64,000 bases of DNA from positions 320,001 through 384,000 of the forward strand of contig CAVPHD010000003.1 in the NCBI GenBank assembly GCA_963704165.1, written 5' to 3'. The position numbers were made by a program, and so were the translations under genes. Source of the DNA: an uncultured delta proteobacterium. Its GTDB lineage: Bacteria; Myxococcota_A; UBA9160; SZUA-336. The notes beneath the pieces are model-generated. The model was not told the DNA's origin. It saw only the letters and a list, made by a program, of their open reading frames with translations, and did not search any database. Of the stretch, positions 1 to 64,000 are shown one piece after another. The first letter of the stretch is position 1, and the number at the start of each line of letters is the position of its first letter.

Positions 1-1
1 C

Positions 2-196
2 GCGTACTTCGACGCGGTCGAGCCGATCTTCTGGAAGCACGAGGGACGGCCGCACTGGGGGAAGCTGCACACGCTCGATGCGTCGCGACTCGCCGCGCTG
101 TATCCGCGCTTTCGCGAGTTCCAGGCGTTGCGGCGCTCGCTCGACCCGCAGGGCCGGCTCGTGAATCCGCACATCGCCACTCTGTTCGGCGTCTAG
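2..196 (+). CDS. C-terminal fragment of FAD-linked oxidase (D-arabinono-1,4-lactone oxidase-like); partial at window edge
   Basis: Manual translation of frame 2 gives AYFDAVEPIFWKHEGRPHWGKLH...LDPQGRLVN..., ending TAG at 194-196. GRPHWGK is the ALO-family C-terminal motif. Confidence 0.85.
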   Translation, partial: AYFDAVEPIFWKHEGRPHWGKLHTLDASRLAALYPRFREFQALRRSLDPQGRLVNPHIATLFGV

Positions 197-228
197 CGTA
201 ATCTCGCGCCGGCCCTCGGGAGGATCGA

Positions 229-1155
229 ATGCCTCGCTATTCCGGAATCGCGCTTCGCGTGCTCGTCGTGCTGCTCGCGCTCGGCTTCGTCGGCTATCGC
301 TACCTGCTCGGACGGGCGACGGTTCCCGCCAAGAGCGGCTACTCCCTCGACCTCGCGGAAATCCGCAGGCTCGCGGCGTCGGTTCCCGGCGAGCGCGCCG
401 TACGGGTGAACCACGAGGAGATCGCCGAGGCTCCGCTCCCGAGGGGCGCGGTCTTCGCGGGCGAGTCGCTTCGCGAGCCGCATCCGATGTCGCACGGCGC
501 GTACCAGGTGGTGTTTCCCGACGGCCAGCTCGTGATCGACTCCGGCGTCGACGAGGCGGGACTGCGAAGCATGAACGCCGATGCGCCGTTCTCGAGCGAG
601 GCCTTCGCTTCGGTCCAGCGCGCGCTCGCGAGCGCGCGCTCGATCGTGATCACCCACGAGCACTCGGACCATCTGACGGGGATCGCGCGCTTCGCGGAGC
701 CGGAGAAGCTCGTCGGACGGCTCTCGCTCACGCGCGAGCAGCTCGAGAATTCCGAGGCGCTCGACGCGATCGAGTTTCCGGAACGGCTCCGATCCGCGCT
801 CGCGCCGCTGGACTACGAGCGCTACTTCGCGCTGGCGCCCGGCGTCGTTCTGGTGAAGGCGCCGGGCCACACGCCCGGAACGCAGATGGTCTTCGTCGCG
901 CTCGCGGACGGCGAGGAGTTCCTCTTTCTCGGCGACGTCGCCTGGCACATGAAACAGATCCGGGAGCTCTGGTATCGTCCTCGGCTCGTGACCGATTTCT
1001 TCCTCGGCGAGGACCGCGACGCGGTGCTCGCCCAGTTCCGGACTCTCCACGAGCTGCGCACGCGGGACCCGATCGAGCTCATCGCCTCGCACGACACCGA
1101 TCAGCGAAAGGCGTTGATCTCGTCGGGCACGCTCGGCTCCCACTTCGAATTCTGA
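229..1155 (+). CDS. MBL-fold metallo-hydrolase with N-terminal membrane anchor/signal
   Basis: THEHSDH, GHTPG, GD and SHD metal-binding motifs; hydrophobic N-terminus. Confidence 0.9.
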   Translation: MPRYSGIALRVLVVLLALGFVGYRYLLGRATVPAKSGYSLDLAEIRRLAASVPGERAVRVNHEEIAEAPLPRGAVFAGESLREPHPMSHGAYQVVFPDGQLVIDSGVDEAGLRSMNADAPFSSEAFASVQRALASARSIVITHEHSDHLTGIARFAEPEKLVGRLSLTREQLENSEALDAIEFPERLRSALAPLDYERYFALAPGVVLVKAPGHTPGTQMVFVALADGEEFLFLGDVAWHMKQIRELWYRPRLVTDFFLGEDRDAVLAQFRTLHELRTRDPIELIASHDTDQRKALISSGTLGSHFEF

Positions 1156-1165
1156 GGCGCCATCC

Positions 1166-1600
1166 ATGTCTGCTGCGACCCCGAAGCGCGAGCCGCGAAG
1201 GCCCCGCCCCGTCCCGACCCCCGAAACGCAATTCCACTGGGATGGCGCGCGCGCCGGTGAGCTGCTCCTGCAGCGCTGCCGCCCGTGCGCCCGTGCGTAC
1301 TTCCCGCCTCGCCCGTTCTGTCCGCGCTGCGCGAGCCGCGACGTCGAAGTTTTTCGCGCGAGCGGACGCGCGACGCTGTACAGCTACGTCATCCACCACC
1401 GGCCGATGCCGGGATTCACGCCGCCGTACGCGATCGCGGTCGTCGAGCTCGAGGAAGGGCCACGCATGATGACGAGCCTGGTCGGGGTTCCGCAGACCCC
1501 CGAGGCGCTCGTGCTCGACATGGCGCTCGAGGTCTCCTTCGAGAAGCTCGACGACGAGATCTCGCTTCCGGTCTTCGCGCCCGCGGGGCAGGTCTCGTGA
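1166..1600 (+). CDS. Zn-ribbon/OB-fold protein (DUF35 family), thiolase partner
   Basis: CRPC...CPRC zinc ribbon followed by an OB-fold (GRATLYSY...PYAIAVVELEEGPRM). GTGA overlap with the thiolase gene. Confidence 0.92.
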   Translation: MSAATPKREPRRPRPVPTPETQFHWDGARAGELLLQRCRPCARAYFPPRPFCPRCASRDVEVFRASGRATLYSYVIHHRPMPGFTPPYAIAVVELEEGPRMMTSLVGVPQTPEALVLDMALEVSFEKLDDEISLPVFAPAGQVS

Positions 1601-2740
1601 AGCGCCGGACGGCCGCGATCGTCGGCGCAGCGGAGACGACCGAGCTCGGTCTGATCCCGGACCTCTCGCAGCTCCAGCTCCACGCCGACGCCGCGCTGAA
1701 TGCGCTCGCGGATTGCGGGCTCCGCCCGAGCGACGTCGACGGCGTCGCCACCGCCGGAGAGTCGCCGACCTCGGTCGCGCATCTGCTCGGAATCACGCCG
1801 ACCTGGGTCGATGGCACGGCCGTGGGCGGCTGCTCGTTCATGCTGCACGTGCGGCACGCGGCGGCCGCGATCGCTTCGGGACTCTGCAAGACCGTGCTGA
1901 TCACGCACGGGCAGAGCGGCCGTTCGCGCGTCGGCGCCGGCGGCTTCGGCTTCTCGGCTTCGAGCTGGCAGGGCCAGTTCGAAGCTCCGTACGGCGTCGC
2001 CGGTCCCCCGACGCTCTTCACGATTCCGTTTCTGCGGTACATGAAGGACTTCGGGGTCAGCCACGAGCAGCTCGCGATGGTCGCCGTCGTGCAGCGCGAG
2101 TGGGCCGCGCGAAATCCCCGAGCGATGCACCGCGATCCGATCACCGTCGGGGACGTACTCGAGTCGCGGCTGATCGCCTGGCCCGTTCCACCTGCTCGAG
2201 TGCTGCCTCGTCACCGACGGCGGCGGAGCGCTCGTGCTGGTCTCGGCCGAGCGCGCGCGCGACTTCCCGCGCCCGCCCGTCTACGTACTCGGCACCGGCG
2301 AGAGCGTCGAGACACCGATGGTCAGCCAGATGGAGGACTTCACCACCTCGCGCGCGTTCCGAGTCTCGGGCCGGATGGCCTTCGCCGAGGCGGGGATCGG
2401 CCCGAGTGACGTCGATCACCTGATGATCTACGACGCGTTTGCCCACCTGCCGATCTACGGACTCGAGGACCTCGGCTTCGTGCCGCGCGGCGAGGCGGCC
2501 CGGTACATCTGGGACCGCAACACGGCGCCGGGCGGCGCGCTTCCGCTGAACACGAACGGTGGCGGGCTCTCCTACACGCACACCGGCATGTACGGGATGT
2601 TCGCGCTCCAGGAGTCCGTGCGTCAGCTTCGAGGCACGGCTCCCGCGCAGGTCGAGGACGTACGCATTTCGGTGGCACACGGCGTGGGCGGAATGTTCGC
2701 CGCGGCGGGCACGGTGATCCTGACGAACGAGGCCGATTGA
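1597..2740 (+). CDS. Thiolase-superfamily / lipid-transfer (SCP-x/Ltp2-like) protein; one +1 frameshift near 2182 (probable sequencing error)
   Basis: N-part (AAIVGAAET...GGCS...NPRA) and C-part (YDAF, NTNGGGLS) lie in different frames. Removing one C from TGGCCCGTTC restores WPFHLLECCLVTDGGGA. Confidence 0.88.
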
Positions 2741-2904
2741 CACGCAGCGCTACTCTCGCCAGCCTTCGGTGTGAGCTTGGACACGGTTTGCAGAGCCTCC
2801 GCGCCGAATACCTCGTTCGTGAGAGAGGAGGGTTGGATCGTGACGGCCCCATCGCGCCGAACGCGTAGGTCCGCGCGGACGCGCGCGAGCCGCGAAGCGA
2901 GTCG

Positions 2905-4623
2905 ATGAGCGGCAAGCGCATCGACCGCTATAGCGTCGCGAGCACGCCCGCGGGCTCCGAGCTTCAGTGTGACGAGACGCCGGGGATCGCCGTGCGCATC
3001 GACGCGGGATTCGCCTTCAGCGAGTCCGATGCGCGCAAGCTCGGCCCACGCGTGATCCTGCTCGACGGAGCCGGACGCTTCGCGCCGCTGATCGACGGCG
3101 ACGCGAAGCTCTACAACCTGGATCACCACCAGGGCTGCGTGCGCGCCTTCACCCTCGCCACGTGCGAACAGGCGCTCGTTCTCGTCGCGAAGGGACTCGA
3201 TCTCGATCGCGGCGGCTGGACGCTGTACGCGAACGAGCCCGATCTCGACGTCGCCCTCGCGATCTGGGTGTTGTTGAACCACCGCCGCGTGATGCAGCTG
3301 AGCGATGCCGAGCAGCGCGTCATCCTGCCGCTGATCCGGCTCGAAGGCGCGATCGATGCGGGCGGGACGGAGAGCTCGGCCTACTGTGGCCTGCCCGAGC
3401 CGACGCTCAGCGAAGCGCGAAGCCGCCTCGACCACCTGTTTCAGCGCGATCAAGCGCTACGGGCGCTGCCGAGCCTGGACGCGAGCGCGCGCACGGCGGC
3501 TCTCCTTCGCGAGATCGACGCGCTCGTCTTCGTCGAGACGGAGTTCGCGTCCTCTCGTCCACTGGAAGAGGTCTACGGAAATACCGACCTCGACGACGAT
3601 CGCGTCGCGGTGGCGTGCCGCGATTCCTCGGGGATCTACGACGTCGAGCAACGCCTACGTGAGCGTTGGGGCGCGCGGCTCGGGCTGATCGTCCTGCAGC
3701 GGGAACCGGGGAAATACACGCTGCGCGCCACGGGTGCGCTGCACGGCGTCTCGCTCGAGCCGCTCTTCTCCTACCTGAACACGGTCGATCCCGCGGTCGA
3801 TGGCCGCCCCGCGTCGCAGTGCTGGGGCGGAAGCAACGAGATCGGTGGCTCCCCACGGGACCGGCGTTCGGAGCTGACACCGGATGGTGTTCTTCGCGCT
3901 TCACGTTGGGTGCAACGCCGACCGCTGCGCCGCTCGCGCGCGGTGTTTCGCGCGCTCTGGACCAGCGCGGCTCTCGCCCTCGCCGTGATCGGTGTCGGCT
4001 CGGCGCTCCAGACGATTCCCGGCTACGCGCCGACGCGGGCGCTCGAGGACACCTTCCGGCTCACGCTTCTCGGTGTCGGCGCCCTGGCCGCCGCCGCGGT
4101 TCTCGTTCGACGTCAGGCGCGGGAGTCCCTGTGGATTCCCGGCTTTCGAGCCCCGGCGGGCCGCCTCTGGCTCCTGCTCACGCCGCTCTCGTTCGTCCTC
4201 TGCGCGATCGGGGGCGCGTTGGCCCCGGCGGCTCTGACTCGGGATCCGGTCTCGCTCTCGTCGGCGATCGCGGCGGCCGTGCTCGCCGCGTTCGGCGTCG
4301 AGGTCTGGTTCCGCAGCTGGGTCTACGGACTGCTGCGGCTCGCGGGACCGCCTCGCGCGGGCGAACAGCTGCCACTCTTCTCGGTCGCCACGCTCGTATC
4401 GGGAGCGCTCTACGCCGTCGCCGCGCTCGGCGTCGGTGAACCCGCGCTCGAGCTCCTCGCTCTCGGCCCGCTCCAGGGCCTCGCGCCACTCGCCCAGCGG
4501 GCCGCCGCGGCGCTGCTCGCCGGGATCACGCTCGGAGTTCTGCGCGAGCGGTCACTCTCGCTCTGGCCCGGGATCGCGGTGCAGATCACCGCGAGCCTCC
4601 TCTTCCTTCTGCTGGCCGGCTGA
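2905..4623 (+). CDS. Hypothetical fusion: DHH-like soluble domain plus C-terminal membrane domain resembling a degenerate CPBP/Abi protease
   Basis: NLDHH, NEPDLD and WGGS..IGGSPR in the N-terminal part. C-terminal TM helices contain VEVWFRS and RERSLSLWPGIAVQ. Confidence 0.6.
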   Translation: MSGKRIDRYSVASTPAGSELQCDETPGIAVRIDAGFAFSESDARKLGPRVILLDGAGRFAPLIDGDAKLYNLDHHQGCVRAFTLATCEQALVLVAKGLDLDRGGWTLYANEPDLDVALAIWVLLNHRRVMQLSDAEQRVILPLIRLEGAIDAGGTESSAYCGLPEPTLSEARSRLDHLFQRDQALRALPSLDASARTAALLREIDALVFVETEFASSRPLEEVYGNTDLDDDRVAVACRDSSGIYDVEQRLRERWGARLGLIVLQREPGKYTLRATGALHGVSLEPLFSYLNTVDPAVDGRPASQCWGGSNEIGGSPRDRRSELTPDGVLRASRWVQRRPLRRSRAVFRALWTSAALALAVIGVGSALQTIPGYAPTRALEDTFRLTLLGVGALAAAAVLVRRQARESLWIPGFRAPAGRLWLLLTPLSFVLCAIGGALAPAALTRDPVSLSSAIAAAVLAAFGVEVWFRSWVYGLLRLAGPPRAGEQLPLFSVATLVSGALYAVAALGVGEPALELLALGPLQGLAPLAQRAAAALLAGITLGVLRERSLSLWPGIAVQITASLLFLLLAG

Positions 4624-4806
4624 CGTCGCGGTCGGAACGCGGCGCAGTCCTGCGAGATGGCGCGCCCGCTGCTGCTCACTCTTCGCGAGCGAAGCGCGCT
4701 CGGCCTTGGTCTGCCCCTCGCGCGCACGGGTCGCATCTGCCGCGCGCGCCCGTGCCTCGCGGTCCTTCCGCTTCCGCGCACGGCTCAGGTTCGTCGGCTT
4801 GCTCAT
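4552..4806 (-). CDS. DUF4169-like small basic protein
   Basis: MSKPTNLSRARKRK...REGQTKAER...RHLAGLRR resembles the DUF4169 pattern (NLxxARK...GRTKAE...LDGHRR). Confidence 0.7.
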   Translation of the reverse strand: MSKPTNLSRARKRKDREARARAADATRAREGQTKAERASLAKSEQQRARHLAGLRRVPTATSAGQQKEEEARGDLHRDPGPERE

Positions 4807-4828
4807 CCGCGGAACCGGTGCGCGAGCG

Positions 4829-5971
4829 TCAGAACCCCGAGAGCGAAGCGAACCGCGCGCGGTGGAACGCCGCGTCGCCGAGCGTCAGCTCCGTGACGCG
4901 CGCGCGCTTGAGGAAGAGGCCGATCTCCTCCTCGTCGGTGACGCCGATCCCGCCGAACATCTGCACCGCCTCGTTCCCGATCAGGTGGATGGCTTCCGAG
5001 ACGCGCGCCTTGGCGACGGACGCGACGAGCGACAGGTCGGCGCGGTTCTCGTCGATCGCGCGCAGCGCGTCGAGCACGATCGAGCGCGAAAGCTCGATCT
5101 CGACGAACATGTTCGCCGCTCGGTGCTTGAGCGCCTGGAACGAGCCGATCGGCACGCCGAACTGCTTGCGCTCCTTCAGGTACGCGATCGTCCGCTCGAA
5201 GGCTTCGGTGAGCGTGCCGAGCATCTCGGCCGCGAGGCCGATCGCGGCGCGATCGAGGACCGGATCGAGCAGATCGGCGCCGCGCCCCGCGCCGCCGAGC
5301 AATGCGGAACGCTCGACCTCGACGGCGTCGAGCGTCACGTTCGCGGCGTTGCGGCCGTCGACCATGGTCGTGCGAACGATCTCGAGTCCCGCGCGCCGGC
5401 TTCGGCACGAGAAAGAGCGAGAGCCCGTCGCGCTCACCCGTCCGGCCCGCCGTCCGGGCGACCACGACGAGCTGGTCCGCGACGTGTCCGTCGAGGACGA
5501 GCGTCTTCGAACCCGTGAGCCGATAGCCGCTCGACGTCGAGTCGGCGCGCGTCGCGATCGTGTACGGGGAGTGATGCGCGCCCTTCTTGAAGTGCGAGCG
5601 CGAGAATCCGCTCGCCCTTGGCGACGGCCGGAAGGATCTCCTTGCGCTGCGTCTCGTTTCCGCCGAGCAGAACCGCGTTCCCGCCCAGGAGCGACGTCGA
5701 GACGAGCGGCGTCGCGGTGAGCGTCCGGCCGCACTCCTCGAGCACGATGCCGAGCTCGGCGTAGCCGAGTCCCGCACCTCCGAACTCCTCGGGCAGGACG
5801 ATTCCCGCCCAGCCGAGCTCCGCCATCTCCGCCCAGAGCGAACGCGAGAAGCCGACCGGATCCCGCTCGTCGCGCAGCTCGACGCAGCTCCTTGACGGGC
5901 GAGTTCTCGGCGATGAACTCGCGCGCGGTGCTCCGCAGCAGATCCTGCTCTTCCGAAAGTGCCAATGACAT
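4829..5971 (-). CDS. Acyl-CoA dehydrogenase, second subunit of a heteromeric pair; frameshifts near 5395, 5590 and 5880
   Basis: MSLALSEEQDLL start; AELGWAGIVLPEEFGG; YLKERKQFGVPIGSFQALKHR; QMFGGIG. Segments are spread over three frames. Confidence 0.88.
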   Translation of the reverse strand: MSLALSEEQDLLRSTAREFIAENSPVKELRRAARRAGSGRLLAFALGGDGGARLGGNRPARGVRRCGTRLRRARHRARGVRPDAHRDAARLDVAPGRERGSARRKRDAAQGDPSGRRQGRADSRARTSRRARITPRTRSRRAPTRRRAAIGSRVRRRSSSTDTSRTSSSWSPGRRAGRVSATGSRSFSCRSRRAGLEIVRTTMVDGRNAANVTLDAVEVERSALLGGAGRGADLLDPVLDRAAIGLAAEMLGTLTEAFERTIAYLKERKQFGVPIGSFQALKHRAANMFVEIELSRSIVLDALRAIDENRADLSLVASVAKARVSEAIHLIGNEAVQMFGGIGVTDEEEIGLFLKRARVTELTLGDAAFHRARFASLSGF

Positions 5972-5994
5972 CGTGATTCCCTCTTCGACCGATC

Positions 5995-7213
5995 TCAGTC
6001 CGGGAGACCGAGAACGCGCTTCGCGATGATGTTGAGCTGCACTTCGGACGTGCCGCCTTCGATCGAGTTGCCCTTGGAGCGCAGCCACTCGCGTGTCGTG
6101 CCGAGCTCGCGCGGAATTGAAACCCTCGCCCTCCCAGCCGAGCGCCTGCGAGCCGAGCGATCTTCACGAGCAGCTCGAACTGCGCTTGTTCAGCTCGGTG
6201 CCGTAGAGCTTGAACATCGACGACGCCGGACCCGGTCCCTGACCCGCCTTCGCCTCGTCGGACGAGCGGCGCAGCGTGGTGACGAAGCAGCGCGTGTCCA
6301 TCATGTGCTGCACGACCTGATCGCGAATCACCGGATCGGCGACGCGGCCGTCCGTCGACGCCGCAGTACTCGCTTCGCGAGCTGCTCGAGCGACCCGCCC
6401 GCCGCCGCCCGAGCCGGTGCCCAGACCCATCCCGGCGATCATCTCGCGCTCGTGCTGCAGCAGCGCGCTTCGCGATCGTCCAGCCGCCGTCGACCTTGCC
6501 GACCAGGTTCTTCTTCGGGACCTTCACGTCCTCGAAGAACGTCTGGCAGAACGGCGACGAGCCGCTGATCAGCTTGATCGGCGAGACCGACACGCCCGGC
6601 GACTCCATGTCGAACAGCAGGAAGCTGATGCCGTCGTGCTTGGCCGCGGTCGGGTTCGGTGCGCACCAGACAGAAGATCCAGTCGGCGTAGTCCGCGTAC
6701 GAGGTCCAGATCTTCTGGCCGTTCACGAGGTAGTGGTCGCCCTTGTCCTCGGCGCGCGTCTGCAGACCGGCCAGGTCGGAGCCGGCGCCGGGCTCGGAGT
6801 AGCCCTGACACCAGCGGATCTCGCCGCGCACGATCTTCGGCAGGTGTTCGCGCTTCTGCTCCTCGTTTCCGTACTCGAGCAGCACCGGCCCGAGCATGGT
6901 GAGACCGAAGCTGTTGAGCGGCGGGCGGCAGTGGAGCCGGCGCATCTCCTCGGCGAGCACGCGCGCCTGCGCGCTCGACAGACCGCCGCCGCCGTACTCC
7001 TTCGGCCAGGTCGGCGCCGTGTAGCCCGCGCGCGGCCATGCGCTCGAGCCAGAGCTTCTCTTCGGGATTCTCGTAGACCTTGTTCCGGCCTCCCCAGTTG
7101 AGATCCTCGTCCGGACCGAGCGGCTTGCGCATCGACGGCGGGCAGTTCTCTTCGAGCCACTTGCCGGTCTCGGCGCGAAAGGCTTCGAGATTCTCCAAGG
7201 CGAGATCCTCCAA
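5995..7213 (-). CDS. Acyl-CoA dehydrogenase, first subunit of the pair; multiple frameshifts between about 6120 and 7030
   Basis: WCQGYSEPGAGSDLAGL, NGQKIWTS, FFEDVKVP and NSIEGGTSEVQLNIIAKRVLGLPD* are recoverable across frames. TTG start is uncertain. Confidence 0.88.
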
Positions 7214-7326
7214 CGGGGCCGCGCGCCGGGCTGGCGGGGCGGCCGTATCCTAAGCGCCCGACGCCGTGGATCGCAACCGCACGGGAGCCTTGCCGCGCGG
7301 GTCTCGTTCCGCTCTCCTAGGCGCTG

Positions 7327-7854
7327 ATGCGATCGCTGCGACGACTGCTCGGAATGGGCGAGGACATTCTCGGAGAGGCGCGTGACACCGCGACGGTTCG
7401 CCGCATCGCGGCCGAGCTCGACGCGTTGCCCGTCGACGAGGCACGCTATCTCGCGGCCTTCGCGTACGTGCTCACGCGGGTCGCGCGCGCCGACCTCGAG
7501 ATCTCGCCCGAGGAGACCGAGCAGATGATCCGCCTCGTGCGGGAGTTCTCGGCGCTCGGCGAATCGCAGTCGCTCCTCGTCGTGCAGATGGCGAAGACCC
7601 AGGCGATCGCGCTCGGCGGCACCGAGAACTACCTGGTCACGCGTCAGTTCAAGGAGCTCTCGAATCGCACGCAGCGCATCGATCTGCTCCGCTGCATGTT
7701 CGCCGTCGCCGCCGCCGACGAGAGCATCTCCAGCGTCGAGAACGCCGAGATCACCGCGATCGCGATCGAGCTCGACTTCACCGACGCGGAAATCGCCTCG
7801 ATCCGCGCGGCGTACCGGGACCAGCTCGCGGTGCTGAAGGGTCGTCGGATTTGA
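7327..7854 (+). CDS. TerB-family (tellurite resistance-like) protein
   Basis: Two TerB-like motifs, VARADLEISPEE and VAAADESISSVE. Confidence 0.8.
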   Translation: MRSLRRLLGMGEDILGEARDTATVRRIAAELDALPVDEARYLAAFAYVLTRVARADLEISPEETEQMIRLVREFSALGESQSLLVVQMAKTQAIALGGTENYLVTRQFKELSNRTQRIDLLRCMFAVAAADESISSVENAEITAIAIELDFTDAEIASIRAAYRDQLAVLKGRRI

Positions 7855-8510
7855 GCGAAGAGATCGACGTCGACCGGATCGGCGAGGACGTGCCGCTCCT
7901 CGAGGGGATCCGGACCACGCGCGCGATCCGGCGCCTGCGCCCCGATCCGGTTCCTCGCGCGCTGATCCGCAAAGTCTGCGAAGCGGGTACGTTCGCGCCG
8001 AGCGGCGGCAACCGGCAGCCGTGGGTCTTCATCGCGGTGACGCAGGCCGAGCGGCGCGCGTGGGTCGCGGAGCGCTACCGCAAAGCGTTTCAGCGCTACA
8101 TCGCTCCGGCTCTCGAAGCCGCGAAGCGGCCGGACTTCCCCGAAGCGGGAGCTCGAAACATGCGCGCCGCGCTCTGGCTCGCCGACCATCTGCACGAGGC
8201 CCCCGTACACTTGTTCGTGGCGGGCTGGACCCGGCGCGACGCGGCGCAGGGGCAGGCGCTCTTTCCGTGCATTCAGAACGTGCTGCTCGCGTGCCGGGCT
8301 TTGGGCCTCGGCGCCTCCCTGACCACGATGCACCGCAGCTTCGGAGCCGAGTGCGACCGCTGGCTCGAGCTGCCCGAGGACTGCCCGACGATCGCGCTCC
8401 TGCCGATCGGCTGGCCCGTCGGAAAACACGGCCGCCCCCCGCGCCGCCCGGTGGACGAGGCTCTGCACTGGGAGCGCTTCTCCGGCGCTCGGGAATCCGA
8501 AGCCGGCTGA
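7851..8510 (+). CDS. Nitroreductase family protein
   Basis: RAIRRLRPDPVP, APSGGNRQPW, QNVLLACRALGLG. Confidence 0.9.
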   Translation: MSEEIDVDRIGEDVPLLEGIRTTRAIRRLRPDPVPRALIRKVCEAGTFAPSGGNRQPWVFIAVTQAERRAWVAERYRKAFQRYIAPALEAAKRPDFPEAGARNMRAALWLADHLHEAPVHLFVAGWTRRDAAQGQALFPCIQNVLLACRALGLGASLTTMHRSFGAECDRWLELPEDCPTIALLPIGWPVGKHGRPPRRPVDEALHWERFSGARESEAG

Positions 8511-8516
8511 GATCTC

Positions 8517-9695
8517 TCAGCCCTTGCTGCACCGCAGCGTCAGCTCGGTGATCTCGGCGGGCGCGAAGAGCCGCATCGGCGGTCCCCAGAACCCCGTGCC
8601 TCGGCTCACGTAGAGCTCGGCGCCGTCTCGCGCGTAACGCCCGGCGACGAAGGGCACGGCCAGGCGAACGAGCCAGCGGAACGGCCAGATCTGTCCGCCG
8701 TGGGTGTGGCCCGAGATCTGGAGGTCGACACCGCTCCGTGACGCGCGCTTGAAGGTCGCGGGATCGTGCGCGAGCAGGACCACGGGGAGGTCGGGGTCGC
8801 ACGCCTCGAGCGCCTTCGGCAGATCCTCGCGCGCTCCGCCGCCGAATCCGCCGCGGTGATCGTCCACCCCCGCGAGCACGAACGAAGCCCCGCCGTGCTC
8901 GATCGTGACGCTGCGATTGCGCAGCGGCACCATGCCGAGCTTCTCGACCACCTCGGTCCACGCGTCCGCGCCGGAGTAGTGGTCGTGGTTGCCGGTCACG
9001 AAGTAGACGCCGTGGCGCGCGCGGAGCTCTCCGAAGGGCGCAACCTCGTCGGCGAGCAAGCGCGCGCTGCCGTCGACCAGATCGCCGGTGACGCAGATCA
9101 GGTCGGGCGCGAGCGCGTTCAGCCGATCGGAGAGAGAGCGCGCGAAGTGGCGGTCGCGAAGCGGGCCGATGTGGACGTCGCTGATCTGCGCGATGCGGAA
9201 GCCGTCGAGCGCTTTCGGCCAGCGCGCGAGCGCGATCTCGAGCCGCACGAGTCGCGGTGGCCGCAATCCCGAAACCAGCGCGAGCGCACCCGCGACCCCG
9301 ACGACCGCGAGCGTCATCGCGGCCTGCGCGCGCGAAGCGGCGGGCGCGTCGGGCAGGTCTCCGCCCGCGGCGTACGCCACGCCGCCGGCGAGAAAGCGAA
9401 GCAGGTCTCCGGCGGCGAGCGTGACGAGCAGCAGGAAGGCCGTCCCCATCCAGAGGGACGCCGGCCAACCGACGATCCGGTTCCAGGGCGGCGCGACCAG
9501 GCGCTCCGCGATCGGCTGCGCGACGAGCGACGCGAGGCCGAGGTAGATCACGCCGAGCAGAAGCCCGCTCGCAGGCGGGGCGATGCCCGGATCGAGCACG
9601 AGGCGCTGTGCGATGTAGCCGTGCCCGCCGATCAGCACGGTGAGCGCGATCGCGAGGAACGCGAGTCCGGCCAGAATGCGGGCGGCGGTACTCAT
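8517..9695 (-). CDS. Membrane-anchored metallophosphoesterase (YkuE/YaeI-like)
   Basis: SDVH, TGDLVD, GNHD, LAHDP and SGHTHGGQ motifs after N-terminal TM helices. Start trimmed from the long ORF to MSTAARIL. Confidence 0.92.
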   Translation of the reverse strand: MSTAARILAGLAFLAIALTVLIGGHGYIAQRLVLDPGIAPPASGLLLGVIYLGLASLVAQPIAERLVAPPWNRIVGWPASLWMGTAFLLLVTLAAGDLLRFLAGGVAYAAGGDLPDAPAASRAQAAMTLAVVGVAGALALVSGLRPPRLVRLEIALARWPKALDGFRIAQISDVHIGPLRDRHFARSLSDRLNALAPDLICVTGDLVDGSARLLADEVAPFGELRARHGVYFVTGNHDHYSGADAWTEVVEKLGMVPLRNRSVTIEHGGASFVLAGVDDHRGGFGGGAREDLPKALEACDPDLPVVLLAHDPATFKRASRSGVDLQISGHTHGGQIWPFRWLVRLAVPFVAGRYARDGAELYVSRGTGFWGPPMRLFAPAEITELTLRCSKG

Positions 9696-9791
9696 CCCGG
9701 TGGAACGTATCCCATCCATGCGCTTCGCGATCGGCCGGATCGCCGCTTCCGCTCGGGCGCGTGATAGGCTCGCCCCGAAGGGGCCCGAGAC

Positions 9792-11285
9792 GTGCCGCTT
9801 CTCGTCGAGACCCGGAGAGGCACCGTGAGAGGCCGCGTGGATCGCGGCGTGACGGTCTTTCGCGGAATTCCCTTCGCCGCGGCGCCGGTCGGAGCGCTGC
9901 GCTTCAGGCGTCCGCAACCGCCGGATCCCTGGCCGGGCGTGCGGGACTGCCGAGATCCGGGACCCGCTTCGCCGCAGAACGCGACGCGGATCGCGAGTCG
10001 CGGCGATGAGGCCACGGTCGCCCAGAGCGAGGACTGCCTCCGTCTCGATCTCTGGACCGCCGGCTTCGAGGGCGTGCCGCGGCCCGTGCTCGTGTTCGTG
10101 CACGGCGGCGCTTTCGTCCGGGGTGCGGCGTCGGACCCCGGAACGCGCGGACGTCGGCTCGCGCGCGGCGGAGACATGGTCGTGGTCTCGCTGCAGTACC
10201 GACTCGGGGCGCTCGGTTTTCTCGATCCCGCAGATCTGCCTCGCGACGCGGACCTCGACGACGCAAACCTCGGCCTGCTCGATCAGATCGCCGCGCTCGA
10301 GTGGGTGCGTGCGGAGATCGACGCATTCGGCGGCGACCCCGGCAACGTCACGGTCTTCGGCACGGGCGCGGGCGCGACTTCGGTTGCATGTCTGCTCAGC
10401 GCGAAGCGCGCGCACGGCCTGTTCCGCCGCGCGATCCTCGCGAGCGGGTCGCTCGACGTGGACGCCCGCGAGGATTCGACACGCCGGACCCGCGCTTTTC
10501 TCGCGGCCCTCGGCCTGAAGCCGGCCGATGCCCGCAAGCTCGTCGAGCTGCCGGTGGACGCGCTGCTCGGCGCCCAGCGGAGAACCGGCGAATTCCGGCC
10601 GACGGTGGATGGCGCGCTGCTCGCGGCGTCCCCGCTCGCGGCGGCGCGGGCCGGGACCATCGCGGTCATGCCGACGATCATCGGCACCAACCGCGACGAG
10701 GCGCGCAGGCTCGAGATGGACGGTTCGCCGCCAGGATCGATCGACCGCGCCGGTCTGGCTGAACGACTGCGAGGGCGAGGTCTTCACGGCCAGCTCGTCG
10801 ATGCCGCGATCGCGGCCTATGAAAAGGGACGCCCGCAGGCGACGGCCGCGGATCTCTTCTACGCGATCGAGACCGATCGGCGGTTCCGCGTTCCGTCGCT
10901 CCGTCTGGCCGAGTCCCTCGCGGCGTGCGACGCGCCCGTCCATGTCTACGAGTTCGCCTTCCCCGCGGCACCCGAGTGCGGCCGGAACTACGCCTTCCAT
11001 GGACTCGAGGAGCCGTTCGTCTTCGGCACACGGCGGATTCACCCACTCGGGGAGTTCATCGCGGACGGACCGGACGCGAAGCTCTTGTCGCGTCGGATGC
11101 GCGATGCCTGGACCGCCTTCGTGCGCAGTGGCGACCCGCACGCACCGCTGCTCCCGGCCTGGCCGGCCTACACGCCCGTCGATCGGAGCACGCTCGTCCT
11201 CGACGCGAATCCGCGGATCGAGAAAGCCCCGCGGGATGCGGAACGCGCGTTCTGGAGCGGCGACCCGAGCGCGCGGCCGCTCTAG
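9792..11285 (+). CDS. Carboxylesterase type B fold protein with the nucleophile Ser replaced by Gly
   Basis: FRGIPFA, SEDCL, HGGAF, YRLGALGF and FGGDPGNVTVFG motifs. The nucleophile elbow reads GTGAG rather than GxSAG. Confidence 0.88.
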   Translation: MPLLVETRRGTVRGRVDRGVTVFRGIPFAAAPVGALRFRRPQPPDPWPGVRDCRDPGPASPQNATRIASRGDEATVAQSEDCLRLDLWTAGFEGVPRPVLVFVHGGAFVRGAASDPGTRGRRLARGGDMVVVSLQYRLGALGFLDPADLPRDADLDDANLGLLDQIAALEWVRAEIDAFGGDPGNVTVFGTGAGATSVACLLSAKRAHGLFRRAILASGSLDVDAREDSTRRTRAFLAALGLKPADARKLVELPVDALLGAQRRTGEFRPTVDGALLAASPLAAARAGTIAVMPTIIGTNRDEARRLEMDGSPPGSIDRAGLAERLRGRGLHGQLVDAAIAAYEKGRPQATAADLFYAIETDRRFRVPSLRLAESLAACDAPVHVYEFAFPAAPECGRNYAFHGLEEPFVFGTRRIHPLGEFIADGPDAKLLSRRMRDAWTAFVRSGDPHAPLLPAWPAYTPVDRSTLVLDANPRIEKAPRDAERAFWSGDPSARPL

Positions 11286-11641
11286 GAAGCGCGCGCGAGC
11301 AGGAGCAGCGATGCCCAGCCGGAAATCAGAAAGATCCCACCGATCGGTGTCACCGGGCCGAGCCAGCGGAATTCGAAGAGCACGAGCCCGAAGATCGAGC
11401 CCGAGAACAGCGCGATGCCCGCGGTGAAGAGCGCCGCCTGCAACCCGATCGCGCGCCCGCTGGCCGAAGCGTGGAGCGCGAGCGCCATCAACACCACGCT
11501 GTGTAGGAGCGCGTAGTGTGAAGCCGTCTGCCAGGCCGAGAAGCGCTCGGGCGTGACCGTGTCACGCAGGCCGTGCGCGCCGAACGCTCCCGCCGCGACG
11601 GAGAGCGCGCCGAGCAGCCCCGCGACCCCGAGCCAGCTCAA
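11282..11641 (-). CDS. DUF423 (YgdD/TMEM256) membrane protein
   Basis: [19 protein letters not shown] and GPVTPIGG motifs. Confidence 0.9.
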
Positions 11642-13329
11642 AGCCCGGCATCCGTCACCGCCCCCAGAGCGGCGCTCGAAACGAGCTTCGCGTACTTCGC
11701 GAGCACCCCTCGCGTGTAGCGCGGCGCGGGCGGCCGGAACGCCGCGCGGCGCTTCTCGAGCTCGGCTTCGGGAACGTTGAGCTGCAGCAGACGCTGCTTC
11801 GCGTCGATCGTGATCGAGTCACCCTCGCGAACGAGCGCGATCGGTCCCCCGACGAACGCTTCCGGCGCGACGTGACCGACGACCATGCCGTAGGTTCCCC
11901 CCGAGAAACGGCCGTCGGTGAGCAGGCCGACGGAGTCACCGAGCCCCTTGCCGATCAGGGCCGAGGTCGGCGTGAGCATCTCGCGCATTCCGGGACCGCC
12001 CTTCGGTCCCTCGTAGCGGACCACGACCACGTCGCCGGCGCGGATCCGGTCGGCCATGATCGCCTCCATGCACTTCTCTTCGGAGTCGAAGACCCGCGCC
12101 GGACCGGTGATCTCGCGCAGCTTGATGCCGCTGATCTTCGCCACGGACCCGTCGGGCGCGAGATTTCCGCGCAGGATCGCGAGGTGCCCTTCTTCGTAGA
12201 CCGGCTTGGCGAACGGCCGCAGCACGTCCTGATCCGACGGTGGCTCCGATGGAACGTTCGCGAGATTCTCGGCGATCGTCTTCCCGGTGATCGTGAGGCA
12301 ATCGCCGTGAATGAGTCCTCGCTCGAGCAGCATCTTCATCACGAGCGGAATCCCGCCGACGCGGTGCAGATCCGTAGCGACGTACCTGCCGCTCGGCTTC
12401 AGATCACCGAGCACCGGAACGCGCGCGCGGATGCGTTCGAAGTCGTCGAGCTCGAGCGGCACTTCGGCCGCGTGTGCGATCGCGAGCAGGTGAAGCACCG
12501 CGTTGGTCGAGCCGCCGACCGCCATCACGACGGCGATCGCGTTCTCGAACGCGCGCCGGGTCATGATCTTGCGCGGGGTCAGGTTCGACGCGACCAGATC
12601 GATCAGCACGCGCCCGGACTCGGCGGCGCTCTCGCGCTTCTCGTCGTCCTCGGCCGCCATGGTCGAGCTTCCGGGCAGGCTCATGCCCATCGCCTCGATC
12701 GCGCTCGACATCGTGTTCGCGGTGTACATGCCGCCGCACGAGCCCTTGCCCGGGCACGCGCGACGCTCGATCTCGGCGAAGTCCGCGTCGTTCATCTTGC
12801 CCGCGCCGTGGGCTCCGACGGCCTCGAAGACCGAGACGATGGTCAGATCGTCGTTCTTGTAGTGTCCCGGCTTGATCGTTCCGCCGTAGACGAACACGCC
12901 GGGGATGTCGAGACGCGCGAGCGCGATCATCGCGCCCGGCATGTTCTTGTCGCAGCCGCCGACCGCGATCACGCCGTCGTGGCACTGACCGCGGCAGACG
13001 GTCTCGATCGAATCCGCGATCACGTCGCGCGAGACGAGCGAGCACTTCATGCCCTCGGTGCCCATCGAGATGCCGTCGCTGATGGTGATCGTGCCGAACG
13101 TCTGCGGCATGCCGCCGGCGCGCCGGATCGCGTCGGAGGCCGCGGCGGAGAGGTCGCCGAGGCCGAGGTTGCAGGGCGTGATGTTGCTCTCGCCGTTGGC
13201 CACACCGACGATCGGCTTGCCGAAGTCCGCGTCGCCGAATCCGACCGCGCGAAGCATCGCGCGGTTGGGCGCACGATCGTGGCCCTCGGTGATCAGCGAG
13301 CTGTGGGGATTTCGTTTCCGATCGGGCAT
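11638..13329 (-). CDS. ilvD: Dihydroxy-acid dehydratase
   Basis: [36 protein letters not shown] and TDGRFSG. Confidence 0.97.
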
Positions 13330-13391
13330 GAAGACCTCCTGTTCCAGAGTCTACCGATTCTGGCGTAGACTCGGTCGCGGAGGAACTCGCG

Positions 13392-14089
13392 ATGGAACGC
13401 GCGCTCTCTGTCACCCCGCCCCGAGCTCGCTCGACGACACCCGCGTCGGCTCGACGCTGGCCCGGCTGCACGCGGCCGCGCGCGGTGACGCGTTCCGAAT
13501 GCTGGGACGACTTCCGACGCTCGCGCGCATGTTCCTCGGACGCGAGGCCCCTCCGGCCGCGTGGATGGCCGAGCGCATGAAGGACGTGTACATCCCGCTC
13601 TCACCCGCCCAGGGCCGGTTCCTGTACTTGATCGCGCGTTCCCTGTCGGCGCGGCGGATCGTCGAGTTCGGAACGTCCTTCGGCATCTCGACGATCTACG
13701 CGGCGGCGGCCGCCCGCGACAACGGCAACGGCCGCGTGGTCGGCTCGGAGCTCGAGCCGGGCAAGCACGAGCGAGCCCTCGCCAACCTCGACGCCGCCGG
13801 GCTCTCGGGTCACGCCGAGGTGAGACTCGGCGATGCAATGCAGACGTTTCGCGACCTGGCGCCCCCGATCGATCTGGTCCTGCTCGACGGCTGGAAGGAG
13901 CTGTACCTGCCCATGCTCGAGATGCTGGCACCGAAGCTGCGCCCGGGCGCGGTCGTGCTCGCCGACAACGTGCGAACCTTCAAGCGCTCGCTCGCCCCGT
14001 ACCTCCGGTATGTCCAGTCGGGCAAGAGCGGCTTCCAGTCGGTGACGCTGCCGTTCCCGTCGGGGTTCGAGTTCTCGGTGAGGACGTGA
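13392..14089 (+). CDS. Class I SAM-dependent O-methyltransferase; start uncertain (ATG 13392 needs a frameshift near 13415; in-frame alternative ATG near 13499)
   Basis: VEFGTSFGIST, DLVLLDGWK and GAVVLADN. Confidence 0.85.
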
Positions 14090-14152
14090 GGGCCCATCCG
14101 CGCCGGTCCGCACGGCTCCATTTCGGACGCGGCTGCGTCGATACGCAGGGGG

Positions 14153-15775
14153 ATGTCGCCGTCGGCCCGGATCCTCGTTGTCGATGATGAGCCGCGGGGC
14201 GTAGAGCTCCTGGTCCGCGCCCTGCGTCCGCTCGGCGAGGTCGTCGGTGAAGCCGACGCCGAGGCCGCCTGGGCGCGATTCTCGAGCGGCGAGTTCGACG
14301 TCGTCGTCTGCGACCAGAGAATGCCGGGCGTGAGCGGCGTCGAGTTCCTCTCGCGCGTGGCGGCCCACGACGACGTGATCGGTCGGATCCTGCTCACGGG
14401 CTTCGCGGACTTCGACGACACCGTCGACGCGATCAACCGCGCCCGGGTCCACGCCTACCTGAGCAAACCGTGTCCTCCCGCGCACCTGCTCGCGACGGTG
14501 CGCTCGGTGCTCGAACGGGCGCAGCTGGCGCGCGAGAACAACTCGCTCCTGCTCGAGCTGAAGTCCAGAAATCAAGAGCTGGCGAGCGCACTCACGTCAC
14601 TGGGAGAAGCGAAGGATGCGGCCGAGGCGGCCAGCAGCGCCAAGAGCGAGTTTCTCGCCAACATGAGTCACGAGCTCCGCACGCCGATGACGGCGATCCT
14701 CGGCTACAGCCAGCTTCTCGATGAGAGACTCGGAGCCGAGGAGCGCTCCGAAGCGCTGGCCTCGATTCGCACCAATGGCAGCCACCTCCTGCGGCTGCTG
14801 AACGATCTCCTCGACCTGTCCCGCATGGAGGCCGGAAAGCTCTGGCTGCAGAGCGAGACGGTGCAGGTCGACGAGCTGCTCGCAGATCTCTCCGCGACGC
14901 TCGCACCGCAAGCGCGCGAGCGGAAGCTGGAGCTGCGGATCTCTCGCCAGCCCGGGGCACCGGCCGAGCTCTCGACGGACCGCCTGCGGCTCCGCCAGAT
15001 CCTCCTGAACCTGCTCGACAACGCGCTTCGCTTCACCGAGCAGGGCCGGGTCGAGCTCGAGGTCCGCGCCGGAAGCGGCGGCGACCGCCCCTCCGTCGAG
15101 ATGGTGGTCCGCGACACCGGCGTCGGCATGAGTCCCGAGGAGCAGCTGCGCATCTTCCGCCCGTTCACGCAGATCGACGGATCCTCCACGCGCCGCGTCG
15201 GTGGCGCGGGCCTCGGCCTCGCTCTCTCGCGCCGGCTCGCGGAGCTGCTCGGCGGCTCGATCGCTCTCGAGAGCGCACCCGGACGCGGGAGTACGTTCCG
15301 GCTGACGCTGCCGTCGGCCGCGGATTCGTTCGAGGCGGCCCCGCCCGAGCCCGTGACCGCGAGGCCAGCCGCGACGGACCTCACGGGGCGGCGGATCCTG
15401 CTCGCCGAGGACTCGCTCGACAATCAGCGACTGATCGGAATGCTGCTTCGCCGCGCGGGAGCGAGCGTCGAGATCGCCGAGAACGGTCGCCGCGCACTCG
15501 ACCGCGCGCTGCAGGCTCTGGAATCCGAGGAACCCTTCGACGTCGTCTTGATGGACATGCAGATGCCCGAGCTCGACGGTTACGAGGCGACGCGTGCGCT
15601 GCGCGAACGCGGCTACACGCGGCCGATCGTGGCGCTCACGGCGCACGCGATGACCGGTCACCGCGAGGAGTGCCTGGCCGCCGGCTGTGACGACTACCTG
15701 ACCAAGCCGATCGATCGCGAGGTCCTGCTCGAGACGGCCTCGAGGCTCGCGGGCAAACCGACCGAAGCGGTCTAG
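14153..15775 (+). CDS. Cytoplasmic hybrid histidine kinase (REC-HisKA-HATPase-REC)
   Basis: ILVVDDE...DQRMP; FLANMSHELRTP; NLLDNA; DTGVG; GAGLGL; ILLAEDS...MDMQMP...KP. Confidence 0.95.
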   Translation: MSPSARILVVDDEPRGVELLVRALRPLGEVVGEADAEAAWARFSSGEFDVVVCDQRMPGVSGVEFLSRVAAHDDVIGRILLTGFADFDDTVDAINRARVHAYLSKPCPPAHLLATVRSVLERAQLARENNSLLLELKSRNQELASALTSLGEAKDAAEAASSAKSEFLANMSHELRTPMTAILGYSQLLDERLGAEERSEALASIRTNGSHLLRLLNDLLDLSRMEAGKLWLQSETVQVDELLADLSATLAPQARERKLELRISRQPGAPAELSTDRLRLRQILLNLLDNALRFTEQGRVELEVRAGSGGDRPSVEMVVRDTGVGMSPEEQLRIFRPFTQIDGSSTRRVGGAGLGLALSRRLAELLGGSIALESAPGRGSTFRLTLPSAADSFEAAPPEPVTARPAATDLTGRRILLAEDSLDNQRLIGMLLRRAGASVEIAENGRRALDRALQALESEEPFDVVLMDMQMPELDGYEATRALRERGYTRPIVALTAHAMTGHREECLAAGCDDYLTKPIDREVLLETASRLAGKPTEAV

Positions 15776-18289
15776 CTCTCCGGCACGGTCGGCGCCGGGG
15801 ACGTGAGCGCGACGGGCAGCTCGACGCGGAACGTGCTGCCGCGCCCTGGCTGGCTCTTCACCTGGATCGAGCCACCGTGTCGCGCCACGATCCCGTAGCT
15901 GATCGCGAGACCGAGCCCGGTTCCCTTGCCGACGGGCTTCGTCGTGAAGAACGGGTCGAAGATCCGCTCGAGCGTCGAGGGGTCGAGCCCGCACCCGTCG
16001 TCTTCGATCTCGACCGCGATCCGATCCGCACCGAGCGCGCGGGTGCGCACGGTCACGCTGCCTCTTCCGTTGACGGCATCTCGTGCGTTGGCGATCAGGT
16101 TCATGAACACCTGATTCAGCTGACCGGCGAGACACTCGATCGGCGGCAGCTCGCCGTAGTCGCGAGTCAATCGGCAGCCCGCGAGCGGTCCGCGCAAGAG
16201 CGTGAGGGTGGCGTCGAGCGCGTCGTTGAGCTGGATCAACGTCGGTTCTCCGCGGTCGGGCCGGGAGAAGCTGCGCAGATCGCGGACGAGCCCCGTCGCT
16301 CGCTCGATTCCCTCGGTGCAGCCGTCGAAGACCTCTTTCAGATCGTCGATCGCGACATCGACGCCTTGATCGGATCGGATCCGGGCAAGGCGGTCGGTGA
16401 GCACGGGTGATCCGATCTCGTTCGAGGCCTCCTCGTACTCCCGAAGCGTCGCGACGAGCGTGCGCGTGTAGGACTGCAGGTAGTGGAAGTTCCCGACGAT
16501 GAAGTTCAGCGGGTTGTTGAGTTCGTGTGCGATTCCCGCCACGAACTGGCCGAGCGACGCCATCTTCTCTCGGTGCAGAAGCTGGGTCTGAGTGCTGCGA
16601 AGCTCGTCGAGCGCCTTCTGCAGGTCGTGGGTTCGCGCCTCGACCTTCCCTTCGAGGCTGCGATTCAACTCACGCAGTTGCTCGAGTGCGAGCGCATTTC
16701 GCACGGCGACGGCGCCTTGATGCGCGAGCGTGTGAAGCAGCGCGCGATCGTCGCCGCTGTACATGCCCCCCGAGCGCGGCGGCCCGAGCACGAGTGCGGC
16801 GACGAGTTCGTCCTCGCTGCGGAACGGAATGACCAGCCCGCCGTCGGGCACGTCGATGCTCTTGCGGTCGGGGGGAAGCTCGGTCGGCGCGCGCCGATCG
16901 CCGACCTCGCCCACCGCGAACATCGCGCCGTTCTCTCCACTCACGAACAAGCCCGCACCCTGTGGGTGCAGCGCGCGCTCGACGCCGCGATGCAGCTCGC
17001 GAGCGAGCGAGGCGAGCTCGGTCGCCGAGGCCAACCGACCGCTCGTCTCCTCGACGATCCTGCGGTAGTCGTAGGCGTTGCGGAAGAAGAGCCGATCGAT
17101 CAGCGCCTGCGCGTGATCGCGCAGCGGCAGCATCAGCCCCACGCAGACCACACCGAGGACGATCGCGAAGATCGGTTCCCGGTAGTCGAGGGCTCCGGCG
17201 AAGAGCCGGTGCGTGACCGCGACCGCTCCCCCGTAGCCGACCGCGGCGAGCAGCGTGAGTGCCGCGTACCCGACCGAGCGCCGGATCAGGGAGTCGATCT
17301 CGAGCAGGTTGTGACGGAGGACCGCGTACGCCACGGCGCCCGGGAACAGGAACGCGGTGAACGCCATCGCATTCTGCGACGCGTTCCAGCCGACCAGCGG
17401 TGAGATCAGGATCAAGCCTGACACCCGGACTCAGCGCCACGACCGCACCGAACGCGACGACGCGGACGCGCTGCCGCGCCTCGAACGAGGCGGGGCGCAG
17501 CCCCGCGTGCACCTGCGACGAGATCAGGCCAGCGACCGCCACGCCGAACAGGAGCATCGCCAGACGTCGTGGTGCGCGACGTAGCGCCCGGGTTCGTCGA
17601 GATGCATCTGCCCGACCGCCGCGAACGGCAGGGCCAGCAGATAGGGCACGTGGATCAGCCACGGCCGGCGCTCCATCATCCGCGGTGACTGTGGAAACAC
17701 CAGCGCCATGTGGATCGTTCCGGCGAACAGGAACGACTCGCAGAGCACGTGCAGGCGGAAGAGCCGGTACGGGCCGTACAGATCGAGCGCGGTGAAGGTG
17801 TACAGCGCCGCGACCCAGAAGAAGGCGAACGTGCCGCGGCCCAGCCGGTCGCCACCGCGCAGCGCACGGATCAGGATCGCCACGATGCCGAACGCAGCGC
17901 CGTTCAAGAGAAAGCTTCCGAACAGGAGCCAGAGGTCGCGGATCTCGAAGCGCCGCGTCGAGATGTTCCGTTCGAAGCTGCCCTCGCCTTCGCCGAAGCG
18001 GTAGCGGACGACTCGGCCCACCGGGCCGTCTCGTGACGGCCGCGCGGATCGCAGCGCCGCCGCGCACGCGCTCGCCGTCGACCGCCGTCACCTCGTGGCC
18101 GTAGATCACGCCGTCCGAAGTACCCGGCCAGTGCGCGAGCCCCGCCGACGCGACGACTCCGTTGCGAAGCACGAGAAAGCCCGGAAACTGGCGTTCGCGC
18201 CAATAGGACGCCTCGATCGCGCCGTAGAGCGCGACGAAGAGCAGCACGGCTGCCGCGAGCCAGAGCACGGGATCGCGGCGCAGGGTCAC
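15772..18289 (-). CDS. Membrane sensor histidine kinase (TM, PDZ-like, multi-TM, GAF, coiled coil, HisKA-HATPase); frameshifts near 18025, 17565 and 17425
   Basis: FPGFLV...VTAVDG PDZ-like segment; several TM helices; GAF (LVIPF...LVLGPPRSGGMYSGDD); AGIAHELNNP; NLIANA; FFTTKPVGKGTGLGL. Confidence 0.88.
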
Positions 18290-21200
18290 CGCTCGTCTCC
18301 GAAGCCGCGCCCGGCCTGGTCGAGATCGAAGATCACCGACACCGGAGAGAGTCGCTCGAAGTAGCCCCGCATCGGCGAGCGTTGTCGCGCCGCGGCGTTC
18401 GATTCGGAGAGCGGCCCGAGCCAGTGCGACGGGAATCCGAGCTGATCGAGGGAGTCGATCAGCGCTTGCGGCATGAACGCATAGGCATGCGTGATCTCCT
18501 GCTCGCGGAGTGCGTCGTACATGAGCTTGACCAGACCGAGCATCGCCACGCGCTCGCCGCCGCGGTGCTCGATCGCGAGCGCGAGCTTGCCGATCTCGCC
18601 CAGGCGCTCGCGCGGCACGTCGGGGATCTCGAAGTCGAAGAATGCCTCGGTCTGATACCCGAGCTCACCCGGCAGCACCACGCGCGCGGTGCCGACCAGG
18701 GCACCGGTCGAGTCATAGGCCAGACACTGAATCGCGGATTCGTCGTGCCCGTCGCGCAGAATCGGACTCCCGAAATCGGCCGGATCGATGTAGCCGTGCT
18801 GCGCGTAGACCCGGAATCGAAGCGCGTACGCGGCCTGGCGCTGCTCGATCGAATCCGCGCGACAGAAGCGATAGCCGCCGAGCACGAACTCCTTGGTGAT
18901 GGCGCCCGAGAACAGCCGGCGCAGCTCGTCGGCGGCGGAGCTCTGCGCCGGGCGCGGGCCGGATTCGAATCGGATCTCGAGCTCCGAGCCACCCGCAGTC
19001 CGCGCGCAGACCTCGCCTTCCAGAACCTTCCCGGCGTGCAGACCCCGGACCCGGACCTTCTCGCCGATCCGTGCGCCCTCCGCGTCGCGCTCTCCGAGGA
19101 TTCGGACGCGGAGGCTCTCGCCCGTGCGTCCGAGCACGAGCGCGGGAAAGGCGCGTTCGGCCGTCGTCAGAAGCACCGCGTCGTTCGTGTCTGCGGAACT
19201 CGGCGCGCCGGCGCGGGCGAGGAGCTGCGCGGGAAGGATGAACAGATCCGCGGCCAGTGCGAAGATCAGCGACAGCGCCTCCAGCCCGCCGAAGTTCGCG
19301 ATCACCTGGAAGTCCGAGAGTCCGAGAACGGCGAGCCCCGCCGCGATGATCAGGCTCGTCACGACGACGGGTCGGCCGGTCGTGACGTAGGCCTCGAATA
19401 CCGCCACGCGGCGGAGACCGTGCACGGCTTCGTGACGCCGGATCGTGTCGAGCAGATGAACGGTGCTGTCCACCGCGATCCCCAGCGTCGTGACCGCGAT
19501 GACACTGGTCACGTCCCGGAGCGTGATCGCGAAGAGAACCATGACCGCGAAGTTCAACGCGACGGGGAGCGCGATCGGAAGAAAGAGGTGTGCGCCGATC
19601 CACAGCGAGCGGAACGCCACCGACGAGAGGAACAGGATCAGGATCGAGGCTCCCGCGAGGCTCCAGACCTGCTCGACCGCGAGCTCGTCTGCGGCCTCCG
19701 AGAGCAGGATCTCGGTCGAGAGAACGGTGTCGCTCCCCGACTCCTCCGGCAGGTGCTCGCGCGCGAGCGCTTCGAGCCGCGCGCGGAGCGCCGCGCTCTC
19801 GAGACTCGATCCAACGGCCGCGGTGAGCACGATGCGCGCGTGCCGGTGCTCGAAGTCAAGCAGGTCGTCGAACTCGTCGGGCTGGCCGGCCGAAGAGTAG
19901 AGCAGCAGGAACTGCGCCACCGCCTCGCCCGAGTCGGGAATGCGAAGCTCGGCGGGATCCTCGCCGTGCATGGCGCGGTTCATCAACTCGACGTAGTTCG
20001 CGATCGAGAAGCTCTTGTCGATTTCGGGCAACGCCTCGGCCGCGGCCTGGAACGCGAGCATTCGCCGCAGGCGGTCGGGGTCGTGGATTCCGCCGGGGCC
20101 GTCCGTCCGCACGTAGACGTTCTCGATCACGTCGCCCGAGAAGTGCGTGCGGTAGAACTCCGACGAGGTGCGGAAGCGCGAGTCTTCCGCGAACGCCTTC
20201 GGACCGCTCGAATCGACGACGAGCGAGGTACTCGCCAGGCAGGCCGCGACGAAGAGTACGAGTGAGCCCGCGAGGATCGCGCGTGGGCGACGCCCGATGA
20301 ACTCGACGATTCCGAACAGGAGCACGCCGAGCCGGCGTTCGCTGGTCAGGATTCCACTGCCGCGGCGGACCGGAGACAGCGAGAGCACGGCCGGCACCCC
20401 GAAGCACGCGAGGACGATCACGGAGAGCACGCCGGCCATCAGGTCGATGCCGAAGCCTCGCACCAGCGGCAGGTCGGAGAGCGCGACGAAGCCTGCGCCG
20501 ATCGCGGTGGTGAGACCGGCGACGACGACCGGACGCCGCATCCGGTCGAGAGCCGCGAGCGTCGCCTCTCGCGCACCGTTCCCCGGCGTGGACCTGCCGC
20601 TGATAGCACGCCGCCAGGTGCATCACGTACGCGCAGCCGATCGCGAGCAGGAACGTCGGCGCGGTATTCGAGAGCGCAGTGATCGGCTCGCCGATCCAGC
20701 CCATGAATCCGGTCATCCAGACCACCGAGATGAGCACCGCGGCCAGGATCAGGAGCATCATCGTGATCGAGCCGACACTCACGTACACGAGCACCGCCAT
20801 CAGGAGGACGGTGGCGGGCAGGAAGACGCCGAGATCGCGCTGCATGGTGCGCGCGATCTCCGTCTTCATGAACGGATGTCCCGCCAGGTAGTACGGGCGG
20901 CCCGCGCCCTCGTGCTCGACGATGTCCTCGATCTTCGTCAGCAGCTCGCCGCGCTCGCTCGTCGCGTCGCCCGGCTCTTCGAGGCGAACCTGAAGCGCTG
21001 CGGTGCGCCGGTCGCTCGAGATCAGCGATCCCGTCCAGAGGGCATTCATCTCGACGCGCTCCCGGATGCGCGCGAGCGCCGCTTCGGTCCAGTCGGCTGG
21101 ATCGGCGGGGACGAGTGCCTGCACGTCCAGCGCGTCTTCGGTGCCGACGATGTCGTCGACCGTCACGAGCGCGTCGACCTCGGCGACTTCCGGAAGCTCC

Positions 21201-21484
21201 TCGATGCGAAGGGCGATCCGCCGCTGCACGTCGAGCGCATCGGCGCTGAGCGCGTCGTCGAAGGGCAGTGCGATCGAGACCACCTCGTCGCTGCCGAACA
21301 TCTCCTTCCAGCGGTCGAAGGCGACGCGATCGGGGTCGTGCTCGACGATCATCGACTCGATCGACGAATCGATGCGAAGCTCGAGCGCTCCGACCGCGAA
21401 GAAGAGCGTCACCGCTCCGATCAGCGCGAGGACCGTGCGTGGGTGCGTGATCGGCGCGCGAAGCATGTCTTCGAACGCCTTCAT
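18286..21484 (-). CDS. MMPL/RND-family transporter fused to a PilZ-like barrel and a C-terminal FeeM-like N-acyl amino acid synthase (GNAT) domain; one +1 frameshift at the C run 20581-20584
   Basis: Two MMPL repeats (YLAGHP...; GIAVDSTVH). C-terminus reads YALRFRVY..GY...RDGHD...VGTARVV...GEIGKLA...LGF. Removing one G restores HAGNGAREATLAALDRMRRPV. Confidence 0.82.
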
Positions 21485-23475
21485 CGCTCACCCTCGCCGC
21501 CCGAGATGTGCGATCCACCCGCGAGGGAGGCGTCGAAGTCGACGACGAAGAGCCGGTGCAGGAGCTGGGTTCCGAGCACGAGGATCAGCAGCCACTCGAG
21601 CTGAAGCCTCGCGATGTGGCCATCCGGCGCGTGCTCGAGCCGCGCCCGAAGCGAAGCCACCACGCTCGGATCGAAGAACCCGGAGTCGATCAGGCTCCGC
21701 TCGCTGAGCAGCTCATCGACGTAGTCCGGACGGCGGCGTCCGAAGAACCATTCCTTGATCGGCGTGTAGAACGGGCGCTTGCGGCGCGTGCGGATCGATT
21801 CCGGCAGGAGACCGCGCATCGCGCCGCGCAGAACGGACTTCTCGGTGAAGCCCGACAGCTTGTGCTTGGGGTGGAGCCGCGCGAGCCACTCGACGAGCTC
21901 GTGATCGAGCAGGGGCACGCGCGCCTCGACGCCGTTCGCCATCGACGCGCGATCGCCCATCAGGAGAATCCAGGAGGGAAGGCGGCTCTCCACTTCGAGC
22001 GCGAGCCCGGCGTCGAGCGGGTGAAGTCCCGCGACGTTCTCGGGCACGAGCGCCGAGAATCCGGAGGGCGCGGCGGTGATCGGCCGCGGCCGCCGATCGC
22101 CGAAGGAGAGCAGCTGATCGCGCTCCGGGCCGAGCGCCATCCAGACGTCGTACCAGGGCGGGTAGATACCGCCGAAGGCCGCCTCGATGTCGGCCGCCGA
22201 GCGCTGTTGCGTGCGCAGGAAGTGATCGACGAGTCCGTCCGGAGTGCCGAGCCAGCGATAGAGCTGCCGGTAGAACGGCGCGCGCAGGGTTCGTAGCCCG
22301 GGGCGATCGAGCAGCCGTCGCATCTTGTCGGCGCGGAAGCAGTCGTAGCCACCGATCAGCTCGTCCGCGCCCTCTCCGGTCAGGGCGACCTTGAAGCCCT
22401 CCTTGCGCGCCGCGGCAGAGAGCAGCGAGAGCGGAAGCGCGAGCGGGAACTGAAGTGGCAGCTCGCAGTGCCAGACCACGTCCGGGTAGTGCAACGCGGC
22501 GCTGGGATCGCAGGTGACGATGTGACTCGGAGCGCCGAGCGCGGCGGCGACGCGCGCGGCGTACTCGCGCTCGTCGTGCTCGGGTGACGTGAAGCCGATC
22601 GAGAACGTCTCTGGCGCCTCTCCCGTCACCTCGCGATAGAGCGCGGCGATGGCCGAGGAGTCGAGCCCGCCCGAGAGGAACGTCGCGACCGGCGAATCCG
22701 AGCGCGCGTGGACCTCGACGCGCTGGATCAGGAGACCGCGGAGCTCCTCCTCGGCGTCGGCGCGCTTGACGTCGCGGTGCTCGCCGAGCGGAACGAACGG
22801 CGCACGCCAGTAGCGGCGGGGCTCTCCGACCGGACGCCCCACGTCGATGCGAAGCGTGTGGGCCGGGCGAAGCTCGAGGACGCCGCGGAACATCGTGCGT
22901 GGTGGGCACGGGTAGGAGAGCGAGAACACGTCGTCGACCGAGTCCCGATCGATCTCGATCGGCACCTGCCTCGACGCCAGGATTCCCTTGATCTCGGAGG
23001 CGAAGATCACGTAGTCGCGCGTCTCGGCGACGTAGAGCGGCTTGATGCCGAGCCGATCGCGCGCGAGCAGGAGCGAGCGATTCCGGCCGTCCCAGATCGC
23101 GAACGCGAACATGCCGGTCAGGCGCTTGACCAGGTCCTCTCCGTACTCCTCGTACAGGTGCGGCAGGATCGGCGTGTCGCACTCGCCGGAGATCGCGTGA
23201 CCGCGCGCGCGCAGTCCGATGCGCAGCTCGTCGTGGTTGTAGATCTCGCCGTTGAAGACGCTGACGATCGAGGGATGACAGCCGTGTACGGGCTGGCGTC
23301 CGTAGTCGCGATCCACGATCGCCAGGCGCGCGACCGCGAGCTGCACGTCGGACGAGAGGAACTCGGTCGTCTCGTCGGGGCCGCGATAGCCGATCGCGGC
23401 GGCCATCCGCCGGATGATCTCCGGTGCGGGCAGCGGCCTGTCGCCTTTTCGAACGATCCCGACCAGACCGCACAC
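21481..23475 (-). CDS. asnB: Asparagine synthase (glutamine-hydrolysing)-like amidotransferase
   Basis: GTG start giving N-terminal (M)CGLVG; RGPD, FNGEIYN, ARDRLGIKPLY, FLSGGLDSS, TGEGADE and EARVP. Confidence 0.93.
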   Translation of the reverse strand: MCGLVGIVRKGDRPLPAPEIIRRMAAAIGYRGPDETTEFLSSDVQLAVARLAIVDRDYGRQPVHGCHPSIVSVFNGEIYNHDELRIGLRARGHAISGECDTPILPHLYEEYGEDLVKRLTGMFAFAIWDGRNRSLLLARDRLGIKPLYVAETRDYVIFASEIKGILASRQVPIEIDRDSVDDVFSLSYPCPPRTMFRGVLELRPAHTLRIDVGRPVGEPRRYWRAPFVPLGEHRDVKRADAEEELRGLLIQRVEVHARSDSPVATFLSGGLDSSAIAALYREVTGEAPETFSIGFTSPEHDEREYAARVAAALGAPSHIVTCDPSAALHYPDVVWHCELPLQFPLALPLSLLSAAARKEGFKVALTGEGADELIGGYDCFRADKMRRLLDRPGLRTLRAPFYRQLYRWLGTPDGLVDHFLRTQQRSAADIEAAFGGIYPPWYDVWMALGPERDQLLSFGDRRPRPITAAPSGFSALVPENVAGLHPLDAGLALEVESRLPSWILLMGDRASMANGVEARVPLLDHELVEWLARLHPKHKLSGFTEKSVLRGAMRGLLPESIRTRRKRPFYTPIKEWFFGRRRPDYVDELLSERSLIDSGFFDPSVVASLRARLEHAPDGHIARLQLEWLLILVLGTQLLHRLFVVDFDASLAGGSHISGGEGER

Positions 23476-23647
23476 GGTCCCGCTCTCCCACTGCTCGACA
23501 CCCGCGATACGAGGCTCTTTTCCTTCGGGTCCGGCCTTTGTGATCTGGAGTACCGATTCGCACGTCGGCTGCGTGTCGGAGCCCGGATTGGAGCCCGAAC
23601 GCGCGCCGGCCGATGAGCAGACCAGGCCGATCCAGGCCGAGGTCCGC

Positions 23648-24481
23648 ATGAGCAGACCGCACTTCCTGCTCGCAAGCTGCGCAACAGCTGCGCTCGTCGC
23701 GGCGTCCGCCGTGCCTCGTCCGCTTTCGGCCTCGGATGTCGCGAGCGCGAAGTCCGGGCTCGATGGACGCCAGATCATGGAGCAGGTCGATCGCAGGCAG
23801 CGCGGCCCCGATCAGCGGCTGCGGATGATCTGGCACCTCCGCGAAGCGTCCGGCCGCGAGCGCGTCCGCGAGACACGCAGCTATTGGCGCGACTATCGGG
23901 ATGCGGACTCCAAGCTTCGGAGCAAGCGGCTGATCGTCTTCGACGCGCCGCCGGACGTCCGCGAAACGGCGCTCCTGGTCTGGAGCTATCGCGAGCCCGA
24001 CATCGACGACGACCGCTGGATCTACCTGCCCGCGCTGCGCAAGGTCCGGCGTGTCGCGGGAGCCGACCGTAGCCGGTCCTTCACCGGCAGCGAGTTCAAC
24101 TACGACGACCTCGGCGACCGCGAGCTCGAAGAGGACTCGCACGTGCTCTTGCGCAGCGAGATGGAAGGCGGACGGCAGCTGCACGTCGTCGAGTCGAGCG
24201 CGCGCGACCCGGACTCGCCCTTTGCACGGCGCCTGCAGTGGGTCGATGCGCAGAACTTCACCGTCCCGCGCGTCGAGTACTACGACGAACACGACCGACT
24301 CGCGAAGGTTCTCAGCGTCGAATGGCGCGAGGTCGGTGGTGTCTGGGACTGGGCGCGGCTCCGGATGGAGAACGTGCGCTCCGGGCGATCGACCGAGGTC
24401 GAGGTGACGGAAGTCGTGCACGGCCTCGGGCTTCCTGATGACGCCTTCAGCGAGAGCGCGCTGCGCTTCGGCGTGAAGTAG
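23648..24481 (+). CDS. LolA-like outer-membrane lipoprotein-sorting protein
   Basis: Signal peptide; F..PPDVRETALL, DDRWIYLPALRKVRRV and SFTGSEFNYDD. Confidence 0.9.
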   Translation: MSRPHFLLASCATAALVAASAVPRPLSASDVASAKSGLDGRQIMEQVDRRQRGPDQRLRMIWHLREASGRERVRETRSYWRDYRDADSKLRSKRLIVFDAPPDVRETALLVWSYREPDIDDDRWIYLPALRKVRRVAGADRSRSFTGSEFNYDDLGDRELEEDSHVLLRSEMEGGRQLHVVESSARDPDSPFARRLQWVDAQNFTVPRVEYYDEHDRLAKVLSVEWREVGGVWDWARLRMENVRSGRSTEVEVTEVVHGLGLPDDAFSESALRFGVK

Positions 24482-24484
24482 GCG

Positions 24485-25969
24485 ATGGGTCGATCGCGTG
24501 CGTGGCTCGTCGCCGCGGTGGTCTTCGCGGCGGGAAGCGTACGGGCGGAGACACCGCTCGAGCTGACGACCTTGCTCGAGACCGATTCCGCCTGGCGGAT
24601 CCACTCGCCACGCCAGCTCCAGAAATCCCAGAACCGCCTCGAGCTCGATGGCGCGCTCGGGCTCTCGAAGTCGTTCGAGCTTCGCGTCACCGGCCGCATG
24701 ATCTGGGATCCGACCGGAAACCTGGTCGGCCGGCATCCGGATCCGCACTTCGAGCCGATCGACCGCGCGCAGGCCGGCACCGGCCAGTATCTCGAGGCCG
24801 AGCTTCGCGAGGCGTACCTCGACTGGCACGGACGCGTCGCGGGCATGCGGCTCGACGTACGCGCCGGCAAGCAGCAGATCGTCTGGGGACAATCCTTCGG
24901 TCTGCGTGTGCTCGACCTGGTGAATCCCCAGGACTACCGCGAGTTCATTCTCGACGAGTTCGTGGACGCGCGCATTCCGACGTTCGCCTTGCGCGGCGAT
25001 CTCGCGGCGCGAGGCTTCACGCTTCAGGCGATCGTCGTTCCCGACTTCGAGCCCGACCTGCTCCCCGATCTGGAGAGCGAGTTCGGACTCGAGTCCAGCG
25101 TACCGGGCTACCTGCCCGGGCTAGCGCCGCTGCCCGACGATCCGCTCTTCGCGGGCGGCGGTCCGATCCTGATTCCAGGTGACGACGACCGCCCCGGCGA
25201 CTGGCGCGCGCGAAGTCTCGCGTACGGGCTGCGCATCTCGACCGCCGCGCGCGGCTTCGACGTCGGTCTGTACTACTGGGACCGCATCGACCCATCGCCC
25301 GTCTTCCGTCGCAGCATCCAGTCCCTCGTCGTGCCCGGCTATGGACCCGTGCCCGTGAACGTGATCGACACCGAGTACGCGCGCGTGCGGAGCGTGGGCG
25401 TGTCGTTTGCGCGTCCACTCGGCCAGTTCGCGCTCTGGGGCGAGGGCGCGGTCAGCCACGGCCGCGCGTTCGCTCTCGACGACCTGTCCGATCCGGACGG
25501 CTGGGTTCGGCGACCGGATCTGCAGTACGCGCTGGGCCTGGACTGGAACGCGGGCGAGAGTTGGTTCGCGAACGCGCAGTGGATCCAGTTCGTGCGCATG
25601 GGACCGACCCACGGCATCGAGGTCGATCGCACGCGAAACTTCGCGTCGCTCCTGCTCCGCGGCGAATTGCTGGCCGAGACCCTCGTGCCGCAGGTCTTCG
25701 TCCTCTTCGGACTGAACGAGCAGGAAGCGATGGTGCGCCCGTCGCTCGAGTACCGCGCGACCGACCGGCTCTCGGTCGCGCTCGGCGTCGACCTCTTCAC
25801 CGGCCCGCGAAACGGAACGCTCGGCCAGTACGCGCACGAGCGAGGCTGCGCGACGATTCCCGTCTCGGTGCCGCTGCCCGGTGCGGGAACCTGCGGGTAC
25901 GAGTCGCCGGAGGGCGAGACGAGCCGGGTCTACCTGCGGATTCGCTACGCGTTCATGAACGCGTTCTAG
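24485..25969 (+). CDS. DUF1302-like outer-membrane beta-barrel protein
   Basis: Signal peptide; LREAYLD, GKQQIVWG and LDLVNP; C-terminal alternating strand ending in Phe. Lies directly after the LolA-like gene. Confidence 0.8.
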   Translation: MGRSRAWLVAAVVFAAGSVRAETPLELTTLLETDSAWRIHSPRQLQKSQNRLELDGALGLSKSFELRVTGRMIWDPTGNLVGRHPDPHFEPIDRAQAGTGQYLEAELREAYLDWHGRVAGMRLDVRAGKQQIVWGQSFGLRVLDLVNPQDYREFILDEFVDARIPTFALRGDLAARGFTLQAIVVPDFEPDLLPDLESEFGLESSVPGYLPGLAPLPDDPLFAGGGPILIPGDDDRPGDWRARSLAYGLRISTAARGFDVGLYYWDRIDPSPVFRRSIQSLVVPGYGPVPVNVIDTEYARVRSVGVSFARPLGQFALWGEGAVSHGRAFALDDLSDPDGWVRRPDLQYALGLDWNAGESWFANAQWIQFVRMGPTHGIEVDRTRNFASLLLRGELLAETLVPQVFVLFGLNEQEAMVRPSLEYRATDRLSVALGVDLFTGPRNGTLGQYAHERGCATIPVSVPLPGAGTCGYESPEGETSRVYLRIRYAFMNAF

Positions 25970-26092
25970 CCGGAATCGTCAGCTGGATCGGGAACGCGCC
26001 ATCGTCGAGTTGGCGGAATGATACCCTGTGGACTCAACCTACCGAGTCTCCGGAGAATCCCGGGCGGTACCCCCTCATGAGTAGACTTCGCG

Positions 26093-27304
26093 ATGATGCG
26101 GCTTGCCTATCTCGCGCACTGTTATCCCTACCCAAGTCACACGTTCATCCGGCGGGAGATTCGCGAACTCGAGCGTCTGGGCCATGAGATTCACCGATTC
26201 GCGCTGCGAGCCGCTCCTACCGCCATCCTCGACGCAGAGGACGAAATGGAAGGCGCGCAAACTTGGACCGTTCTCCGTCAGCCTGTCTGGCGCTTCGCCG
26301 CTGCGTTGCTGTGTGATGCATTTGCACGTCCTCGGCGCGCACTCAGAGCGTGGAAAGCTGCGTACGCTCTCGCCCCAGTAAAGCGTCTCCGCATCATTCG
26401 TGCGCTTGCCTACTTCCTAGAGGCCTCTCTCCTCGCCCGCGAGTTTCGCCACAGAGGACTCCTTCACTTGCACGCGCACTTCGGCACGCATCCGTCTGCC
26501 GTCGCACACGTGGCGAGTACGATTTGCGATACCTCCTACAGCTTGACCATCCACGGACCGGAGGAGTTTCTTCCCGAGTTCCGCTCAGGGATCCGCGCCA
26601 AGGTCCACAAAGCGGCATTCACCGCCGTGATCAGCGACTACTGCGCAGCACGTGTGCGCGAACTTTCCCACCATGTCGACCGCGAGAAGATCGTGGTCGT
26701 TCGCTGCGGTGTTGGACCTGCCTTTCTAGGTACGCCGTCGCCGGTCGACCCACAGACACGGCAGGTGGTCTGCGTCGGCAGGCTTACCGCGCGAAAGGGC
26801 CAGCTTCGCCTGATCGACGCGGCGACCCAATTGCATCGGGAGGGCACCGAGTTCTCCATCGTCATGTTGGGCGACGGCGAACTTCGCGGGGAGATCGAGG
26901 CGCGGATTGAATCGCTTGGCCTCCACGGTTGCATAGAGCTACGAGGCTGGGCGGATGAGTCCGAAGTCAGGTCTAGCATTTCCGCCGCACGTGGATTGGT
27001 CGTGCCCAGCAGTGACGAAGGCCTGCCCGTGGCGATCGTCGAGGCGCTGGCTCTTGGGCGCCCGGTGATCGCAAGCCGAGTCGCGGCCATCCCGGAACTG
27101 GTCCGAGACGGCGAGACTGGGTGGCTCGTCTCGGCCGATGGCATCGATGATCTCGCGAGCGCACTCCGCGATCTCCTCGCCACGCCCGCTCAGACGTTGA
27201 CGCAACTCGGTTCGAACGGTCGGGAACTCGTCCTGCGCTGTCATCGAACTGAAATCGAGGTCGAGATCCTAGAAGGTCACTTCCGAAGGGCATTGACTAC
27301 ATGA
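26093..27304 (+). CDS. Glycosyltransferase family 4 (WcaL-like)
   Basis: SHTFIRREI, HLHAHFG, VGRLTARKG and EGLPVAIVEALA. Confidence 0.92.
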   Translation: MMRLAYLAHCYPYPSHTFIRREIRELERLGHEIHRFALRAAPTAILDAEDEMEGAQTWTVLRQPVWRFAAALLCDAFARPRRALRAWKAAYALAPVKRLRIIRALAYFLEASLLAREFRHRGLLHLHAHFGTHPSAVAHVASTICDTSYSLTIHGPEEFLPEFRSGIRAKVHKAAFTAVISDYCAARVRELSHHVDREKIVVVRCGVGPAFLGTPSPVDPQTRQVVCVGRLTARKGQLRLIDAATQLHREGTEFSIVMLGDGELRGEIEARIESLGLHGCIELRGWADESEVRSSISAARGLVVPSSDEGLPVAIVEALALGRPVIASRVAAIPELVRDGETGWLVSADGIDDLASALRDLLATPAQTLTQLGSNGRELVLRCHRTEIEVEILEGHFRRALTT

Positions 27305-28793
27305 CGCCTTCGAACTCCCTCGCACCGTCGGAAATCCGACGCCGATTGATGCGATGGACGGAACCAAGCAAGCGGGAGGTCGCGCGTCTGTACGAGGGGT
27401 CTCGTGCTGGGGTGAAGGAATGGTCGAGCAGTGCGAGTCGGTGGTTCGGGCGGATTTCTTCCAGATCAGGGAATGCATGGGGCTCGCGCTCGACTCTCCT
27501 GTGAATCCGTGTTCCCGTCATCAGCGCAAAGCGATTCAATGCGATGCGGTCGATCCGACCCTCATTCTCCTCGAGGAATGAGGCGCTCGCGGCAACGTCC
27601 GTCGCGCGCTCGCCGGGGTAGCCGAGGATCATCGTGAGGCGGACGCTCAGGCCAACTGTGGCAGCGTCGGCCAGAAATCGCCGTGTCGTTTCGAGATCAG
27701 TTCCTTTCCTCATTTCGTCCAGCAAGCGCTGACTTCCAGACTCGAGTCCCGTCGTCAGCCGAACCATCCCCGAAGCTCGAGCCGCACGTAATTCGGCGAG
27801 GGATACGCCGTCGGGTCGATTCCCGGTCACGTGAACCGCGCCGATCCAGCGCACTGATGGGACACGTGTGCGAACTCTCGAGATCAGTGCGTTCCACACA
27901 CGGGCGTCCGAGTTCAGCTTCAAGTCGGCAAATGCGAATAGCTCCGTCTCATGACGTCGCGACTGAAACTCCAGTTCTTCGAGTACGCTCTCAGCGCTTC
28001 TGGATCGAAAGCTGCGTCCCGCCGTACTCGTCACGTCGGAACAGAAGGAGCAGACCCCCCAGCCGCAGCCTCGTCCGGTCAGCATCGGGACGATCCGGTT
28101 TGGGTACTGCTGCCACGGGAAGTCGCGATAATCCGGAAATGGAAGGTCGTCCAGGCCGAGCAGCGGGCGCGCCGGTTTCGGAGTTCGCCCCCTGACCCAC
28201 AGCCCCGGAAACTCGTCGAGCGCCTTCTCGTCGACTACGGCTCGTACGATGGCTGGGAGATCGGGCTCTACCTCGCCGCCCACTATCGCCGCTACACCAG
28301 GAATACCTACCCACTCAGTCGCAACCTCCCGCTGATAGAAGTAGCTACCACCGACGATCACCGGGATGCCACGTAGTCCGCAGATGCGCGCGATCTCGCG
28401 ACAGGCCTCGTAGTACATGAGGTAGGTCGAGATCAGAACGACATCGCATCCGGTCGCTAGTTTCGTTTCGAGTGTGTTCAGCAATTCGCGCATCGCGCGG
28501 GGCGGGATTGGATGTCGCCGATCCACCCACAAGGCGCGTGCTCGCTGTACGTGCGGGTTGCTCGATATCGCTGTCCGGTAGCGTATCCGCGCTTCGGCGA
28601 GCCCCCAAGGCGCGGCTCGCGACTCGCGGGGATTCCCGGTCACCCCGAACGCTAGAGGGGACAGAACGGTGACGTTCGTCTCGTTCTCGCGGAGGATCGC
28701 AGCAAGAAGCCCGACCGCGACGGTCGGGTAGCGCGCGAAGTTGTTCAAATCGACGAGAAGTACCCTCGGCTGGGTTTGAACTGTGGGACTCAC
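27297..28793 (-). CDS. B12-binding radical SAM protein
   Basis: N-terminal cobalamin-binding-like domain (VIVGG...GEVE...LDDLPFPDY); GRGCGWGVCSFC (Cx4Cx2C); GLESGS; ILGYPGE. Confidence 0.9.
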   Translation of the reverse strand: MSPTVQTQPRVLLVDLNNFARYPTVAVGLLAAILRENETNVTVLSPLAFGVTGNPRESRAAPWGLAEARIRYRTAISSNPHVQRARALWVDRRHPIPPRAMRELLNTLETKLATGCDVVLISTYLMYYEACREIARICGLRGIPVIVGGSYFYQREVATEWVGIPGVAAIVGGEVEPDLPAIVRAVVDEKALDEFPGLWVRGRTPKPARPLLGLDDLPFPDYRDFPWQQYPNRIVPMLTGRGCGWGVCSFCSDVTSTAGRSFRSRSAESVLEELEFQSRRHETELFAFADLKLNSDARVWNALISRVRTRVPSVRWIGAVHVTGNRPDGVSLAELRAARASGMVRLTTGLESGSQRLLDEMRKGTDLETTRRFLADAATVGLSVRLTMILGYPGERATDVAASASFLEENEGRIDRIALNRFALMTGTRIHRRVEREPHAFPDLEEIRPNHRLALLDHSFTPARDPSYRRATSRLLGSVHRINRRRISDGAREFEGVM

Positions 28794-28832
28794 GGAAACA
28801 CGCCCAGCGCCATCGCGTGGGTATACTAATAC

Positions 28833-29837
28833 ATGGACCGGGTTGGAAAAAACACGAAACTGCGATGCCCTCGCTGCCGAGCGATGCTCGGTAGCGAGGG
28901 GGAGTTCTTGGTGTGTGCAGAGCGGACCTGTCGATTGCAGTATCCGATGGTTGGCGGCGTTCCGGTCCTGATAGACGAACGCGTGAGCATCTTCCGGATC
29001 GCGGACTACACAACGCAGGCTCTCGCAAAGCCCCCACAGTCACCGTTGCACTCGTTTGCGCTCCGCGCGCTTCCGAGCCTCGACCTCAATGGAGCCGCAG
29101 AGCGAAACGCAACCCTCATACGTGAGGAGCTGTTCGAACGCACAGAGCGACCCGAGATGCTCAACATCGGAGGAAAGCACCCGAGGGCCGCGCTAGCCGC
29201 CCTGAGACGAGATGCGCGCATCGACTGCACCGAATCTGACAGCATCCCGGGTCCCGGCGTCGCTGTCATCGCCGACGCACGGGCCCTGCCATTTGCCGAC
29301 TCGTCTTTCGATCTCGTCGTCCTCGACGGCGTCTTGGAGCACAGCGTCGATCCGCCGGGGATCGTAGACGAAGTCCACCGAGTTCTCCGACCTGGTGGTT
29401 TGGTCTACGCTGACACGCCGTTCATGCTGCCAGTGCACGGTGGTGCTTACGACTTCGGCCGGTTTTCGTCGCTCGCGCATCGTCGATTGTTTGCGCGCTT
29501 CCGCCAGATATCTGCTGGAGTCTCGTCGGGACCCGCCGCGGCGCTGGGCTACTCGATCCAGTCGGTACTGCTCACCTTGGCTCGCGGCCGGAAATCACGT
29601 TTCGCGCTGAAGGCACTCACCCGCTTCATGTTCTTCTGGATCAAATACCTCGATCTTGGGATCTCCTCACGGCCAGGCGCAATCGACGCGGCACTCGGCG
29701 TCTACTTCATCGGTGAGCGCGCGGAGGCTTCGATATCTGACCGAGATCTGCTCGATGCATATACGGGGAGCACCCCAAACCTGTACGCGCGTGCAGCGAG
29801 TACATGCGGACGGCGCGCAGGTGATTCCGGAGGATGA
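28833..29837 (+). CDS. Trm112-like Zn-ribbon plus class I SAM methyltransferase
   Basis: LRCPRC...C...C..YPMVGGVPVL; LPFADSSFDLV; VLEH; LRPGG; PF..PVHGGAYDF. Confidence 0.85.
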   Translation: MDRVGKNTKLRCPRCRAMLGSEGEFLVCAERTCRLQYPMVGGVPVLIDERVSIFRIADYTTQALAKPPQSPLHSFALRALPSLDLNGAAERNATLIREELFERTERPEMLNIGGKHPRAALAALRRDARIDCTESDSIPGPGVAVIADARALPFADSSFDLVVLDGVLEHSVDPPGIVDEVHRVLRPGGLVYADTPFMLPVHGGAYDFGRFSSLAHRRLFARFRQISAGVSSGPAAALGYSIQSVLLTLARGRKSRFALKALTRFMFFWIKYLDLGISSRPGAIDAALGVYFIGERAEASISDRDLLDAYTGSTPNLYARAASTCGRRAGDSGG

Positions 29838-30037
29838 GTGGGCTCGCTTCAGCGCTTGAAGCAATCGCTCGGAATCTAGGCAACCGAGACACCGCCGCGC
29901 CGGCGTTGAAACCGCATCCAAGGCGCTGATCGGCAGGGGCTGCGGAACAGATGCGTGCGCACCCCGAGAGCTGGGCGAGGCTCACGCATGCGAGCGGGTC
30001 AGTCAGAACCCCAGACGCGAGGCGATTCGCATTCGCA

Positions 30038-31357
30038 TCAGCTTCCGGCTTCTCGCTGGCGTCGGCCGCACCATGCGCAGAAGCGCCAGAAGACCTTCGT
30101 GACCGGAAAGCGGCAGCGCGGACAGCGGTCGGGGAGATCGGGGTGACTCCAGGGCCGACCGGGCTTCTGCTTGCAGATCGGGCAGTAGCGCATGAACGGG
30201 CGAAGCTGTCCGGCGCAGCCGCGACGCGTGCAGGTCCGCGTCGCGAGCGGGTCGGGGCGCGGCGGCCGGCCGTTTCCTTGGAAGCGCCCCTTCCAGCACC
30301 AGGGACAGCTCGTCCACTCGGGCAGCACGCCGCGCTCGCATTCGGGACAGATCAGCGGCGCTCGGGTGATCTCGGCGAACGAGTTGTCCTTCGCTCCGCA
30401 CCACGGGCAGACGCTCATCGCCTCCGCGATCGGGCCATTGCAGCGGCGGCAGTGGAAGCGCATCCCGAGCGCCCGCCCGTGACGGCGGCGGAAGAGCTCC
30501 ATGCCGACCGCGAACGGTGTCGGCGCCGGCGCTCGACTGCGGCGCCGGCGCGGGCGCTTCGCCGATTTCGCCTCCTCGACCCTGCGGAACGCGTTCTCGA
30601 GCGCGACGTGCAGCTCGACCGCCGACGGGTAGCGGTCGGCAGGATCGAACGCGCAGGCGCGGCGCAGCACCGGCCGTACCGGCTCGGGCACCTTCGAGGT
30701 GAACCGGTCGTGGCGTTCGGGTGGCCAGGGAAACGGCCAGGCCAGCAGGACACCCGTCAGGAGCTCGTAGGCGATCAGGCCCAACGAGAAGACGTCGCTC
30801 GCGAGCGTCGGCTTCCCGTACGCCTGCTCGGGCGCCATGTAGCCCATCGTGCCGGCCTCGGTGTAGCTGCGCGACTCGGGGCGGACGAAGCGCGACACGC
30901 CGAAGTCGGTGATCGCGGCGTGCCCGTCGGCGAAGATCAGCACGTTCTCGGGCTTCAGATCGCGGTGCATGAGCGAGAGCGAGTGCGCGTGCGCGAGCCC
31001 GGCGGCGACGTCGCGGACGATCCGCAGCGCCACGCGTCCCGAACGCCAGGCCGGGCCGTAGTCGTAGACGTGACCCTTGGCGAGCTCGCTCGCCATCACG
31101 AAACGGCCGTCGATCCAGTCGGCGTTGCGCGTGGCGACGATGTTCGGATGCGAGAGCCGGCAGGCGATGCGCGCCTCGGTCTCCATCGCCTCGCGCCCGA
31201 ACTCCTTCGTCACCCAGTCGAAGGCGATCTTCAGCGCGACGCGCCGACCCTCGACGGTGTCGCGCGAAGCCCAGACGTCGGAGAACGCTCCCTTCCCGAG
31301 CCGGCGCTCGAGGCGGTACTTGCCCAGGCGCGTGCCCTTCCGGAGAACTCCCGGCAA
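30038..31357 (-). CDS. Hanks-type Ser/Thr kinase with C-terminal tandem zinc ribbons
   Basis: LGKGAFS, VALK, HRDLKPEN, DFG and APE motifs, followed by eight CxxC-type pairs. Confidence 0.92.
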   Translation of the reverse strand: MPGVLRKGTRLGKYRLERRLGKGAFSDVWASRDTVEGRRVALKIAFDWVTKEFGREAMETEARIACRLSHPNIVATRNADWIDGRFVMASELAKGHVYDYGPAWRSGRVALRIVRDVAAGLAHAHSLSLMHRDLKPENVLIFADGHAAITDFGVSRFVRPESRSYTEAGTMGYMAPEQAYGKPTLASDVFSLGLIAYELLTGVLLAWPFPWPPERHDRFTSKVPEPVRPVLRRACAFDPADRYPSAVELHVALENAFRRVEEAKSAKRPRRRRSRAPAPTPFAVGMELFRRRHGRALGMRFHCRRCNGPIAEAMSVCPWCGAKDNSFAEITRAPLICPECERGVLPEWTSCPWCWKGRFQGNGRPPRPDPLATRTCTRRGCAGQLRPFMRYCPICKQKPGRPWSHPDLPDRCPRCRFPVTKVFWRFCAWCGRRQREAGS

Positions 31358-31363
31358 ATCGGC

Positions 31364-31846
31364 CTAGCCGTAGATCAGGCGCGTCAGAAACTCGGCCACG
31401 CAGCCGGGCTTGGGCTCGCCCACGATCTCGACGGTGACCTTCTGCTTGAGCTGGATCGTGTTCGGCGCGACGAGCTCCGCCGCGACCAGCTCGCGCGTCG
31501 CGCGGACGCTCGAGTCCACCTTCACCGGCGCGGGAAAGCGAACCTTGTCGAGGCCGTAGTTCACGCCCATGACCACGCCGGAGTACGCCTCGGGGTCCGC
31601 GGGCGGAATGCTCGATTGCAGGAACGGCAGCAGCGAGAGGGTGAGGAAGCCGTGGGCGATCGTGACCTTGTACGGCGAGAGCTTCGCCGCCTTCTCCGGA
31701 TCGATGTGGATGAACTGGTGATCCCCGGTCGCGTCCGCGAACAGGTTGATCTGCGCCTGTTCGACCTTGTGCGGGGTGCTCGGTCCGTCCACCTTCCCGA
31801 TCTGGGTCTTGAAGCGCTCGAGCGCCGTCTCCGCCTTGCTTGCCAT
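31364..31846 (-). CDS. MaoC-family dehydratase
   Basis: FADATGDHQFIHID, IAHGFLTLS and NYGLDKVRFPAPV. Start trimmed to MASKAE. Confidence 0.92.
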   Translation of the reverse strand: MASKAETALERFKTQIGKVDGPSTPHKVEQAQINLFADATGDHQFIHIDPEKAAKLSPYKVTIAHGFLTLSLLPFLQSSIPPADPEAYSGVVMGVNYGLDKVRFPAPVKVDSSVRATRELVAAELVAPNTIQLKQKVTVEIVGEPKPGCVAEFLTRLIYG

Positions 31847-31904
31847 CGGTGTCTCCTTCGCGTCGGCAAACTCGTTATACACGAGCCGGGGTAGACTCGG
31901 CGAG

Positions 31905-32807
31905 ATGCCCGAGCCATCCGCACCCGCGTGCAGCGAAGCGAGCCTCGCGGTCGGCGAGCCGCTCGCCGGAACGGCCTCGGACGCGCCCTTCTTCGCGGCG
32001 ATCTCCTGGCCCAAGACGCGTTGGCATCCCGACGAGGTCGCGCTCTCCGAGGGGCTGCCCGAGTCGCTTCGCGAGCTGGAGAAGGCCGCGAGCCGCGCCG
32101 GACGCAAGCTCGCGCTTCGGCTCTTCCAACGCCCGGCTCGGGGGCCGAGCGGGGGCGTCGAGCTGATCTGCGCCGAATTCCCGCGCGCGCGGACCGCGTT
32201 CGTCCCGGACCTGCCGGTCGAGCGCTGCGCCGAATCGATCACCGCATTCCTCGACGGGAGCGAGATCGGGAAGCCGCTCGAGCGCCCGCTCCTGCTCGTC
32301 TGTACCGATGGCAAACACGATCTCTGCTGCGGAAAGCTCGGCCGGGGGATCGTCTCGGCGCTGCGCTCGGATGCGCGCGTGGACGTCGCCGAGGTCAGTC
32401 ACCTCGGCGGCCACCGGCTCGCCGCGAACTGCCTCGCGCTGCCGTCCGGAGAGCTCTACGGTCGCCTCACCGTCGCGGACGCGAAGCCGCTGGCCGATTC
32501 GGTCCGACACGGTCACGTGTATCTTCCCCGCTACCGCGGGCGAACGGGAACGGACGAGCCCGCCCAGGTCGCCGAGGCGGCGGCGCTCGCGCGCTTCCCC
32601 CAGGCGACCGAGATCCGGGTCTTTGCGCCCGTGTGCGAGGGCGACGCCCGCATCGTGCCGGTCGAGCTGCGCGGCTTCGACGGGCCGCGCCGTCTCGCGG
32701 TACGATGCGTCGCGCGCGAGTTCGAGGTGATCGGCTCCTGCGGCGACACCCGCGCCGAGAAGCGCGCGCGTTGGGTCGCCGCGAGCGTGCAAGAGGAGAA
32801 GCCGTGA
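31905..32807 (+). CDS. Sucrase/ferredoxin-like (Apd1/Aim32-type thioredoxin-like Fe-S) protein
   Basis: LVCTDGKHDLCCG, SHLGGHR and YGRL motifs. Confidence 0.85.
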   Translation: MPEPSAPACSEASLAVGEPLAGTASDAPFFAAISWPKTRWHPDEVALSEGLPESLRELEKAASRAGRKLALRLFQRPARGPSGGVELICAEFPRARTAFVPDLPVERCAESITAFLDGSEIGKPLERPLLLVCTDGKHDLCCGKLGRGIVSALRSDARVDVAEVSHLGGHRLAANCLALPSGELYGRLTVADAKPLADSVRHGHVYLPRYRGRTGTDEPAQVAEAAALARFPQATEIRVFAPVCEGDARIVPVELRGFDGPRRLAVRCVAREFEVIGSCGDTRAEKRARWVAASVQEEKP

Positions 32808-34027
32808 TGGAAATCGTCCGTCCCGAGGAAGTCGGGCTGTCGTCGGAGCGCCTCGCGCGCATCGAGCGGCATCTCGAGCGTCGCTACCTGGACCAGAAGA
32901 AGATCGCCGGCGCACTGACGCTGGTCGCGCGCCGCGGCCGGGTCGCGCACCTCTCGCCCGTCGGCATGATGGACCTCGAGCGCGGCAAGCCGATGCGGGA
33001 GGACACGATCTTCCGCATCTACTCGATGAGCAAGCCGATCACCTCCGTCGCGCTGATGACGCTGTACGAGCACGGGCACTTCTCGCTCGACGACGCGGTG
33101 CACAAGTACATTCCCGCATTCCGCGACCTGCGCGTCTACGACGGTGGCAACCATCCGCTATTCGCGACGCGGCCGGTCGAGCGAGCGATGACGATTCGCG
33201 ATCTGCTGACGCACACGTCCGGGCTGACCTACGGATTCATGGAACGCACGAACGTCGATCGCGCGTACCGGCGGCTCGGCATCGGCGACCGCGACGTGAC
33301 GCTCGCCGAGACGGTGGAGAAGCTCGGCCGGCTGCCGCTCGAGTTCTCGCCCGGCACGCGCTGGAACTACTCGGTCTCGACCGACGTGATCGGCCACCTG
33401 ATCGAACGGATCTCGGGCAAGCGGCTCGATGCGTTCCTGCGCGACGAGATCTTCACGCCGCTCGGCATGAACGACACGGGATTCCACGTTCCGTCCGGAA
33501 AGCTCGATCGCCTCGCGACGAACTACCGGCGCCTCGCGGACAAGAGCGTGCAGATCGAGGACGACGCGGCCGCGAGCGCCTACGCTGCGGAGCCCGCCTA
33601 TCTTTCCGGCGGCGGGGGCCTCGTCTCGACGGCGAGCGACTACCTGCGCTTCTGCCAGATGCTCCTCGACGAGGGTGAATTCGGCGGCCGGCGAATCCTC
33701 GGGCGCAAGACCATCGAGCTGATGACCGAGAACCATCTGCCCGGCGGGCGCGACATCGCCGAGCTCGACCTCGGCGGGCAATTCAGCCAGGTGACCTACG
33801 ATGGTGTCGGCTTCGGGCTCGGCTTCTCCGTCACGCTCGACCTCGCGCGCGCGCAGACCATCGGCTCCCCCGGAGAATATGCCTGGGGTGGCGCCGCGAG
33901 CACCGCGTTCTGGATCGACCCGGCCGAGGAGCTGATCGTGATCTTCATGACCCAGTTCATGCCGTCGGGAACCTTCAACTTCCGCGGTCAGCTGAAGTCG
34001 ATCATCTACCCCGCGATCACCGACTGA
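32807..34027 (+). CDS. Serine hydrolase, beta-lactamase/esterase class C family
   Basis: SMSK, LLTHTSG, WNYS and GGGGL motifs. TGATG coupling with the upstream gene. Confidence 0.92.
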   Translation: MEIVRPEEVGLSSERLARIERHLERRYLDQKKIAGALTLVARRGRVAHLSPVGMMDLERGKPMREDTIFRIYSMSKPITSVALMTLYEHGHFSLDDAVHKYIPAFRDLRVYDGGNHPLFATRPVERAMTIRDLLTHTSGLTYGFMERTNVDRAYRRLGIGDRDVTLAETVEKLGRLPLEFSPGTRWNYSVSTDVIGHLIERISGKRLDAFLRDEIFTPLGMNDTGFHVPSGKLDRLATNYRRLADKSVQIEDDAAASAYAAEPAYLSGGGGLVSTASDYLRFCQMLLDEGEFGGRRILGRKTIELMTENHLPGGRDIAELDLGGQFSQVTYDGVGFGLGFSVTLDLARAQTIGSPGEYAWGGAASTAFWIDPAEELIVIFMTQFMPSGTFNFRGQLKSIIYPAITD

Positions 34028-34045
34028 TCGCCGCTGCCGGACCTC

Positions 34046-35161
34046 TCAGCGTCCGAGCTCCGCGCGCAGCTTGAGCCGCTGCAGGTACGCGTCGCGCACG
34101 AGCTGCGTGTCGCGGACGAAGTGATCGAGGTCCGAGATCGTCAGCGCCTGCGGACCGTCACAGAGCGCTTCCTCGGGTCGAGGGTGGAAGTCGACGAGCA
34201 CCAGGTTCGCGCCGACGATCAGGCCCTGCGCGGTGGCGTGGTGGATGTCGAGCAGTCCGTCGGGCGCGACGAGCTTCTTGCCGACCGAGTGCGACGGATC
34301 GATGCAGACGGGCATGCGCGTGAGGCGCTTCACGACCGGCACCATCGCGAAGTCGACGAAGTTCCGGTGCGGATCGCCGAGGTTCGTCTTCATGCCGCGC
34401 AGACCGAACACGATCTTGTGATTTCCGCCGCTCGCCACGTACTCCACGGCGTTCAGCGACTCCTCGAGCGTGATGCCCATGCCGCGCTTGAAGAGCACCG
34501 GGAACTCCTGCTGCACGCCGACGGACTTCAGGAGCTCGAAATTCTGCGCGTTGCGGGTGCCGATCTGCAGCATCACCCCGGTCGGCTGACCGGAGATCTG
34601 AAGCGCGCGGCGGATCTCGTCGATCTGCGGCTCGGCGGTGATCTCCATCGAGATCACGCGGATCCCGTACTTGCCCGCGAGCTCGAAGACGAACGGCAGA
34701 CACGCGGCCCCGTGACCCTGGAAATCGTAGGGGCTCGTGCGCGGCTTGTACGCGCCGGCGCGCGTGGTCTGGATGCCCGCCGCTCTCAGCGCGCGGAAGG
34801 TGTCTTCGAGATTCTGGCGCGTGTCGACCGCGCACACTCCCGGGAAGAGGTGGAAGCTGTCCTGGCTGAAGTGGATGCCGTTGTACTCGAATCCGACCGA
34901 CTCGGACTGACCCTCGTGGCGTCCGATCGTCCGGTAGCGCTCGCGGATCCGGATCACCTTCTCGACCGCGGCGATCTCCTCGAACGCCTCGGACGAGATC
35001 GACGTGGTGGGGCCGAGCAGATAGATCTCGGTCAGGGTGCGCGTCGCGCCCTCGATCACGTGCAGCTCGGTGTGGATGTCGGGGAAGCGCTCCGCCGTGC
35101 GGATGACCTGCCGGGTCTCGGGGGAGTCGGGGCCGAACTCGGCCTTCATCACGATGATCAT
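34046..35161 (-). CDS. aroF: DAHP synthase, type I-beta, with N-terminal ferredoxin-like regulatory domain (divergent)
   Basis: AYKPRTSPYDFQG, QIGTRNAQNF, KRG, DPSH and CDGPQ. Confidence 0.85.
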   Translation of the reverse strand: MIIVMKAEFGPDSPETRQVIRTAERFPDIHTELHVIEGATRTLTEIYLLGPTTSISSEAFEEIAAVEKVIRIRERYRTIGRHEGQSESVGFEYNGIHFSQDSFHLFPGVCAVDTRQNLEDTFRALRAAGIQTTRAGAYKPRTSPYDFQGHGAACLPFVFELAGKYGIRVISMEITAEPQIDEIRRALQISGQPTGVMLQIGTRNAQNFELLKSVGVQQEFPVLFKRGMGITLEESLNAVEYVASGGNHKIVFGLRGMKTNLGDPHRNFVDFAMVPVVKRLTRMPVCIDPSHSVGKKLVAPDGLLDIHHATAQGLIVGANLVLVDFHPRPEEALCDGPQALTISDLDHFVRDTQLVRDAYLQRLKLRAELGR

Positions 35162-35218
35162 GGGGCGCCCATCTTACTGTGATAACGTGCGCGCTCGCTA
35201 GCCGGGGGCCGAAACGCC

Positions 35219-37270
35219 ATGCAGAGACGCCGCGCCGGACCCCTCGCGCTCGCCGCGCTGGCCCTGGCATTGACGGCCGCGGACTCGGCGGACGATCTGC
35301 GCGATCTCGAGGTCGAGTCCCCGCGCGCGCCCACCCGGCTGCTCGAGGTGCCACTCGCGATCTCCGTCGTCAGCTCGGAGGAGATCTCCCGCGCGAATCC
35401 CGCGACCTCGATCGAGTCGGCCTTCGACCTGGTCCCGGGAACCTTCTCCCAGGGCGGCACGAACTTCGCGCAGGACGCGCGCGTTTCGATCCGCGGCTTC
35501 GGCTCGACGGCGCAGTTCGGAATCCGCGGCGTGCACATGTACGTCGACGGCGTGCCGTCGACGCTCCCCGACGGACAGACCGAGGTGGACTCCCTCGAGA
35601 TGGACTTCGTCGATCGGATGGAGATCCTGCGCGGTCCGATCTCGTCGCTCTACGGCGGCGGCGGCGGCGGAATCATCTCGGTCGAGACGTTCGCACCGAC
35701 GAAGGAGCCGGTCGTCCGCGCGCGCGCGTCGTGGGGGAGCTACAACGCGCAGCGCTACAGCGCGCTGACCACCGGGACGGCCGCGAGCACCGGCTACGTT
35801 CTCGGCATCTCGAGCACGCACACCGACGGCTACCGCGATCACTCGAAAGCGGAGCAGTGGAACCTGCTCGCGAAGCTCGAGCGGGAGCTCTCCGACGGCA
35901 CGGTCCTCGGTCTCAACTTCTCGAACGTCAGCGCCCCCGTGGGCGACGAGCCCGGCGCGCTGACCGAGGCGCAGGTCGGCGCGGATCGGCGCCAGGCTCA
36001 ACCGGCGGCGCTGAGCTTCGACGCGCGCGAGAAGCTCGACCAGCAGAAGCTCGCGCTGACGTTGCGAAGACCCTTCGGCGAGGGGCGCCAGCTCCGCGCG
36101 GTGGCCTGGGGTCTGCAGCGCGATTTCGCGAACGCCCTCCCCTTCAACCGGCGCGTCGATCTCGACCGCAAGGCCTTCGGTGGATCGATCGTCTTCGACG
36201 ACGCGTCGGGCTTCGTGCACTGGACCGGCGGTTTCGACGTGGATCTTCAGCGCGATCAACGCGTGAACTTCGAGAACATCGGCGGCGCGCGCGGTGACGT
36301 GACCTTCGACCAGTCCGAGAACGTGACGGCGCTCGCGCCCTGGCTCTCGGCCGAGAAACGCTTCGCGAACGGCTTCGGCGTCGTTTCCGGCGTGCGCTGG
36401 GACTGGACGCACCTCGACTTCGGAGATCGCTTCGTGAATGCGGACTCCGGCGACGGATCGGACGACAAGACGTTCCGCGATCTCTCGCCACGCTTCGGCG
36501 TCTTCTGGCGTCACTCCGACGCGCTGCTCGCCTACGCGAACTACGATTCCGCGTTCCAGGTGCCGACGACGACCGAGCTGCAGACCCCGAGCCCCGACGG
36601 GGGCTTCCAGAACGATTTCGACGCGGAGAAGACCACCGGCTTCGAAGTCGGCGCGAAGGGCCTGCTCTTCGATCGCCTGTACTACGACGTGGCTCTCTTC
36701 GCGCTGCGGGTGCGACACGTGGCGGTCCCCTACGAGAATGCCGCGGGAGTCACTTACTTCCGGGACGCCGGCGAGTCCCGTCGCCGCGGGCTCGAGCTCG
36801 CGCTCTCGGCCTGGCTCGCGCCCGGACTTTCGACGCGCGGCAGCTACACCTACGCGAGCTACCGCTACCACGACTTCGACGCCGTCGATCTCGGATCCGG
36901 AGACGTCGTCTCTCGAGACGGGAACCTGGAGCCGAACGCGCCGGTCAACGTGCTCGGGCTCGAGCTGCGCTACGAGCATCCCTCGGGTTTCTTCGCGATC
37001 TCGAGCCTGCGCTACTTCTCGCGGCTCTGGGTCGACGACGCGAACAGCGCGTCCGCGCCCGCCGCGACGACCTCGAATCTGCGTCTGGGATGGGACATCC
37101 GCGGCGGCGACTTCGTCATCCAGCCCTTCGTCGGCGCGCAGAACTGGACCGGCACGAAATTCGACGACCGCATCCGGCCCAACGCGACGTTCGGCCGCTA
37201 CTACGAGCCCGCCCCGCGCGCGACGATCTACGGGGGCGTCGAGCTCCGGTACGCGGGCGTCCGCCGCTAG
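35219..37270 (+). CDS. TonB-dependent receptor, YncD/PqqU-like
   Basis: Plug reads NFAQDARVSIRGFG..AQFGIRGV...VDGVPSTLPDGQ and LRGPISSLYG; C-terminal RYYEPAPR. Confidence 0.88.
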   Translation: MQRRRAGPLALAALALALTAADSADDLRDLEVESPRAPTRLLEVPLAISVVSSEEISRANPATSIESAFDLVPGTFSQGGTNFAQDARVSIRGFGSTAQFGIRGVHMYVDGVPSTLPDGQTEVDSLEMDFVDRMEILRGPISSLYGGGGGGIISVETFAPTKEPVVRARASWGSYNAQRYSALTTGTAASTGYVLGISSTHTDGYRDHSKAEQWNLLAKLERELSDGTVLGLNFSNVSAPVGDEPGALTEAQVGADRRQAQPAALSFDAREKLDQQKLALTLRRPFGEGRQLRAVAWGLQRDFANALPFNRRVDLDRKAFGGSIVFDDASGFVHWTGGFDVDLQRDQRVNFENIGGARGDVTFDQSENVTALAPWLSAEKRFANGFGVVSGVRWDWTHLDFGDRFVNADSGDGSDDKTFRDLSPRFGVFWRHSDALLAYANYDSAFQVPTTTELQTPSPDGGFQNDFDAEKTTGFEVGAKGLLFDRLYYDVALFALRVRHVAVPYENAAGVTYFRDAGESRRRGLELALSAWLAPGLSTRGSYTYASYRYHDFDAVDLGSGDVVSRDGNLEPNAPVNVLGLELRYEHPSGFFAISSLRYFSRLWVDDANSASAPAATTSNLRLGWDIRGGDFVIQPFVGAQNWTGTKFDDRIRPNATFGRYYEPAPRATIYGGVELRYAGVRR

Positions 37271-37292
37271 CCGGAGGACGTTCGGCCCGGCC

Positions 37293-38492
37293 TCAGATCA
37301 GCCCGCTGGCAGCGAGCCCGAGCCGCAGACGGCCGAAGAGCTCGGCCGCCGAGTCGAGATCGAAGATCGTGTGCGACGCACCCGTGTGTACGTCGCGCAG
37401 GAATCGCTGCAGCGGATTCGCCGAGAGCTGGGCACTGGCGCCGCTCGCCTCCGCGACATCGGCCACGATGCCGCGCGCATCCGCGACGATGTGGGCGATC
37501 TCGAGCCGGAGCCGCGCCCGCTCGACGGGGGGACACGGGTCGCCCTTCTCGGCCCAGCGCACGATCGCGTGGCCGACCGTTCGCAGGCGGTCCTCCGTCG
37601 CACGCGCGCGCGTGACGAGGTGCGCGAGCCGGATCTGCGCCGCCGGTTTATCCGCCTGGCGCGTCGTCGAGCCGAACATCCTGCGTTCGCCAAGCCTCGA
37701 TTCGAAGAGCGCGGTCGCTCCCCGCGCGGCGCCGACGAGCGGCGCCGCCGCGGTCAGCGCCAGGAACGGGACCATCGCGTAGCGGTAGGTCGCCGAGTCG
37801 AGCCACTTCGCACCCTCGCTCTCGCCCGAGCCGATCGGCGCCAGGGACTGACTCAGGTGCGAAGGCACGAAGACGCGATCCGCGACGATGTCGTTGCTGC
37901 CCGTCGCACACAGGCCCGAGGCGTACCAGGTGTCGATCACTTCGACGTTGCCGCGCGGGGTCACGAAGAGACGACCCTCGGGCGGGCCGTCGGCCGAAAC
38001 GACGATCCCGCTCAGCATCACCCAATCCGCGTGCACGATTCCCGTGCCCCACGACCAGCGTCCGGTGAGTTCGTGACCGCCGGCGACCGGAGTCGCGCGC
38101 CCGTTCGGGCTGATCGCTCCCGGCGCGAGCACGAACGGCTGCGCACCGAAGATCTCGCGCTGCGCCTCGGGCGCGAAGTGCCCGAGCAGCCAGTTGTGCT
38201 CGGCGTAGAAGGTGGTGATCCAGCCGGTGGACGTGCACGCCGACCCGACGTCCACGCCAACGTCGATGAACGTGTCGATGTCGATCTCGTACCCGCCGAA
38301 CCGGCGCGGCACGTAGGCGCGGAACACGCCGGTGCGCGCGAGCGCTTCCATCACCCGGTCATCGACCTTGCGCGCCTGTTCGGCCGCCGTCGCCGACGCT
38401 GCGATCTCCGGCAAGAGCGCGCGCACGCGCAGGGCCAAGCCCTCGGCCGGGGGTTCGGACACGTCGGCCATCGAGAATCCCTCCGCCTTCAC
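37293..38492 (-). CDS. Flavin-dependent monooxygenase oxygenase subunit (HsaA-like, acyl-CoA dehydrogenase fold)
   Basis: PRRFGG, ACTSTGW, GRWSWGTG, DTW...GL..TGS and LQRFLRDVH. Alternative ATG at 38471. Confidence 0.88.
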   Translation of the reverse strand: MKAEGFSMADVSEPPAEGLALRVRALLPEIAASATAAEQARKVDDRVMEALARTGVFRAYVPRRFGGYEIDIDTFIDVGVDVGSACTSTGWITTFYAEHNWLLGHFAPEAQREIFGAQPFVLAPGAISPNGRATPVAGGHELTGRWSWGTGIVHADWVMLSGIVVSADGPPEGRLFVTPRGNVEVIDTWYASGLCATGSNDIVADRVFVPSHLSQSLAPIGSGESEGAKWLDSATYRYAMVPFLALTAAAPLVGAARGATALFESRLGERRMFGSTTRQADKPAAQIRLAHLVTRARATEDRLRTVGHAIVRWAEKGDPCPPVERARLRLEIAHIVADARGIVADVAEASGASAQLSANPLQRFLRDVHTGASHTIFDLDSAAELFGRLRLGLAASGLI

Positions 38493-38516
38493 TTTACACG
38501 AGCGGCGGGATGCGTC

Positions 38517-39074
38517 TCACGGCCGACAATGGGGCGGTAGCAGCGAGGCATCGAGCGATCGCGCGACGAGGTCCCGGGTCGCGGGATCACAGTGCATTCC
38601 GTCGACGACGTGCGGCGCGAACGCGGCCCCGCCGACGGCGTGCTCGAGGCCGATCGCGAGTCCACCGATCGCGACGCTCCCGAGCGCGAAGCCACCGAAG
38701 GAGAGACCCAGTCCCGCTGCCACGCCTCCGACCGCGGCAACGATGCCGATCGATACGCCGCCCAAGCTGACGAGCCCGAGCGTCACGCCGCCGATCGCGA
38801 GTCCACCGACGGCGATGCCGCCGATCGCGATCACACCGCACGCGACCCGCGGGCGAAGCGTGGCCGCATCGTTGCCGAGACAGACGTGGACGAGCGGCCA
38901 GGAGCCGATCCGCGCGCGGCTCTTCCACTCGAAGCCGATCACGCCGCCGCGCTCACCGCACGCGACGCATACCAGCCGCGGTTGCTCGATCCTCACGCAC
39001 TCACGGCAGAGCGCGCGCTGACAGAGCGCGCAGATGCCGATGGCCGTCTGACGATCGTGCACATAGCAGTTCAT
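38517..39074 (-). CDS. Hypothetical protein: N-terminal B-box-like zinc finger plus Gly-rich hydrophobic repeats
   Basis: MNCYVH...CALCQRALCREC...CVAC; WPLVHV; repeated GGxAxG/AIGG. Confidence 0.7.
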   Translation of the reverse strand: MNCYVHDRQTAIGICALCQRALCRECVRIEQPRLVCVACGERGGVIGFEWKSRARIGSWPLVHVCLGNDAATLRPRVACGVIAIGGIAVGGLAIGGVTLGLVSLGGVSIGIVAAVGGVAAGLGLSFGGFALGSVAIGGLAIGLEHAVGGAAFAPHVVDGMHCDPATRDLVARSLDASLLPPHCRP

Positions 39075-39147
39075 CCGGAACTCATCGGCGGCGCGGGCCC
39101 GGAACTCGCGCCGAAGAGGACGCACGGAGCCGCCGGCGATCCTCCGC

Positions 39148-41520
39148 TCAGAGCGGGAACTCGCAGCGGTTCGCGACGCAGGTGAAGCCGGGCGGATAGC
39201 CCAGCGTCGCGCAGTTCTGCTGCGTGGTGCACTCGATCACGCAGATCGAGTCGCGGCACACGCGCCCCTGCTGGTAGCAGGCCTCCGCCTCGGGCTCCGA
39301 GCAGAAGCTGTCGTAGCAGCGCGCGCCCCCGATCGCGTCGTGGTAGCAGTACGCCTCGGAATCGTTGAACAGACGCTCACAGTCTGCGAGACAGACCCAG
39401 CTCGGGATCGGAGTCACGTAGCAGTGACCGGTTCCACCCCCGCCGAACGTGTCGTCGCCGTAGCACTCACCCTTGTCGCAGGGCCGCCCACCGTCGCACT
39501 CGCAGCCGGGTCCGCGGAACTCGTCGCAGTCGATGCACACACCGACCGTGCTGCTGGCGTTGAACTTGGTCTTGGCGCAGGAGAGCATGCTGTCGTCGTC
39601 GGGACAGTACGTGTCGATCAGGTAGTCGCCGTCGGGATCGGAACCCTCTCCGAATCCGGTCGTGTCCGCGCACTGACAGCCCTCGAGACCCGGCTGTCCG
39701 CAGTTCGGTGGTTGCGGCGTGGGCTGCGCCGGCGCGGGCCAGCTCCACATGATCCGCCTGTGCACGAGATCGCCGATCGTCGTGACGAAGTAGGCCCACG
39801 TGTCGTTGTTGCCGAACGCCTTCTCGCGGTGCTTGCAGTTCCCCTGCTGCAGATTCAGGTACGTCGCGAGCTCGTCGACGTTCGTCCGGCCGTAGAACTT
39901 CTTGGTCTCGGGGGTCGAGACGCAGGCGTTTCCGTGTGCGTGGAAGTGCGTGTCCGCGATCCCGCGATACAGGTTCGCGCCGTCCTTCGTGAAGTCGACG
40001 GAGCGATGGTGCATCAGCTCGTGGCTCACCGTGTGCGCTCGGGGCCAGTAGGTCAGCGGATTTCCATCGCCGTCCTCGAGCGCAAAGAACGGATCGCAGA
40101 GCGCGACGTCGCTCTTGACGATGTTGTGAGCGCTGGCGGCGGAGGTGAAGCAGACGTTGCCGGGGTCGGAGCCCTGGTCCGGGCAGTAGAGATCGATCGT
40201 CAGGCCGTTCGATTCGAGCGTCGTCATCATGTCCCAGAGCTTCCCCATGCCGTCCCGAATCGCCTCGAAGCGGTAGTCGGCGTAGTGGCCGAACCAGTAC
40301 TCGGGACTCGATTGCTCCGTGGTCGCGAGTCCGTTCTGCTTCAGGCCGGGTTGGCCCCAGATGAAGCTCCGGTAGTAGCTGTCCTGACTGGCGGCGTATT
40401 CGATCATCTGCCGCGCGCGCCAGGCGTTGTTGTGCGCGGAGAGCCAGCCGGTCAGGGCCAGCACGCAGCGAGCGGCGCTGCAGTCGGAGATCTCGGGGAA
40501 GTGGACCGCGGGCATTCCCGCCGCGATCGGGTGCGACTTGGTGTATTCGACGAACGCGATCTCGTCGCACGTCGTCGGTAGGTAGCCGAGCCCCATCCCG
40601 CCCTGCTGATCGAGCGGCGTGCCGCTTGCGGCATCGATCAACGTGACCGTCTCGACGCTGAAGAGCGGCGCGCCCGAGCCCGGGTCCGGAGCGATCTGGA
40701 ACGTCTTCGTCAGCCGCAGATCCTCGAGCGCGGAGGTCGGCGCCTCGAGCGTCACGTCGGGCGGCGGACCCGTCGGTCCCGCGGGCGGCGCATCGGAGGC
40801 CAGGATACGGACGAGGTACGGGCCGAGGAACACGTCCGCCCAGCGGCCCTCCGCCGTCACCACGATCGCGTCGTCGAACGGATGGACGATCTCCGCGTGG
40901 CTCGTCGTCGGCGTGCTCGCGTCGACGAAGTCGAAGCGAGCCCCGGAATTCGCGAGCGTCCCCCCGATCGCGGGCCGACGCGGACCCGGCCCCGGATCCT
41001 GCGCGAAGTCGTCGGTGCCGTAGACCAGCGGATCGTCGGGCGAGTAGCCGGGCGTCGGGGGATCGGGAAAGTGAGTCGTCGGTTCCTCCGCATCGTCCGG
41101 AGGAAGCACGCTCGGAAGCGGCCGCTGCGCGCAGCGCAGATCGCGCTTGGCGAGGTCGGCCGCGAGGTAGCGCCGCAGCGGAGACACGTCGGCCCCGTCG
41201 CAGACCGCGTCATCGGTCACGTCGCAGAGCGGTCCGCAGCTGCCGAGCGCGGCGTTGCAGCGCGCGAGCGTCACCCAGTCGAGCAGCGTGATCCGGCCAT
41301 CGGATTGCGCGTCGCCGCACTCGCAGAGATCTCCGTCGCCGTCCCCGTCGGCGTCCGCCTGCAGCGGGTCGGGAACGCTCGGACAGACGTCGCCGACGTC
41401 CTCGATCCCATCGCCGTCGGCGTCGGGGAAGCCCGCACCCTGCCCCCACGCACCGTGGGCGCCGAGCACGATGCCGGCACAGATCACGCCGACACAGATC
41501 TGTGTGCTGCGGATTCCCAT
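39148..41520 (-). CDS. Secreted Cys-rich zinc metallopeptidase (M35/aspzincin-like) with TSP3-like and dockerin-like N-terminal modules
   Basis: Signal peptide; DADGDG..D.CP...Q.DADGDG.GD.C; HELMH; GIAD; NNDTWAYF; Cys-rich tail. Confidence 0.72.
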   Translation of the reverse strand: MGIRSTQICVGVICAGIVLGAHGAWGQGAGFPDADGDGIEDVGDVCPSVPDPLQADADGDGDGDLCECGDAQSDGRITLLDWVTLARCNAALGSCGPLCDVTDDAVCDGADVSPLRRYLAADLAKRDLRCAQRPLPSVLPPDDAEEPTTHFPDPPTPGYSPDDPLVYGTDDFAQDPGPGPRRPAIGGTLANSGARFDFVDASTPTTSHAEIVHPFDDAIVVTAEGRWADVFLGPYLVRILASDAPPAGPTGPPPDVTLEAPTSALEDLRLTKTFQIAPDPGSGAPLFSVETVTLIDAASGTPLDQQGGMGLGYLPTTCDEIAFVEYTKSHPIAAGMPAVHFPEISDCSAARCVLALTGWLSAHNNAWRARQMIEYAASQDSYYRSFIWGQPGLKQNGLATTEQSSPEYWFGHYADYRFEAIRDGMGKLWDMMTTLESNGLTIDLYCPDQGSDPGNVCFTSAASAHNIVKSDVALCDPFFALEDGDGNPLTYWPRAHTVSHELMHHRSVDFTKDGANLYRGIADTHFHAHGNACVSTPETKKFYGRTNVDELATYLNLQQGNCKHREKAFGNNDTWAYFVTTIGDLVHRRIMWSWPAPAQPTPQPPNCGQPGLEGCQCADTTGFGEGSDPDGDYLIDTYCPDDDSMLSCAKTKFNASSTVGVCIDCDEFRGPGCECDGGRPCDKGECYGDDTFGGGGTGHCYVTPIPSWVCLADCERLFNDSEAYCYHDAIGGARCYDSFCSEPEAEACYQQGRVCRDSICVIECTTQQNCATLGYPPGFTCVANRCEFPL

Positions 41521-41625
41521 GCTCGAGCCGTCCCTGCGATCTTCACCCTAACAAGAATGACGTGCGATGGGGGCAAAAAATGACGGGGTCGCTCGAGTTC
41601 TCCCGTCGGATCGGAATCTCTGGCG

Positions 41626-42447
41626 TCAATCCGAAAAATACTTCGAGAGGATCGCGCTGCATCGCTCGCGGATTTTCGCCTCCAGATAGTCCGGATCGAT
41701 CTGCGAGAGCAGGTCGAATTTCTCGGCAGCGGCATACACGTGCGGGGCCCGGGCGGGCAGCCGAGTCGCATCGATGTCGCAGAAGCGGGCGAGCGTCGAT
41801 GATTGATCGGCCAGATGCTCGGTGCGCAGCAGCAACAACCGCTCGGGCGGCACGTGACCGACGACGTTCTCGATCCGCTCGGCCCAGCTGTGGATGTAGT
41901 TCTGGAGCGGGTACAGGCCGCGATCCTGCAGACGGCGTTCGGCCTCCGGGTGTTCCCGATGCGGCGCGCCGTAGATCGCGGCCCGGAGGGCCGTCCATTG
42001 CGGGTTGGCGCGCCGCCCCAGGCTCTGGTTGAAGACGGAATCGAGCCAGCTGCGGATTTCGCGCAGCGTCAGGATGAACCTCGCCTCCGGGAACAGCGTC
42101 GGCAGCAGGTGAACGAATCGGCCGTGCAGGTGCGAGATGTCGGCTTCGAGCCAGAGTTGTTTGTCGCGTGCCTCGTACCAGTCCGCCACGGCGGCATCCG
42201 AGGCTCGGCCCTGCAGGCTCGCGAGGACGATGCCGATGTGGCGATCGGCATCGTACTCGTGAGCGGCGCGGTGGCGGTGCTCGAACATTGCCGCGAGCGA
42301 GTGCGTCCCGGTCTTCTGTCCGCCGACGCCGAACACCTGAAAACGCCGCGGTCGCCAATGACGGAAACCGGGAATCAACGGCAGCACGTGCAAGTTGTCT
42401 CGCTTGCGAGCCATGTACGGGCACTCACCCCAAGAACGTTCGTTCAA
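41626..42447 (-). CDS. Sulfotransferase family protein
   Basis: VFGVGGQKTGTHSL (5'-PSB loop) and FILTLREIRSWLDS (3'-PB motif). Confidence 0.85.
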   Translation of the reverse strand: MNERSWGECPYMARKRDNLHVLPLIPGFRHWRPRRFQVFGVGGQKTGTHSLAAMFEHRHRAAHEYDADRHIGIVLASLQGRASDAAVADWYEARDKQLWLEADISHLHGRFVHLLPTLFPEARFILTLREIRSWLDSVFNQSLGRRANPQWTALRAAIYGAPHREHPEAERRLQDRGLYPLQNYIHSWAERIENVVGHVPPERLLLLRTEHLADQSSTLARFCDIDATRLPARAPHVYAAAEKFDLLSQIDPDYLEAKIRERCSAILSKYFSD

Positions 42448-42497
42448 TGTACGCTCGAAAGTACTGCAGCGCGACGAGCGCAGCGCGGGAGAGAGAA

Positions 42498-43586
42498 GTG
42501 ACGAGCGAGCGGATCCGGATCGGCGTGATCGGCTGCGGCCGGATCTCCGACCTTCAGTGTCTCGGATACCTCGAGCACCCGAGCGCCGAGATCACCGCGG
42601 TGTGTGACGTCGACCTCGCGCTCGCGGAGCGGCGCGCGCGCGAGTGGGGCGCGCGCCGCGCCTACGCGAACGTCGACGAACTCCTGGCCGATCCCGACGT
42701 CGACGCGGTGGAGATCCTGACCCCGCACCACCTGCACGCCGCGCAGGCGATCGCCGCGCTCGAGGCCGGCAAGCACGTCTCGCTGCAGAAGCCGCCCGTG
42801 CTCTCGCTCGCGGAATGGGACGACGTCTGCACCGCCGCGAGGCGCGCGGGTCGCACGCTGCGCGTCTTCGAGAACTTCATGTACTACCCGCCGAACGTGA
42901 AGGCGAAGGAGCTGATCGCGCAGGGCGCGATCGGCGAGCCGCTCTCGGTGCGCCTCAAGACCGCCGCCGGACACCCGTCCTCGGGCTGGACGGTGGAGCC
43001 GTCGTCGCAGGCCTGGCGCATGGATCCGAGCCGCTGCGGGGGCGGCCCCACCACCTTCGACCACGGCTACCACTGCTACAACATGGGCCGATTCTTCATC
43101 CCCGCGGAGATCGAACGCGTGCACGCGTTCATCCACTGGTTCCGCGTCGGCGACGGCGGTTGGTACGACGGCCCCGCGCTGATCTCGTGGAAGTACGCGG
43201 GCGACATGCCGCGCTACGGCTCGTGGGAGGTGATCGGGTCGCTCGGCATGAAAGTGCGGTCCAAGTACTACGTGAGCGACGACCGCATCGAGATCCACGG
43301 CACGCGCGGGATCATCTGGGTGAATCGCTGCACCGGGCAGCTGCTCGACGAGCCCGCCGTGGTGCTGTACGCCGACGGCGAGACGCGCGCGTTTCACGCT
43401 CTCGACGTGGACTGGGCCGACTCGTTTCGTCTGGGCACGCGGGACTTCGTCGATGCGCTCCGCGAAGGACGCGAGCCGCCGCAGAACGCCGAAGCCGCGC
43501 GTCAGACCCTCGCATTCGCGCTCGCGGCCGGACGTTCCGCCGCCGAGCACCGCGAGGTGACGCTCGCGGAGGTGCTCGGCGGCTGA
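42498..43586 (+). CDS. Gfo/Idh/MocA oxidoreductase
   Basis: IGVIGCGRI, DAVEILTP..LH, GKHVSLQKP and GGG..FDHGYH. GTG start. Confidence 0.9.
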   Translation: MTSERIRIGVIGCGRISDLQCLGYLEHPSAEITAVCDVDLALAERRAREWGARRAYANVDELLADPDVDAVEILTPHHLHAAQAIAALEAGKHVSLQKPPVLSLAEWDDVCTAARRAGRTLRVFENFMYYPPNVKAKELIAQGAIGEPLSVRLKTAAGHPSSGWTVEPSSQAWRMDPSRCGGGPTTFDHGYHCYNMGRFFIPAEIERVHAFIHWFRVGDGGWYDGPALISWKYAGDMPRYGSWEVIGSLGMKVRSKYYVSDDRIEIHGTRGIIWVNRCTGQLLDEPAVVLYADGETRAFHALDVDWADSFRLGTRDFVDALREGREPPQNAEAARQTLAFALAAGRSAAEHREVTLAEVLGG

Positions 43587-43644
43587 ACCTGCGCCGCTCG
43601 CTCACGGCGCGATATGCTGCGCTCGCGCAACGCGAGGGGAGCCG

Positions 43645-44454
43645 ATGAGCGAGCCGCGGATCGAGGAGTCGGACTGGAAGAACCTGCGTTTCGAGCGCGT
43701 CGGCGACGTGCTGCGCGTCGTGATCGCGCACCCTTCGAACCCGATGAACGTGGTCGACGCCGGGATGCACGAAGAGCTCGCACGGCTCTTCCGCGAGCTG
43801 AAGCGCGAGCGCGATGCGCGCGCGATCCTGATCACAGGAAGCGGAAAGACCTTCAGTGCGGGCGGCGACTTCAACTGGTTCCCGACGCTGCAGGACCCCG
43901 AGAAGCTCAACGAGCTGCGGCGCGACGCGAAGCAGCTGATCTGGGATCTGCTCGACGTCGAGCTGCCGATCGTCGCCGCCGTCAACGGTCCGGCCGTCGG
44001 GCTCGGCGCTTCGATCGCGCTGCTCTGCGACGTGATCTTCATGGCCGACACCGCGCTGATCGCCGATCCGCACGTGCGCGTCGGCGTCGTCGCGGGCGAC
44101 GGTGGCGCCGCGATCTGGCCGCTCCTGCTCGGACCCGCACGCGCGAAGCAGTACCTGCTGACGGGTGATGCCCTGAAGGCGAACGAGGCGGAGCGCGTCG
44201 GGCTGGTCAACCGCGTCGTGGCCGCGGCGGATCTCGAGCGCGAGTCGCTGGCCTTCGCGGCGCGGCTCGCCGCGGGAGCGCCGCTCGCGTTGCAGTTCAC
44301 CAAGCAGGCGGTGAACAAGCTGGTCAAGGACGCACTCAACACCGCGTTCGACACCTCGCTCGCGCTCGAGCTGGTCACGTTCCGCAGCGAGGATCACCAG
44401 GAAGCGCTCGCCGCGCTGCGCGAGAAGCGCGCCCCGATCTTCAAGGGCCGCTAG
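43645..44454 (+). CDS. Enoyl-CoA hydratase/isomerase family protein
   Basis: FSAGGD, PIVAAVNGPAVGLG, DPHVRVGVVAGDGG and P.FKGR. Confidence 0.93.
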   Translation: MSEPRIEESDWKNLRFERVGDVLRVVIAHPSNPMNVVDAGMHEELARLFRELKRERDARAILITGSGKTFSAGGDFNWFPTLQDPEKLNELRRDAKQLIWDLLDVELPIVAAVNGPAVGLGASIALLCDVIFMADTALIADPHVRVGVVAGDGGAAIWPLLLGPARAKQYLLTGDALKANEAERVGLVNRVVAAADLERESLAFAARLAAGAPLALQFTKQAVNKLVKDALNTAFDTSLALELVTFRSEDHQEALAALREKRAPIFKGR

Positions 44455-44470
44455 AAACGAGGAGGCTCGC

Positions 44471-45130
44471 ATGGATCTGTACGAAGCGATGTCGACGATG
44501 CGGGCGGTGCGGCGACTGAAGCCCGATCCGGTTCCGCCGAGCGTGATCGAGCGGATCCTGCAAGCCGCTTCGTGGGCGCCGACCGGTGGCAACGTGCAGC
44601 CTTGGCGCGTGGTGGTGGTGCGCGAACGCGCGACGAAGGAGAAGCTCGGGGCGCTCTACGACGCGCGCTGGAAGGCCTACGCCGCCGGGCACCGCAAGCT
44701 GCTCGCGAATGCGCCGGCCGAGCTCCGGGCGAAGACCGAGCGCATGATCGCCTCGGGGGATCATCTCGGCCTGCACTTCGCCGACACGCCGCTCGTCGCG
44801 ATCTTCTGCTTCAACCCCGAGCTGATGGCGATCACCGACGCAAAGCAGCCCCGCGTCTCCGTGGTCGGCGGCGCATCGGTCTACACCGCGGTCGAGAACT
44901 TCCTGCTCGCGTGCCGCGCCGAGGGACTCGGCTGCGTGCTCACCACGTTGCTCTGCGAGGTCGAGCCGGAGGTGCGCGAGCTGCTTGCGATTCCGCAGCC
45001 TTGGGCGACCGCCGCGGCGATCCCGGTGGGCTGGCCCGCGCGAGCCGGCCATGGCCCGATCTCGCGCCGCCCCGTCGACAAGCTCGCGTTCGCGGATCGC
45101 TGGGGCACGGCCTGGACCTCGAAAGGCTAG
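44471..45130 (+). CDS. Nitroreductase family protein
   Basis: RAVRRLKPDPVP, APTGGNVQPW and ENFLLACRAEGLG. Confidence 0.9.
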   Translation: MDLYEAMSTMRAVRRLKPDPVPPSVIERILQAASWAPTGGNVQPWRVVVVRERATKEKLGALYDARWKAYAAGHRKLLANAPAELRAKTERMIASGDHLGLHFADTPLVAIFCFNPELMAITDAKQPRVSVVGGASVYTAVENFLLACRAEGLGCVLTTLLCEVEPEVRELLAIPQPWATAAAIPVGWPARAGHGPISRRPVDKLAFADRWGTAWTSKG

Positions 45131-45142
45131 GACGAGCGCGAC

Positions 45143-46318
45143 ATGCCAAGTCACTTTGCCGACGAGCCGGAGCACATCGGTCTGCTGCGCGAGACGATCC
45201 GCCGCTTCGTCGAAGCCGAGATGCCGGCCGAGAAGCGGCAGCTCTGGGATCGCGAGCACCGCTTCCCGCGCGAGCTCTTCGCAAAGCTCGCGGGCCTCGG
45301 CGTCTGCGGCCTGACGATCGACGAGGCGTACGGCGGTGCCGGCGTCGATCTCGTCGCCGCGGTCGCCGTGATCGAGGAGCTCTGCCGCGGCGGCACCGCC
45401 GCAGCCGGGCCGTTCGTCCATTGCGCGTTCTACGGCGGCATGAACATCAGCGAGAACGGAAGCGAGCAACAGAAACGCGCGCTGCTGCCGAAGCTCGCGC
45501 GCGGCGAGCTGCTCTTCGCGTACGGACTCACCGAGCCCGACGTCGGCGGCGATCTCGCGAGCGTGCGCACCACCGCGCGCGTCTCCGGCGACGGAGAACG
45601 CCTCGTGCTGAACGGCGCGAAGCGCTGGTGCACGGGCGCCGAGTTCGCGGACTTCATCTACTGCCTCGTGCGCACCGGCCCGGAGGACGCGCGCTACCAG
45701 AACCTGTCGCTCGTGCTCGTCGACCCCAAGGGGCCGGGCGTCACGATCTCGCCGATCGAGCACATGAACCTGCGCTACACGCTCTCGTCCGACGTCCGCT
45801 TCGACGACGCACCGGTGCCGATCGCGAACGTCGTCGGTGGCCCGGGCGCGATCGGCCGCGGCTGGAAGATGCTGGTCGGACGCGCGCTCGACGTCGAGAA
45901 GCTCGAGATCAGCGCGATCACGTTCGGCATCGCGCAGGCCGCCGTCGAAGAGGCGTGGGCGTACGCGCAGCAGCGCGTGCAATTCGGCAAGCCGATCGCC
46001 GCGCACCAGGCCGTTCGCCACAAGCTCGTCGAGGTGCGCACCCAGCTCGAGGCCTGCCGGCACATGCTCTACCACGCTGCCTGGCTCGCCCAGCAAGGAC
46101 GGCCGTGCAGCGTCGAGACGTCGATGGCGAAGCTCTTCGTCGCCGACACGGGCGTACAGATCGCCCTCGCGTGCCAGCGCGTGATGGGCGCCTACGGGCT
46201 CTCCGAGGGCCACGACATGGAGCGCAACGTTCGCGATCTGCTCGGGATGCCGATCGTCGGCGGATCGTCCGACATGCAGAAGAACAACCTGGGTCGACGG
46301 TGGGGCCTTCCCGACTGA
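45143..46318 (+). CDS. Acyl-CoA dehydrogenase
   Basis: YGLTEPDVGGDL, NGAKRW, RVQFGKPI..HQ, MGAYG and IVGGSSDMQ. Confidence 0.93.
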   Translation: MPSHFADEPEHIGLLRETIRRFVEAEMPAEKRQLWDREHRFPRELFAKLAGLGVCGLTIDEAYGGAGVDLVAAVAVIEELCRGGTAAAGPFVHCAFYGGMNISENGSEQQKRALLPKLARGELLFAYGLTEPDVGGDLASVRTTARVSGDGERLVLNGAKRWCTGAEFADFIYCLVRTGPEDARYQNLSLVLVDPKGPGVTISPIEHMNLRYTLSSDVRFDDAPVPIANVVGGPGAIGRGWKMLVGRALDVEKLEISAITFGIAQAAVEEAWAYAQQRVQFGKPIAAHQAVRHKLVEVRTQLEACRHMLYHAAWLAQQGRPCSVETSMAKLFVADTGVQIALACQRVMGAYGLSEGHDMERNVRDLLGMPIVGGSSDMQKNNLGRRWGLPD

Positions 46319-46341
46319 AGGCCCCACCGGGCGCTGCTCGA

Positions 46342-48178
46342 CTAGGCGAGTTCCAGACCCTTCAGCCCACCGTCGGCGCGCCAATCTTCCCAGAGCTTGA
46401 TGAATGCGACCGAGCCCGCACCGTAGAAGCCGTCCTGCGCGCTCCGCTCGGTGGGCTTCCCCTCGTTGTTGTAGTAGCCCGGCGTGCAGTTCATCAGGAA
46501 GTCACTGCCCATGCGCGAGAGGCCGATGATCGTCTGGATCCACTGGTTCTCCGCCTCTTCGGACGCCTCGATCGTGCGAACCTTGTTCTCTTCGCCCTTC
46601 TGGATCAGATACGCGATGTGCTTGGCCTGCTCGTTCAGCATGTGCGGATAGCTGGGCGTGAACCCCGATTGCGCGTTGCTCATGATGAAGCAGTTCGGGA
46701 AGCCGCGGACGTGCATGCCGTGGAATGAACGAACCCCGTTGGCCCACTTCTCGGACAGGTGCTGCCCGCCACGTCCGACGATGTCGTACCCGGCACGCCG
46801 CGTATACGATGTTCCGACCTCGAAGCCACTGGCGTAGATCAGGCAGTCGACTTCGTACTCCTTCCCGTCGACGACGACGCCCTTCTCCGTGATGCGATCC
46901 ACGCCCTGCCCCTTCGTATCGACGAGCGTGACGTTGGGACGGTTGAACGTCTCGAGATACTCGTTGTGGATGCAAGGACGTTTGCAGAACTGGCGGTAGT
47001 ACGGCTTCAGCGCGTCCGCGGTCGCCTCGTCCTTCACGATCGCGTCCACGCGCGCGCGGATCTGCTCCATCTTCTCGAAGTCCGCGAGCTCCATCTTCTT
47101 GACGAGTGACTCCGTCGAGACGTCGGGGCTCTGCTCGCTGCCGGACGCTGACGAGAAGCTTGCGGATGATGTCGGTCCAGCCGTCGTTCACCAGGTCCTC
47201 TTCCTGATATCCGCCGGAGACGAGGATGTTGAAGTTGTCCATGCGGTGCTGGTGCCAGCCGGGCTTCGAGGCTCTTCACCCATTCCGGGTCGGTCGGGGT
47301 GTTGTGCTTGACGTCCACCGACGACGGAGTCCGCTGGAACACGTACAGGTGCTCCGCGGCTTCGCCGACGTGCGGCACGACCTGCACGGCCGTCGCGCCG
47401 GTGCCGATGATGCCGACGCGCTTGCCGCGCAGGCCCGTCAGGTTCCCGCTCGGAGTCTCCGCCGCGTGTACGCGAAGTCCCAGCGGCAGGCGTGAAAGGC
47501 GTGCCCCTTGAAGTCGTCGATGCCCGGGAAGGCCCGGGCAGCTTCGGCCGGTTCAGCGGCCCGAGCGCCATCGCCACGTAGTGCGCCTTCATGCGATCGC
47601 CGCGGTCGGTCGAGATGATCCAGCGCGCGGCGGCGCTCGTCGTAGCGCAGCTCCGTGACGTTGGTCTGGAAGCAGACGTCCCGGTACAGGTCGTACTTCC
47701 GCGCGATGCGCTGGCTGTGCTCGAGGATCTCGGCGCCGGTCGCGTACTTCTGCGTCGGCATGTAGCCGGTCTCTTCGAGCAGCGGCAGGTAGATGTACGA
47801 CTCGATGTCGCAGGCGATGCCCGGATACCGGTTCCAGTACCAGGTGCCGCCGAAATCGCCGCAGCTGTCGATGATGCGGATGTCCTGGACGCCGGCCTCG
47901 CGCAGTCGCGCGCCGGTCAGGAGCCCTCCGAAGCCGCCGCCGATCAGGACGACCTCGACCTCGTCGACGAGCGGCTCGCGCGTGAAGCCCGGCTCGACGT
48001 ACGGGTCGTCGAGGAAGTGCGCGTACGCGCCCTTCACCTCCAGATACTGGGCGTTGCCGTCGCTGCGGAGCCTCTTGTCGCGCTCCTCGCGGTACTTGAG
48101 CCGCAGCGCCTCCGCGTTGAAGTCGTGCGCGACCTGCTCCGGGATGACTCGCGTCGGATCGCTGCTCTCGGTCGTCAT
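46342..48178 (-). CDS. Baeyer-Villiger monooxygenase; several frameshifts clustered at about 47260-47640
   Basis: GGGFGG, GGTWYWNRYPG, FKGHAFHACRWD fingerprint, IIGTGATAVQ, VFQRTP and DCLIYASGF. Confidence 0.9.
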
Positions 48179-48344
48179 GGGCCCCCTCCGGCTGGATTCT
48201 CGATCAGACTCCCGGTCAAGAAAATCACCGTCCGAGTCGCTCTCGTATGACGGCGGTCATGTCGCGGACTCCGTGACCGTCGACGAAGCTGGTCGATGGT
48301 CCGGCTCCGCCTGAGTCGGTCTGCCGGGCCGAGGAGGATTCAAC

Positions 48345-49066
48345 ATGGCCGCTCGCAATCGTCTGCACCCGATCGTCGCCAACCGCGCGCTGCGCGCGCT
48401 GCGGGCGAATCCCGACGACACCACGCAGGGAATCGTCGCTATCGCGGCGATGACGGGGAACTCGAACCAGCGTCTCTTCACGCGCTTCAAGAAGTCGCCG
48501 AAGGGCGCGCAGAATCCTGCGCGAGAAGCGCGACCTCTACGGCGTGCTGTGCGACCGGGAGCGGATGCTGGCGATGCCTAAGGGCTCGCTCGGCCGCACG
48601 CTCGTCGAGTGGTTCATCCGCGAGAACATCAGCACGCGAAGGCCTGGCCGGAGCGAGCGAGGCCGCGGCGAAGCAGTTCGGCGGCCGGCCCGATCTCGGC
48701 GAAGAGGCGCGGATCTTCGGGAACCTCGTGCGCAACCTGCACGACGTCTTCCACGTCGTCGCCGGCTACGACCGCGACGTGCGCGGCGAGGTGGCCGTGC
48801 TCGCGTTCACGGCCGCGCAGACGGGCAACACCGGAATCGCGTACCTGGTCCTGCGGTCGATGCTCCGCTCCGGCTGGTTCTCCGAGACCGGCCGGATGAT
48901 CCGGCAGGGTTACCGGCGCGGCCGAAACGCGAAGTGGCTGCTCGACCAGGACTGGGAGGCGCTCCTCGAGCAGCCGATCGACCGGGTTCGCGAGCAGCTC
49001 GGCGTCGGCGAGCCCCCGGTCTACGAGCAGCTCCGCTCGGCCGGCGCGCCCGCACTGAGCGCCTGA
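48345..49066 (+). CDS. Coq4-like protein; frameshifts near 48512 and 48633
   Basis: LAMPKGSLG and LHDVFHVVAGYDRDVRGE (HDxxH...GE); WEALLEQPIDRVREQLGV. Confidence 0.82.
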
Positions 49067-49256
49067 CCGCGGGCTCGAGCCCCCGACGGGCCACCCGCCC
49101 GCAGGCGCGGACCCTAAACTTTTCTCTGTACCTCTGTATGGCCCCTGCGATAATGTGGGCTTGGCGCCACGAGATACCGTTTGCTTGCACGTGGGCTGCG
49201 CACTACGCGCCCCTACTCGTGGCGATCGAATCGAATGGAGAGGGAGGGGAAGAATC

Positions 49257-50123
49257 ATGCTCGAGACTCGAGCCGAGTTCGAACGGACCACGCGCAAGGT
49301 CGCCACAATTGCCGCCTTGCTTGCAGCCATCACCTTCATCGGAGCGCCCGGCTTGGCGTTTGCCGCCAATCCCTGCGAAGTGACACCGACCGGTGGAACG
49401 GTGGAACTGCCGCCCGAGGGCTGTGAATACCTGAGCCCAGAGGAGGTGCATACGATCATCGCCGGGCTGCCGGCCGGAACGACGATCGTGCTCGCGCCGA
49501 TCCACCGCGACTTCCTCTGTCACGAGGGGGGCGCCGGCGTTCCGCCCGCTCAGTGCAGCGTCGTGGTTCCGCCGGGGTCCTGCGAAGCGCCCGGCGGCGC
49601 GCTGGGTGGCACCGTGGACTGCACGCCGTCCCAGGCCCAGTTTCAGCTGACCGGTACCGGCGAGCTCGCGGGATTCAATCGCGTGCTCTCGATTCCGCTC
49701 GAGATGGAAGTCCACGCCGCACCTCGAACCGTCGGCGCTCCGGTCCAGTCCTTCCCCACCGAGATGATGTCGCTGCAAGGAGAGATCTTCGGTGACCCCG
49801 ACTTCGATCTGCTCAGGATTCGGGCCGGTGGCGTCCACGGCATGCCGAGCCCGGGGCACACGACACTGACGCTGCTGCCGAACGGAAATTTCGCCGTCGA
49901 CAGCTTCTTCGACATCACCTACGAGATCGAGATGGTCGGTGCGCCGGGAGGCCCGCTGGCGGGCATGGCGGGCACGACGACCGGGACGCTGAAGATGGCG
50001 ACCGGCCTCTCGTCCGCGGTTCCCACCGTCCCCAAGCCCGGACTCGGGGTCGTCGGCCTGATTCTGCTCGCCGTCGGAGCGATGTTCATCCCGCGGCTTC
50101 GAAGGAAAATGGCCTCGACGTAG
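49257..50123 (+). CDS. Secreted/surface Cys-containing beta-rich protein with C-terminal IPTL/PEP-CTERM-like sorting tail (paralog 1)
   Basis: Signal peptide, six Cys and VDSFFDITY. Tail AVPTVPKPGLGVVGLILLAVGAMFIPRLRRK has the motif + TM + basic layout. Confidence 0.72.
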   Translation: MLETRAEFERTTRKVATIAALLAAITFIGAPGLAFAANPCEVTPTGGTVELPPEGCEYLSPEEVHTIIAGLPAGTTIVLAPIHRDFLCHEGGAGVPPAQCSVVVPPGSCEAPGGALGGTVDCTPSQAQFQLTGTGELAGFNRVLSIPLEMEVHAAPRTVGAPVQSFPTEMMSLQGEIFGDPDFDLLRIRAGGVHGMPSPGHTTLTLLPNGNFAVDSFFDITYEIEMVGAPGGPLAGMAGTTTGTLKMATGLSSAVPTVPKPGLGVVGLILLAVGAMFIPRLRRKMAST

Positions 50124-50135
50124 GTTTCAGGATCC

Positions 50136-50161
50136 TCTCCCCGGGCGATCGCCCGGGGAGA
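50136..50161. terminator. Perfect 26-bp palindrome just downstream of paralog 1 (hairpin/terminator-like)
   Basis: TCTCCCCGGGCGATCGCCCGGGGAGA equals its own reverse complement. No clear U-tract follows. Confidence 0.5.
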
Positions 50162-50210
50162 CCGGGTCCACCTCGGGCAACGTGACGCGACACCAGTGGG
50201 AGGAGAGGGC

Positions 50211-51026
50211 GTGATGCTGAAGCTCGGAGTTTCGTGGATCTGCGCGGCGATCGTTCTCGTCGCATCGGGCCTGGCCAGCGCCGGCCCCTGTGATGTGACT
50301 CCGAGCGGAGGAACGGTGCAGCTGCCGCCGGCGGGCTGCGAATACCTGAGTCCGGACGAGGTGCACAAGATCATCGACGGGCTGCCGCCCGGCACGACGA
50401 TCGAGCTTGCGCCGATTCACAAGGACTTCATCTGTCGCGAAGGATCGGCCTCGGTGTGCAGCATTCCCCTTCCGCCGGGAACCTGCGAAGCGCCGGGCGG
50501 CACGCTCGGCGGCAACATCGACTGCAGCGAGTCGGTCGCCGAATTCCACCTCACCGGCACGGGCGCACTCGCCGGTTACAGCCGTGTCGTCGCGATTCCG
50601 CTCGTCATGGAAGTCAACACCGCTCCGCGTGCACCTGGCGCTCCGGTGCAGGACTTCGACACCGAGATGATCGCGTTGCAGGGCCAGATCGGCGGCGACC
50701 CGGATTTCGATCTGCTCAGGGTCACCGCCGGCACGGGCTTCGGCATGCCGAGCCCGGGACACACGACGCTGACTCTGCTGCCGGGCGGCAACTACGCGGT
50801 CGACAGCTTCTTCGACATCACCTACCGGATCGACTTCATCGGTGCGCCGGGCGGCGCGCTCGCCGGGATGGCCGGTTCGACGACCGGGACGCTCAAGATG
50901 GCGACCGGGCTCTCGTCCGCCGTCCCGGTCGTTCCCGCGCCGGGACTTGGCGTCGTCGGCCTGATCCTGCTGGCGGTCGGAGCGATGTTCATCCCGCGGC
51001 TCCGGCGGAGAATGGCAAGGGCGTAG
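50211..51026 (+). CDS. Secreted/surface Cys-containing beta-rich protein with C-terminal sorting tail (paralog 2, tandem duplicate)
   Basis: Colinear with paralog 1 (PC.VTP.GGTV.LPP.GCEYLSP; GDPDFDLLR; GMPSPGHTTLTLLP; VDSFFDITY; TTGTLKMATGLSSAVP). AGGAG lies upstream. Confidence 0.72.
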   Translation: MMLKLGVSWICAAIVLVASGLASAGPCDVTPSGGTVQLPPAGCEYLSPDEVHKIIDGLPPGTTIELAPIHKDFICREGSASVCSIPLPPGTCEAPGGTLGGNIDCSESVAEFHLTGTGALAGYSRVVAIPLVMEVNTAPRAPGAPVQDFDTEMIALQGQIGGDPDFDLLRVTAGTGFGMPSPGHTTLTLLPGGNYAVDSFFDITYRIDFIGAPGGALAGMAGSTTGTLKMATGLSSAVPVVPAPGLGVVGLILLAVGAMFIPRLRRRMARA

Positions 51027-51063
51027 ATCGAGTAGGGGCCGAGTCGGGCCTCATCGAATTCGG

Positions 51064-51103
51064 GACCCCGATCCTGCCCGCCAGGGTCGGGGTTCTTCGT
51101 TTC
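51064..51103 (+). terminator. Putative intrinsic terminator after paralog 2
   Basis: Stem GACCCCGATCCTG / CAGGGTCGGGGTT (with G-U pairs), 5-nt loop, followed by CTTCGTTTC. Confidence 0.55.
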
Positions 51104-51229
51104 GCGCTCACGACATCGCCTCAAACTGATTTACTCGCACTTTCGATCGTGGGACACTTTCGGGACATCCCCAGCCGTATGACGGTGACTGGCGACGACG
51201 GCGGTCCTCCATGGCGTCGCTTCGCCGAA

Positions 51230-52228
51230 ATGATGGATTCGGTGTTGGATCAGCTGTCGTCCCTGATTCGGAGTCGCGCGCTCGGGATCGACTCGAGCGA
51301 GGTGGAGTTCGCGAAGCGCGGGTTCGTGCGCCGGGATCCGCTCGCGGTTTCGCGACTCGAGGGTGTCGCTCGGACCTTCGTCCTCGGCTATCGCCTGGCG
51401 CTCGCACAGCCGTCGCCCGATCTCCTCGCGCGGGAGCTCGACCGCGTGCCGTCGGAGCTCCGGGGATTCGCCTATGAAGGCGCGGGAATGGCGCTCGCGT
51501 TGCTCGACCGCCTGACGCCGTGGCGTCGCGATCGCCTTCACGCATTCCTCGCGGGTCCGGCGGATGCGCACGTCTACATGGTGCTGATCGGCGCCGGTTG
51601 GGCTTGGGCGCGACTCCGACGTCGCGTGGACGCGCTCCTGCGGCCGCTCGATCCGGTGCTCGGCTGGCTTGCCCTCGACGGCTACGGATTTCACGAGGGT
51701 TTCTTCCACACCGAACGAACCGTCGAGCGCCACGAACGGCCCGCGCGCCTGCGTGGCTACGCGCTGCGCGCCTTCGACGCCGGACTCGGCCGCTCCCTCT
51801 GGTTCGTCTGCTGCGCAGACCCGGACGCCGTCTCCGCTTGCATCGCGCGCTTCCCGTCCGAGCGCCACGGCGATCTGTGGAGCGGCATCGGTCTGGCCTG
51901 CTCGTACGCGGGTGGCGCGAATGCCGACGCGATCGATGCGCTGCTCGGGCTCGCGAGCGCTCACCGCGGGTCGCTCGCCCAGGGGGCGGCCTTCGCCGCC
52001 GAGGCGCGGCAGCGTGCGGGGATTCCGGCGGAACACACCCGATGCGCGGTCGAACGCATCACCCGCACGTCCGTCGAGCTCGCGGCCAAGATCTGTCACA
52101 GCGAGCTCTCGAAGGTCGAACGGCGCGCGCCGGACGCGAACGGCGACCCGAGGTTCGAAGAGTGGCGGCGCGGGATCCACGAGGCACTCGTGCGCGGCCT
52201 CCACGCTGACGAGGGAGCGCGAGCATGA
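51230..52228 (+). CDS. E3: Enediyne biosynthesis protein E3 (UnbL, DUF1702 family)
   Basis: RGFAYEGAGM, H.YM..IG.GWA.ARL, WLA.DGYGFHEGFF, D.GLGRSLWF, DLWSGIGLA..YAGG and LAQGAAF. First gene of the cassette. Confidence 0.92.
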   Translation: MMDSVLDQLSSLIRSRALGIDSSEVEFAKRGFVRRDPLAVSRLEGVARTFVLGYRLALAQPSPDLLARELDRVPSELRGFAYEGAGMALALLDRLTPWRRDRLHAFLAGPADAHVYMVLIGAGWAWARLRRRVDALLRPLDPVLGWLALDGYGFHEGFFHTERTVERHERPARLRGYALRAFDAGLGRSLWFVCCADPDAVSACIARFPSERHGDLWSGIGLACSYAGGANADAIDALLGLASAHRGSLAQGAAFAAEARQRAGIPAEHTRCAVERITRTSVELAAKICHSELSKVERRAPDANGDPRFEEWRRGIHEALVRGLHADEGARA

Positions 52229-54234
52229 GGGACCAGCCGTCGCCTGCACGTCGCCACGCGGCCCGACTGGTGGCCGTCGCGGTGGTCGTCGCCATCTTCT
52301 CCATCGTCGGCCTGCCCGAGCTCGAGCCGGCCGAGCGCGCGGCGTTGGCATCGCGATTCCGCTTCACGCCCGTAAAGCTCGAGGAGTGGCCCGAGGGCCC
52401 GTACCAGACGCGGCGCGCGGTGAACCCGAGTCTCGAGCGCCACTCCGGCTGGATCTCGGCGGTGGGCGCGGCGGTCGCGCTCGCCGACCTCGACGGCGAC
52501 GGACTGAGCAACGACGTGTGTCACGTCGATCCGCGCACCGATCTCGTCACGTTGTCGCCGGTGCCGGGAGGCGAGCCTCGCTATCCGATCGTCGCGCTCT
52601 CGGTCGGCGGCCTGCCCTACGACCGCGCGACGATGGCGCCGATGGGCTGCGTGCCGGGCGACTTCAACGAGGACGGGCGCACGGACCTGCTCGTGTACTA
52701 CTGGGGCCGCGCGCCGATCGCGTTCCTGAGCCGCGCCGCACCCGGCGATCCGCCGAGCGCAACCGGCTACCTTCCGCTCGAGCTGACCCAGAGCGGCGAG
52801 CGCTGGTTCACCAACGCCGCCACGTTTGCCGACATCGACGGCGACGGTCACGCGGACCTGTTGATCGGAAACTACTTCCAGGATGGCGCGCGCATCCTCG
52901 ACGCGAACGCCACGGCGCCGGACTCGATGCAGCACTCGATGTCGCGCGCCTACAACGGGGGCAAGAACCGCGTCTTCCTGTGGGCCGCGAAGGACTCGGG
53001 CAATGCCCACGAGCCCCGCGTGGCCTACCGCGAGGTGAACGGCGTCTTCGACGAGATCTCACTCCACGCCTGGACGCTCGCGATCGGCGCGGCCGACCTC
53101 GACGGTGACCTGCTCCCCGAGCTCTACTACGCCAACGACTTCGGCCCGGATCGCCTGTACCGAAACGTCTCGGGCCGGGGACGTCCGCGCTTCGCGCTGG
53201 TCGAGGGAACGCGCGGGATCAACACGCCCCGCTCGCGTGTGCTCGGCCGGGACTCCTTCAAGGGGATGGGCGTCGATTTCGCCGACGTCAACGACGACGG
53301 CCGACTCGACTTCTTCGTCAGCAACATCTCCGACGAGTACGCACTGCTCGAGAGTCACTTCCTGTTCGTGAGTCACGGTGACTGGGGCGACGAGGCCGAC
53401 GGCGTCGCGCCGTACGAAGACGATGGCGATGCCCTCGGCGTCGCGCGGAGCAGCTGGGGCTGGGACACGCGCTTCGGCGATTTCGACAACGACGGCGTGC
53501 CCGAGGCGCTGCAGGCGACGGGATTCGCGAAGGGCGAGACCGACCGCTGGCCCGAACTGCAGGAGCTCGCGACCGCGAACGACGAGCTGCTCGCGATCGC
53601 CGGCACCTGGCCACGCTTTCAGGCCGGCGACGACCTCTCGGGCCACGCTCCGAATCCGTTCTACGTGCGCGCCGCCGACGGGCGCTTCCACGACGTGGCC
53701 GCGGAGCTCGGGATCGACCAGCCACAGGTCACGCGCGGCATCGCCACCGCCGACGTCGACGGCGACGGAGACCTCGACTTCGCGATCGCGAACCAGTGGG
53801 AGCCCTCGCTCTTCTACCGGAACGAGCGCGGCGAGGCGGGCTCGGGATTCCTCGGCCTGCACCTGGTGCATCCGGTCGCGGCCGGTGCCAAGGAGGTTCG
53901 GGTGCAACGGGGCCACCCGCACGGAGGCACGTCTCCAGCGATCGGCGCCTCGGCCACCGTGCGGCGCGCGGACGGTCGCGTGCTCGTCGGTCAGGTCGAT
54001 GGCGGAAACGGCCATTCCGGCGTGCGCAGTCCCGAGCTCCACTTCGGCCTCGGAGATGCGGGCCAACACCCAAGCGCCGTCGAGGTCCGCTATCGCGATC
54101 GCTTCGGACGGCCGAATTCGATCGAGCTCATGCTCGAGCCGGGCTGGCACACGGTGGTCTTGCCCGATGCGCCGCCTCCCACGTGGCTGGCCAGCACGTC
54201 GGCATCGGCGCCGCGCGCGGGAGAAACGCGATGA
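52225..54234 (+). CDS. E4: Enediyne biosynthesis protein E4 (UnbV; CRTAC1/ASPIC-like with FG-GAP repeats)
   Basis: WISAVGAAVALADLDGDGL.ND, APMGCVPGDFNEDG, ANDFGPD, DSFKGMG, WPELQELA and VDGGNGHSG.RS. N-terminal TM/signal. Confidence 0.93.
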   Translation: MRDQPSPARRHAARLVAVAVVVAIFSIVGLPELEPAERAALASRFRFTPVKLEEWPEGPYQTRRAVNPSLERHSGWISAVGAAVALADLDGDGLSNDVCHVDPRTDLVTLSPVPGGEPRYPIVALSVGGLPYDRATMAPMGCVPGDFNEDGRTDLLVYYWGRAPIAFLSRAAPGDPPSATGYLPLELTQSGERWFTNAATFADIDGDGHADLLIGNYFQDGARILDANATAPDSMQHSMSRAYNGGKNRVFLWAAKDSGNAHEPRVAYREVNGVFDEISLHAWTLAIGAADLDGDLLPELYYANDFGPDRLYRNVSGRGRPRFALVEGTRGINTPRSRVLGRDSFKGMGVDFADVNDDGRLDFFVSNISDEYALLESHFLFVSHGDWGDEADGVAPYEDDGDALGVARSSWGWDTRFGDFDNDGVPEALQATGFAKGETDRWPELQELATANDELLAIAGTWPRFQAGDDLSGHAPNPFYVRAADGRFHDVAAELGIDQPQVTRGIATADVDGDGDLDFAIANQWEPSLFYRNERGEAGSGFLGLHLVHPVAAGAKEVRVQRGHPHGGTSPAIGASATVRRADGRVLVGQVDGGNGHSGVRSPELHFGLGDAGQHPSAVEVRYRDRFGRPNSIELMLEPGWHTVVLPDAPPPTWLASTSASAPRAGETR

Positions 54235-55235
54235 GCTCGGTCCTCTCGGACACGCCGGGGTTTCATCCCGCGACCCGGCCGGAGCGACCCGCGCCGACGC
54301 CGCTCCGCGCGAGCGACATCGACTGGGCGCAGCAGATCCGACTCGGTGGACTGCGCCGCTTCGCGTTCGCGATCACGCTCTTGAACGTCGTCGGTCACCT
54401 CTACCTCGGCTTCGAGACGTCCTGGCTGCACCCGTTGGCTGCACTCGCCACCGGCTACACGCTCGAGCTCCTGCTCGAGACCATCGACGCGCGGGCCAAG
54501 GGACGCGTGGCGCGTTATCGCATCGGTGGTCTCACGGGGTTCGGTGATTTCCTGCTCTCGGCGCACATCTCGTCGCTCGCCGTGTCGATGCTCCTCTACC
54601 CCAACGAGCACCTCGCCCCGGTGATCTTCGCGACCTCCGTCGCGATCGGGTCGAAAGTGGCGCTGCAGGTCGAGGTGGGCGGGCGCCTGCGGCACTTCAT
54701 GAACCCGTCGAACTTCGGGATCGCCGCCACGCTCTGGTTCTTCCCGTGGGTCGGCATCGCGCCGCCCTACCAGTTCACCGAGAACATCTCGGGGCCGTGG
54801 GACTGGGCGTTTCCGCTGCTGATCATCTTCACCGGCAGCTTCATCAACACACGCTTCACGCGCCGACTCCCGCTTCTTCTCGCCTGGCTCGGCGGCTTCG
54901 CCGCACAGGCGCTGCTGCGGCACTGGCTCTTCGATTCCGCGCTGGTTCCGTCGCTGGCGCCGATGACCGGTCTCGCGTTCCTGCTCTTCACCTTCTACAT
55001 GGTGACCGATCCGCCGACGACGCCGAGCTCGACGCGAAACCAGATCTTCTTCGGGCTCGCGACCGCCGCGACCTACGGCGTGCTGATGGCCTGCCATCTC
55101 GTGTTCGGGCTCTTCTTCTCGCTCGTCATCGTCTGCTTCGCGCGCGGGAGCTGGCATTTCCTCGCGTCGCTGCCGCGCGCGGCTCGGGCGCAGAACGACG
55201 ACTCGGACGCGGTTGCGGGCCCGCGGTCCATCTGA
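54231..55235 (+). CDS. E5: Enediyne biosynthesis membrane protein E5 (UnbU)
   Basis: LRRFA.AIT.LN..GH..LGFE, RHFMNPSNFGI, IAPPYQFTEN and YMVTDP.TTP. ATGA overlap with E4. Confidence 0.92.
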   Translation: MSSVLSDTPGFHPATRPERPAPTPLRASDIDWAQQIRLGGLRRFAFAITLLNVVGHLYLGFETSWLHPLAALATGYTLELLLETIDARAKGRVARYRIGGLTGFGDFLLSAHISSLAVSMLLYPNEHLAPVIFATSVAIGSKVALQVEVGGRLRHFMNPSNFGIAATLWFFPWVGIAPPYQFTENISGPWDWAFPLLIIFTGSFINTRFTRRLPLLLAWLGGFAAQALLRHWLFDSALVPSLAPMTGLAFLLFTFYMVTDPPTTPSSTRNQIFFGLATAATYGVLMACHLVFGLFFSLVIVCFARGSWHFLASLPRAARAQNDDSDAVAGPRSI

Positions 55236-55238
55236 AGC

Positions 55239-58200
55239 ATGCGCGAGCCCATCGCCATCGTTGGGCTCGCCTGCTCTTATCCCGACGCGAACTCCCCCGC
55301 TGAGCTCTTCGAGAACGTGCTCGCGGGTCGCCGTGCGTTCCGGCGGATTCCAGAAGAGCGGCTCTCACTGGCCGACTATGGCTCGACGGACGCCGGCGAC
55401 GTCGACCGCACCTACGTCACGCAGGCCGCGACGATCGAGGGCTACGAGTTCGACCGGGTGCGCTTCAAGATCGTCGGCAGCACCTATCGATCGGCGGATC
55501 TGACCCACTGGCTCGCGCTCGACGTGGCCGACCGCGCACTCACCGACGCCGGCTTCGCAGACGGCGACGGACTTCCCCGGGAGCGAACCGGCGTGATCCT
55601 GGGCAACACGCTGACGGGGGAGTTCTCGCGCGCGCAGGCGATGCGGCTGCGCTGGCCGTACGTGGAGCGTGTGCTCTCGGACACCCTCGGCGACCTCCTG
55701 CCCGACGCGTCCGCGCGCGCAAGCTGGCTCGCCGAGCTCGAGTCCCGCTACAAGGCGCCCTTCGAGGCCTTTGGTGACGAGAGCCTGGCGGGCGGACTCG
55801 CAAACACGATCGCGGGCCGCATCTGCAACTTCTTCGATCTGAAAGGCGGCGGATTCACCGTCGATGGCGCGTGCTCCTCGTCGCTGCTCGCCGTCGCCAA
55901 CGCGTGCGCGGCGCTCGCCGCGCGCGATCTCGACGTGGCGATCACGGGCGGCGTCGATCTCAGCCTCGACCCGTTCGAGCTGGTCGGCTTCGCGCGTGCG
56001 GGCGCGCTCGCTCGCGACGAGATGCGCGTGTACGACCGCCGCGCACAGGGCTTCTGGCCGGGCGAAGGCTGCGGTCTCCTGGTGCTGATGCGCGAACCCG
56101 ACGCGATCGAGCGGGGCCTGCGCGTCTACGCGCGCATCCGCGGCTGGGGCATCGCATCCGACGGGGCCGGCGGCATCTCGCGTCCCGAAGCGGCGGGGCA
56201 AGTGCTCGCGCTGCGCCGCGCGTACGCTAGCGCCGGCTTCGGACCCGAGACGGTCGCCTGCTTCGAGGGCCACGGAACCGGAACGGAAATCGGCGATGCG
56301 ACCGAGCTCGAGGCCCTGACGCAGCTGCTTCGCGAGAACGGCGCGGGTCGCGACGCGCCGGCTTCGATCGGATCGATCAAGGCGAACATCGGACACACGA
56401 AGGCCGCGTCGGGTGCGGCCGGACTGATCAAGGCCACGCTCGCGCTTCACCGGCAGTTGCTGCCTCCGATGCCCGGCTGCGAATCGCCCCACGCGCTGGT
56501 CGGAAGCGGCGCGCTGCTTCGCGTGCAGACGCTGGCTTCGCCCTGGCCACAGGACCGGCCGCTGCGTGCAGCCGTCAGCTCGATGGGCTTTGGCGGCATC
56601 AACACCCACGTCGTGCTCGACTCGCAGGCGAGTCGCCGCCGCCCCGCGCTTTCGCGTCGCGAGCGCGCGCTCCAGACGACGAAGCAGGACACCGAGCTGT
56701 GTTTGTTCGCCGAGGACTCGGCGCCGCAGCTGCGAGCTCGGGTCCAGGCGCTGCTTCCGCTCTCGCGCCGCATCTCGCAGGCCGAGCTCTCCGACCTCGC
56801 CGCGAGCTTGGCCGCAGAGGTCGCCGCCCGGCCGCCGGGCCCCCGCGCGCGAGCGGCCGTCGTGGCCTCGCGACCCGACGAGCTCACGACGCAGCTCGAG
56901 CGTCTGGTCGCGGCGATCGATCGCGCGACACAGAACGGCGACGCGATCTCGATCGAGCCGGAGCGCGGGGTCTTCTTCGGCGCTCGATCCGGAGATCCCC
57001 ACATCGGCTTGCTCTTTCCCGGCCAGGGCGCGCCCGTGCATCCGGACCTCGGCGCCCTGGCGCCGTGGCTCGACGGCGATCCGCTCGGGTCGCTGCACGC
57101 CGCGGCCATCGCTCCCGCGCACGAGGCCGGGCTCTTCGCCGGCTCCACCCCGATCGAGCGCGGAGAGATCGTCGACACCTCCCTCGCGCAGCCGGCGATC
57201 GTCGCGGCCTCCGTCGCGAGCGCGCTCATGCTCGAAGCACTCGGGGTCGTGGCCGAGGTCGCGGTGGGGCACAGCCTCGGCGAGATCGCCGCGCTCGCGT
57301 GGAGCGGATCGCTAACGCCCGGCGCTTCGGTTCGGCTCGCCGCCTCGCGCGGGCGGATCATGGCGGAGCTCGGTCACGACGACGGCGCGATGGCGAGCCT
57401 GGCCGTCGATCCAGACACGGCGCAGCGTCTGATCGCGACCGAGCCCTGCGTCATCGCCGCCCGGAACGGTCCCATTCGTACGGTCATCGCCGGCGATACC
57501 GCGGCCGTCTCGCGCGTGATCGAACGCGCGGCCGCGCAGCGCATCGCGGCGACTCGCCTCGCCGTGTCACACGCCTTCCACTCGCCTCACGTCGCGGACT
57601 GCGCGCCGGCTCTCGCGAAGGCGCTCTCTTCCGTTCCGTTCGAGGCGCCGCAACGGCGCGTCGTCTCCACGCGCACGGGCCTGCCGCTCGGCACCGACGC
57701 CGACCTCCGACTGCACCTCGTCCGGCAGGTGACCGAGCCGGTTCTCTTCTCGGACGCGGTGACGCGAGCGGCCGTCGGCCTCGACCTGTGGATCGAGGCG
57801 GGGCCGGGGCGAATGCTCGGCGCGCTCGCTTCCGATCTCGGCGACACACCGGTGATCCCGCTCGACAGCGGCGGCCCGACGTTTCGGGGTCTGCTCGCGG
57901 CCGTCGGCGCCGCGTTCGCTCTCGGCGCTCCGGTCGACACCGCGCGGCTCTTCGCCCACCGCGTCACCAAGCCCTTCGATCCCGAGCGGCCGCTCTCGTT
58001 CTTCTCGAACCCGTGCTGTGTGGATCGTGATCCGTCGACCGTGCCGGACGCCGCGCCAGGCCGCGCGCTTCCGGATGCAAACGATCGCAGCGTCGGGCAG
58101 AGCACGCTCGACGTGCTGCGCGGGCTCGTCGCTTCTCGCTGCGAGCTTCCCGTTTCCGCGATCGGCCCCGACGATCGCTTCCTGAGCGACCTGCACCTGA

Positions 58201-61084
58201 CCTCGATCGCGGTGAGCGAGCTCGCGTCCCGGGCCGCTCGCGAGCTGTCGCGTCCGCCGCTCGTCGCGCCGAACGAGTTCGCCGACGCCACCGTGGCCGA
58301 GCTCGCGCGCGCGATCGAGTCCGAGGAGCGAGAGCTCGTGATGGGATCTTTCGTCGCGGGTGTGGACGCGTGGGTGCGCGGCTTCGAGGTCGTCTCGGTC
58401 GCGCGCGCGCGGCCGCGCGACTCGGCGATCGGCGGGCGACGCGAGGGCCCATGGTCGTGGCGGACCTTCCTCGAACCCGGCGACGAGCTCGGCGAGGCGA
58501 TCGCGCACGCGCTGCGGAGCTTTGCGGGCAGCGACGGCGTGCTCGTCCACCTGCCGACGACGCCGGCGTTTCTCGCCCAGCTTCCCCGGCTGCTCGAAGC
58601 CGCGCGAGCCGCGAACGAGAGCCTCGACGCGCGCCACTTCGTGCTCGTCCATCACGGCGACGCGAGCGCGACGATCGCCCGCACGCTCCACCAGGAGGCG
58701 CGCAACCTCGCCAGCCGGGTGATCGAGCTGCCCCCGTTCGACATCGCCGACGCTGCGGCGTGGGTGCTCGCCGAGGTGCGCGCGGGGTCCGCCTGGAGCG
58801 AGGCTCGCTACGACGGCGACGGAAACCGCTTCGAGCGGCGCTTGCGTCCCCTCCCGCTCGGAGCGGCCGCAGAGACCGGACTTCCCGTCGGCGCGAACGA
58901 CGTGCTGCTCGTGAGTGGCGGCGGCAAGGGCATCGCGGCCGAATGCGCTCTTGCGCTCGCGCGCGAGAGCGGCTGCGCGCTCGGGCTGATCGGTCGCTCG
59001 CGACCGGAGAGCGACGGACGCGCTGCGGGAGAACCTCGAGCGCTTCCGGGCCGCCGGCGTCCGCGTCGCCTACGCAGCCGGCCGACGTCTGCGATGCGCG
59101 CGAGGTCGGCATCGCGTTGCGCGAGATCGAGACGCGACTCGGGCCCGTGCGCGGACTCGTGCACGCAGCCGGGCTCAATCGACCCGACGTGCTCGCGCTT
59201 CTCGAGATCGGCGATTTCCGCGACACGCTCGCACCGAAGCTCGACGGGCTCGAGAACCTGCTCTCGCAGATCGACACGCGCCGGCTGCGCTGCCTGGTGG
59301 GATTCGGCTCGATCATCGCCGAGCTCGGGCTGCCCGGCGAAGCCCACTACGCGCTCGCAAACGAAATGCTGACGCGGCGAATCGAGGACTTCGCATCCGC
59401 CCACCCGCACACCCGCTGCCTCTCGCTCGCCTGGTCGATCTGGTCCGGGGTGGGAATGGGGGAGAGGCTCGGCCGGGTCGAAACCCTGTCGGCCCGGAAC
59501 ATCTCGGCGATCACGCCCGACCAAGGGGTCGCCTGGCTCGCGAAGCTGCTGCGTCGGAGCGATGCCCCGGTGCGGACGGTGGTGTCGGGTCGGTTCGGAC
59601 ACCCGCCGACGCTGACACACGTCGAGCAGACGCTTCCGGCGTTGCGCTTCCTCGAACGCGTTCGCGAACACGTTCCGCGCGTCGAGCTCGTCGCCGACGC
59701 GGAGCTCTCGCTCGAGTCCGATCCCTATCTCGCCGACCACGTCTACCGAGGAGAGTCGATCGTGCCGGGCGTGATCGGGCTCGAGGCCTTCGCGCAGATC
59801 GCCGGGGCGCTCGCGAATCACGCGCGGCTGCCGACGTTCGAGGACGTCCGCTTCGAGCAGCCGATCGTGCTACCGCCCGAGGGAAAGCGAACCGTGCGCG
59901 TCGCGGCGCTGGCGTCGGCGGAACCGGACGACGACCGGATCCAGCTTCGGCTCCGCACGGACGGCAACGCGTACCAGGTCCAGCACATCTCGGCCGAGGT
60001 CGGCTTCGTCGATCGAGTCGAGATGATTCCGACCGCGCTCGCCCCCGCGCCGAAGCACGACGCTCCCGTCGTCCTCGAAGACGGAGCGACGTTGTACGGC
60101 GACCTCTTCTTCCACCGCGGCCGGTTCGCGCGCGTGATTCGCTATCGCGCGCTCCACAGCGACGGCTGCGTGGCCGAGATCGCCGGCCGGGACGAGCCGT
60201 TCTTCGGCGCGTTCCAGCCGGGACGACTCTGCCTGGGGGATCCGGGCGCGCGCGACGCGGCGATCCACGCGATCCAGGCCTGTGTACCCGATCGGGATCT
60301 CCTGCCGATCGGCGTGCGGAGAATCGTCGCCGGCCGGCTCGAGGGGCACGCGCTTCTGCGACTGCGCGCGGTCGAGCGCGGCCGGCACGGGGGTCGCTAC
60401 GAGTACGACCTCGAGATCTCGACTCCGGAAGGTGAGGTGCTCGAACGCTGGGAAGGCCTCGCGCTGCAGGAGGTCGCGGGCGCCGCGCGTCGCGAGATCT
60501 GGCCGGCAGCGTTGCTCGCGCCGCGACTCGAGGAGTACGCGAAGGCGCTCTGGCCGGATGCGAGGGTGCGCGCAGCCTTCCTGCCCGACTCGGCGGCCGC
60601 GACGAGCGAGCTTGCGCTCCATGCAGCCCGCGGCGTGCCCGGTCGGCTCCGCCATCGGCTCGACGGACGGCCGGAGATCGATGGAGCGGGCGCGGTCAGC
60701 GTCAGTCACTCGGCCGGTCACACACTCGCGGTCTCCGCCGATGTCGATCTCGCCTGCGACGTCGAGGTCGTGAGCGAGCGCAGCGCGGAAACCTGGCGGG
60801 ACATGCTCGGCTTGGAAAGCCATGCGGCGGCACGCCAGCTCGCGGATCGAAGCGAGGAACCCTTCGACGTCAGCGCGACGCGACTCTGGGGGGCGAGCGA
60901 GTGCGTGCGCAAGCTCGGACTTCCGCGCGAAACACCGATCACGCTCTCCACACCGCTCGGGAATGGCGCGCTGCGCCTCCACGTCGGGCGCACGGAGATG
61001 CTCAGCTTCTCGGCTCGGCTGGCGGGCGCGGATGCGGCACGGATCTTCAGTCTTCTGGTTCGGAGCGGCGATGCGAGCGTTTGA
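55239..61084 (+). CDS. pksE: Enediyne iterative type I polyketide synthase (KS-AT-ACP-KR-DH-PPTase); two +1 frameshifts at about 59016 and 59080 in the KR (probable sequencing errors)
   Basis: KS: DGACSSS, EGHGTGT, NIGHTKAA, GEFSRA..MRLRWPYV. AT: GHSLGE, HAFHS. ACP: SDLHLTSI. KR: SGGGKGI, GEAHYALAN. DH: YLADH...PGV.GLEA. PPTase: SVSH...ACDVE...W...ECVRK. Removing two G bases gives about 1947 aa. Confidence 0.95.
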
Positions 61085-61496
61085 ATACCGGCACGTCGTC
61101 GGCTTCGAGGAGACCAACGTGGTCGGAAACGTCTACTACGCCAACCACGTGCGCTGGCAGGGGCGGGTCCGCGAGCTCTTCCTGCGCGAGCGCGCGCCCG
61201 AGATCCTCGACCTGATCCGAGAGGGCCTCGCGCTCGTCACGCTGCGCGTGAGCTGCGAGTACTACCGCGAGCTCGCCGCCTTCGACGAGATCTGCATCCG
61301 AATGCGATTGGCCGATCTATCGCCCCATCGCATGAGCCTGCTCTTCGAGTACTGGCGGGTCGGAGAGAGCGGCGAGGAGCTGGCCGCGCGCGGCGAGCAG
61401 GATCTCGCGTGCATGTGGCGGCGCAACGGCAAGACCGAGCCCGAGCCGTGGCCGGATTCCCTGCGCGAAGCGCTGCGACCCTATGCGGAGTCGTAG
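61071..61496 (+). CDS. E10: Enediyne hot-dog-fold thioesterase E10
   Basis: MRAFEYRHVVGFEETNVVGNVYYANHVRWQGR.RELFL. Overlaps the pksE stop. Confidence 0.94.
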   Translation: MRAFEYRHVVGFEETNVVGNVYYANHVRWQGRVRELFLRERAPEILDLIREGLALVTLRVSCEYYRELAAFDEICIRMRLADLSPHRMSLLFEYWRVGESGEELAARGEQDLACMWRRNGKTEPEPWPDSLREALRPYAES

Positions 61497-61505
61497 CCCG
61501 ACTCC

Positions 61506-64000
61506 ATGACGTGGATCTCGCAGAGGGCGCTCGACCGGCCGCGCGCGACGCTGATCGTCTGCGCCGTGCTCACGCTGGCGCTCGGCATCGGCGCGCTGCG
61601 GCTGGAGCTGCGCACCGACGGTCACGCACTCACGCCGGAGGGGCACCCGGTCGTGATGCGCGATGCCGAGGACCGCGTTCGCTTTCGCGACGCGCGCAAG
61701 GCGATCCTCGTGGCGCTCGCGCGCTCTCCGGAGCAGACGCTCGCCACGCCGCACGGCTTCCGCTTTCTCCGCGAGCTCCACGTTCGACTCGAGAGACTCG
61801 ACGTGCTCCGGTCGAGCGGGCTCGTCTCGCTCGCGGGCTTGCCCCGACTCACACGCGACGGCGGAACCGTCTCGGTCGGAACCTATCTCGACGCCATTCC
61901 AGAAGCGGACGACGGCTTCGAGGCGTGGCTCGCGACGCTCCGGTCACGCCCCCTCGTCGATGGCCTGCTGCTCGCGCGCGACGGACAGAGCGCCCTCTTC
62001 GTGCTGCCGCTCTCGGAAGCCACGAGCGCGGCGGAGGCGATCGGGAGCCTCGAGGCCTTCGCGGCCGGAGCTTCGACCGACGAATTCGAGCTGCTGCTCG
62101 GCGGCCCGCTCGTCGCCGAGACGAACCTGGGCGAGCAGGTGCTCTCCGACCTCGCGCTGCTGGTTCCCGGGATGGTGGTCGTGATCGCGGTCCTGCTGTT
62201 CTCGATGCTCGGCAGTCCCGGTGGCGTCCTGATTCCGCTGATCGAGACGGCGGTCGTGCTGATCGCGACGTTCGGCGCGATGGGCTGGGCCGGCGCACCA
62301 ATCGCGCTGGTCTCGACGATCCTCCCGGTCGTGCTGATGGCGACCTGCATCACCGACGAGGTGTACCTGCTCGAGCGCTTCGGCGCCCAGACCGGAACGG
62401 GCTCGCCGCGCGCGCGCGTCGAGGCGTCGCTGCGCGAGGTCGGGCGCCCGATCGTGCTGACGTCCCTCACCACCGCACTCGGCTTCCTCTCGTTCACCAG
62501 CGCGTCGATCGGACCGCTGCGCGATTTCGGGCTCTTCGCCACCTTCGGAATCCTGCTCGCGATGCTGCTGAGCTTCACGCTGATCCCCGCCTTGATCGTG
62601 CTGCTGCCCGTGCGGATCTTCGAGCCCGCCTCGTGGCGGACCGGAACGATCGGACAGGCTCGACTCGGGGCGTTCGCGGCCGGGCGCCCGGTCGTCTGCT
62701 TCGCGCTCGCGGTCGCGGCGCTCGCGCTCACGGTCCCGGGCATCCGCTCACTTCGAGTCAGTGATTCGTGGGTCGAGAACTTCGATCCCGAGTCCGAGCT
62801 GGTACGGGCCGATCGGCAAATCAATCGCTCGTTCTGGGGAAGCTATCGGCTCGACGTCGTGCTCGAGGCGGAGCCCGGCCGCTTCCACGACCCGTCGGGT
62901 GTCGCGCTCGTCGAGCGCGTCTGCGCGGTTTCCGAGAACGCGCCCCACGTCGGAGGCTGCGAGAGCCCGTACGTAGCCCTCGAGGAGCTGGCCCGAGTGA
63001 TGGATGCCGCAACACCTCTCTCCGCGCTGACGGCGGATCGGCTCTGGGATCTGTTCACGTTGTCGGAGCTTTCCGAGGGCCGCGCGCTCGACCCTTCGAT
63101 CAGCGCCTCGGCCGACGCCGCGCGCGTCCGGCTCTACGTGCGAAGCCCCGACTACGGGATGGCCCGCGAGCTGATGGACCATCTGGAAGGGGAGCTCGAG
63201 CCGATCCTCTCCGACACGGGCGTGCGCCATCACCTCGGCGGTGAGCTCGCCGTCACCTCGGCGCTCGTCGAGTCCATCGTCTACGACCAGCTGCGCTCGA
63301 TCGGCTGGGCGCTCTTCACCATCGCGCTGCTTCTGCTCGCATTCACCCGCCGCTTCCGGGCGTTGCTCGCGGTGGTTCCCGTCAGCGCGGCGAGCCTCGG
63401 GCTCTTCGGCGTCATGGGACTCGCCGGGATCACCCTTGGTGTCGCGACGAGCATGTTCGCGAGTCTGGCGGTCGGCGTCGGCGTCGATTTCGGCATTCAC
63501 TTCCTCCACCGCTATGACCGCGAGCGGCTCGCGGGGAGTGACTTCGCAGCCGCGATCCGAGCGACCTTCGACGTCACGGGCCGCGCGCTGCTCTGGAACG
63601 CGATCGTGCTGGTCGCCGGCTTCAGCGTGCTGATCGCATCGAGCTTGAAGCCGAATCACAGCCTCGGACTGCTTCTCGTCGGCGCCACCCTGGCGTGCTA
63701 TGGGGCGACGCTGCTCGGGCTTCCGCTGCTCTTGCGGCTCGGTGCCCGCGGGGCTGCGAAGAAGGCCGCGGGGCTCGTCGCGTGCCTGTGGATCGCCTTC
63801 GCACCGACTCGAGCAGCGAACGCCGCGGATCTGCCATGTGCCGGCCCCCCCGATCCCGAAGCCACCGCGTTGATGGCGCGTCTCGAGCAGACGCGCCGGG
63901 GTCAGGCGCGCATCGCGCGCATGCAGATCGAGACGATCTACCCGAAAGGCCACCGGCTCTCGGCGAGCTTCGCCGGCAAGATCGACGCGAAGACACTCTG
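61506..64000 (+). CDS. MMPL/RND-family transporter with probable C-terminal LolA-like fusion; partial (runs off window, absent from ORF track)
   Basis: Manual translation from ATG 61506, sampled at several points, stays in frame: MTWISQRALDRPRATLIV..., LLLGGPLVAETNLG, SLTTALGFLSF, VGVGVDFGIHF. After the last TM it continues as ...ATALMARLEQTRRGQARIARMQIETIY. Confidence 0.85.
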   Translation, partial: MTWISQRALDRPRATLIVCAVLTLALGIGALRLELRTDGHALTPEGHPVVMRDAEDRVRFRDARKAILVALARSPEQTLATPHGFRFLRELHVRLERLDVLRSSGLVSLAGLPRLTRDGGTVSVGTYLDAIPEADDGFEAWLATLRSRPLVDGLLLARDGQSALFVLPLSEATSAAEAIGSLEAFAAGASTDEFELLLGGPLVAETNLGEQVLSDLALLVPGMVVVIAVLLFSMLGSPGGVLIPLIETAVVLIATFGAMGWAGAPIALVSTILPVVLMATCITDEVYLLERFGAQTGTGSPRARVEASLREVGRPIVLTSLTTALGFLSFTSASIGPLRDFGLFATFGILLAMLLSFTLIPALIVLLPVRIFEPASWRTGTIGQARLGAFAAGRPVVCFALAVAALALTVPGIRSLRVSDSWVENFDPESELVRADRQINRSFWGSYRLDVVLEAEPGRFHDPSGVALVERVCAVSENAPHVGGCESPYVALEELARVMDAATPLSALTADRLWDLFTLSELSEGRALDPSISASADAARVRLYVRSPDYGMARELMDHLEGELEPILSDTGVRHHLGGELAVTSALVESIVYDQLRSIGWALFTIALLLLAFTRRFRALLAVVPVSAASLGLFGVMGLAGITLGVATSMFASLAVGVGVDFGIHFLHRYDRERLAGSDFAAAIRATFDVTGRALLWNAIVLVAGFSVLIASSLKPNHSLGLLLVGATLACYGATLLGLPLLLRLGARGAAKKAAGLVACLWIAFAPTRAANAADLPCAGPPDPEATALMARLEQTRRGQARIARMQIETIYPKGHRLSASFAGKIDAKTL

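Follow-up and report, generated by a model that had tools for sequence, protein, structure and literature searches.

An enediyne-type core cassette between genes for predicted secreted barrels and an MMPL-LolA exporter gene in a diderm bacterium: a candidate route to an exported polyene or polyyne

What do enediyne-type cassettes make outside the actinomycetes, and what is the early role of DynF/Sgd15 in the pathways that contain it? Both questions can be addressed at a locus in the 64,000-nucleotide stretch of DNA analyzed here (the window). Our answer, for which we see the chances as evenly balanced, is that the locus would be a compact unit of barrels, cassette and MMPL-LolA exporter making a linear polyene or polyyne that is exported and held by DynF-like surface barrels, and not a ring-closed enediyne. 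The locus is a small complete system: its boundaries are sharp, it comprises seven gene types, and genome G127 holds an intact orthologue. It makes the end product of the cassette, and whatever a DynF-like barrel binds, addressable without dozens of tailoring genes.

The E3-E4-E5-pksE-E10 cassette was confirmed at positions 51230-61496 of the forward strand, with the five genes in the canonical order and tightly packed, exactly as a sequence-only reading of the window had placed them (ATGA overlaps at positions 52225 and 54231, 3 nt between E5 and pksE, and a 14-nt overlap between pksE and E10). E3 (51230..52228) is of the UnbL type (DUF1702; PF08012, E 1.8e-106), while the UnbV-type E4 (52225..54234) contains FG-GAP repeats, a UnbV_ASPIC domain and an N-terminal hydrophobic segment and is, as judged from its sequence, likely located outside the cytoplasm. 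E5 (54231..55235) encodes a UnbU-type membrane protein, a remote RnfD/NqrB relative whose weak match to PF03116 (NQR2/RnfD) fell below the cut-off (E 3.5e-5), and shares 47-68% identity with the E5 genes of 80 cassette loci. The iterative type I polyketide synthase gene pksE (55239..61084), whose frame is interrupted in this assembly, retains the catalytic motifs of all six domains (KS Cys motif at 55863, AT at 57267, ACP at 58182, KR at 58917-59360, DH at 59738, and PPTase at 60698-60910). The proposed KS-AT-ACP-KR-DH-PPTase layout was upheld for five domains by Pfam; the sixth, which had no Pfam match and was assigned from sequence motifs alone, is presumably a PPTase. E10 (61071..61496) is a hot-dog thioesterase by its Pfam and PDB matches; the best of the latter, at E 2.7e-46 to 2e-34, are 4i4j, CalE7 and DynE7, all thioesterases of enediyne pathways.

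The source genome (G000, 84% complete) encodes LpxC, which marks the host as a diderm, and shares its class with the genome that carries locus L007 and is labelled Myxococcota, in agreement with the non-actinomycete diderm host that had been suggested. In a FastTree phylogeny of PksE KS domains, which excludes the congener G007 and loci without a sufficiently long KS and includes no characterized producer, the G000 KS was sister to that of L007 (support 99) and lay outside the actinomycete clades. Given this placement and the synteny of the locus in G007 and G127, a chimera with actinobacterial DNA was rejected. The supposed rarity of the setting did not hold. A search of GTDB species genomes yielded at least 579 E5 relatives; of the best 80 E5 loci, 66 are non-actinomycete and 14 actinomycete. 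Non-actinomycete enediyne-type PKS clusters are also in print, from Haliangium, Cyanothece and Herpetosiphon in PMC4480864, and from Deltaproteobacteria, Cyanobacteria and others in PMC10308959; that a diderm can carry the cassette is per se already known.

Upstream of the cassette lie two further forward-strand genes, U1 (49257..50123; 288 aa) and U2 (50214..51026; 270 aa), paralogues with 72-74% identity. U1 has a signal peptide, two hydrophobic segments, a predicted 8-stranded beta-barrel and a C-terminal hydrophobic anchor followed by a basic tail, and U2 is a predicted secreted, tail-anchored barrel protein. Downstream, on the same strand, an MMPL/RND exporter of 1065 aa with 13 hydrophobic segments and a fused C-terminal LolA-like domain is encoded at 61506..64703, the last position having been established by inspecting the sequence beyond the window end at 64000. 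The earlier description of the neighborhood was therefore right about a lipid-type exporter downstream and incomplete upstream, where U1 and U2 are part of a conserved block. This block, comprising U1, U2, the cassette and MMPL-LolA, is common to G000 and G007, and the U-cassette-MMPL-LolA order recurs in another family; G127 carries an intact orthologue with identical gene order and an open pksE. A search for a sigma-70 promoter upstream found none.

The U barrels are predicted to be 8-stranded and antiparallel (AF2 model, VIA), a fold also seen in unrelated barrels. U2 is likely a remote relative of DynF (DUF6073) through a link that is transitive only, in which the bridging protein L058 matched PF19550 below the cut-off (E 1.4e-4). 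None of the 49 A1 or 32 A2 members matched PF19550 at E<=0.5, profile comparisons of U with DynF and of A with DynF were not significant, and direct comparison of U with A gave a probability of 7.7%. Foldseek found no PDB match for U2 at E<=0.001, the A1 and A2 profiles had no match among PDB sequences at E<=10, and an atlas search with the homologue P0041 returned barrel folds and, below 0.9, PEP-CTERM clusters without names, and nothing else. Judged from the aligned ranges, U1 and U2 appear circularly permuted by one strand relative to DynF; U proteins that naturally have two domains gave no confirmation of this arrangement. With regard to sorting, IPTL-CTERM or midcut-by-XrtH models matched the tails of 11 of 49 U-family members, and G000 has three matches to PF09721 (exosortase); U2 itself matched no sorting model, although both its ends are hydrophobic and its tail is basic.

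How might such a unit work? In work attributed to Gui and colleagues in 2024, E3, E4 and E5 reportedly converted the heptaene to iodinated polyene and polyyne products, and their counterparts here would turn pentadecaheptaene into products of the same kind. The preceding step would be the release of pentadecaheptaene by PksE with E10, as is known for their orthologues (PMC9992847). E4 and E5 may act at the inner membrane or in the periplasm, across which the hydrophobic product may be carried by the MMPL-LolA fusion. At the surface, exosortase-processed U1 and U2 could then bind or further process the product, in a manner comparable to DynF, which binds a C16 chain inside its barrel.

Relative to G007, pksE in G000 carries two extra single bases within the KR region (59016..59076, forward strand), 60 nt apart. 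Since the G000 assembly contains 38 isolated 1-nt insertions and 3 deletions in 206 kb, about 1.1 insertions are expected within pksE by error rate, and two or more have a probability of about 0.29 (hand calculation); both insertions are likely assembly errors. The pksE of G007 is frameshifted where the KS active site is encoded: 13 nt are missing between direct repeats of 7 nt. Record L109 (99.98% identical) shares this deletion, which is likely real. The sequence-only reading had tied its claim to the KR frameshifts being artifacts; they do fit the assembly error profile, but the congener's gene is broken elsewhere. One could therefore argue that the locus is degenerating in the genus, with pksE broken in both carrier congeners and no present product, the more so as E5 is missing from 10 of 11 other congeners. 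We consider such decay improbable, in view of the insertion bias in G000, the different break sites in the two genomes, and the other genes of the block, which are open (including E10 in G007) with dN/dS well below 1. Distinctly improbable, in our judgment, is a true enediyne, for which the DynF-like barrels would perform early post-cassette chemistry or constitute a new type of apoprotein while the other enzymes are unlinked or unassembled. This alternative can draw on the presence of all five defining genes, on the incompleteness of G000, and on Sgd15, a DynF orthologue essential at an early stage of sungeidine synthesis (PMC8725005). It is opposed by tblastn searches of G000 with a nine-membered-type cluster (G536) and an anthraquinone-fused cluster containing a DynF orthologue. 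At 1e-10, the DDE_5, HxlR, DUF5987, GMC, CMD, MDMPI and PF00960 genes of G536 had no match (the neocarzinostatin family being sought with a PF00960-positive protein), its accessory genes yielding generic P450 and flavin reductase matches only, and neither the DynF orthologue (E<=1) nor its 450-aa upstream neighbor was matched. Nine-membered enediyne clusters have additional core genes (E1, E2, E6-E11 and M) and usually an apoprotein gene; by these searches, homologues for ring formation, tailoring or an apoprotein seem to be absent from the 84% complete genome. Moreover, the conserved block leaves no room for additional genes and contains no methyltrisulfide, sugar or CalC-type resistance genes, and its barrels are predicted to be secreted, whereas the DynF orthologue showed no signal peptide on inspection. 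The "new enediyne" of the sequence-only reading thus finds little support, because accessory-gene homologues from two actinomycete clusters were not found, and its other option, a polyene or polyyne envelope product, is the better one.

Whether the barrels and exporter act on the cassette's product is a separate matter. Among the best 80 E5 loci, barrels adjoin 24 of the 66 cassettes from non-actinomycetes and none of the 14 from actinomycetes, and the MMPL-LolA fusion is missing from all 14 of the latter. It is conceivable, if unlikely, that barrels and MMPL-LolA serve another lipid, with the cassette as an adjacent passenger making a free polyene or polyyne (a pigment, antioxidant or antimicrobial): U has at least 1099 family members, cassette-free U-MMPL-LolA operons occur in G108 and in G140 (94% complete, without orthologues of E3, E4, E5 or PksE), and in G135, whose pksE appears to be intact, U-MMPL-LolA forms its own operon about 7 kb from the cassette. 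U is also found in 13 of 221 E5-negative genomes of the class, and of nine metagenome U loci flanked by 8 kb or more in each direction, L109 alone carries the cassette. These occurrences also weigh against a surface-held product, as do the lack of any A2 profile match in four of five cassette genomes without a nearby barrel, the non-significant direct comparison of U with DynF together with outer-membrane barrels scoring equal to or above DynF, the failure of DynF to co-purify with the heptaene (PMC8725005), and the broken KS active site in G007. Against a module independent of the cassette stand the barrels of three subtypes located between E4 and E5 in cyanobacterial cassettes, where no MMPL is present, and the link of the U family to DynF, itself an enediyne-pathway protein; modules without the cassette may also be left over from its loss, which appears to be under way in G007. 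We retain the exported, surface-held polyene or polyyne as our reading. A broader version is more doubtful: diderms of several phyla might possess a separate enediyne-PKS branch whose polyyne is exported by MMPL-LolA and captured or matured by exosortase-anchored barrels of a DynF superfamily, forming a cell-surface polyyne chromoprotein, with the DynF of actinomycete anthraquinone-enediyne clusters as a cytoplasmic offshoot.

Compared with the actinomycete cassettes for C-1027, neocarzinostatin, calicheamicin and dynemicin (PMC4480864, PMC9992847), the locus has the same five genes, order, and PksE layout and motifs, and its E10 is closest to the SgcE10-type, CalE7 and DynE7 structures. It differs from actinomycete cassettes in its diderm host, in a KS outside their clades, in the lack of detected E1/E2/E6-E11-type, tailoring or apoprotein homologues, and, relative to the 14 actinomycete loci, in its flanking secreted barrels and MMPL-LolA. 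Like the Haliangium, Cyanothece and Herpetosiphon clusters (PMC4480864) and those of PMC10308959, it is a diderm-borne cassette without a known product; the sections of the two papers drawn on here cover cassette or KS distribution and are silent on barrels and MMPL-LolA. Unlike DynF/Sgd15 (DUF6073, PDB 6UBL) of the anthraquinone-fused clusters, U1 and U2 carry a predicted signal peptide and a tail that resembles the exosortase type, lack a direct sequence match to it, and are present in many cassette-free genomes. Finally, U1 and U2 belong to a different family from the enediyne apoproteins (neocarzinostatin family, PF00960; no match in G000) and are predicted to be cell-anchored, but like them they are small secreted beta proteins encoded with the cassette, and by analogy they may play a similar carrier role.

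The genome carrying the cassette (G000; 3.87 Mb in 12 contigs, 84% complete, contamination 1.55%) encodes LpxC, in agreement with the diderm host proposed by the sequence-only reading. The window is positions 320001-384000 of its contig C3 (G000:C3:320001-384000). Gene calls and a domain search bore out the five genes of that reading (E3-E4-E5-pksE-E10, window 51230-61496), their junctions, and their domain order. In pksE, we located the KS, AT, ACP, KR, and DH motifs and those of a probable PPTase, and the nearest solved structures to E10 are enediyne thioesterases. Inspection past position 64000, as had been proposed, revealed that the downstream MMPL exporter is a 1065-aa protein ending at 64703 with a C-terminal LolA-like domain (PF17131, E 4.3e-14; MMPL-LolA). 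Farther downstream are genes for a phosphotransferase and a PEP-CTERM lectin-like protein, which G000 does not share with its congener G007. The earlier concern that the contig is chimeric with actinobacterial DNA is opposed by the KS placement, by GC and GC3 values that continue across the locus without a break, and by a block in G007 that is syntenic with the window at 78% nucleotide identity. In a FastTree phylogeny of 69 rows, the window KS fell outside both actinomycete clades and was sister to the KS of locus L007 (74% identity, support 99), whose genome (G135, of the same class as G000, probably UBA9160) is labelled Myxococcota in the tree.

The similarity between G000 and G007 starts in U1/U2, two upstream genes for secreted, tail-anchored predicted barrels of family U, and ends at MMPL-LolA. 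U2 was matched in only two of 41 relatives, which are the two with the cassette. In G127, a genome of another family, one contig carries U, E3, and E4, and a second carries E4, E5, an open pksE of 1993 codons, E10, and MMPL-LolA. G135 holds U-U-MMPL-LolA, 61% identical to the window's, ~7 kb from its cassette, and in G124 MMPL-LolA adjoins E3. Genomes of the host's class carry the cassette only sporadically (DUF1702 in 6/225 genomes, strong E5 in 4/225); all four E5-positive genomes hold U and a close LolA-type match, and U occurs in four of six E3-positive versus 13 of 219 other genomes (Fisher p 3e-4, overstated because kin genomes are not independent). Outside the G007-shared block, the window encodes a secreted protein of 790 aa, rich in cysteine, that weakly matches an M35-type metallopeptidase (39148-41520, minus strand; E 2.4e-4, below the cut-off) and, ~9 kb upstream of E3, a sulfotransferase-domain gene (41626-42447, minus strand).

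The supposed rarity of the cassette outside actinomycetes did not hold: when GTDB was scanned with E5, at least 579 relatives were confirmed, and non-actinomycetes, chiefly Acidobacteriota and Cyanobacteriota, account for 66 of the 80 best loci. All five genes lie inside the fetched flank in 54 of these 80, 41 of them non-actinomycete. Published surveys give non-actinomycetales as 7 of 57 cassette-bearing organisms in 2015 (PMC4480864) and put 160 of 210 metagenomic enediyne KSs beyond the lineage of soil actinobacteria (PMC10308959). Among the best 80 loci, the fetched flank held an MMPL gene in 16/66 non-actinomycete versus 0/14 actinomycete loci and a barrel in 24/66 versus 0/14; one or the other was present in 24 of 39 loci of at least 19 kb. 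The count is descriptive, since these loci served to train profiles A and B. Of 301 sampled cyanobacteria (at most eight candidates scored per genome), a strong E3 was present in five, of which three also had a strong barrel match, two of the three being training genomes; only one weak barrel match was found among 291 without DUF1702. The third positive, the independent cyanobacterium G302, carries A-, U-, and B-type barrels consecutively between E4 and E5.

In a Phycisphaeraceae locus (L019:984-6283), eight tandem PEP-CTERM genes of 170-203 aa lie immediately 5' of E3 and gave no match with the trimmed barrel profiles. E4-E5 or E3-E4-E5(-E10) without an adjoining pksE was seen at L006:8034-10912, L078:7027-11423, and L071:4737-8573; no PksE orthologue was found in G041, the genome of L006, and L078 has a barrel, an MMPL gene, and an FG-GAP protein 3' of E10, where no PKS was seen. 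Tandem E3 (DUF1702) duplication marks several acidobacterial and actinomycete cassettes (L037:5915-7979, L047:5901-7958, L054:6081-8141, and Streptomyces loci). A 188-aa membrane protein family without a Pfam match, lying 3' of cassettes (L008:8946-9512 and 11 other loci), occurs in cyanobacterial and three actinomycete loci and had no match in G000. DUF1702 genes at G445:C1:2313880-2314851 and G112:C9:175655-176602 have no further cassette gene within the 30-35 kb fetched, so DUF1702 by itself is no cassette marker. The KS of L011, titled Crocinitomicaceae, is near-identical to Microcystis KSs, suggesting a misbinned contig. Elsewhere in G000, an exosortase gene precedes a second type I PKS (2142 aa) by ~5.7 kb amid exopolysaccharide-type and acyltransferase-like genes (G000:C10:17349-30317).

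That the locus is decaying appears improbable. Compared with that of G007, the G000 pksE contains two additional single bases, near 59016 and near 59076. Over 206 kb aligned, G000 shows 38 isolated 1-nt insertions and 3 deletions, and frame switches affect 18 of 113 orthologous genes, presumably including ribonucleotide reductase, MutS, FtsH, and IspH. At this background rate ~1.1 insertions are expected in pksE, so two are unremarkable, with the closeness of the pair as a caveat. The split over several frames of what we take to be a flavin monooxygenase-like gene (window 46342-48178, minus strand) is likely another assembly error. In the G000-G007 comparison, dN/dS ranges from 0.15 to 0.36 over the cassette segments (without E10) and the exporter, with U2 at 0.40. 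On the side of decay, the G007 pksE (G007:C32 near 19162, L086) is open in KR but has lost 13 nt at the KS active site in a deletion flanked by 7-nt direct repeats; this copy is likely dead, and the remaining block is intact. L109 (near 15518), 99.98% identical to G007, has the identical deletion, and the two may share one set of reads.

A barrel and exporter forming an envelope module independent of the cassette is a possible but rather unlikely reading. G140 and G108 carry U-MMPL-LolA with no cassette match, and five genomes searched for PksE and E4 orthologues yielded neither. Of 72 metagenome U loci, only 4 hold cassette genes, one being that of G007's organism, and two more hold the exporter; nine loci extend 8 kb or more in each direction, and only one of these has the cassette. 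Conversely, four of five cassette genomes without a nearby barrel had no A2 barrel match anywhere. Cassette-free U-MMPL-LolA and barrel-free cassettes thus make barrel and exporter frequent, not obligatory, partners. Least probable, in our estimation, is a true enediyne, for which the conserved cassette itself speaks. A search of G000 with the ORFs in a 100-kb stretch of a nine-membered-type Streptomyces cluster (G536) gave no match for its DDE_5, HxlR, DUF5987, GMC, CMD, MDMPI, or apoprotein genes, and only unlinked matches at 24-44% identity for its P450, flavin reductase, epoxide hydrolase, and ammonia-lyase genes. DynF, a DUF6073 enediyne-pathway protein, and its upstream neighbour (from 40 kb of cluster G547) were likewise not found. 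Because G000 is 84% complete, none of the unmatched genes of either cluster can be called absent.

The reading that we prefer, and to which we give an even chance, builds on the observed gene content, order, conservation, and predicted folds: an exported linear polyene or polyyne may be captured by surface barrels. Gui 2024 reportedly obtained iodinated polyenes and polyynes, among them a diiodotetrayne, from the full cassette. PksE and thioesterase orthologues yield pentadecaheptaene, according to PMC9992847, and co-expressed DynF did not retain the heptaene (PMC8725005). Our literature search, which took in PMC4247773 and PMC10760148, found no paper on DUF6073 and no connection between enediyne-PKS cassettes and any of PEP-CTERM barrels, relatives of DUF6073, or MMPL-LolA; Rudolf 2016 and Gui 2024 could mention these neighbours. 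By analogy with DynF, which has been seen with bound palmitate, MMPL-LolA would export the linear cassette product and the surface barrels would capture it.

Follow-up and report, generated by a model that had tools for sequence, protein, structure and literature searches.

A fused MMPL and LolA-like gene directly after an enediyne-type PKS cassette in an uncultured delta proteobacterium, with a possible role in export of the cassette product

The window described here, that is, the whole 64,000-nucleotide stretch of DNA that was analysed, ends within a gene that joins an RND/MMPL transporter to a LolA-like domain and that follows a complete cassette of enediyne type. All positions are those of the window unless stated otherwise; the fused gene corresponds to L002:506-3703 (L002 position being window position minus 61000) and to G000:C3:381506-384703. 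The features are listed below with the evidence for each.

49257-50123 and 50214-51026, + strand: two tandem secreted genes of a family here called SEC (translations, model, homologues)
51218..52228 (start approximate), + strand: DUF1702 protein in the E3 position (PF08012, 1.9e-106; frame conserved relative to the same-genus genome G007)
52225..54234, + strand: E4/UnbV-like secreted FG-GAP / UnbV_ASPIC protein (Pfam)
54249..55235 (start provisional), + strand: E5/UnbU-like polytopic membrane protein, weakly RnfD/NqrB-like (Pfam, Atlas)
55239..61084, + strand: PksE-type iterative PKS, KS-AT-...-KR-DH, in two frames (Pfam; DynE8 AT match, 2.7e-57)
61071..61496, + strand: E10-class enediyne thioesterase (TE) with a hotdog fold (Pfam 4HBT_2; PDB matches)
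61506..64703 (61506..64000 inside the window), + strand: fused MMPL-LolA_like gene, 1065 codons (ORF, translation, Pfam)
61506..63740, + strand: RND/MMPL core, residues 1-745 (Pfam MMPL in two stretches, hydropathy, conserved charges)
63741..63824, + strand: junction, residues 746-773, either a 13th helix or an internal signal peptide (sequence, homologue layout)
63825..64700 (window part 63825..64000), + strand: LolA-like tail, residues 774-1065 (Pfam, AF2 model, structure matches)

The first gene of the cassette encodes a DUF1702 protein, which we take to be E3/UnbL. The E5/UnbU-like protein matches PF03116 at 2.8e-5, under the cutoff, and in the Atlas it lies closest, with a score of 0.98, to the cluster 'putative enediyne biosynthesis protein UnbU'. 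The thioesterase gene shares its first 14 nt with the end of the PKS gene; its product matches SgcE10 (3.3e-46), CalE7 (3.6e-45), and DynE7 in the PDB, and together with the completeness of the cassette these matches agree with the original prediction of an enediyne E10 thioesterase just before the transporter. All five genes of the E3/E4/E5/E/E10 set are present, clustered, and arranged in the order described in the accessible text of PMC5181780, which defines this set as the enediyne cassette, a signature of enediyne biosynthesis. Comparison with the intact 1997-residue PKS of locus L018 places a frame break of the PKS between 59015 and 59081, with dN/dS of 0.15-0.36 on either side of it. 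The PKS of G007 is in frame at the equivalent position and is broken at another site, so the cassette may be non-functional in either assembly. Genes for an acyl-CoA dehydrogenase and an enoyl-CoA hydratase are located at 43561-46315.

The fused gene starts with an ATG at 61506, 9 nt after the thioesterase stop (TAG, 61494-61496), a start that agrees with the N-termini of homologues. Its frame runs for 831 codons to the window end without a stop, as had been read from the sequence, and on the extended contig it continues for 703 bases to position 64703, giving a protein of 1065 residues with 0 internal stops. Pfam finds both domains in this single continuous frame, in keeping with the predicted fusion of an MMPL exporter and a LolA-like protein, and both peptides quoted with that prediction occur in the translation.

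The transporter core is matched by MMPL (PF03176) in two stretches, which are the two repeats noted earlier, with 110 bits, where the cutoff is 20.5 (E 1.6e-31); the Patched SSD and Sterol-sensing models also exceed their Pfam cutoffs in this region. Kyte-Doolittle hydropathy, the only basis for the topology, predicts 12 helices and two periplasmic loops at approximately residues 35-210 and 415-595, in the order TM1, loop 35-210, TM2-6, TM7, loop 415-595, and TM8-12. The pairs D284/E285 in TM4 and D661/H665 in TM10 consist of residues each invariant in 20/20 fused homologues; these two helices house the proton relay of RND pumps. The best NCBIfam models are of the HAE3, MMPL, and HpnN types (140.8, 93.2, and 84.2 bits), with multidrug HAE1 models reaching just 17-19 bits. 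However, the whole-protein scores miss every curated NCBIfam cutoff for membership in the HpnN, HAE3, or MmpL3 equivalogs: 140.8 against 351.9 for TIGR00921, 84.2 against 751.85 for TIGR03480, 47.9 against 1100 for NF052374, and 16.6 against 1400 for NF052608. Since these scores fall below the cutoffs and solved RND proteins in the PDB are matched only remotely (E 1e-5 to 3e-4), the substrate class of the transporter is not transferable by homology.

The junction that follows the last helix of the core consists of a basic segment (RLGARGAAKK), a hydrophobic core (GLVACLWIAFAP), and an AxA-like motif (ANA|AD), and this n-h-c layout is common to 20/20 fused homologues. The signal-peptide-like stretch that had been noticed after the MMPL repeats is thus a shared feature, and stand-alone homologues of the tail begin with a signal peptide at the equivalent position. 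The tail starts about 10 residues past the 13th hydrophobic segment, and therefore a role as a shuttle would need putative cleavage by signal peptidase.

LolA_like (PF17131, cutoff 30) covers residues 841-1020 (64026-64565) and scores 49.6 bits with the whole protein and 53 with the tail by itself; the match spans profile positions 2-177 of 184. The motifs WLYLRAFDRFSRLEG and PGSALSYEDAREY are present in the tail, beyond the window end, where YLP...RR and F.G.DF..ED had been expected, and no stop separates the tail from the core on the extended contig. A resemblance to the stand-alone LolA-like protein encoded at 23648-24478 had been proposed from the starts of the two domains; BLAST does align them (25% identity over 180 residues, E 1e-6), although the matched region is the β-core and not the N-terminal helix used in that comparison.

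The AF2 model of the tail (pLDDT 94.6), which is a predicted structure, retrieves structural matches with E down to 5e-17 in Foldseek. With VIA, the model is superposed on 4z48 with Z 25.5 (233 residues, rmsd 2.4), on LolA3 (9tp6) with Z 25.5 (231 residues, rmsd 2.0), on 3bk5 with Z 24.4 (these three alignments covering 229-233 residues), and on NE2245 (3buu) with Z 20.1. The tail is thus predicted to have the open β-barrel fold of the LolA superfamily with an N-terminal helix. It also has a C-terminal helical hairpin at approximately residues 1029-1065, an extra helix being located past model residue 259. The tail does not closely resemble canonical LolA or LolB in structure, as the chains of these proteins reach only Z 10-12.8, compared to 20-25.5 for the DUF1329/LolA3-type chains. 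The accessible part of PMC13103446 names an Arg in the β2-β3 loop as a feature of LolA and an exposed Leu in the β3-β4 loop as a feature of LolB.

Two cysteines of the tail, Cys778 (63837-63839) and Cys932 (64299-64301), covary. Both are present in 17 of 20 fused proteins and in four stand-alone ones, neither is present in the remaining three fused proteins and in six stand-alone ones, and no protein of either kind keeps one Cys alone where both columns are covered. This pattern suggests a disulfide. Along with the positive-inside arrangement of the junction and its equivalence to the signal peptides of stand-alone homologues, it points to a probably periplasmic tail. A lipoprotein role of Cys778 was rejected as a trait of the family at large, as no lipobox is seen by eye in DLPC here or in ELPC, APDC, DPRC, and others of the homologues. 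In homologue P0036 the corresponding tetrapeptide is AAGC, an exception that looks lipobox-like by eye.

Among the matches listed, 53 of 120 homologues, the query included, combine PF03176 with PF17131, and 48 of these 53 are 1036-1200 residues long. The tail is conserved across the 20 aligned fused members and is in the same frame as the core in 18 close fused genome loci (group A). G007 carries a syntenic orthologue, collinear and with 77% DNA identity over 13.5 kb; the core has a dN/dS of 0.37 and the tail one of 0.30, pointing to purifying selection on the fusion, with the tail selected in frame. The recurrence of the architecture in homologues, the orthologue in G007, and these dN/dS values show that the fusion is genuine. 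The fusion type itself is already common in sequence databases, and a distant relative, TOL_3187, has been published. On the tree of MMPL cores, the fused state requires at least four changes, and a split order, MMPL followed by LolA_like (and in turn by DUF1302 in some cases), is found in six loci. A distant fused group (group B, L047-L080) has 25-30% core identity and is separate from group A on this tree.

The gene next downstream of the fused gene is convergent and belongs to the APH family. A DUF1302-like barrel had been expected in that direction, but none is found in the upstream cassette or within 14 kb on the downstream side, and none follows the fused gene in any of the 18 close loci, compared to 18/20 distant ones. 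The three DUF1302 genes of this genome lie elsewhere, the nearest at window positions 24482-25966. The neighbouring ORFs scanned, chosen with a crude GC3 filter that may have let a gene escape, gave no Pfam match to LolB-like DUF3261.

The two SEC proteins upstream of the cassette consist of a signal peptide, a Cys-rich segment, a predicted eight-stranded β-barrel, and a C-terminal anchor made up of a VPxPG motif, a helix, and RLRR[KR]. By eye, this C terminus can be read as PEP-CTERM-like. The family counts 1099 homologues and has no Pfam or NCBIfam match, sorting-signal models included. The SEC model (pLDDT 80) has no PDB match at E <= 0.001 in Foldseek, and VIA-wide it retrieves only barrels at Z 7-9, OmpW at 9.1 and DynF at 7.0 among them, scores that are near background. 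The candidate outer-membrane partners of the transporter are the SEC proteins (49257-51026) or a protein encoded by one of the three DUF1302 genes.

We propose that the 12-helix RND/MMPL pump takes the hydrophobic compound made by the adjoining enediyne-type PKS cassette out of the inner membrane and delivers it to its own DUF1329/LolA3-type domain, a periplasm-facing carrier, an explanation for which we consider the chances to be evenly balanced. Transport would be proton-driven, as the invariant acidic and His residues in TM4 and TM10 suggest. The cargo would be lipid-like, either a heptaene-type polyene or a lipid made from such a polyene, since the accessible text of PMC8725005 reports a linear conjugated heptaene as the product of PKSE and thioesterase. 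The periplasmic loops of the MMPL core would pass this cargo into the cavity of the LolA-like domain, which might either stay tethered beside the pump as an acceptor or, if signal peptidase I cuts at the conserved AxA-like site, shuttle to the outer membrane. That the two parts are functional partners is argued by the four or more changes between fused and split states, by the split order in six loci, and by the presence of DUF1302 after 18/20 distant fused genes.

The transporter is tied to the cassette by gene order, by the overlapping and 9-nt junctions, by the completeness of the E3-E10 set, and by the order PksE-TE-fused gene shared by the window, L018, and G007. In L017, L033, L039, and L042, PksE-TE is bordered by unfused MMPL genes, and an MMPL gene is present in 15 of the 29 metagenome loci that are anchored on a TE and have 3 kb or more of downstream sequence, which makes an RND exporter a recurrent partner of the cassette. 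A survey of pksE loci for MMPL-LolA neighbours had been suggested; the fused tail was found in 0/80 TE-anchored metagenome loci, a count that speaks against the proposed role. A split LolA-like gene was expected in the stretch of 0.9-1.3 kb that separates the TE gene from a convergent MMPL gene in metagenome loci; this was rejected, as 6/6 such stretches tested hold an AraC-family regulator instead. Literature searches joining PKSE, enediyne, and MMPL, as well as those for UNBL/UNBV/UNBU/TEBC, found nothing, and for TP0789 a single proteomics paper was listed; these negatives are weak, as subscription journals were thinly covered.

Within group A, PksE-TE adjoins the fused gene in L018 only and lies about 11 kb away in L006. 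The claim that the transporter is dedicated to the PksE product thus holds for the window, G007, L018, and, at that distance, L006, but the other group A loci have no PksE in their flanks. SEC is a commoner neighbour, adjoining the fused gene in 7/18 close loci (directly upstream and on the same strand in six of them, but downstream and oppositely oriented in L009), and for this reason the general cargo of the subfamily may have nothing to do with PksE. It is possible, if rather doubtful, that the transporter has a general envelope role, moving an endogenous lipid or other hydrophobic cargo with SEC, and that its place after the cassette reflects a local rearrangement unrelated to cargo. SEC also adjoins unfused MMPL genes in six further loci, and the contigs of several SEC homologues are equal in size to those of fused-transporter homologues. 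SEC directly abuts the transporter in L004, L006, L007, L008, and L020, whereas in the window and in G007 the five cassette genes intervene. Against this role, 11/18 close loci lack SEC, and the PKS, TE, and transporter genes are joined by an overlap or a 9-nt spacing. In addition, the combination of PksE, TE, MMPL, and SEC is seen in four arrangements that are independent of each other (window/G007, the contig of L006 and L017, L039, and L042), which argues for a functional link and not for chance.

Export of the cassette product, which we prefer, meets a further objection in that no outer-membrane acceptor is present in the operon. We can speculate that a complete pathway of the diderm envelope runs from the RND pump through a LolA-like carrier released by signal peptidase, which would deliver the polyene to SEC barrels acting as outer-membrane conduit or apoprotein. 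Such a pathway is unlikely as a whole; if true, it would be a self-contained three-part lipid route replacing the DUF1302 barrel, with pump and shuttle made as one precursor.

Two other functions have been weighed against export to a carrier. Enediyne apoproteins have a sequestering role, and by analogy the RND core might expel a cytotoxic enediyne-type product for self-protection, with the LolA-like domain sequestering it in the periplasm and not carrying it to the outer membrane. The transporter is the last gene of a unit that contains the complete E3/E4/E5/E/E10 cassette, a signature of enediyne biosynthesis in the terms of PMC5181780, as far as its accessible text goes, and the LolA-like fold is predicted to have a hydrophobic cavity. 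This function is decidedly unlikely, as the scan of neighbouring genes turned up none of the tailoring genes that are typical of mature enediynes, and the transporter is closer to the lipid-moving HAE3/MMPL/HpnN models than to HAE1. Uptake or handling of exogenous hydrophobic compounds, such as long-chain alkanes or fatty esters, a function considered for distant RND/DUF1329/DUF1302 systems, fused or split, is very improbable. It is suggested by the 42-fold increase of TOL_3187 on n-C28 and by the fitness defects of DUF1302/DUF1329 mutants on fatty esters and Tween 20, as described in the accessible parts of PMC6304351 and 10.1101/2020.07.04.188060, respectively, as well as by the acyl-CoA dehydrogenase and enoyl-CoA hydratase genes of the window. 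However, those systems have an adjacent DUF1302 barrel, absent throughout group A; the distant fused group is only 25-30% identical and stands apart on the tree, and the immediate operon partners here are biosynthetic. That two genes were joined artificially in assembly or annotation, through a lost stop or an indel, is scarcely credible even with one or more frame breaks in the nearby PKS gene, as the identical continuous architecture is found in 48 full-length database proteins, in 18 close and 20 distant genome loci, and in G007, with the junction kept in 20/20 and the tail under apparent in-frame purifying selection.

The way in which very hydrophobic molecules of Gram-negative bacteria reach the outer membrane from the inner one has been worked out for lipoproteins and LPS but is open for many lipids and pigments. 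The repeated, independent fusion and fission of MMPL and DUF1329/LolA3-type genes is strong comparative evidence that 'orphan' LolA-like proteins would take cargo directly from RND pumps, and LolA3-like proteins thereby gain a testable function. The occurrence, outside actinomycetes, of a complete enediyne cassette wired to envelope transport suggests that its product in such organisms may be an envelope polyene lipid. The transporter copy pairs with SEC, an uncharacterised and very widespread family of secreted barrels, and the conserved signal-peptidase-like site raises the question of whether a pump and its periplasmic shuttle are cut from one precursor.

Comparison of the fused protein with known systems reveals several partial counterparts. 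HpnN and MmpL3-type exporters likewise have an RND core of 12 helices, two small domains in the periplasm, and charges in TM4 and TM10, but none has a fused LolA-like domain, and their models, although the best in NCBIfam, score far under their cutoffs. LolA3 of Porphyromonas gingivalis (9tp6), 3bk5, and NE2245 (3buu) share with the tail a larger LolA-superfamily fold with extra strands (218-231 residues aligned), but they are stand-alone secreted proteins with 15-18% identity to the tail, which has an extra C-terminal helix. According to the accessible part of PMC13103446, LolA3 does not bind LolB.

A counterpart with the same domain order is TOL_3187 of Thalassolituus oleivorans MIL-1, in which two MMPL domains are followed by a LolA-like domain in one polypeptide, and the gene by a porin-like one; its authors, in the accessible text of PMC6304351, discussed alkane transport and not secondary-metabolite export. 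This protein is provisionally placed in group B (Pseudomonadota) from its description, and that group differs from the subfamily described here in its distance on the tree and in the DUF1302 genes that follow. A cofitness module of RND (COG1033), DUF1329, and DUF1302 (and a BNR-repeat protein, COG4447), described for Shewanella, Kangiella, and Pseudomonas in the accessible part of 10.1101/072470 and proposed there to export an envelope component, likewise combines an RND pump with a LolA/LolB-like DUF1329 protein, the family of 4z48, the best match of the tail. In that module each component has a gene of its own, and an outer-membrane DUF1302 barrel is one of them, whereas the present locus fuses the pump to the carrier and lacks an adjacent barrel.

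Polyene clusters provide a functional parallel. ApeL/ApeM/ApeN of aryl-polyene clusters, in the accessible text of PMC8253772, and LolA2/LolB2 of flexirubin loci, in that of PMC11885536, represent an RND transporter with one or more LolA-like proteins within a polyene cluster, and they are proposed to place the polyene lipid in the outer membrane. These systems consist of separate genes with a LolB-like DUF3261 partner, which the scan of neighbours in this locus did not reveal, and their chemistry is of the type II PKS/FAS-like kind, in contrast to the iterative type I PKSE of this locus. Compared by description, they nevertheless follow the same logic as that proposed here for a PKSE-derived polyene.

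The reading frame that opens at the ATG at 61506, 9 nt after the stop codon (TAG) of the thioesterase gene that precedes it, encodes an MMPL-type transporter followed by a LolA-like domain, a fusion that the original prediction had considered probable. Within the window, this frame stays open for 831 codons, up to the last base. In the extended stretch of the contig (L002, C3:381001–399000, where each position equals the window position minus 61000), the full ORF covers L002:506–3703, corresponding to 1065 codons without internal stops and to an end at 64703 on the window scale. Pfam assigns MMPL to two stretches of the protein (E 1.6e-31), with the Patched-SSD and Sterol-sensing models also exceeding their cutoffs, whereas LolA_like (PF17131) covers residues 841–1020 (49.6 bits vs. 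a cutoff of 30) and reaches 53 bits when the tail (residues 774–1065) is searched alone. Since these domains lie in a single uninterrupted ORF, the translation of which contains both peptides quoted in the original prediction, the LolA-like fusion is real; no stop separates the two parts.

According to hydropathy, the core of the protein has the layout of RND transporters, with TM1, a periplasmic loop of ~175 residues and TM2–6 followed by TM7, a loop of ~180 residues and TM8–12, which extend to approximately residue 745. The charged residues Asp284 and Glu285 in TM4, as well as Asp661 and His665 in TM10, are conserved without exception in 20 fused homologues. The RND proton relay is located in TM4 and TM10, and the invariant residues would fit this role. 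In the junction that follows (residues 746–773), a run of basic residues leads into a hydrophobic core and then an AxA-like motif (…RLGARGAAKKAAGLVACLWIAFAPTRAANA, then AD…). This is the n-h-c layout known from Sec signal peptides, in agreement with the signal-peptide-like stretch noted between the MMPL repeats and the soluble domain. This layout is kept in all 20 aligned fused homologues, and the stand-alone homologues of the tail P0137, P0146, P0149, P0152, and P0156 start at the corresponding position with Met, followed by a signal peptide.

Comparison of the predicted model of the tail (mean pLDDT 94.6, pTM 0.91) with known structures using VIA yielded a Z of 25.5 for both 4z48, a DUF1329-family protein (233 residues aligned, rmsd 2.4), and 9tp6, LolA3 of P. 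gingivalis (231 residues, rmsd 2.0), 24.4 for 3bk5, and 20.1 for NE2245 (3buu), with only 10–12.8 for canonical LolA and LolB. The Foldseek comparison with solved structures gave E 5e-17. In the predicted model, the final ~35 residues form a helix beyond the structurally aligned range. Cys778, located directly after the AxA-like site, covaries with Cys932: both are present in 17 of the 20 fused proteins and in four stand-alone ones, both are absent in three and six, respectively, and no alignment row covering the two columns has one without the other. This pattern suggests a disulfide between Cys778 and Cys932, which would in turn point to an oxidizing, periplasmic location of the tail.

A homology search with the fused protein gave 237 matches at E ≤ 0.001, and among the best 120 of them 53 (query included) combine PF03176 with PF17131. 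These two-domain homologues come from Myxococcota or 'Deltaproteobacteria' MAGs, 48 of them are 1036–1200 residues long, and in the source databases they appear as 'MMPL family transporter' or as 'outer membrane lipoprotein-sorting protein'. A tail-only search of 1.84 billion representatives gave 237 matches at E ≤ 0.001 as well; among the best 150, 21 are at least 1000 residues long and match the tail at their C-terminus, 16 have 400–900 residues (probably fragments), and the remainder are shorter. In G007, a genome of the same genus, an orthologue with 70% identity lies in a region collinear with the window (77% DNA identity across 13.5 kb), and comparison of the two genes gave a dN/dS of 0.37 in the core and 0.30 in the tail. 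An artefactual origin of the fusion is excluded by the same architecture in relatives, by this syntenic orthologue, and by the dN/dS values. Pfam, the fold, and the conserved architecture thus bear out an MMPL transporter fused to a LolA-like domain, the central structural inference of the original prediction.

Among 79 genome loci, the fused form is found in 18 close and 20 distant ones, and the unfused form in 15 close and 26 distant ones. In a tree built from the MMPL cores alone (62 rows, with 18 truncated rows excluded; quick IQ-TREE, LG+G4), the fused state requires at least four changes, and the window gene falls within an all-fused clade of 14 rows (SH-aLRT 99), the sister of which is an unfused clade of 11 rows. 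Six distant loci have separate genes in the order MMPL, LolA_like, with DUF1302 next in five of them, and the fused gene is followed by DUF1302 in 18 of the 20 distant fused loci, the contigs of the remaining two stopping too soon. When genes fuse or split repeatedly while their order stays fixed, this is a classic indication that their products, here the MMPL and LolA_like proteins, work together. The DUF1302-like barrel expected downstream of the fused gene in the window is absent at that place, the next gene being a convergent one of the APH family; no terminator-like site was found at the fused-gene locus.

The region upstream of the fused gene is organized as follows.

48296–49063, ORF with a Coq4-family Pfam match (5e-11), immediately preceding the two SEC genes
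49257–50123, first of two tandem genes of SEC, a secreted protein family
50214–51026, second tandem SEC gene, just before the cassette
51218–52228, DUF1702 protein (Pfam, E 1.9e-106)
52225–54234, FG-GAP/UnbV_ASPIC protein (Pfam)
54249–55235, RnfD-like polytopic membrane protein (nearest Atlas cluster 'putative enediyne biosynthesis protein UnbU', score 0.98)
55239–61084, KS-AT-KR-DH PKS (AT region vs. DynE8, 2.7e-57)
61071–61496, hotdog thioesterase (best solved relatives SgcE10, 3.3e-46, CalE7, and DynE7)

By sequence, the five genes at 51218–61496 make up the E3/E4/E5/E/E10 cassette, in which we take the DUF1702 protein to be E3. All enediyne clusters are reported to share this cassette (PMC5181780). 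The end of the PKS gene overlaps the start of the thioesterase (TE) gene by 14 nt, and the fused gene, conserved and under purifying selection, is the last member of this tightly packed unit. Compared with the intact 1997-residue PKS of L018, the reading frame of the PKS in the window shifts between 59015 and 59081; its G007 counterpart is in frame at that site, but is broken near KS residue 216 (L174, G007:C32, ~10169–10175). The dN/dS of 0.15–0.36 on both sides of the 59015–59081 break argues against long-standing decay of the PKS and suggests that the breaks in the two genomes arose recently or stem from assembly errors.

L018 is the one locus of the 18 close fused ones that has the gene order of the window, from FG-GAP through PksE and TE to the fused gene. 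In L006 the cassette lies ~11 kb off on the same strand, and no PksE was found in the flanks, several of them short, of the remaining close fused loci. Only G007, among 11 other genomes of the genus, has an orthologue of the fused gene. Unfused MMPL genes adjoin PksE and TE in L017, L033, L039, and L042. Among the best 80 of 414 TE-anchored metagenome loci, none has the fused tail. Downstream DNA of 3 kb or more is available for 29 of these loci, of which 15 contain an unfused MMPL gene in convergent orientation (28–30% identity) and 14 do not. In all six such metagenome loci tested, the TE and MMPL genes are separated by an AraC regulator gene. Because of these counts, the MMPL-type exporter is regarded as a recurrent companion of the cassette in diderm-type genomes, and the fused form as a rare solution.

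The order FG-GAP/UnbV-like, RnfD/UnbU-like, PksE, E10-type TE, AraC, and convergent unfused MMPL is widespread in the soil-metagenome loci (among L084–L161, e.g., L111, L131, and L116), being present in those 15 of 29, and suggests that enediyne-type cassettes with RND exporters are common outside actinomycetes. The contig shared by L006 and L017 (JAFDEK010000067.1) carries a fused gene preceded by two SEC genes, and beside its cassette another MMPL gene, which is unfused and converges on the TE gene; thus, fused and unfused exporters can coexist around one cassette.

The association with SEC emerged from unbiased clustering of flanking ORFs, followed by a tblastn check. SEC is a more frequent neighbour of the close fused genes than the cassette, adjoining them in seven loci out of 18; in six it immediately precedes the fused gene in the same orientation, and in L009 it is downstream on the opposite strand. 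It is also found beside unfused MMPL genes in six further loci. SEC genes outside the window include the following.

L004:2362–3912
L006:97–3427
L008:8180–9985
L020:8139–9827
L039:7769–9577
L042:13113–14294

Each of the 1099 homologues of SEC at E ≤ 1e-5 bears the label 'hypothetical', and neither Pfam nor NCBIfam has a model that matches the family. The proteins have a signal peptide and conserved cysteines, and some members have a C-terminal hydrophobic helix followed by arginines; the family is built from a module of ~240 residues, which contains the cysteines and the predicted barrel and is present in 1–3 tandem copies per gene, with varying C-terminal anchors. The predicted model is an eight-stranded barrel (pLDDT 80), for which Foldseek returned no structure at E ≤ 0.001 and the VIA-wide comparison gave Z values near background (OmpW 9.1 with 162 residues aligned, OprF-N 8.1, PagL 8.0, AlkL 7.0, DynF 7.0). 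DynF, encoded in the dynemicin cluster, is described as a palmitate-binding eight-stranded barrel and a proposed binder of the PKSE heptaene (PMC8725005). PksE and TE are found together with an MMPL gene and SEC, in differing orders, in the window and G007, on the L006/L017 contig, in L039, and in L042. SEC is a candidate partner or acceptor for the transporter, a lead rather than a finding.

A second, separate module resembling lipid export is located at 18289–25966 of the window.

18289–20622, minus strand, ORF with MMPL and FeeM (N-acyl amino acid synthase) matches (Pfam)
21484–23811, minus strand, asparagine synthase
23390–24478, plus strand, stand-alone LolA_like/DUF1329 protein (170 bits)
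24482–25966, plus strand, DUF1302 barrel

The genome as a whole has PF17131 matches in at least 12 separate places and three DUF1302 genes. One additional LolA_like gene (L002:9923–10411) follows the fused gene at a distance of ~6 kb and lies just ahead of a gene resembling ADP-forming acyl-CoA synthetases (L002:10475–12607). The ORF at L002:5953–6759 (66953–67759 on the window scale) has a C-type lectin match (1.2e-5) as well as a weak match to a PEP-CTERM motif that narrowly misses the cutoff (7e-4), the latter hinting at a possible exosortase-type sorting system in this genome.

In the mechanism that we propose, the pump would run on the proton gradient, and its cargo would be hydrophobic, most likely the polyene of PKSE and thioesterase or a lipid derived from that polyene. 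In heterologous systems, the product of these two enzymes is described as a linear heptaene (PMC8725005). Since the 13th segment would return the chain across the membrane, the LolA-like domain would be placed in the periplasm, where the periplasmic loops of the pump would hand the cargo to its cavity. This domain begins ~10 residues past the hydrophobic segment and appears to be pinned by the putative disulfide, so that as long as it is tethered it would not reach the outer membrane. It may thus serve as a fixed acceptor beside the pump, or it may be released by cleavage at the conserved AxA-like site to act as a shuttle. The proposed dedication to the PksE product draws on the local operon structure and on a minority of relatives; on this basis, a dedicated exporter and shuttle carrying that product to the outer membrane is plausible.

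The fused architecture has already been published for a distant relative, TOL_3187 of Thalassolituus oleivorans MIL-1 (PMC6304351). The transporter scores under all NCBIfam equivalog cutoffs (HAE3, 140.8 vs. 351.9; HpnN, 84.2 vs. 751.85) and matches solved RND proteins at only E 1e-5 to 3e-4. For the split module consisting of RND, DUF1329, and DUF1302 proteins (as well as a BNR protein), 'export of a cell wall component' was proposed in a study reporting cofitness data (10.1101/072470), an esterase role being suggested elsewhere as an alternative (10.1101/2020.07.04.188060). LolA3-type proteins are described as having no known function and as not binding LolB (PMC13103446). A literature search, the coverage of which left out most subscription journals, found no report uniting PKSE, enediyne, and MMPL. 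The fused gene belongs to a known, experimentally uncharacterized kind, with its closest functional analogue in the aryl-polyene proteins ApeL (LolA-like), ApeM (RND), and ApeN (LolB-like) (PMC8253772), together with which LolA2/LolB2 of flexirubin loci may be counted (PMC11885536). Three features set it apart, namely the lack of an adjacent barrel, the co-occurrence with SEC, and the attachment to a complete enediyne cassette outside actinomycetes.
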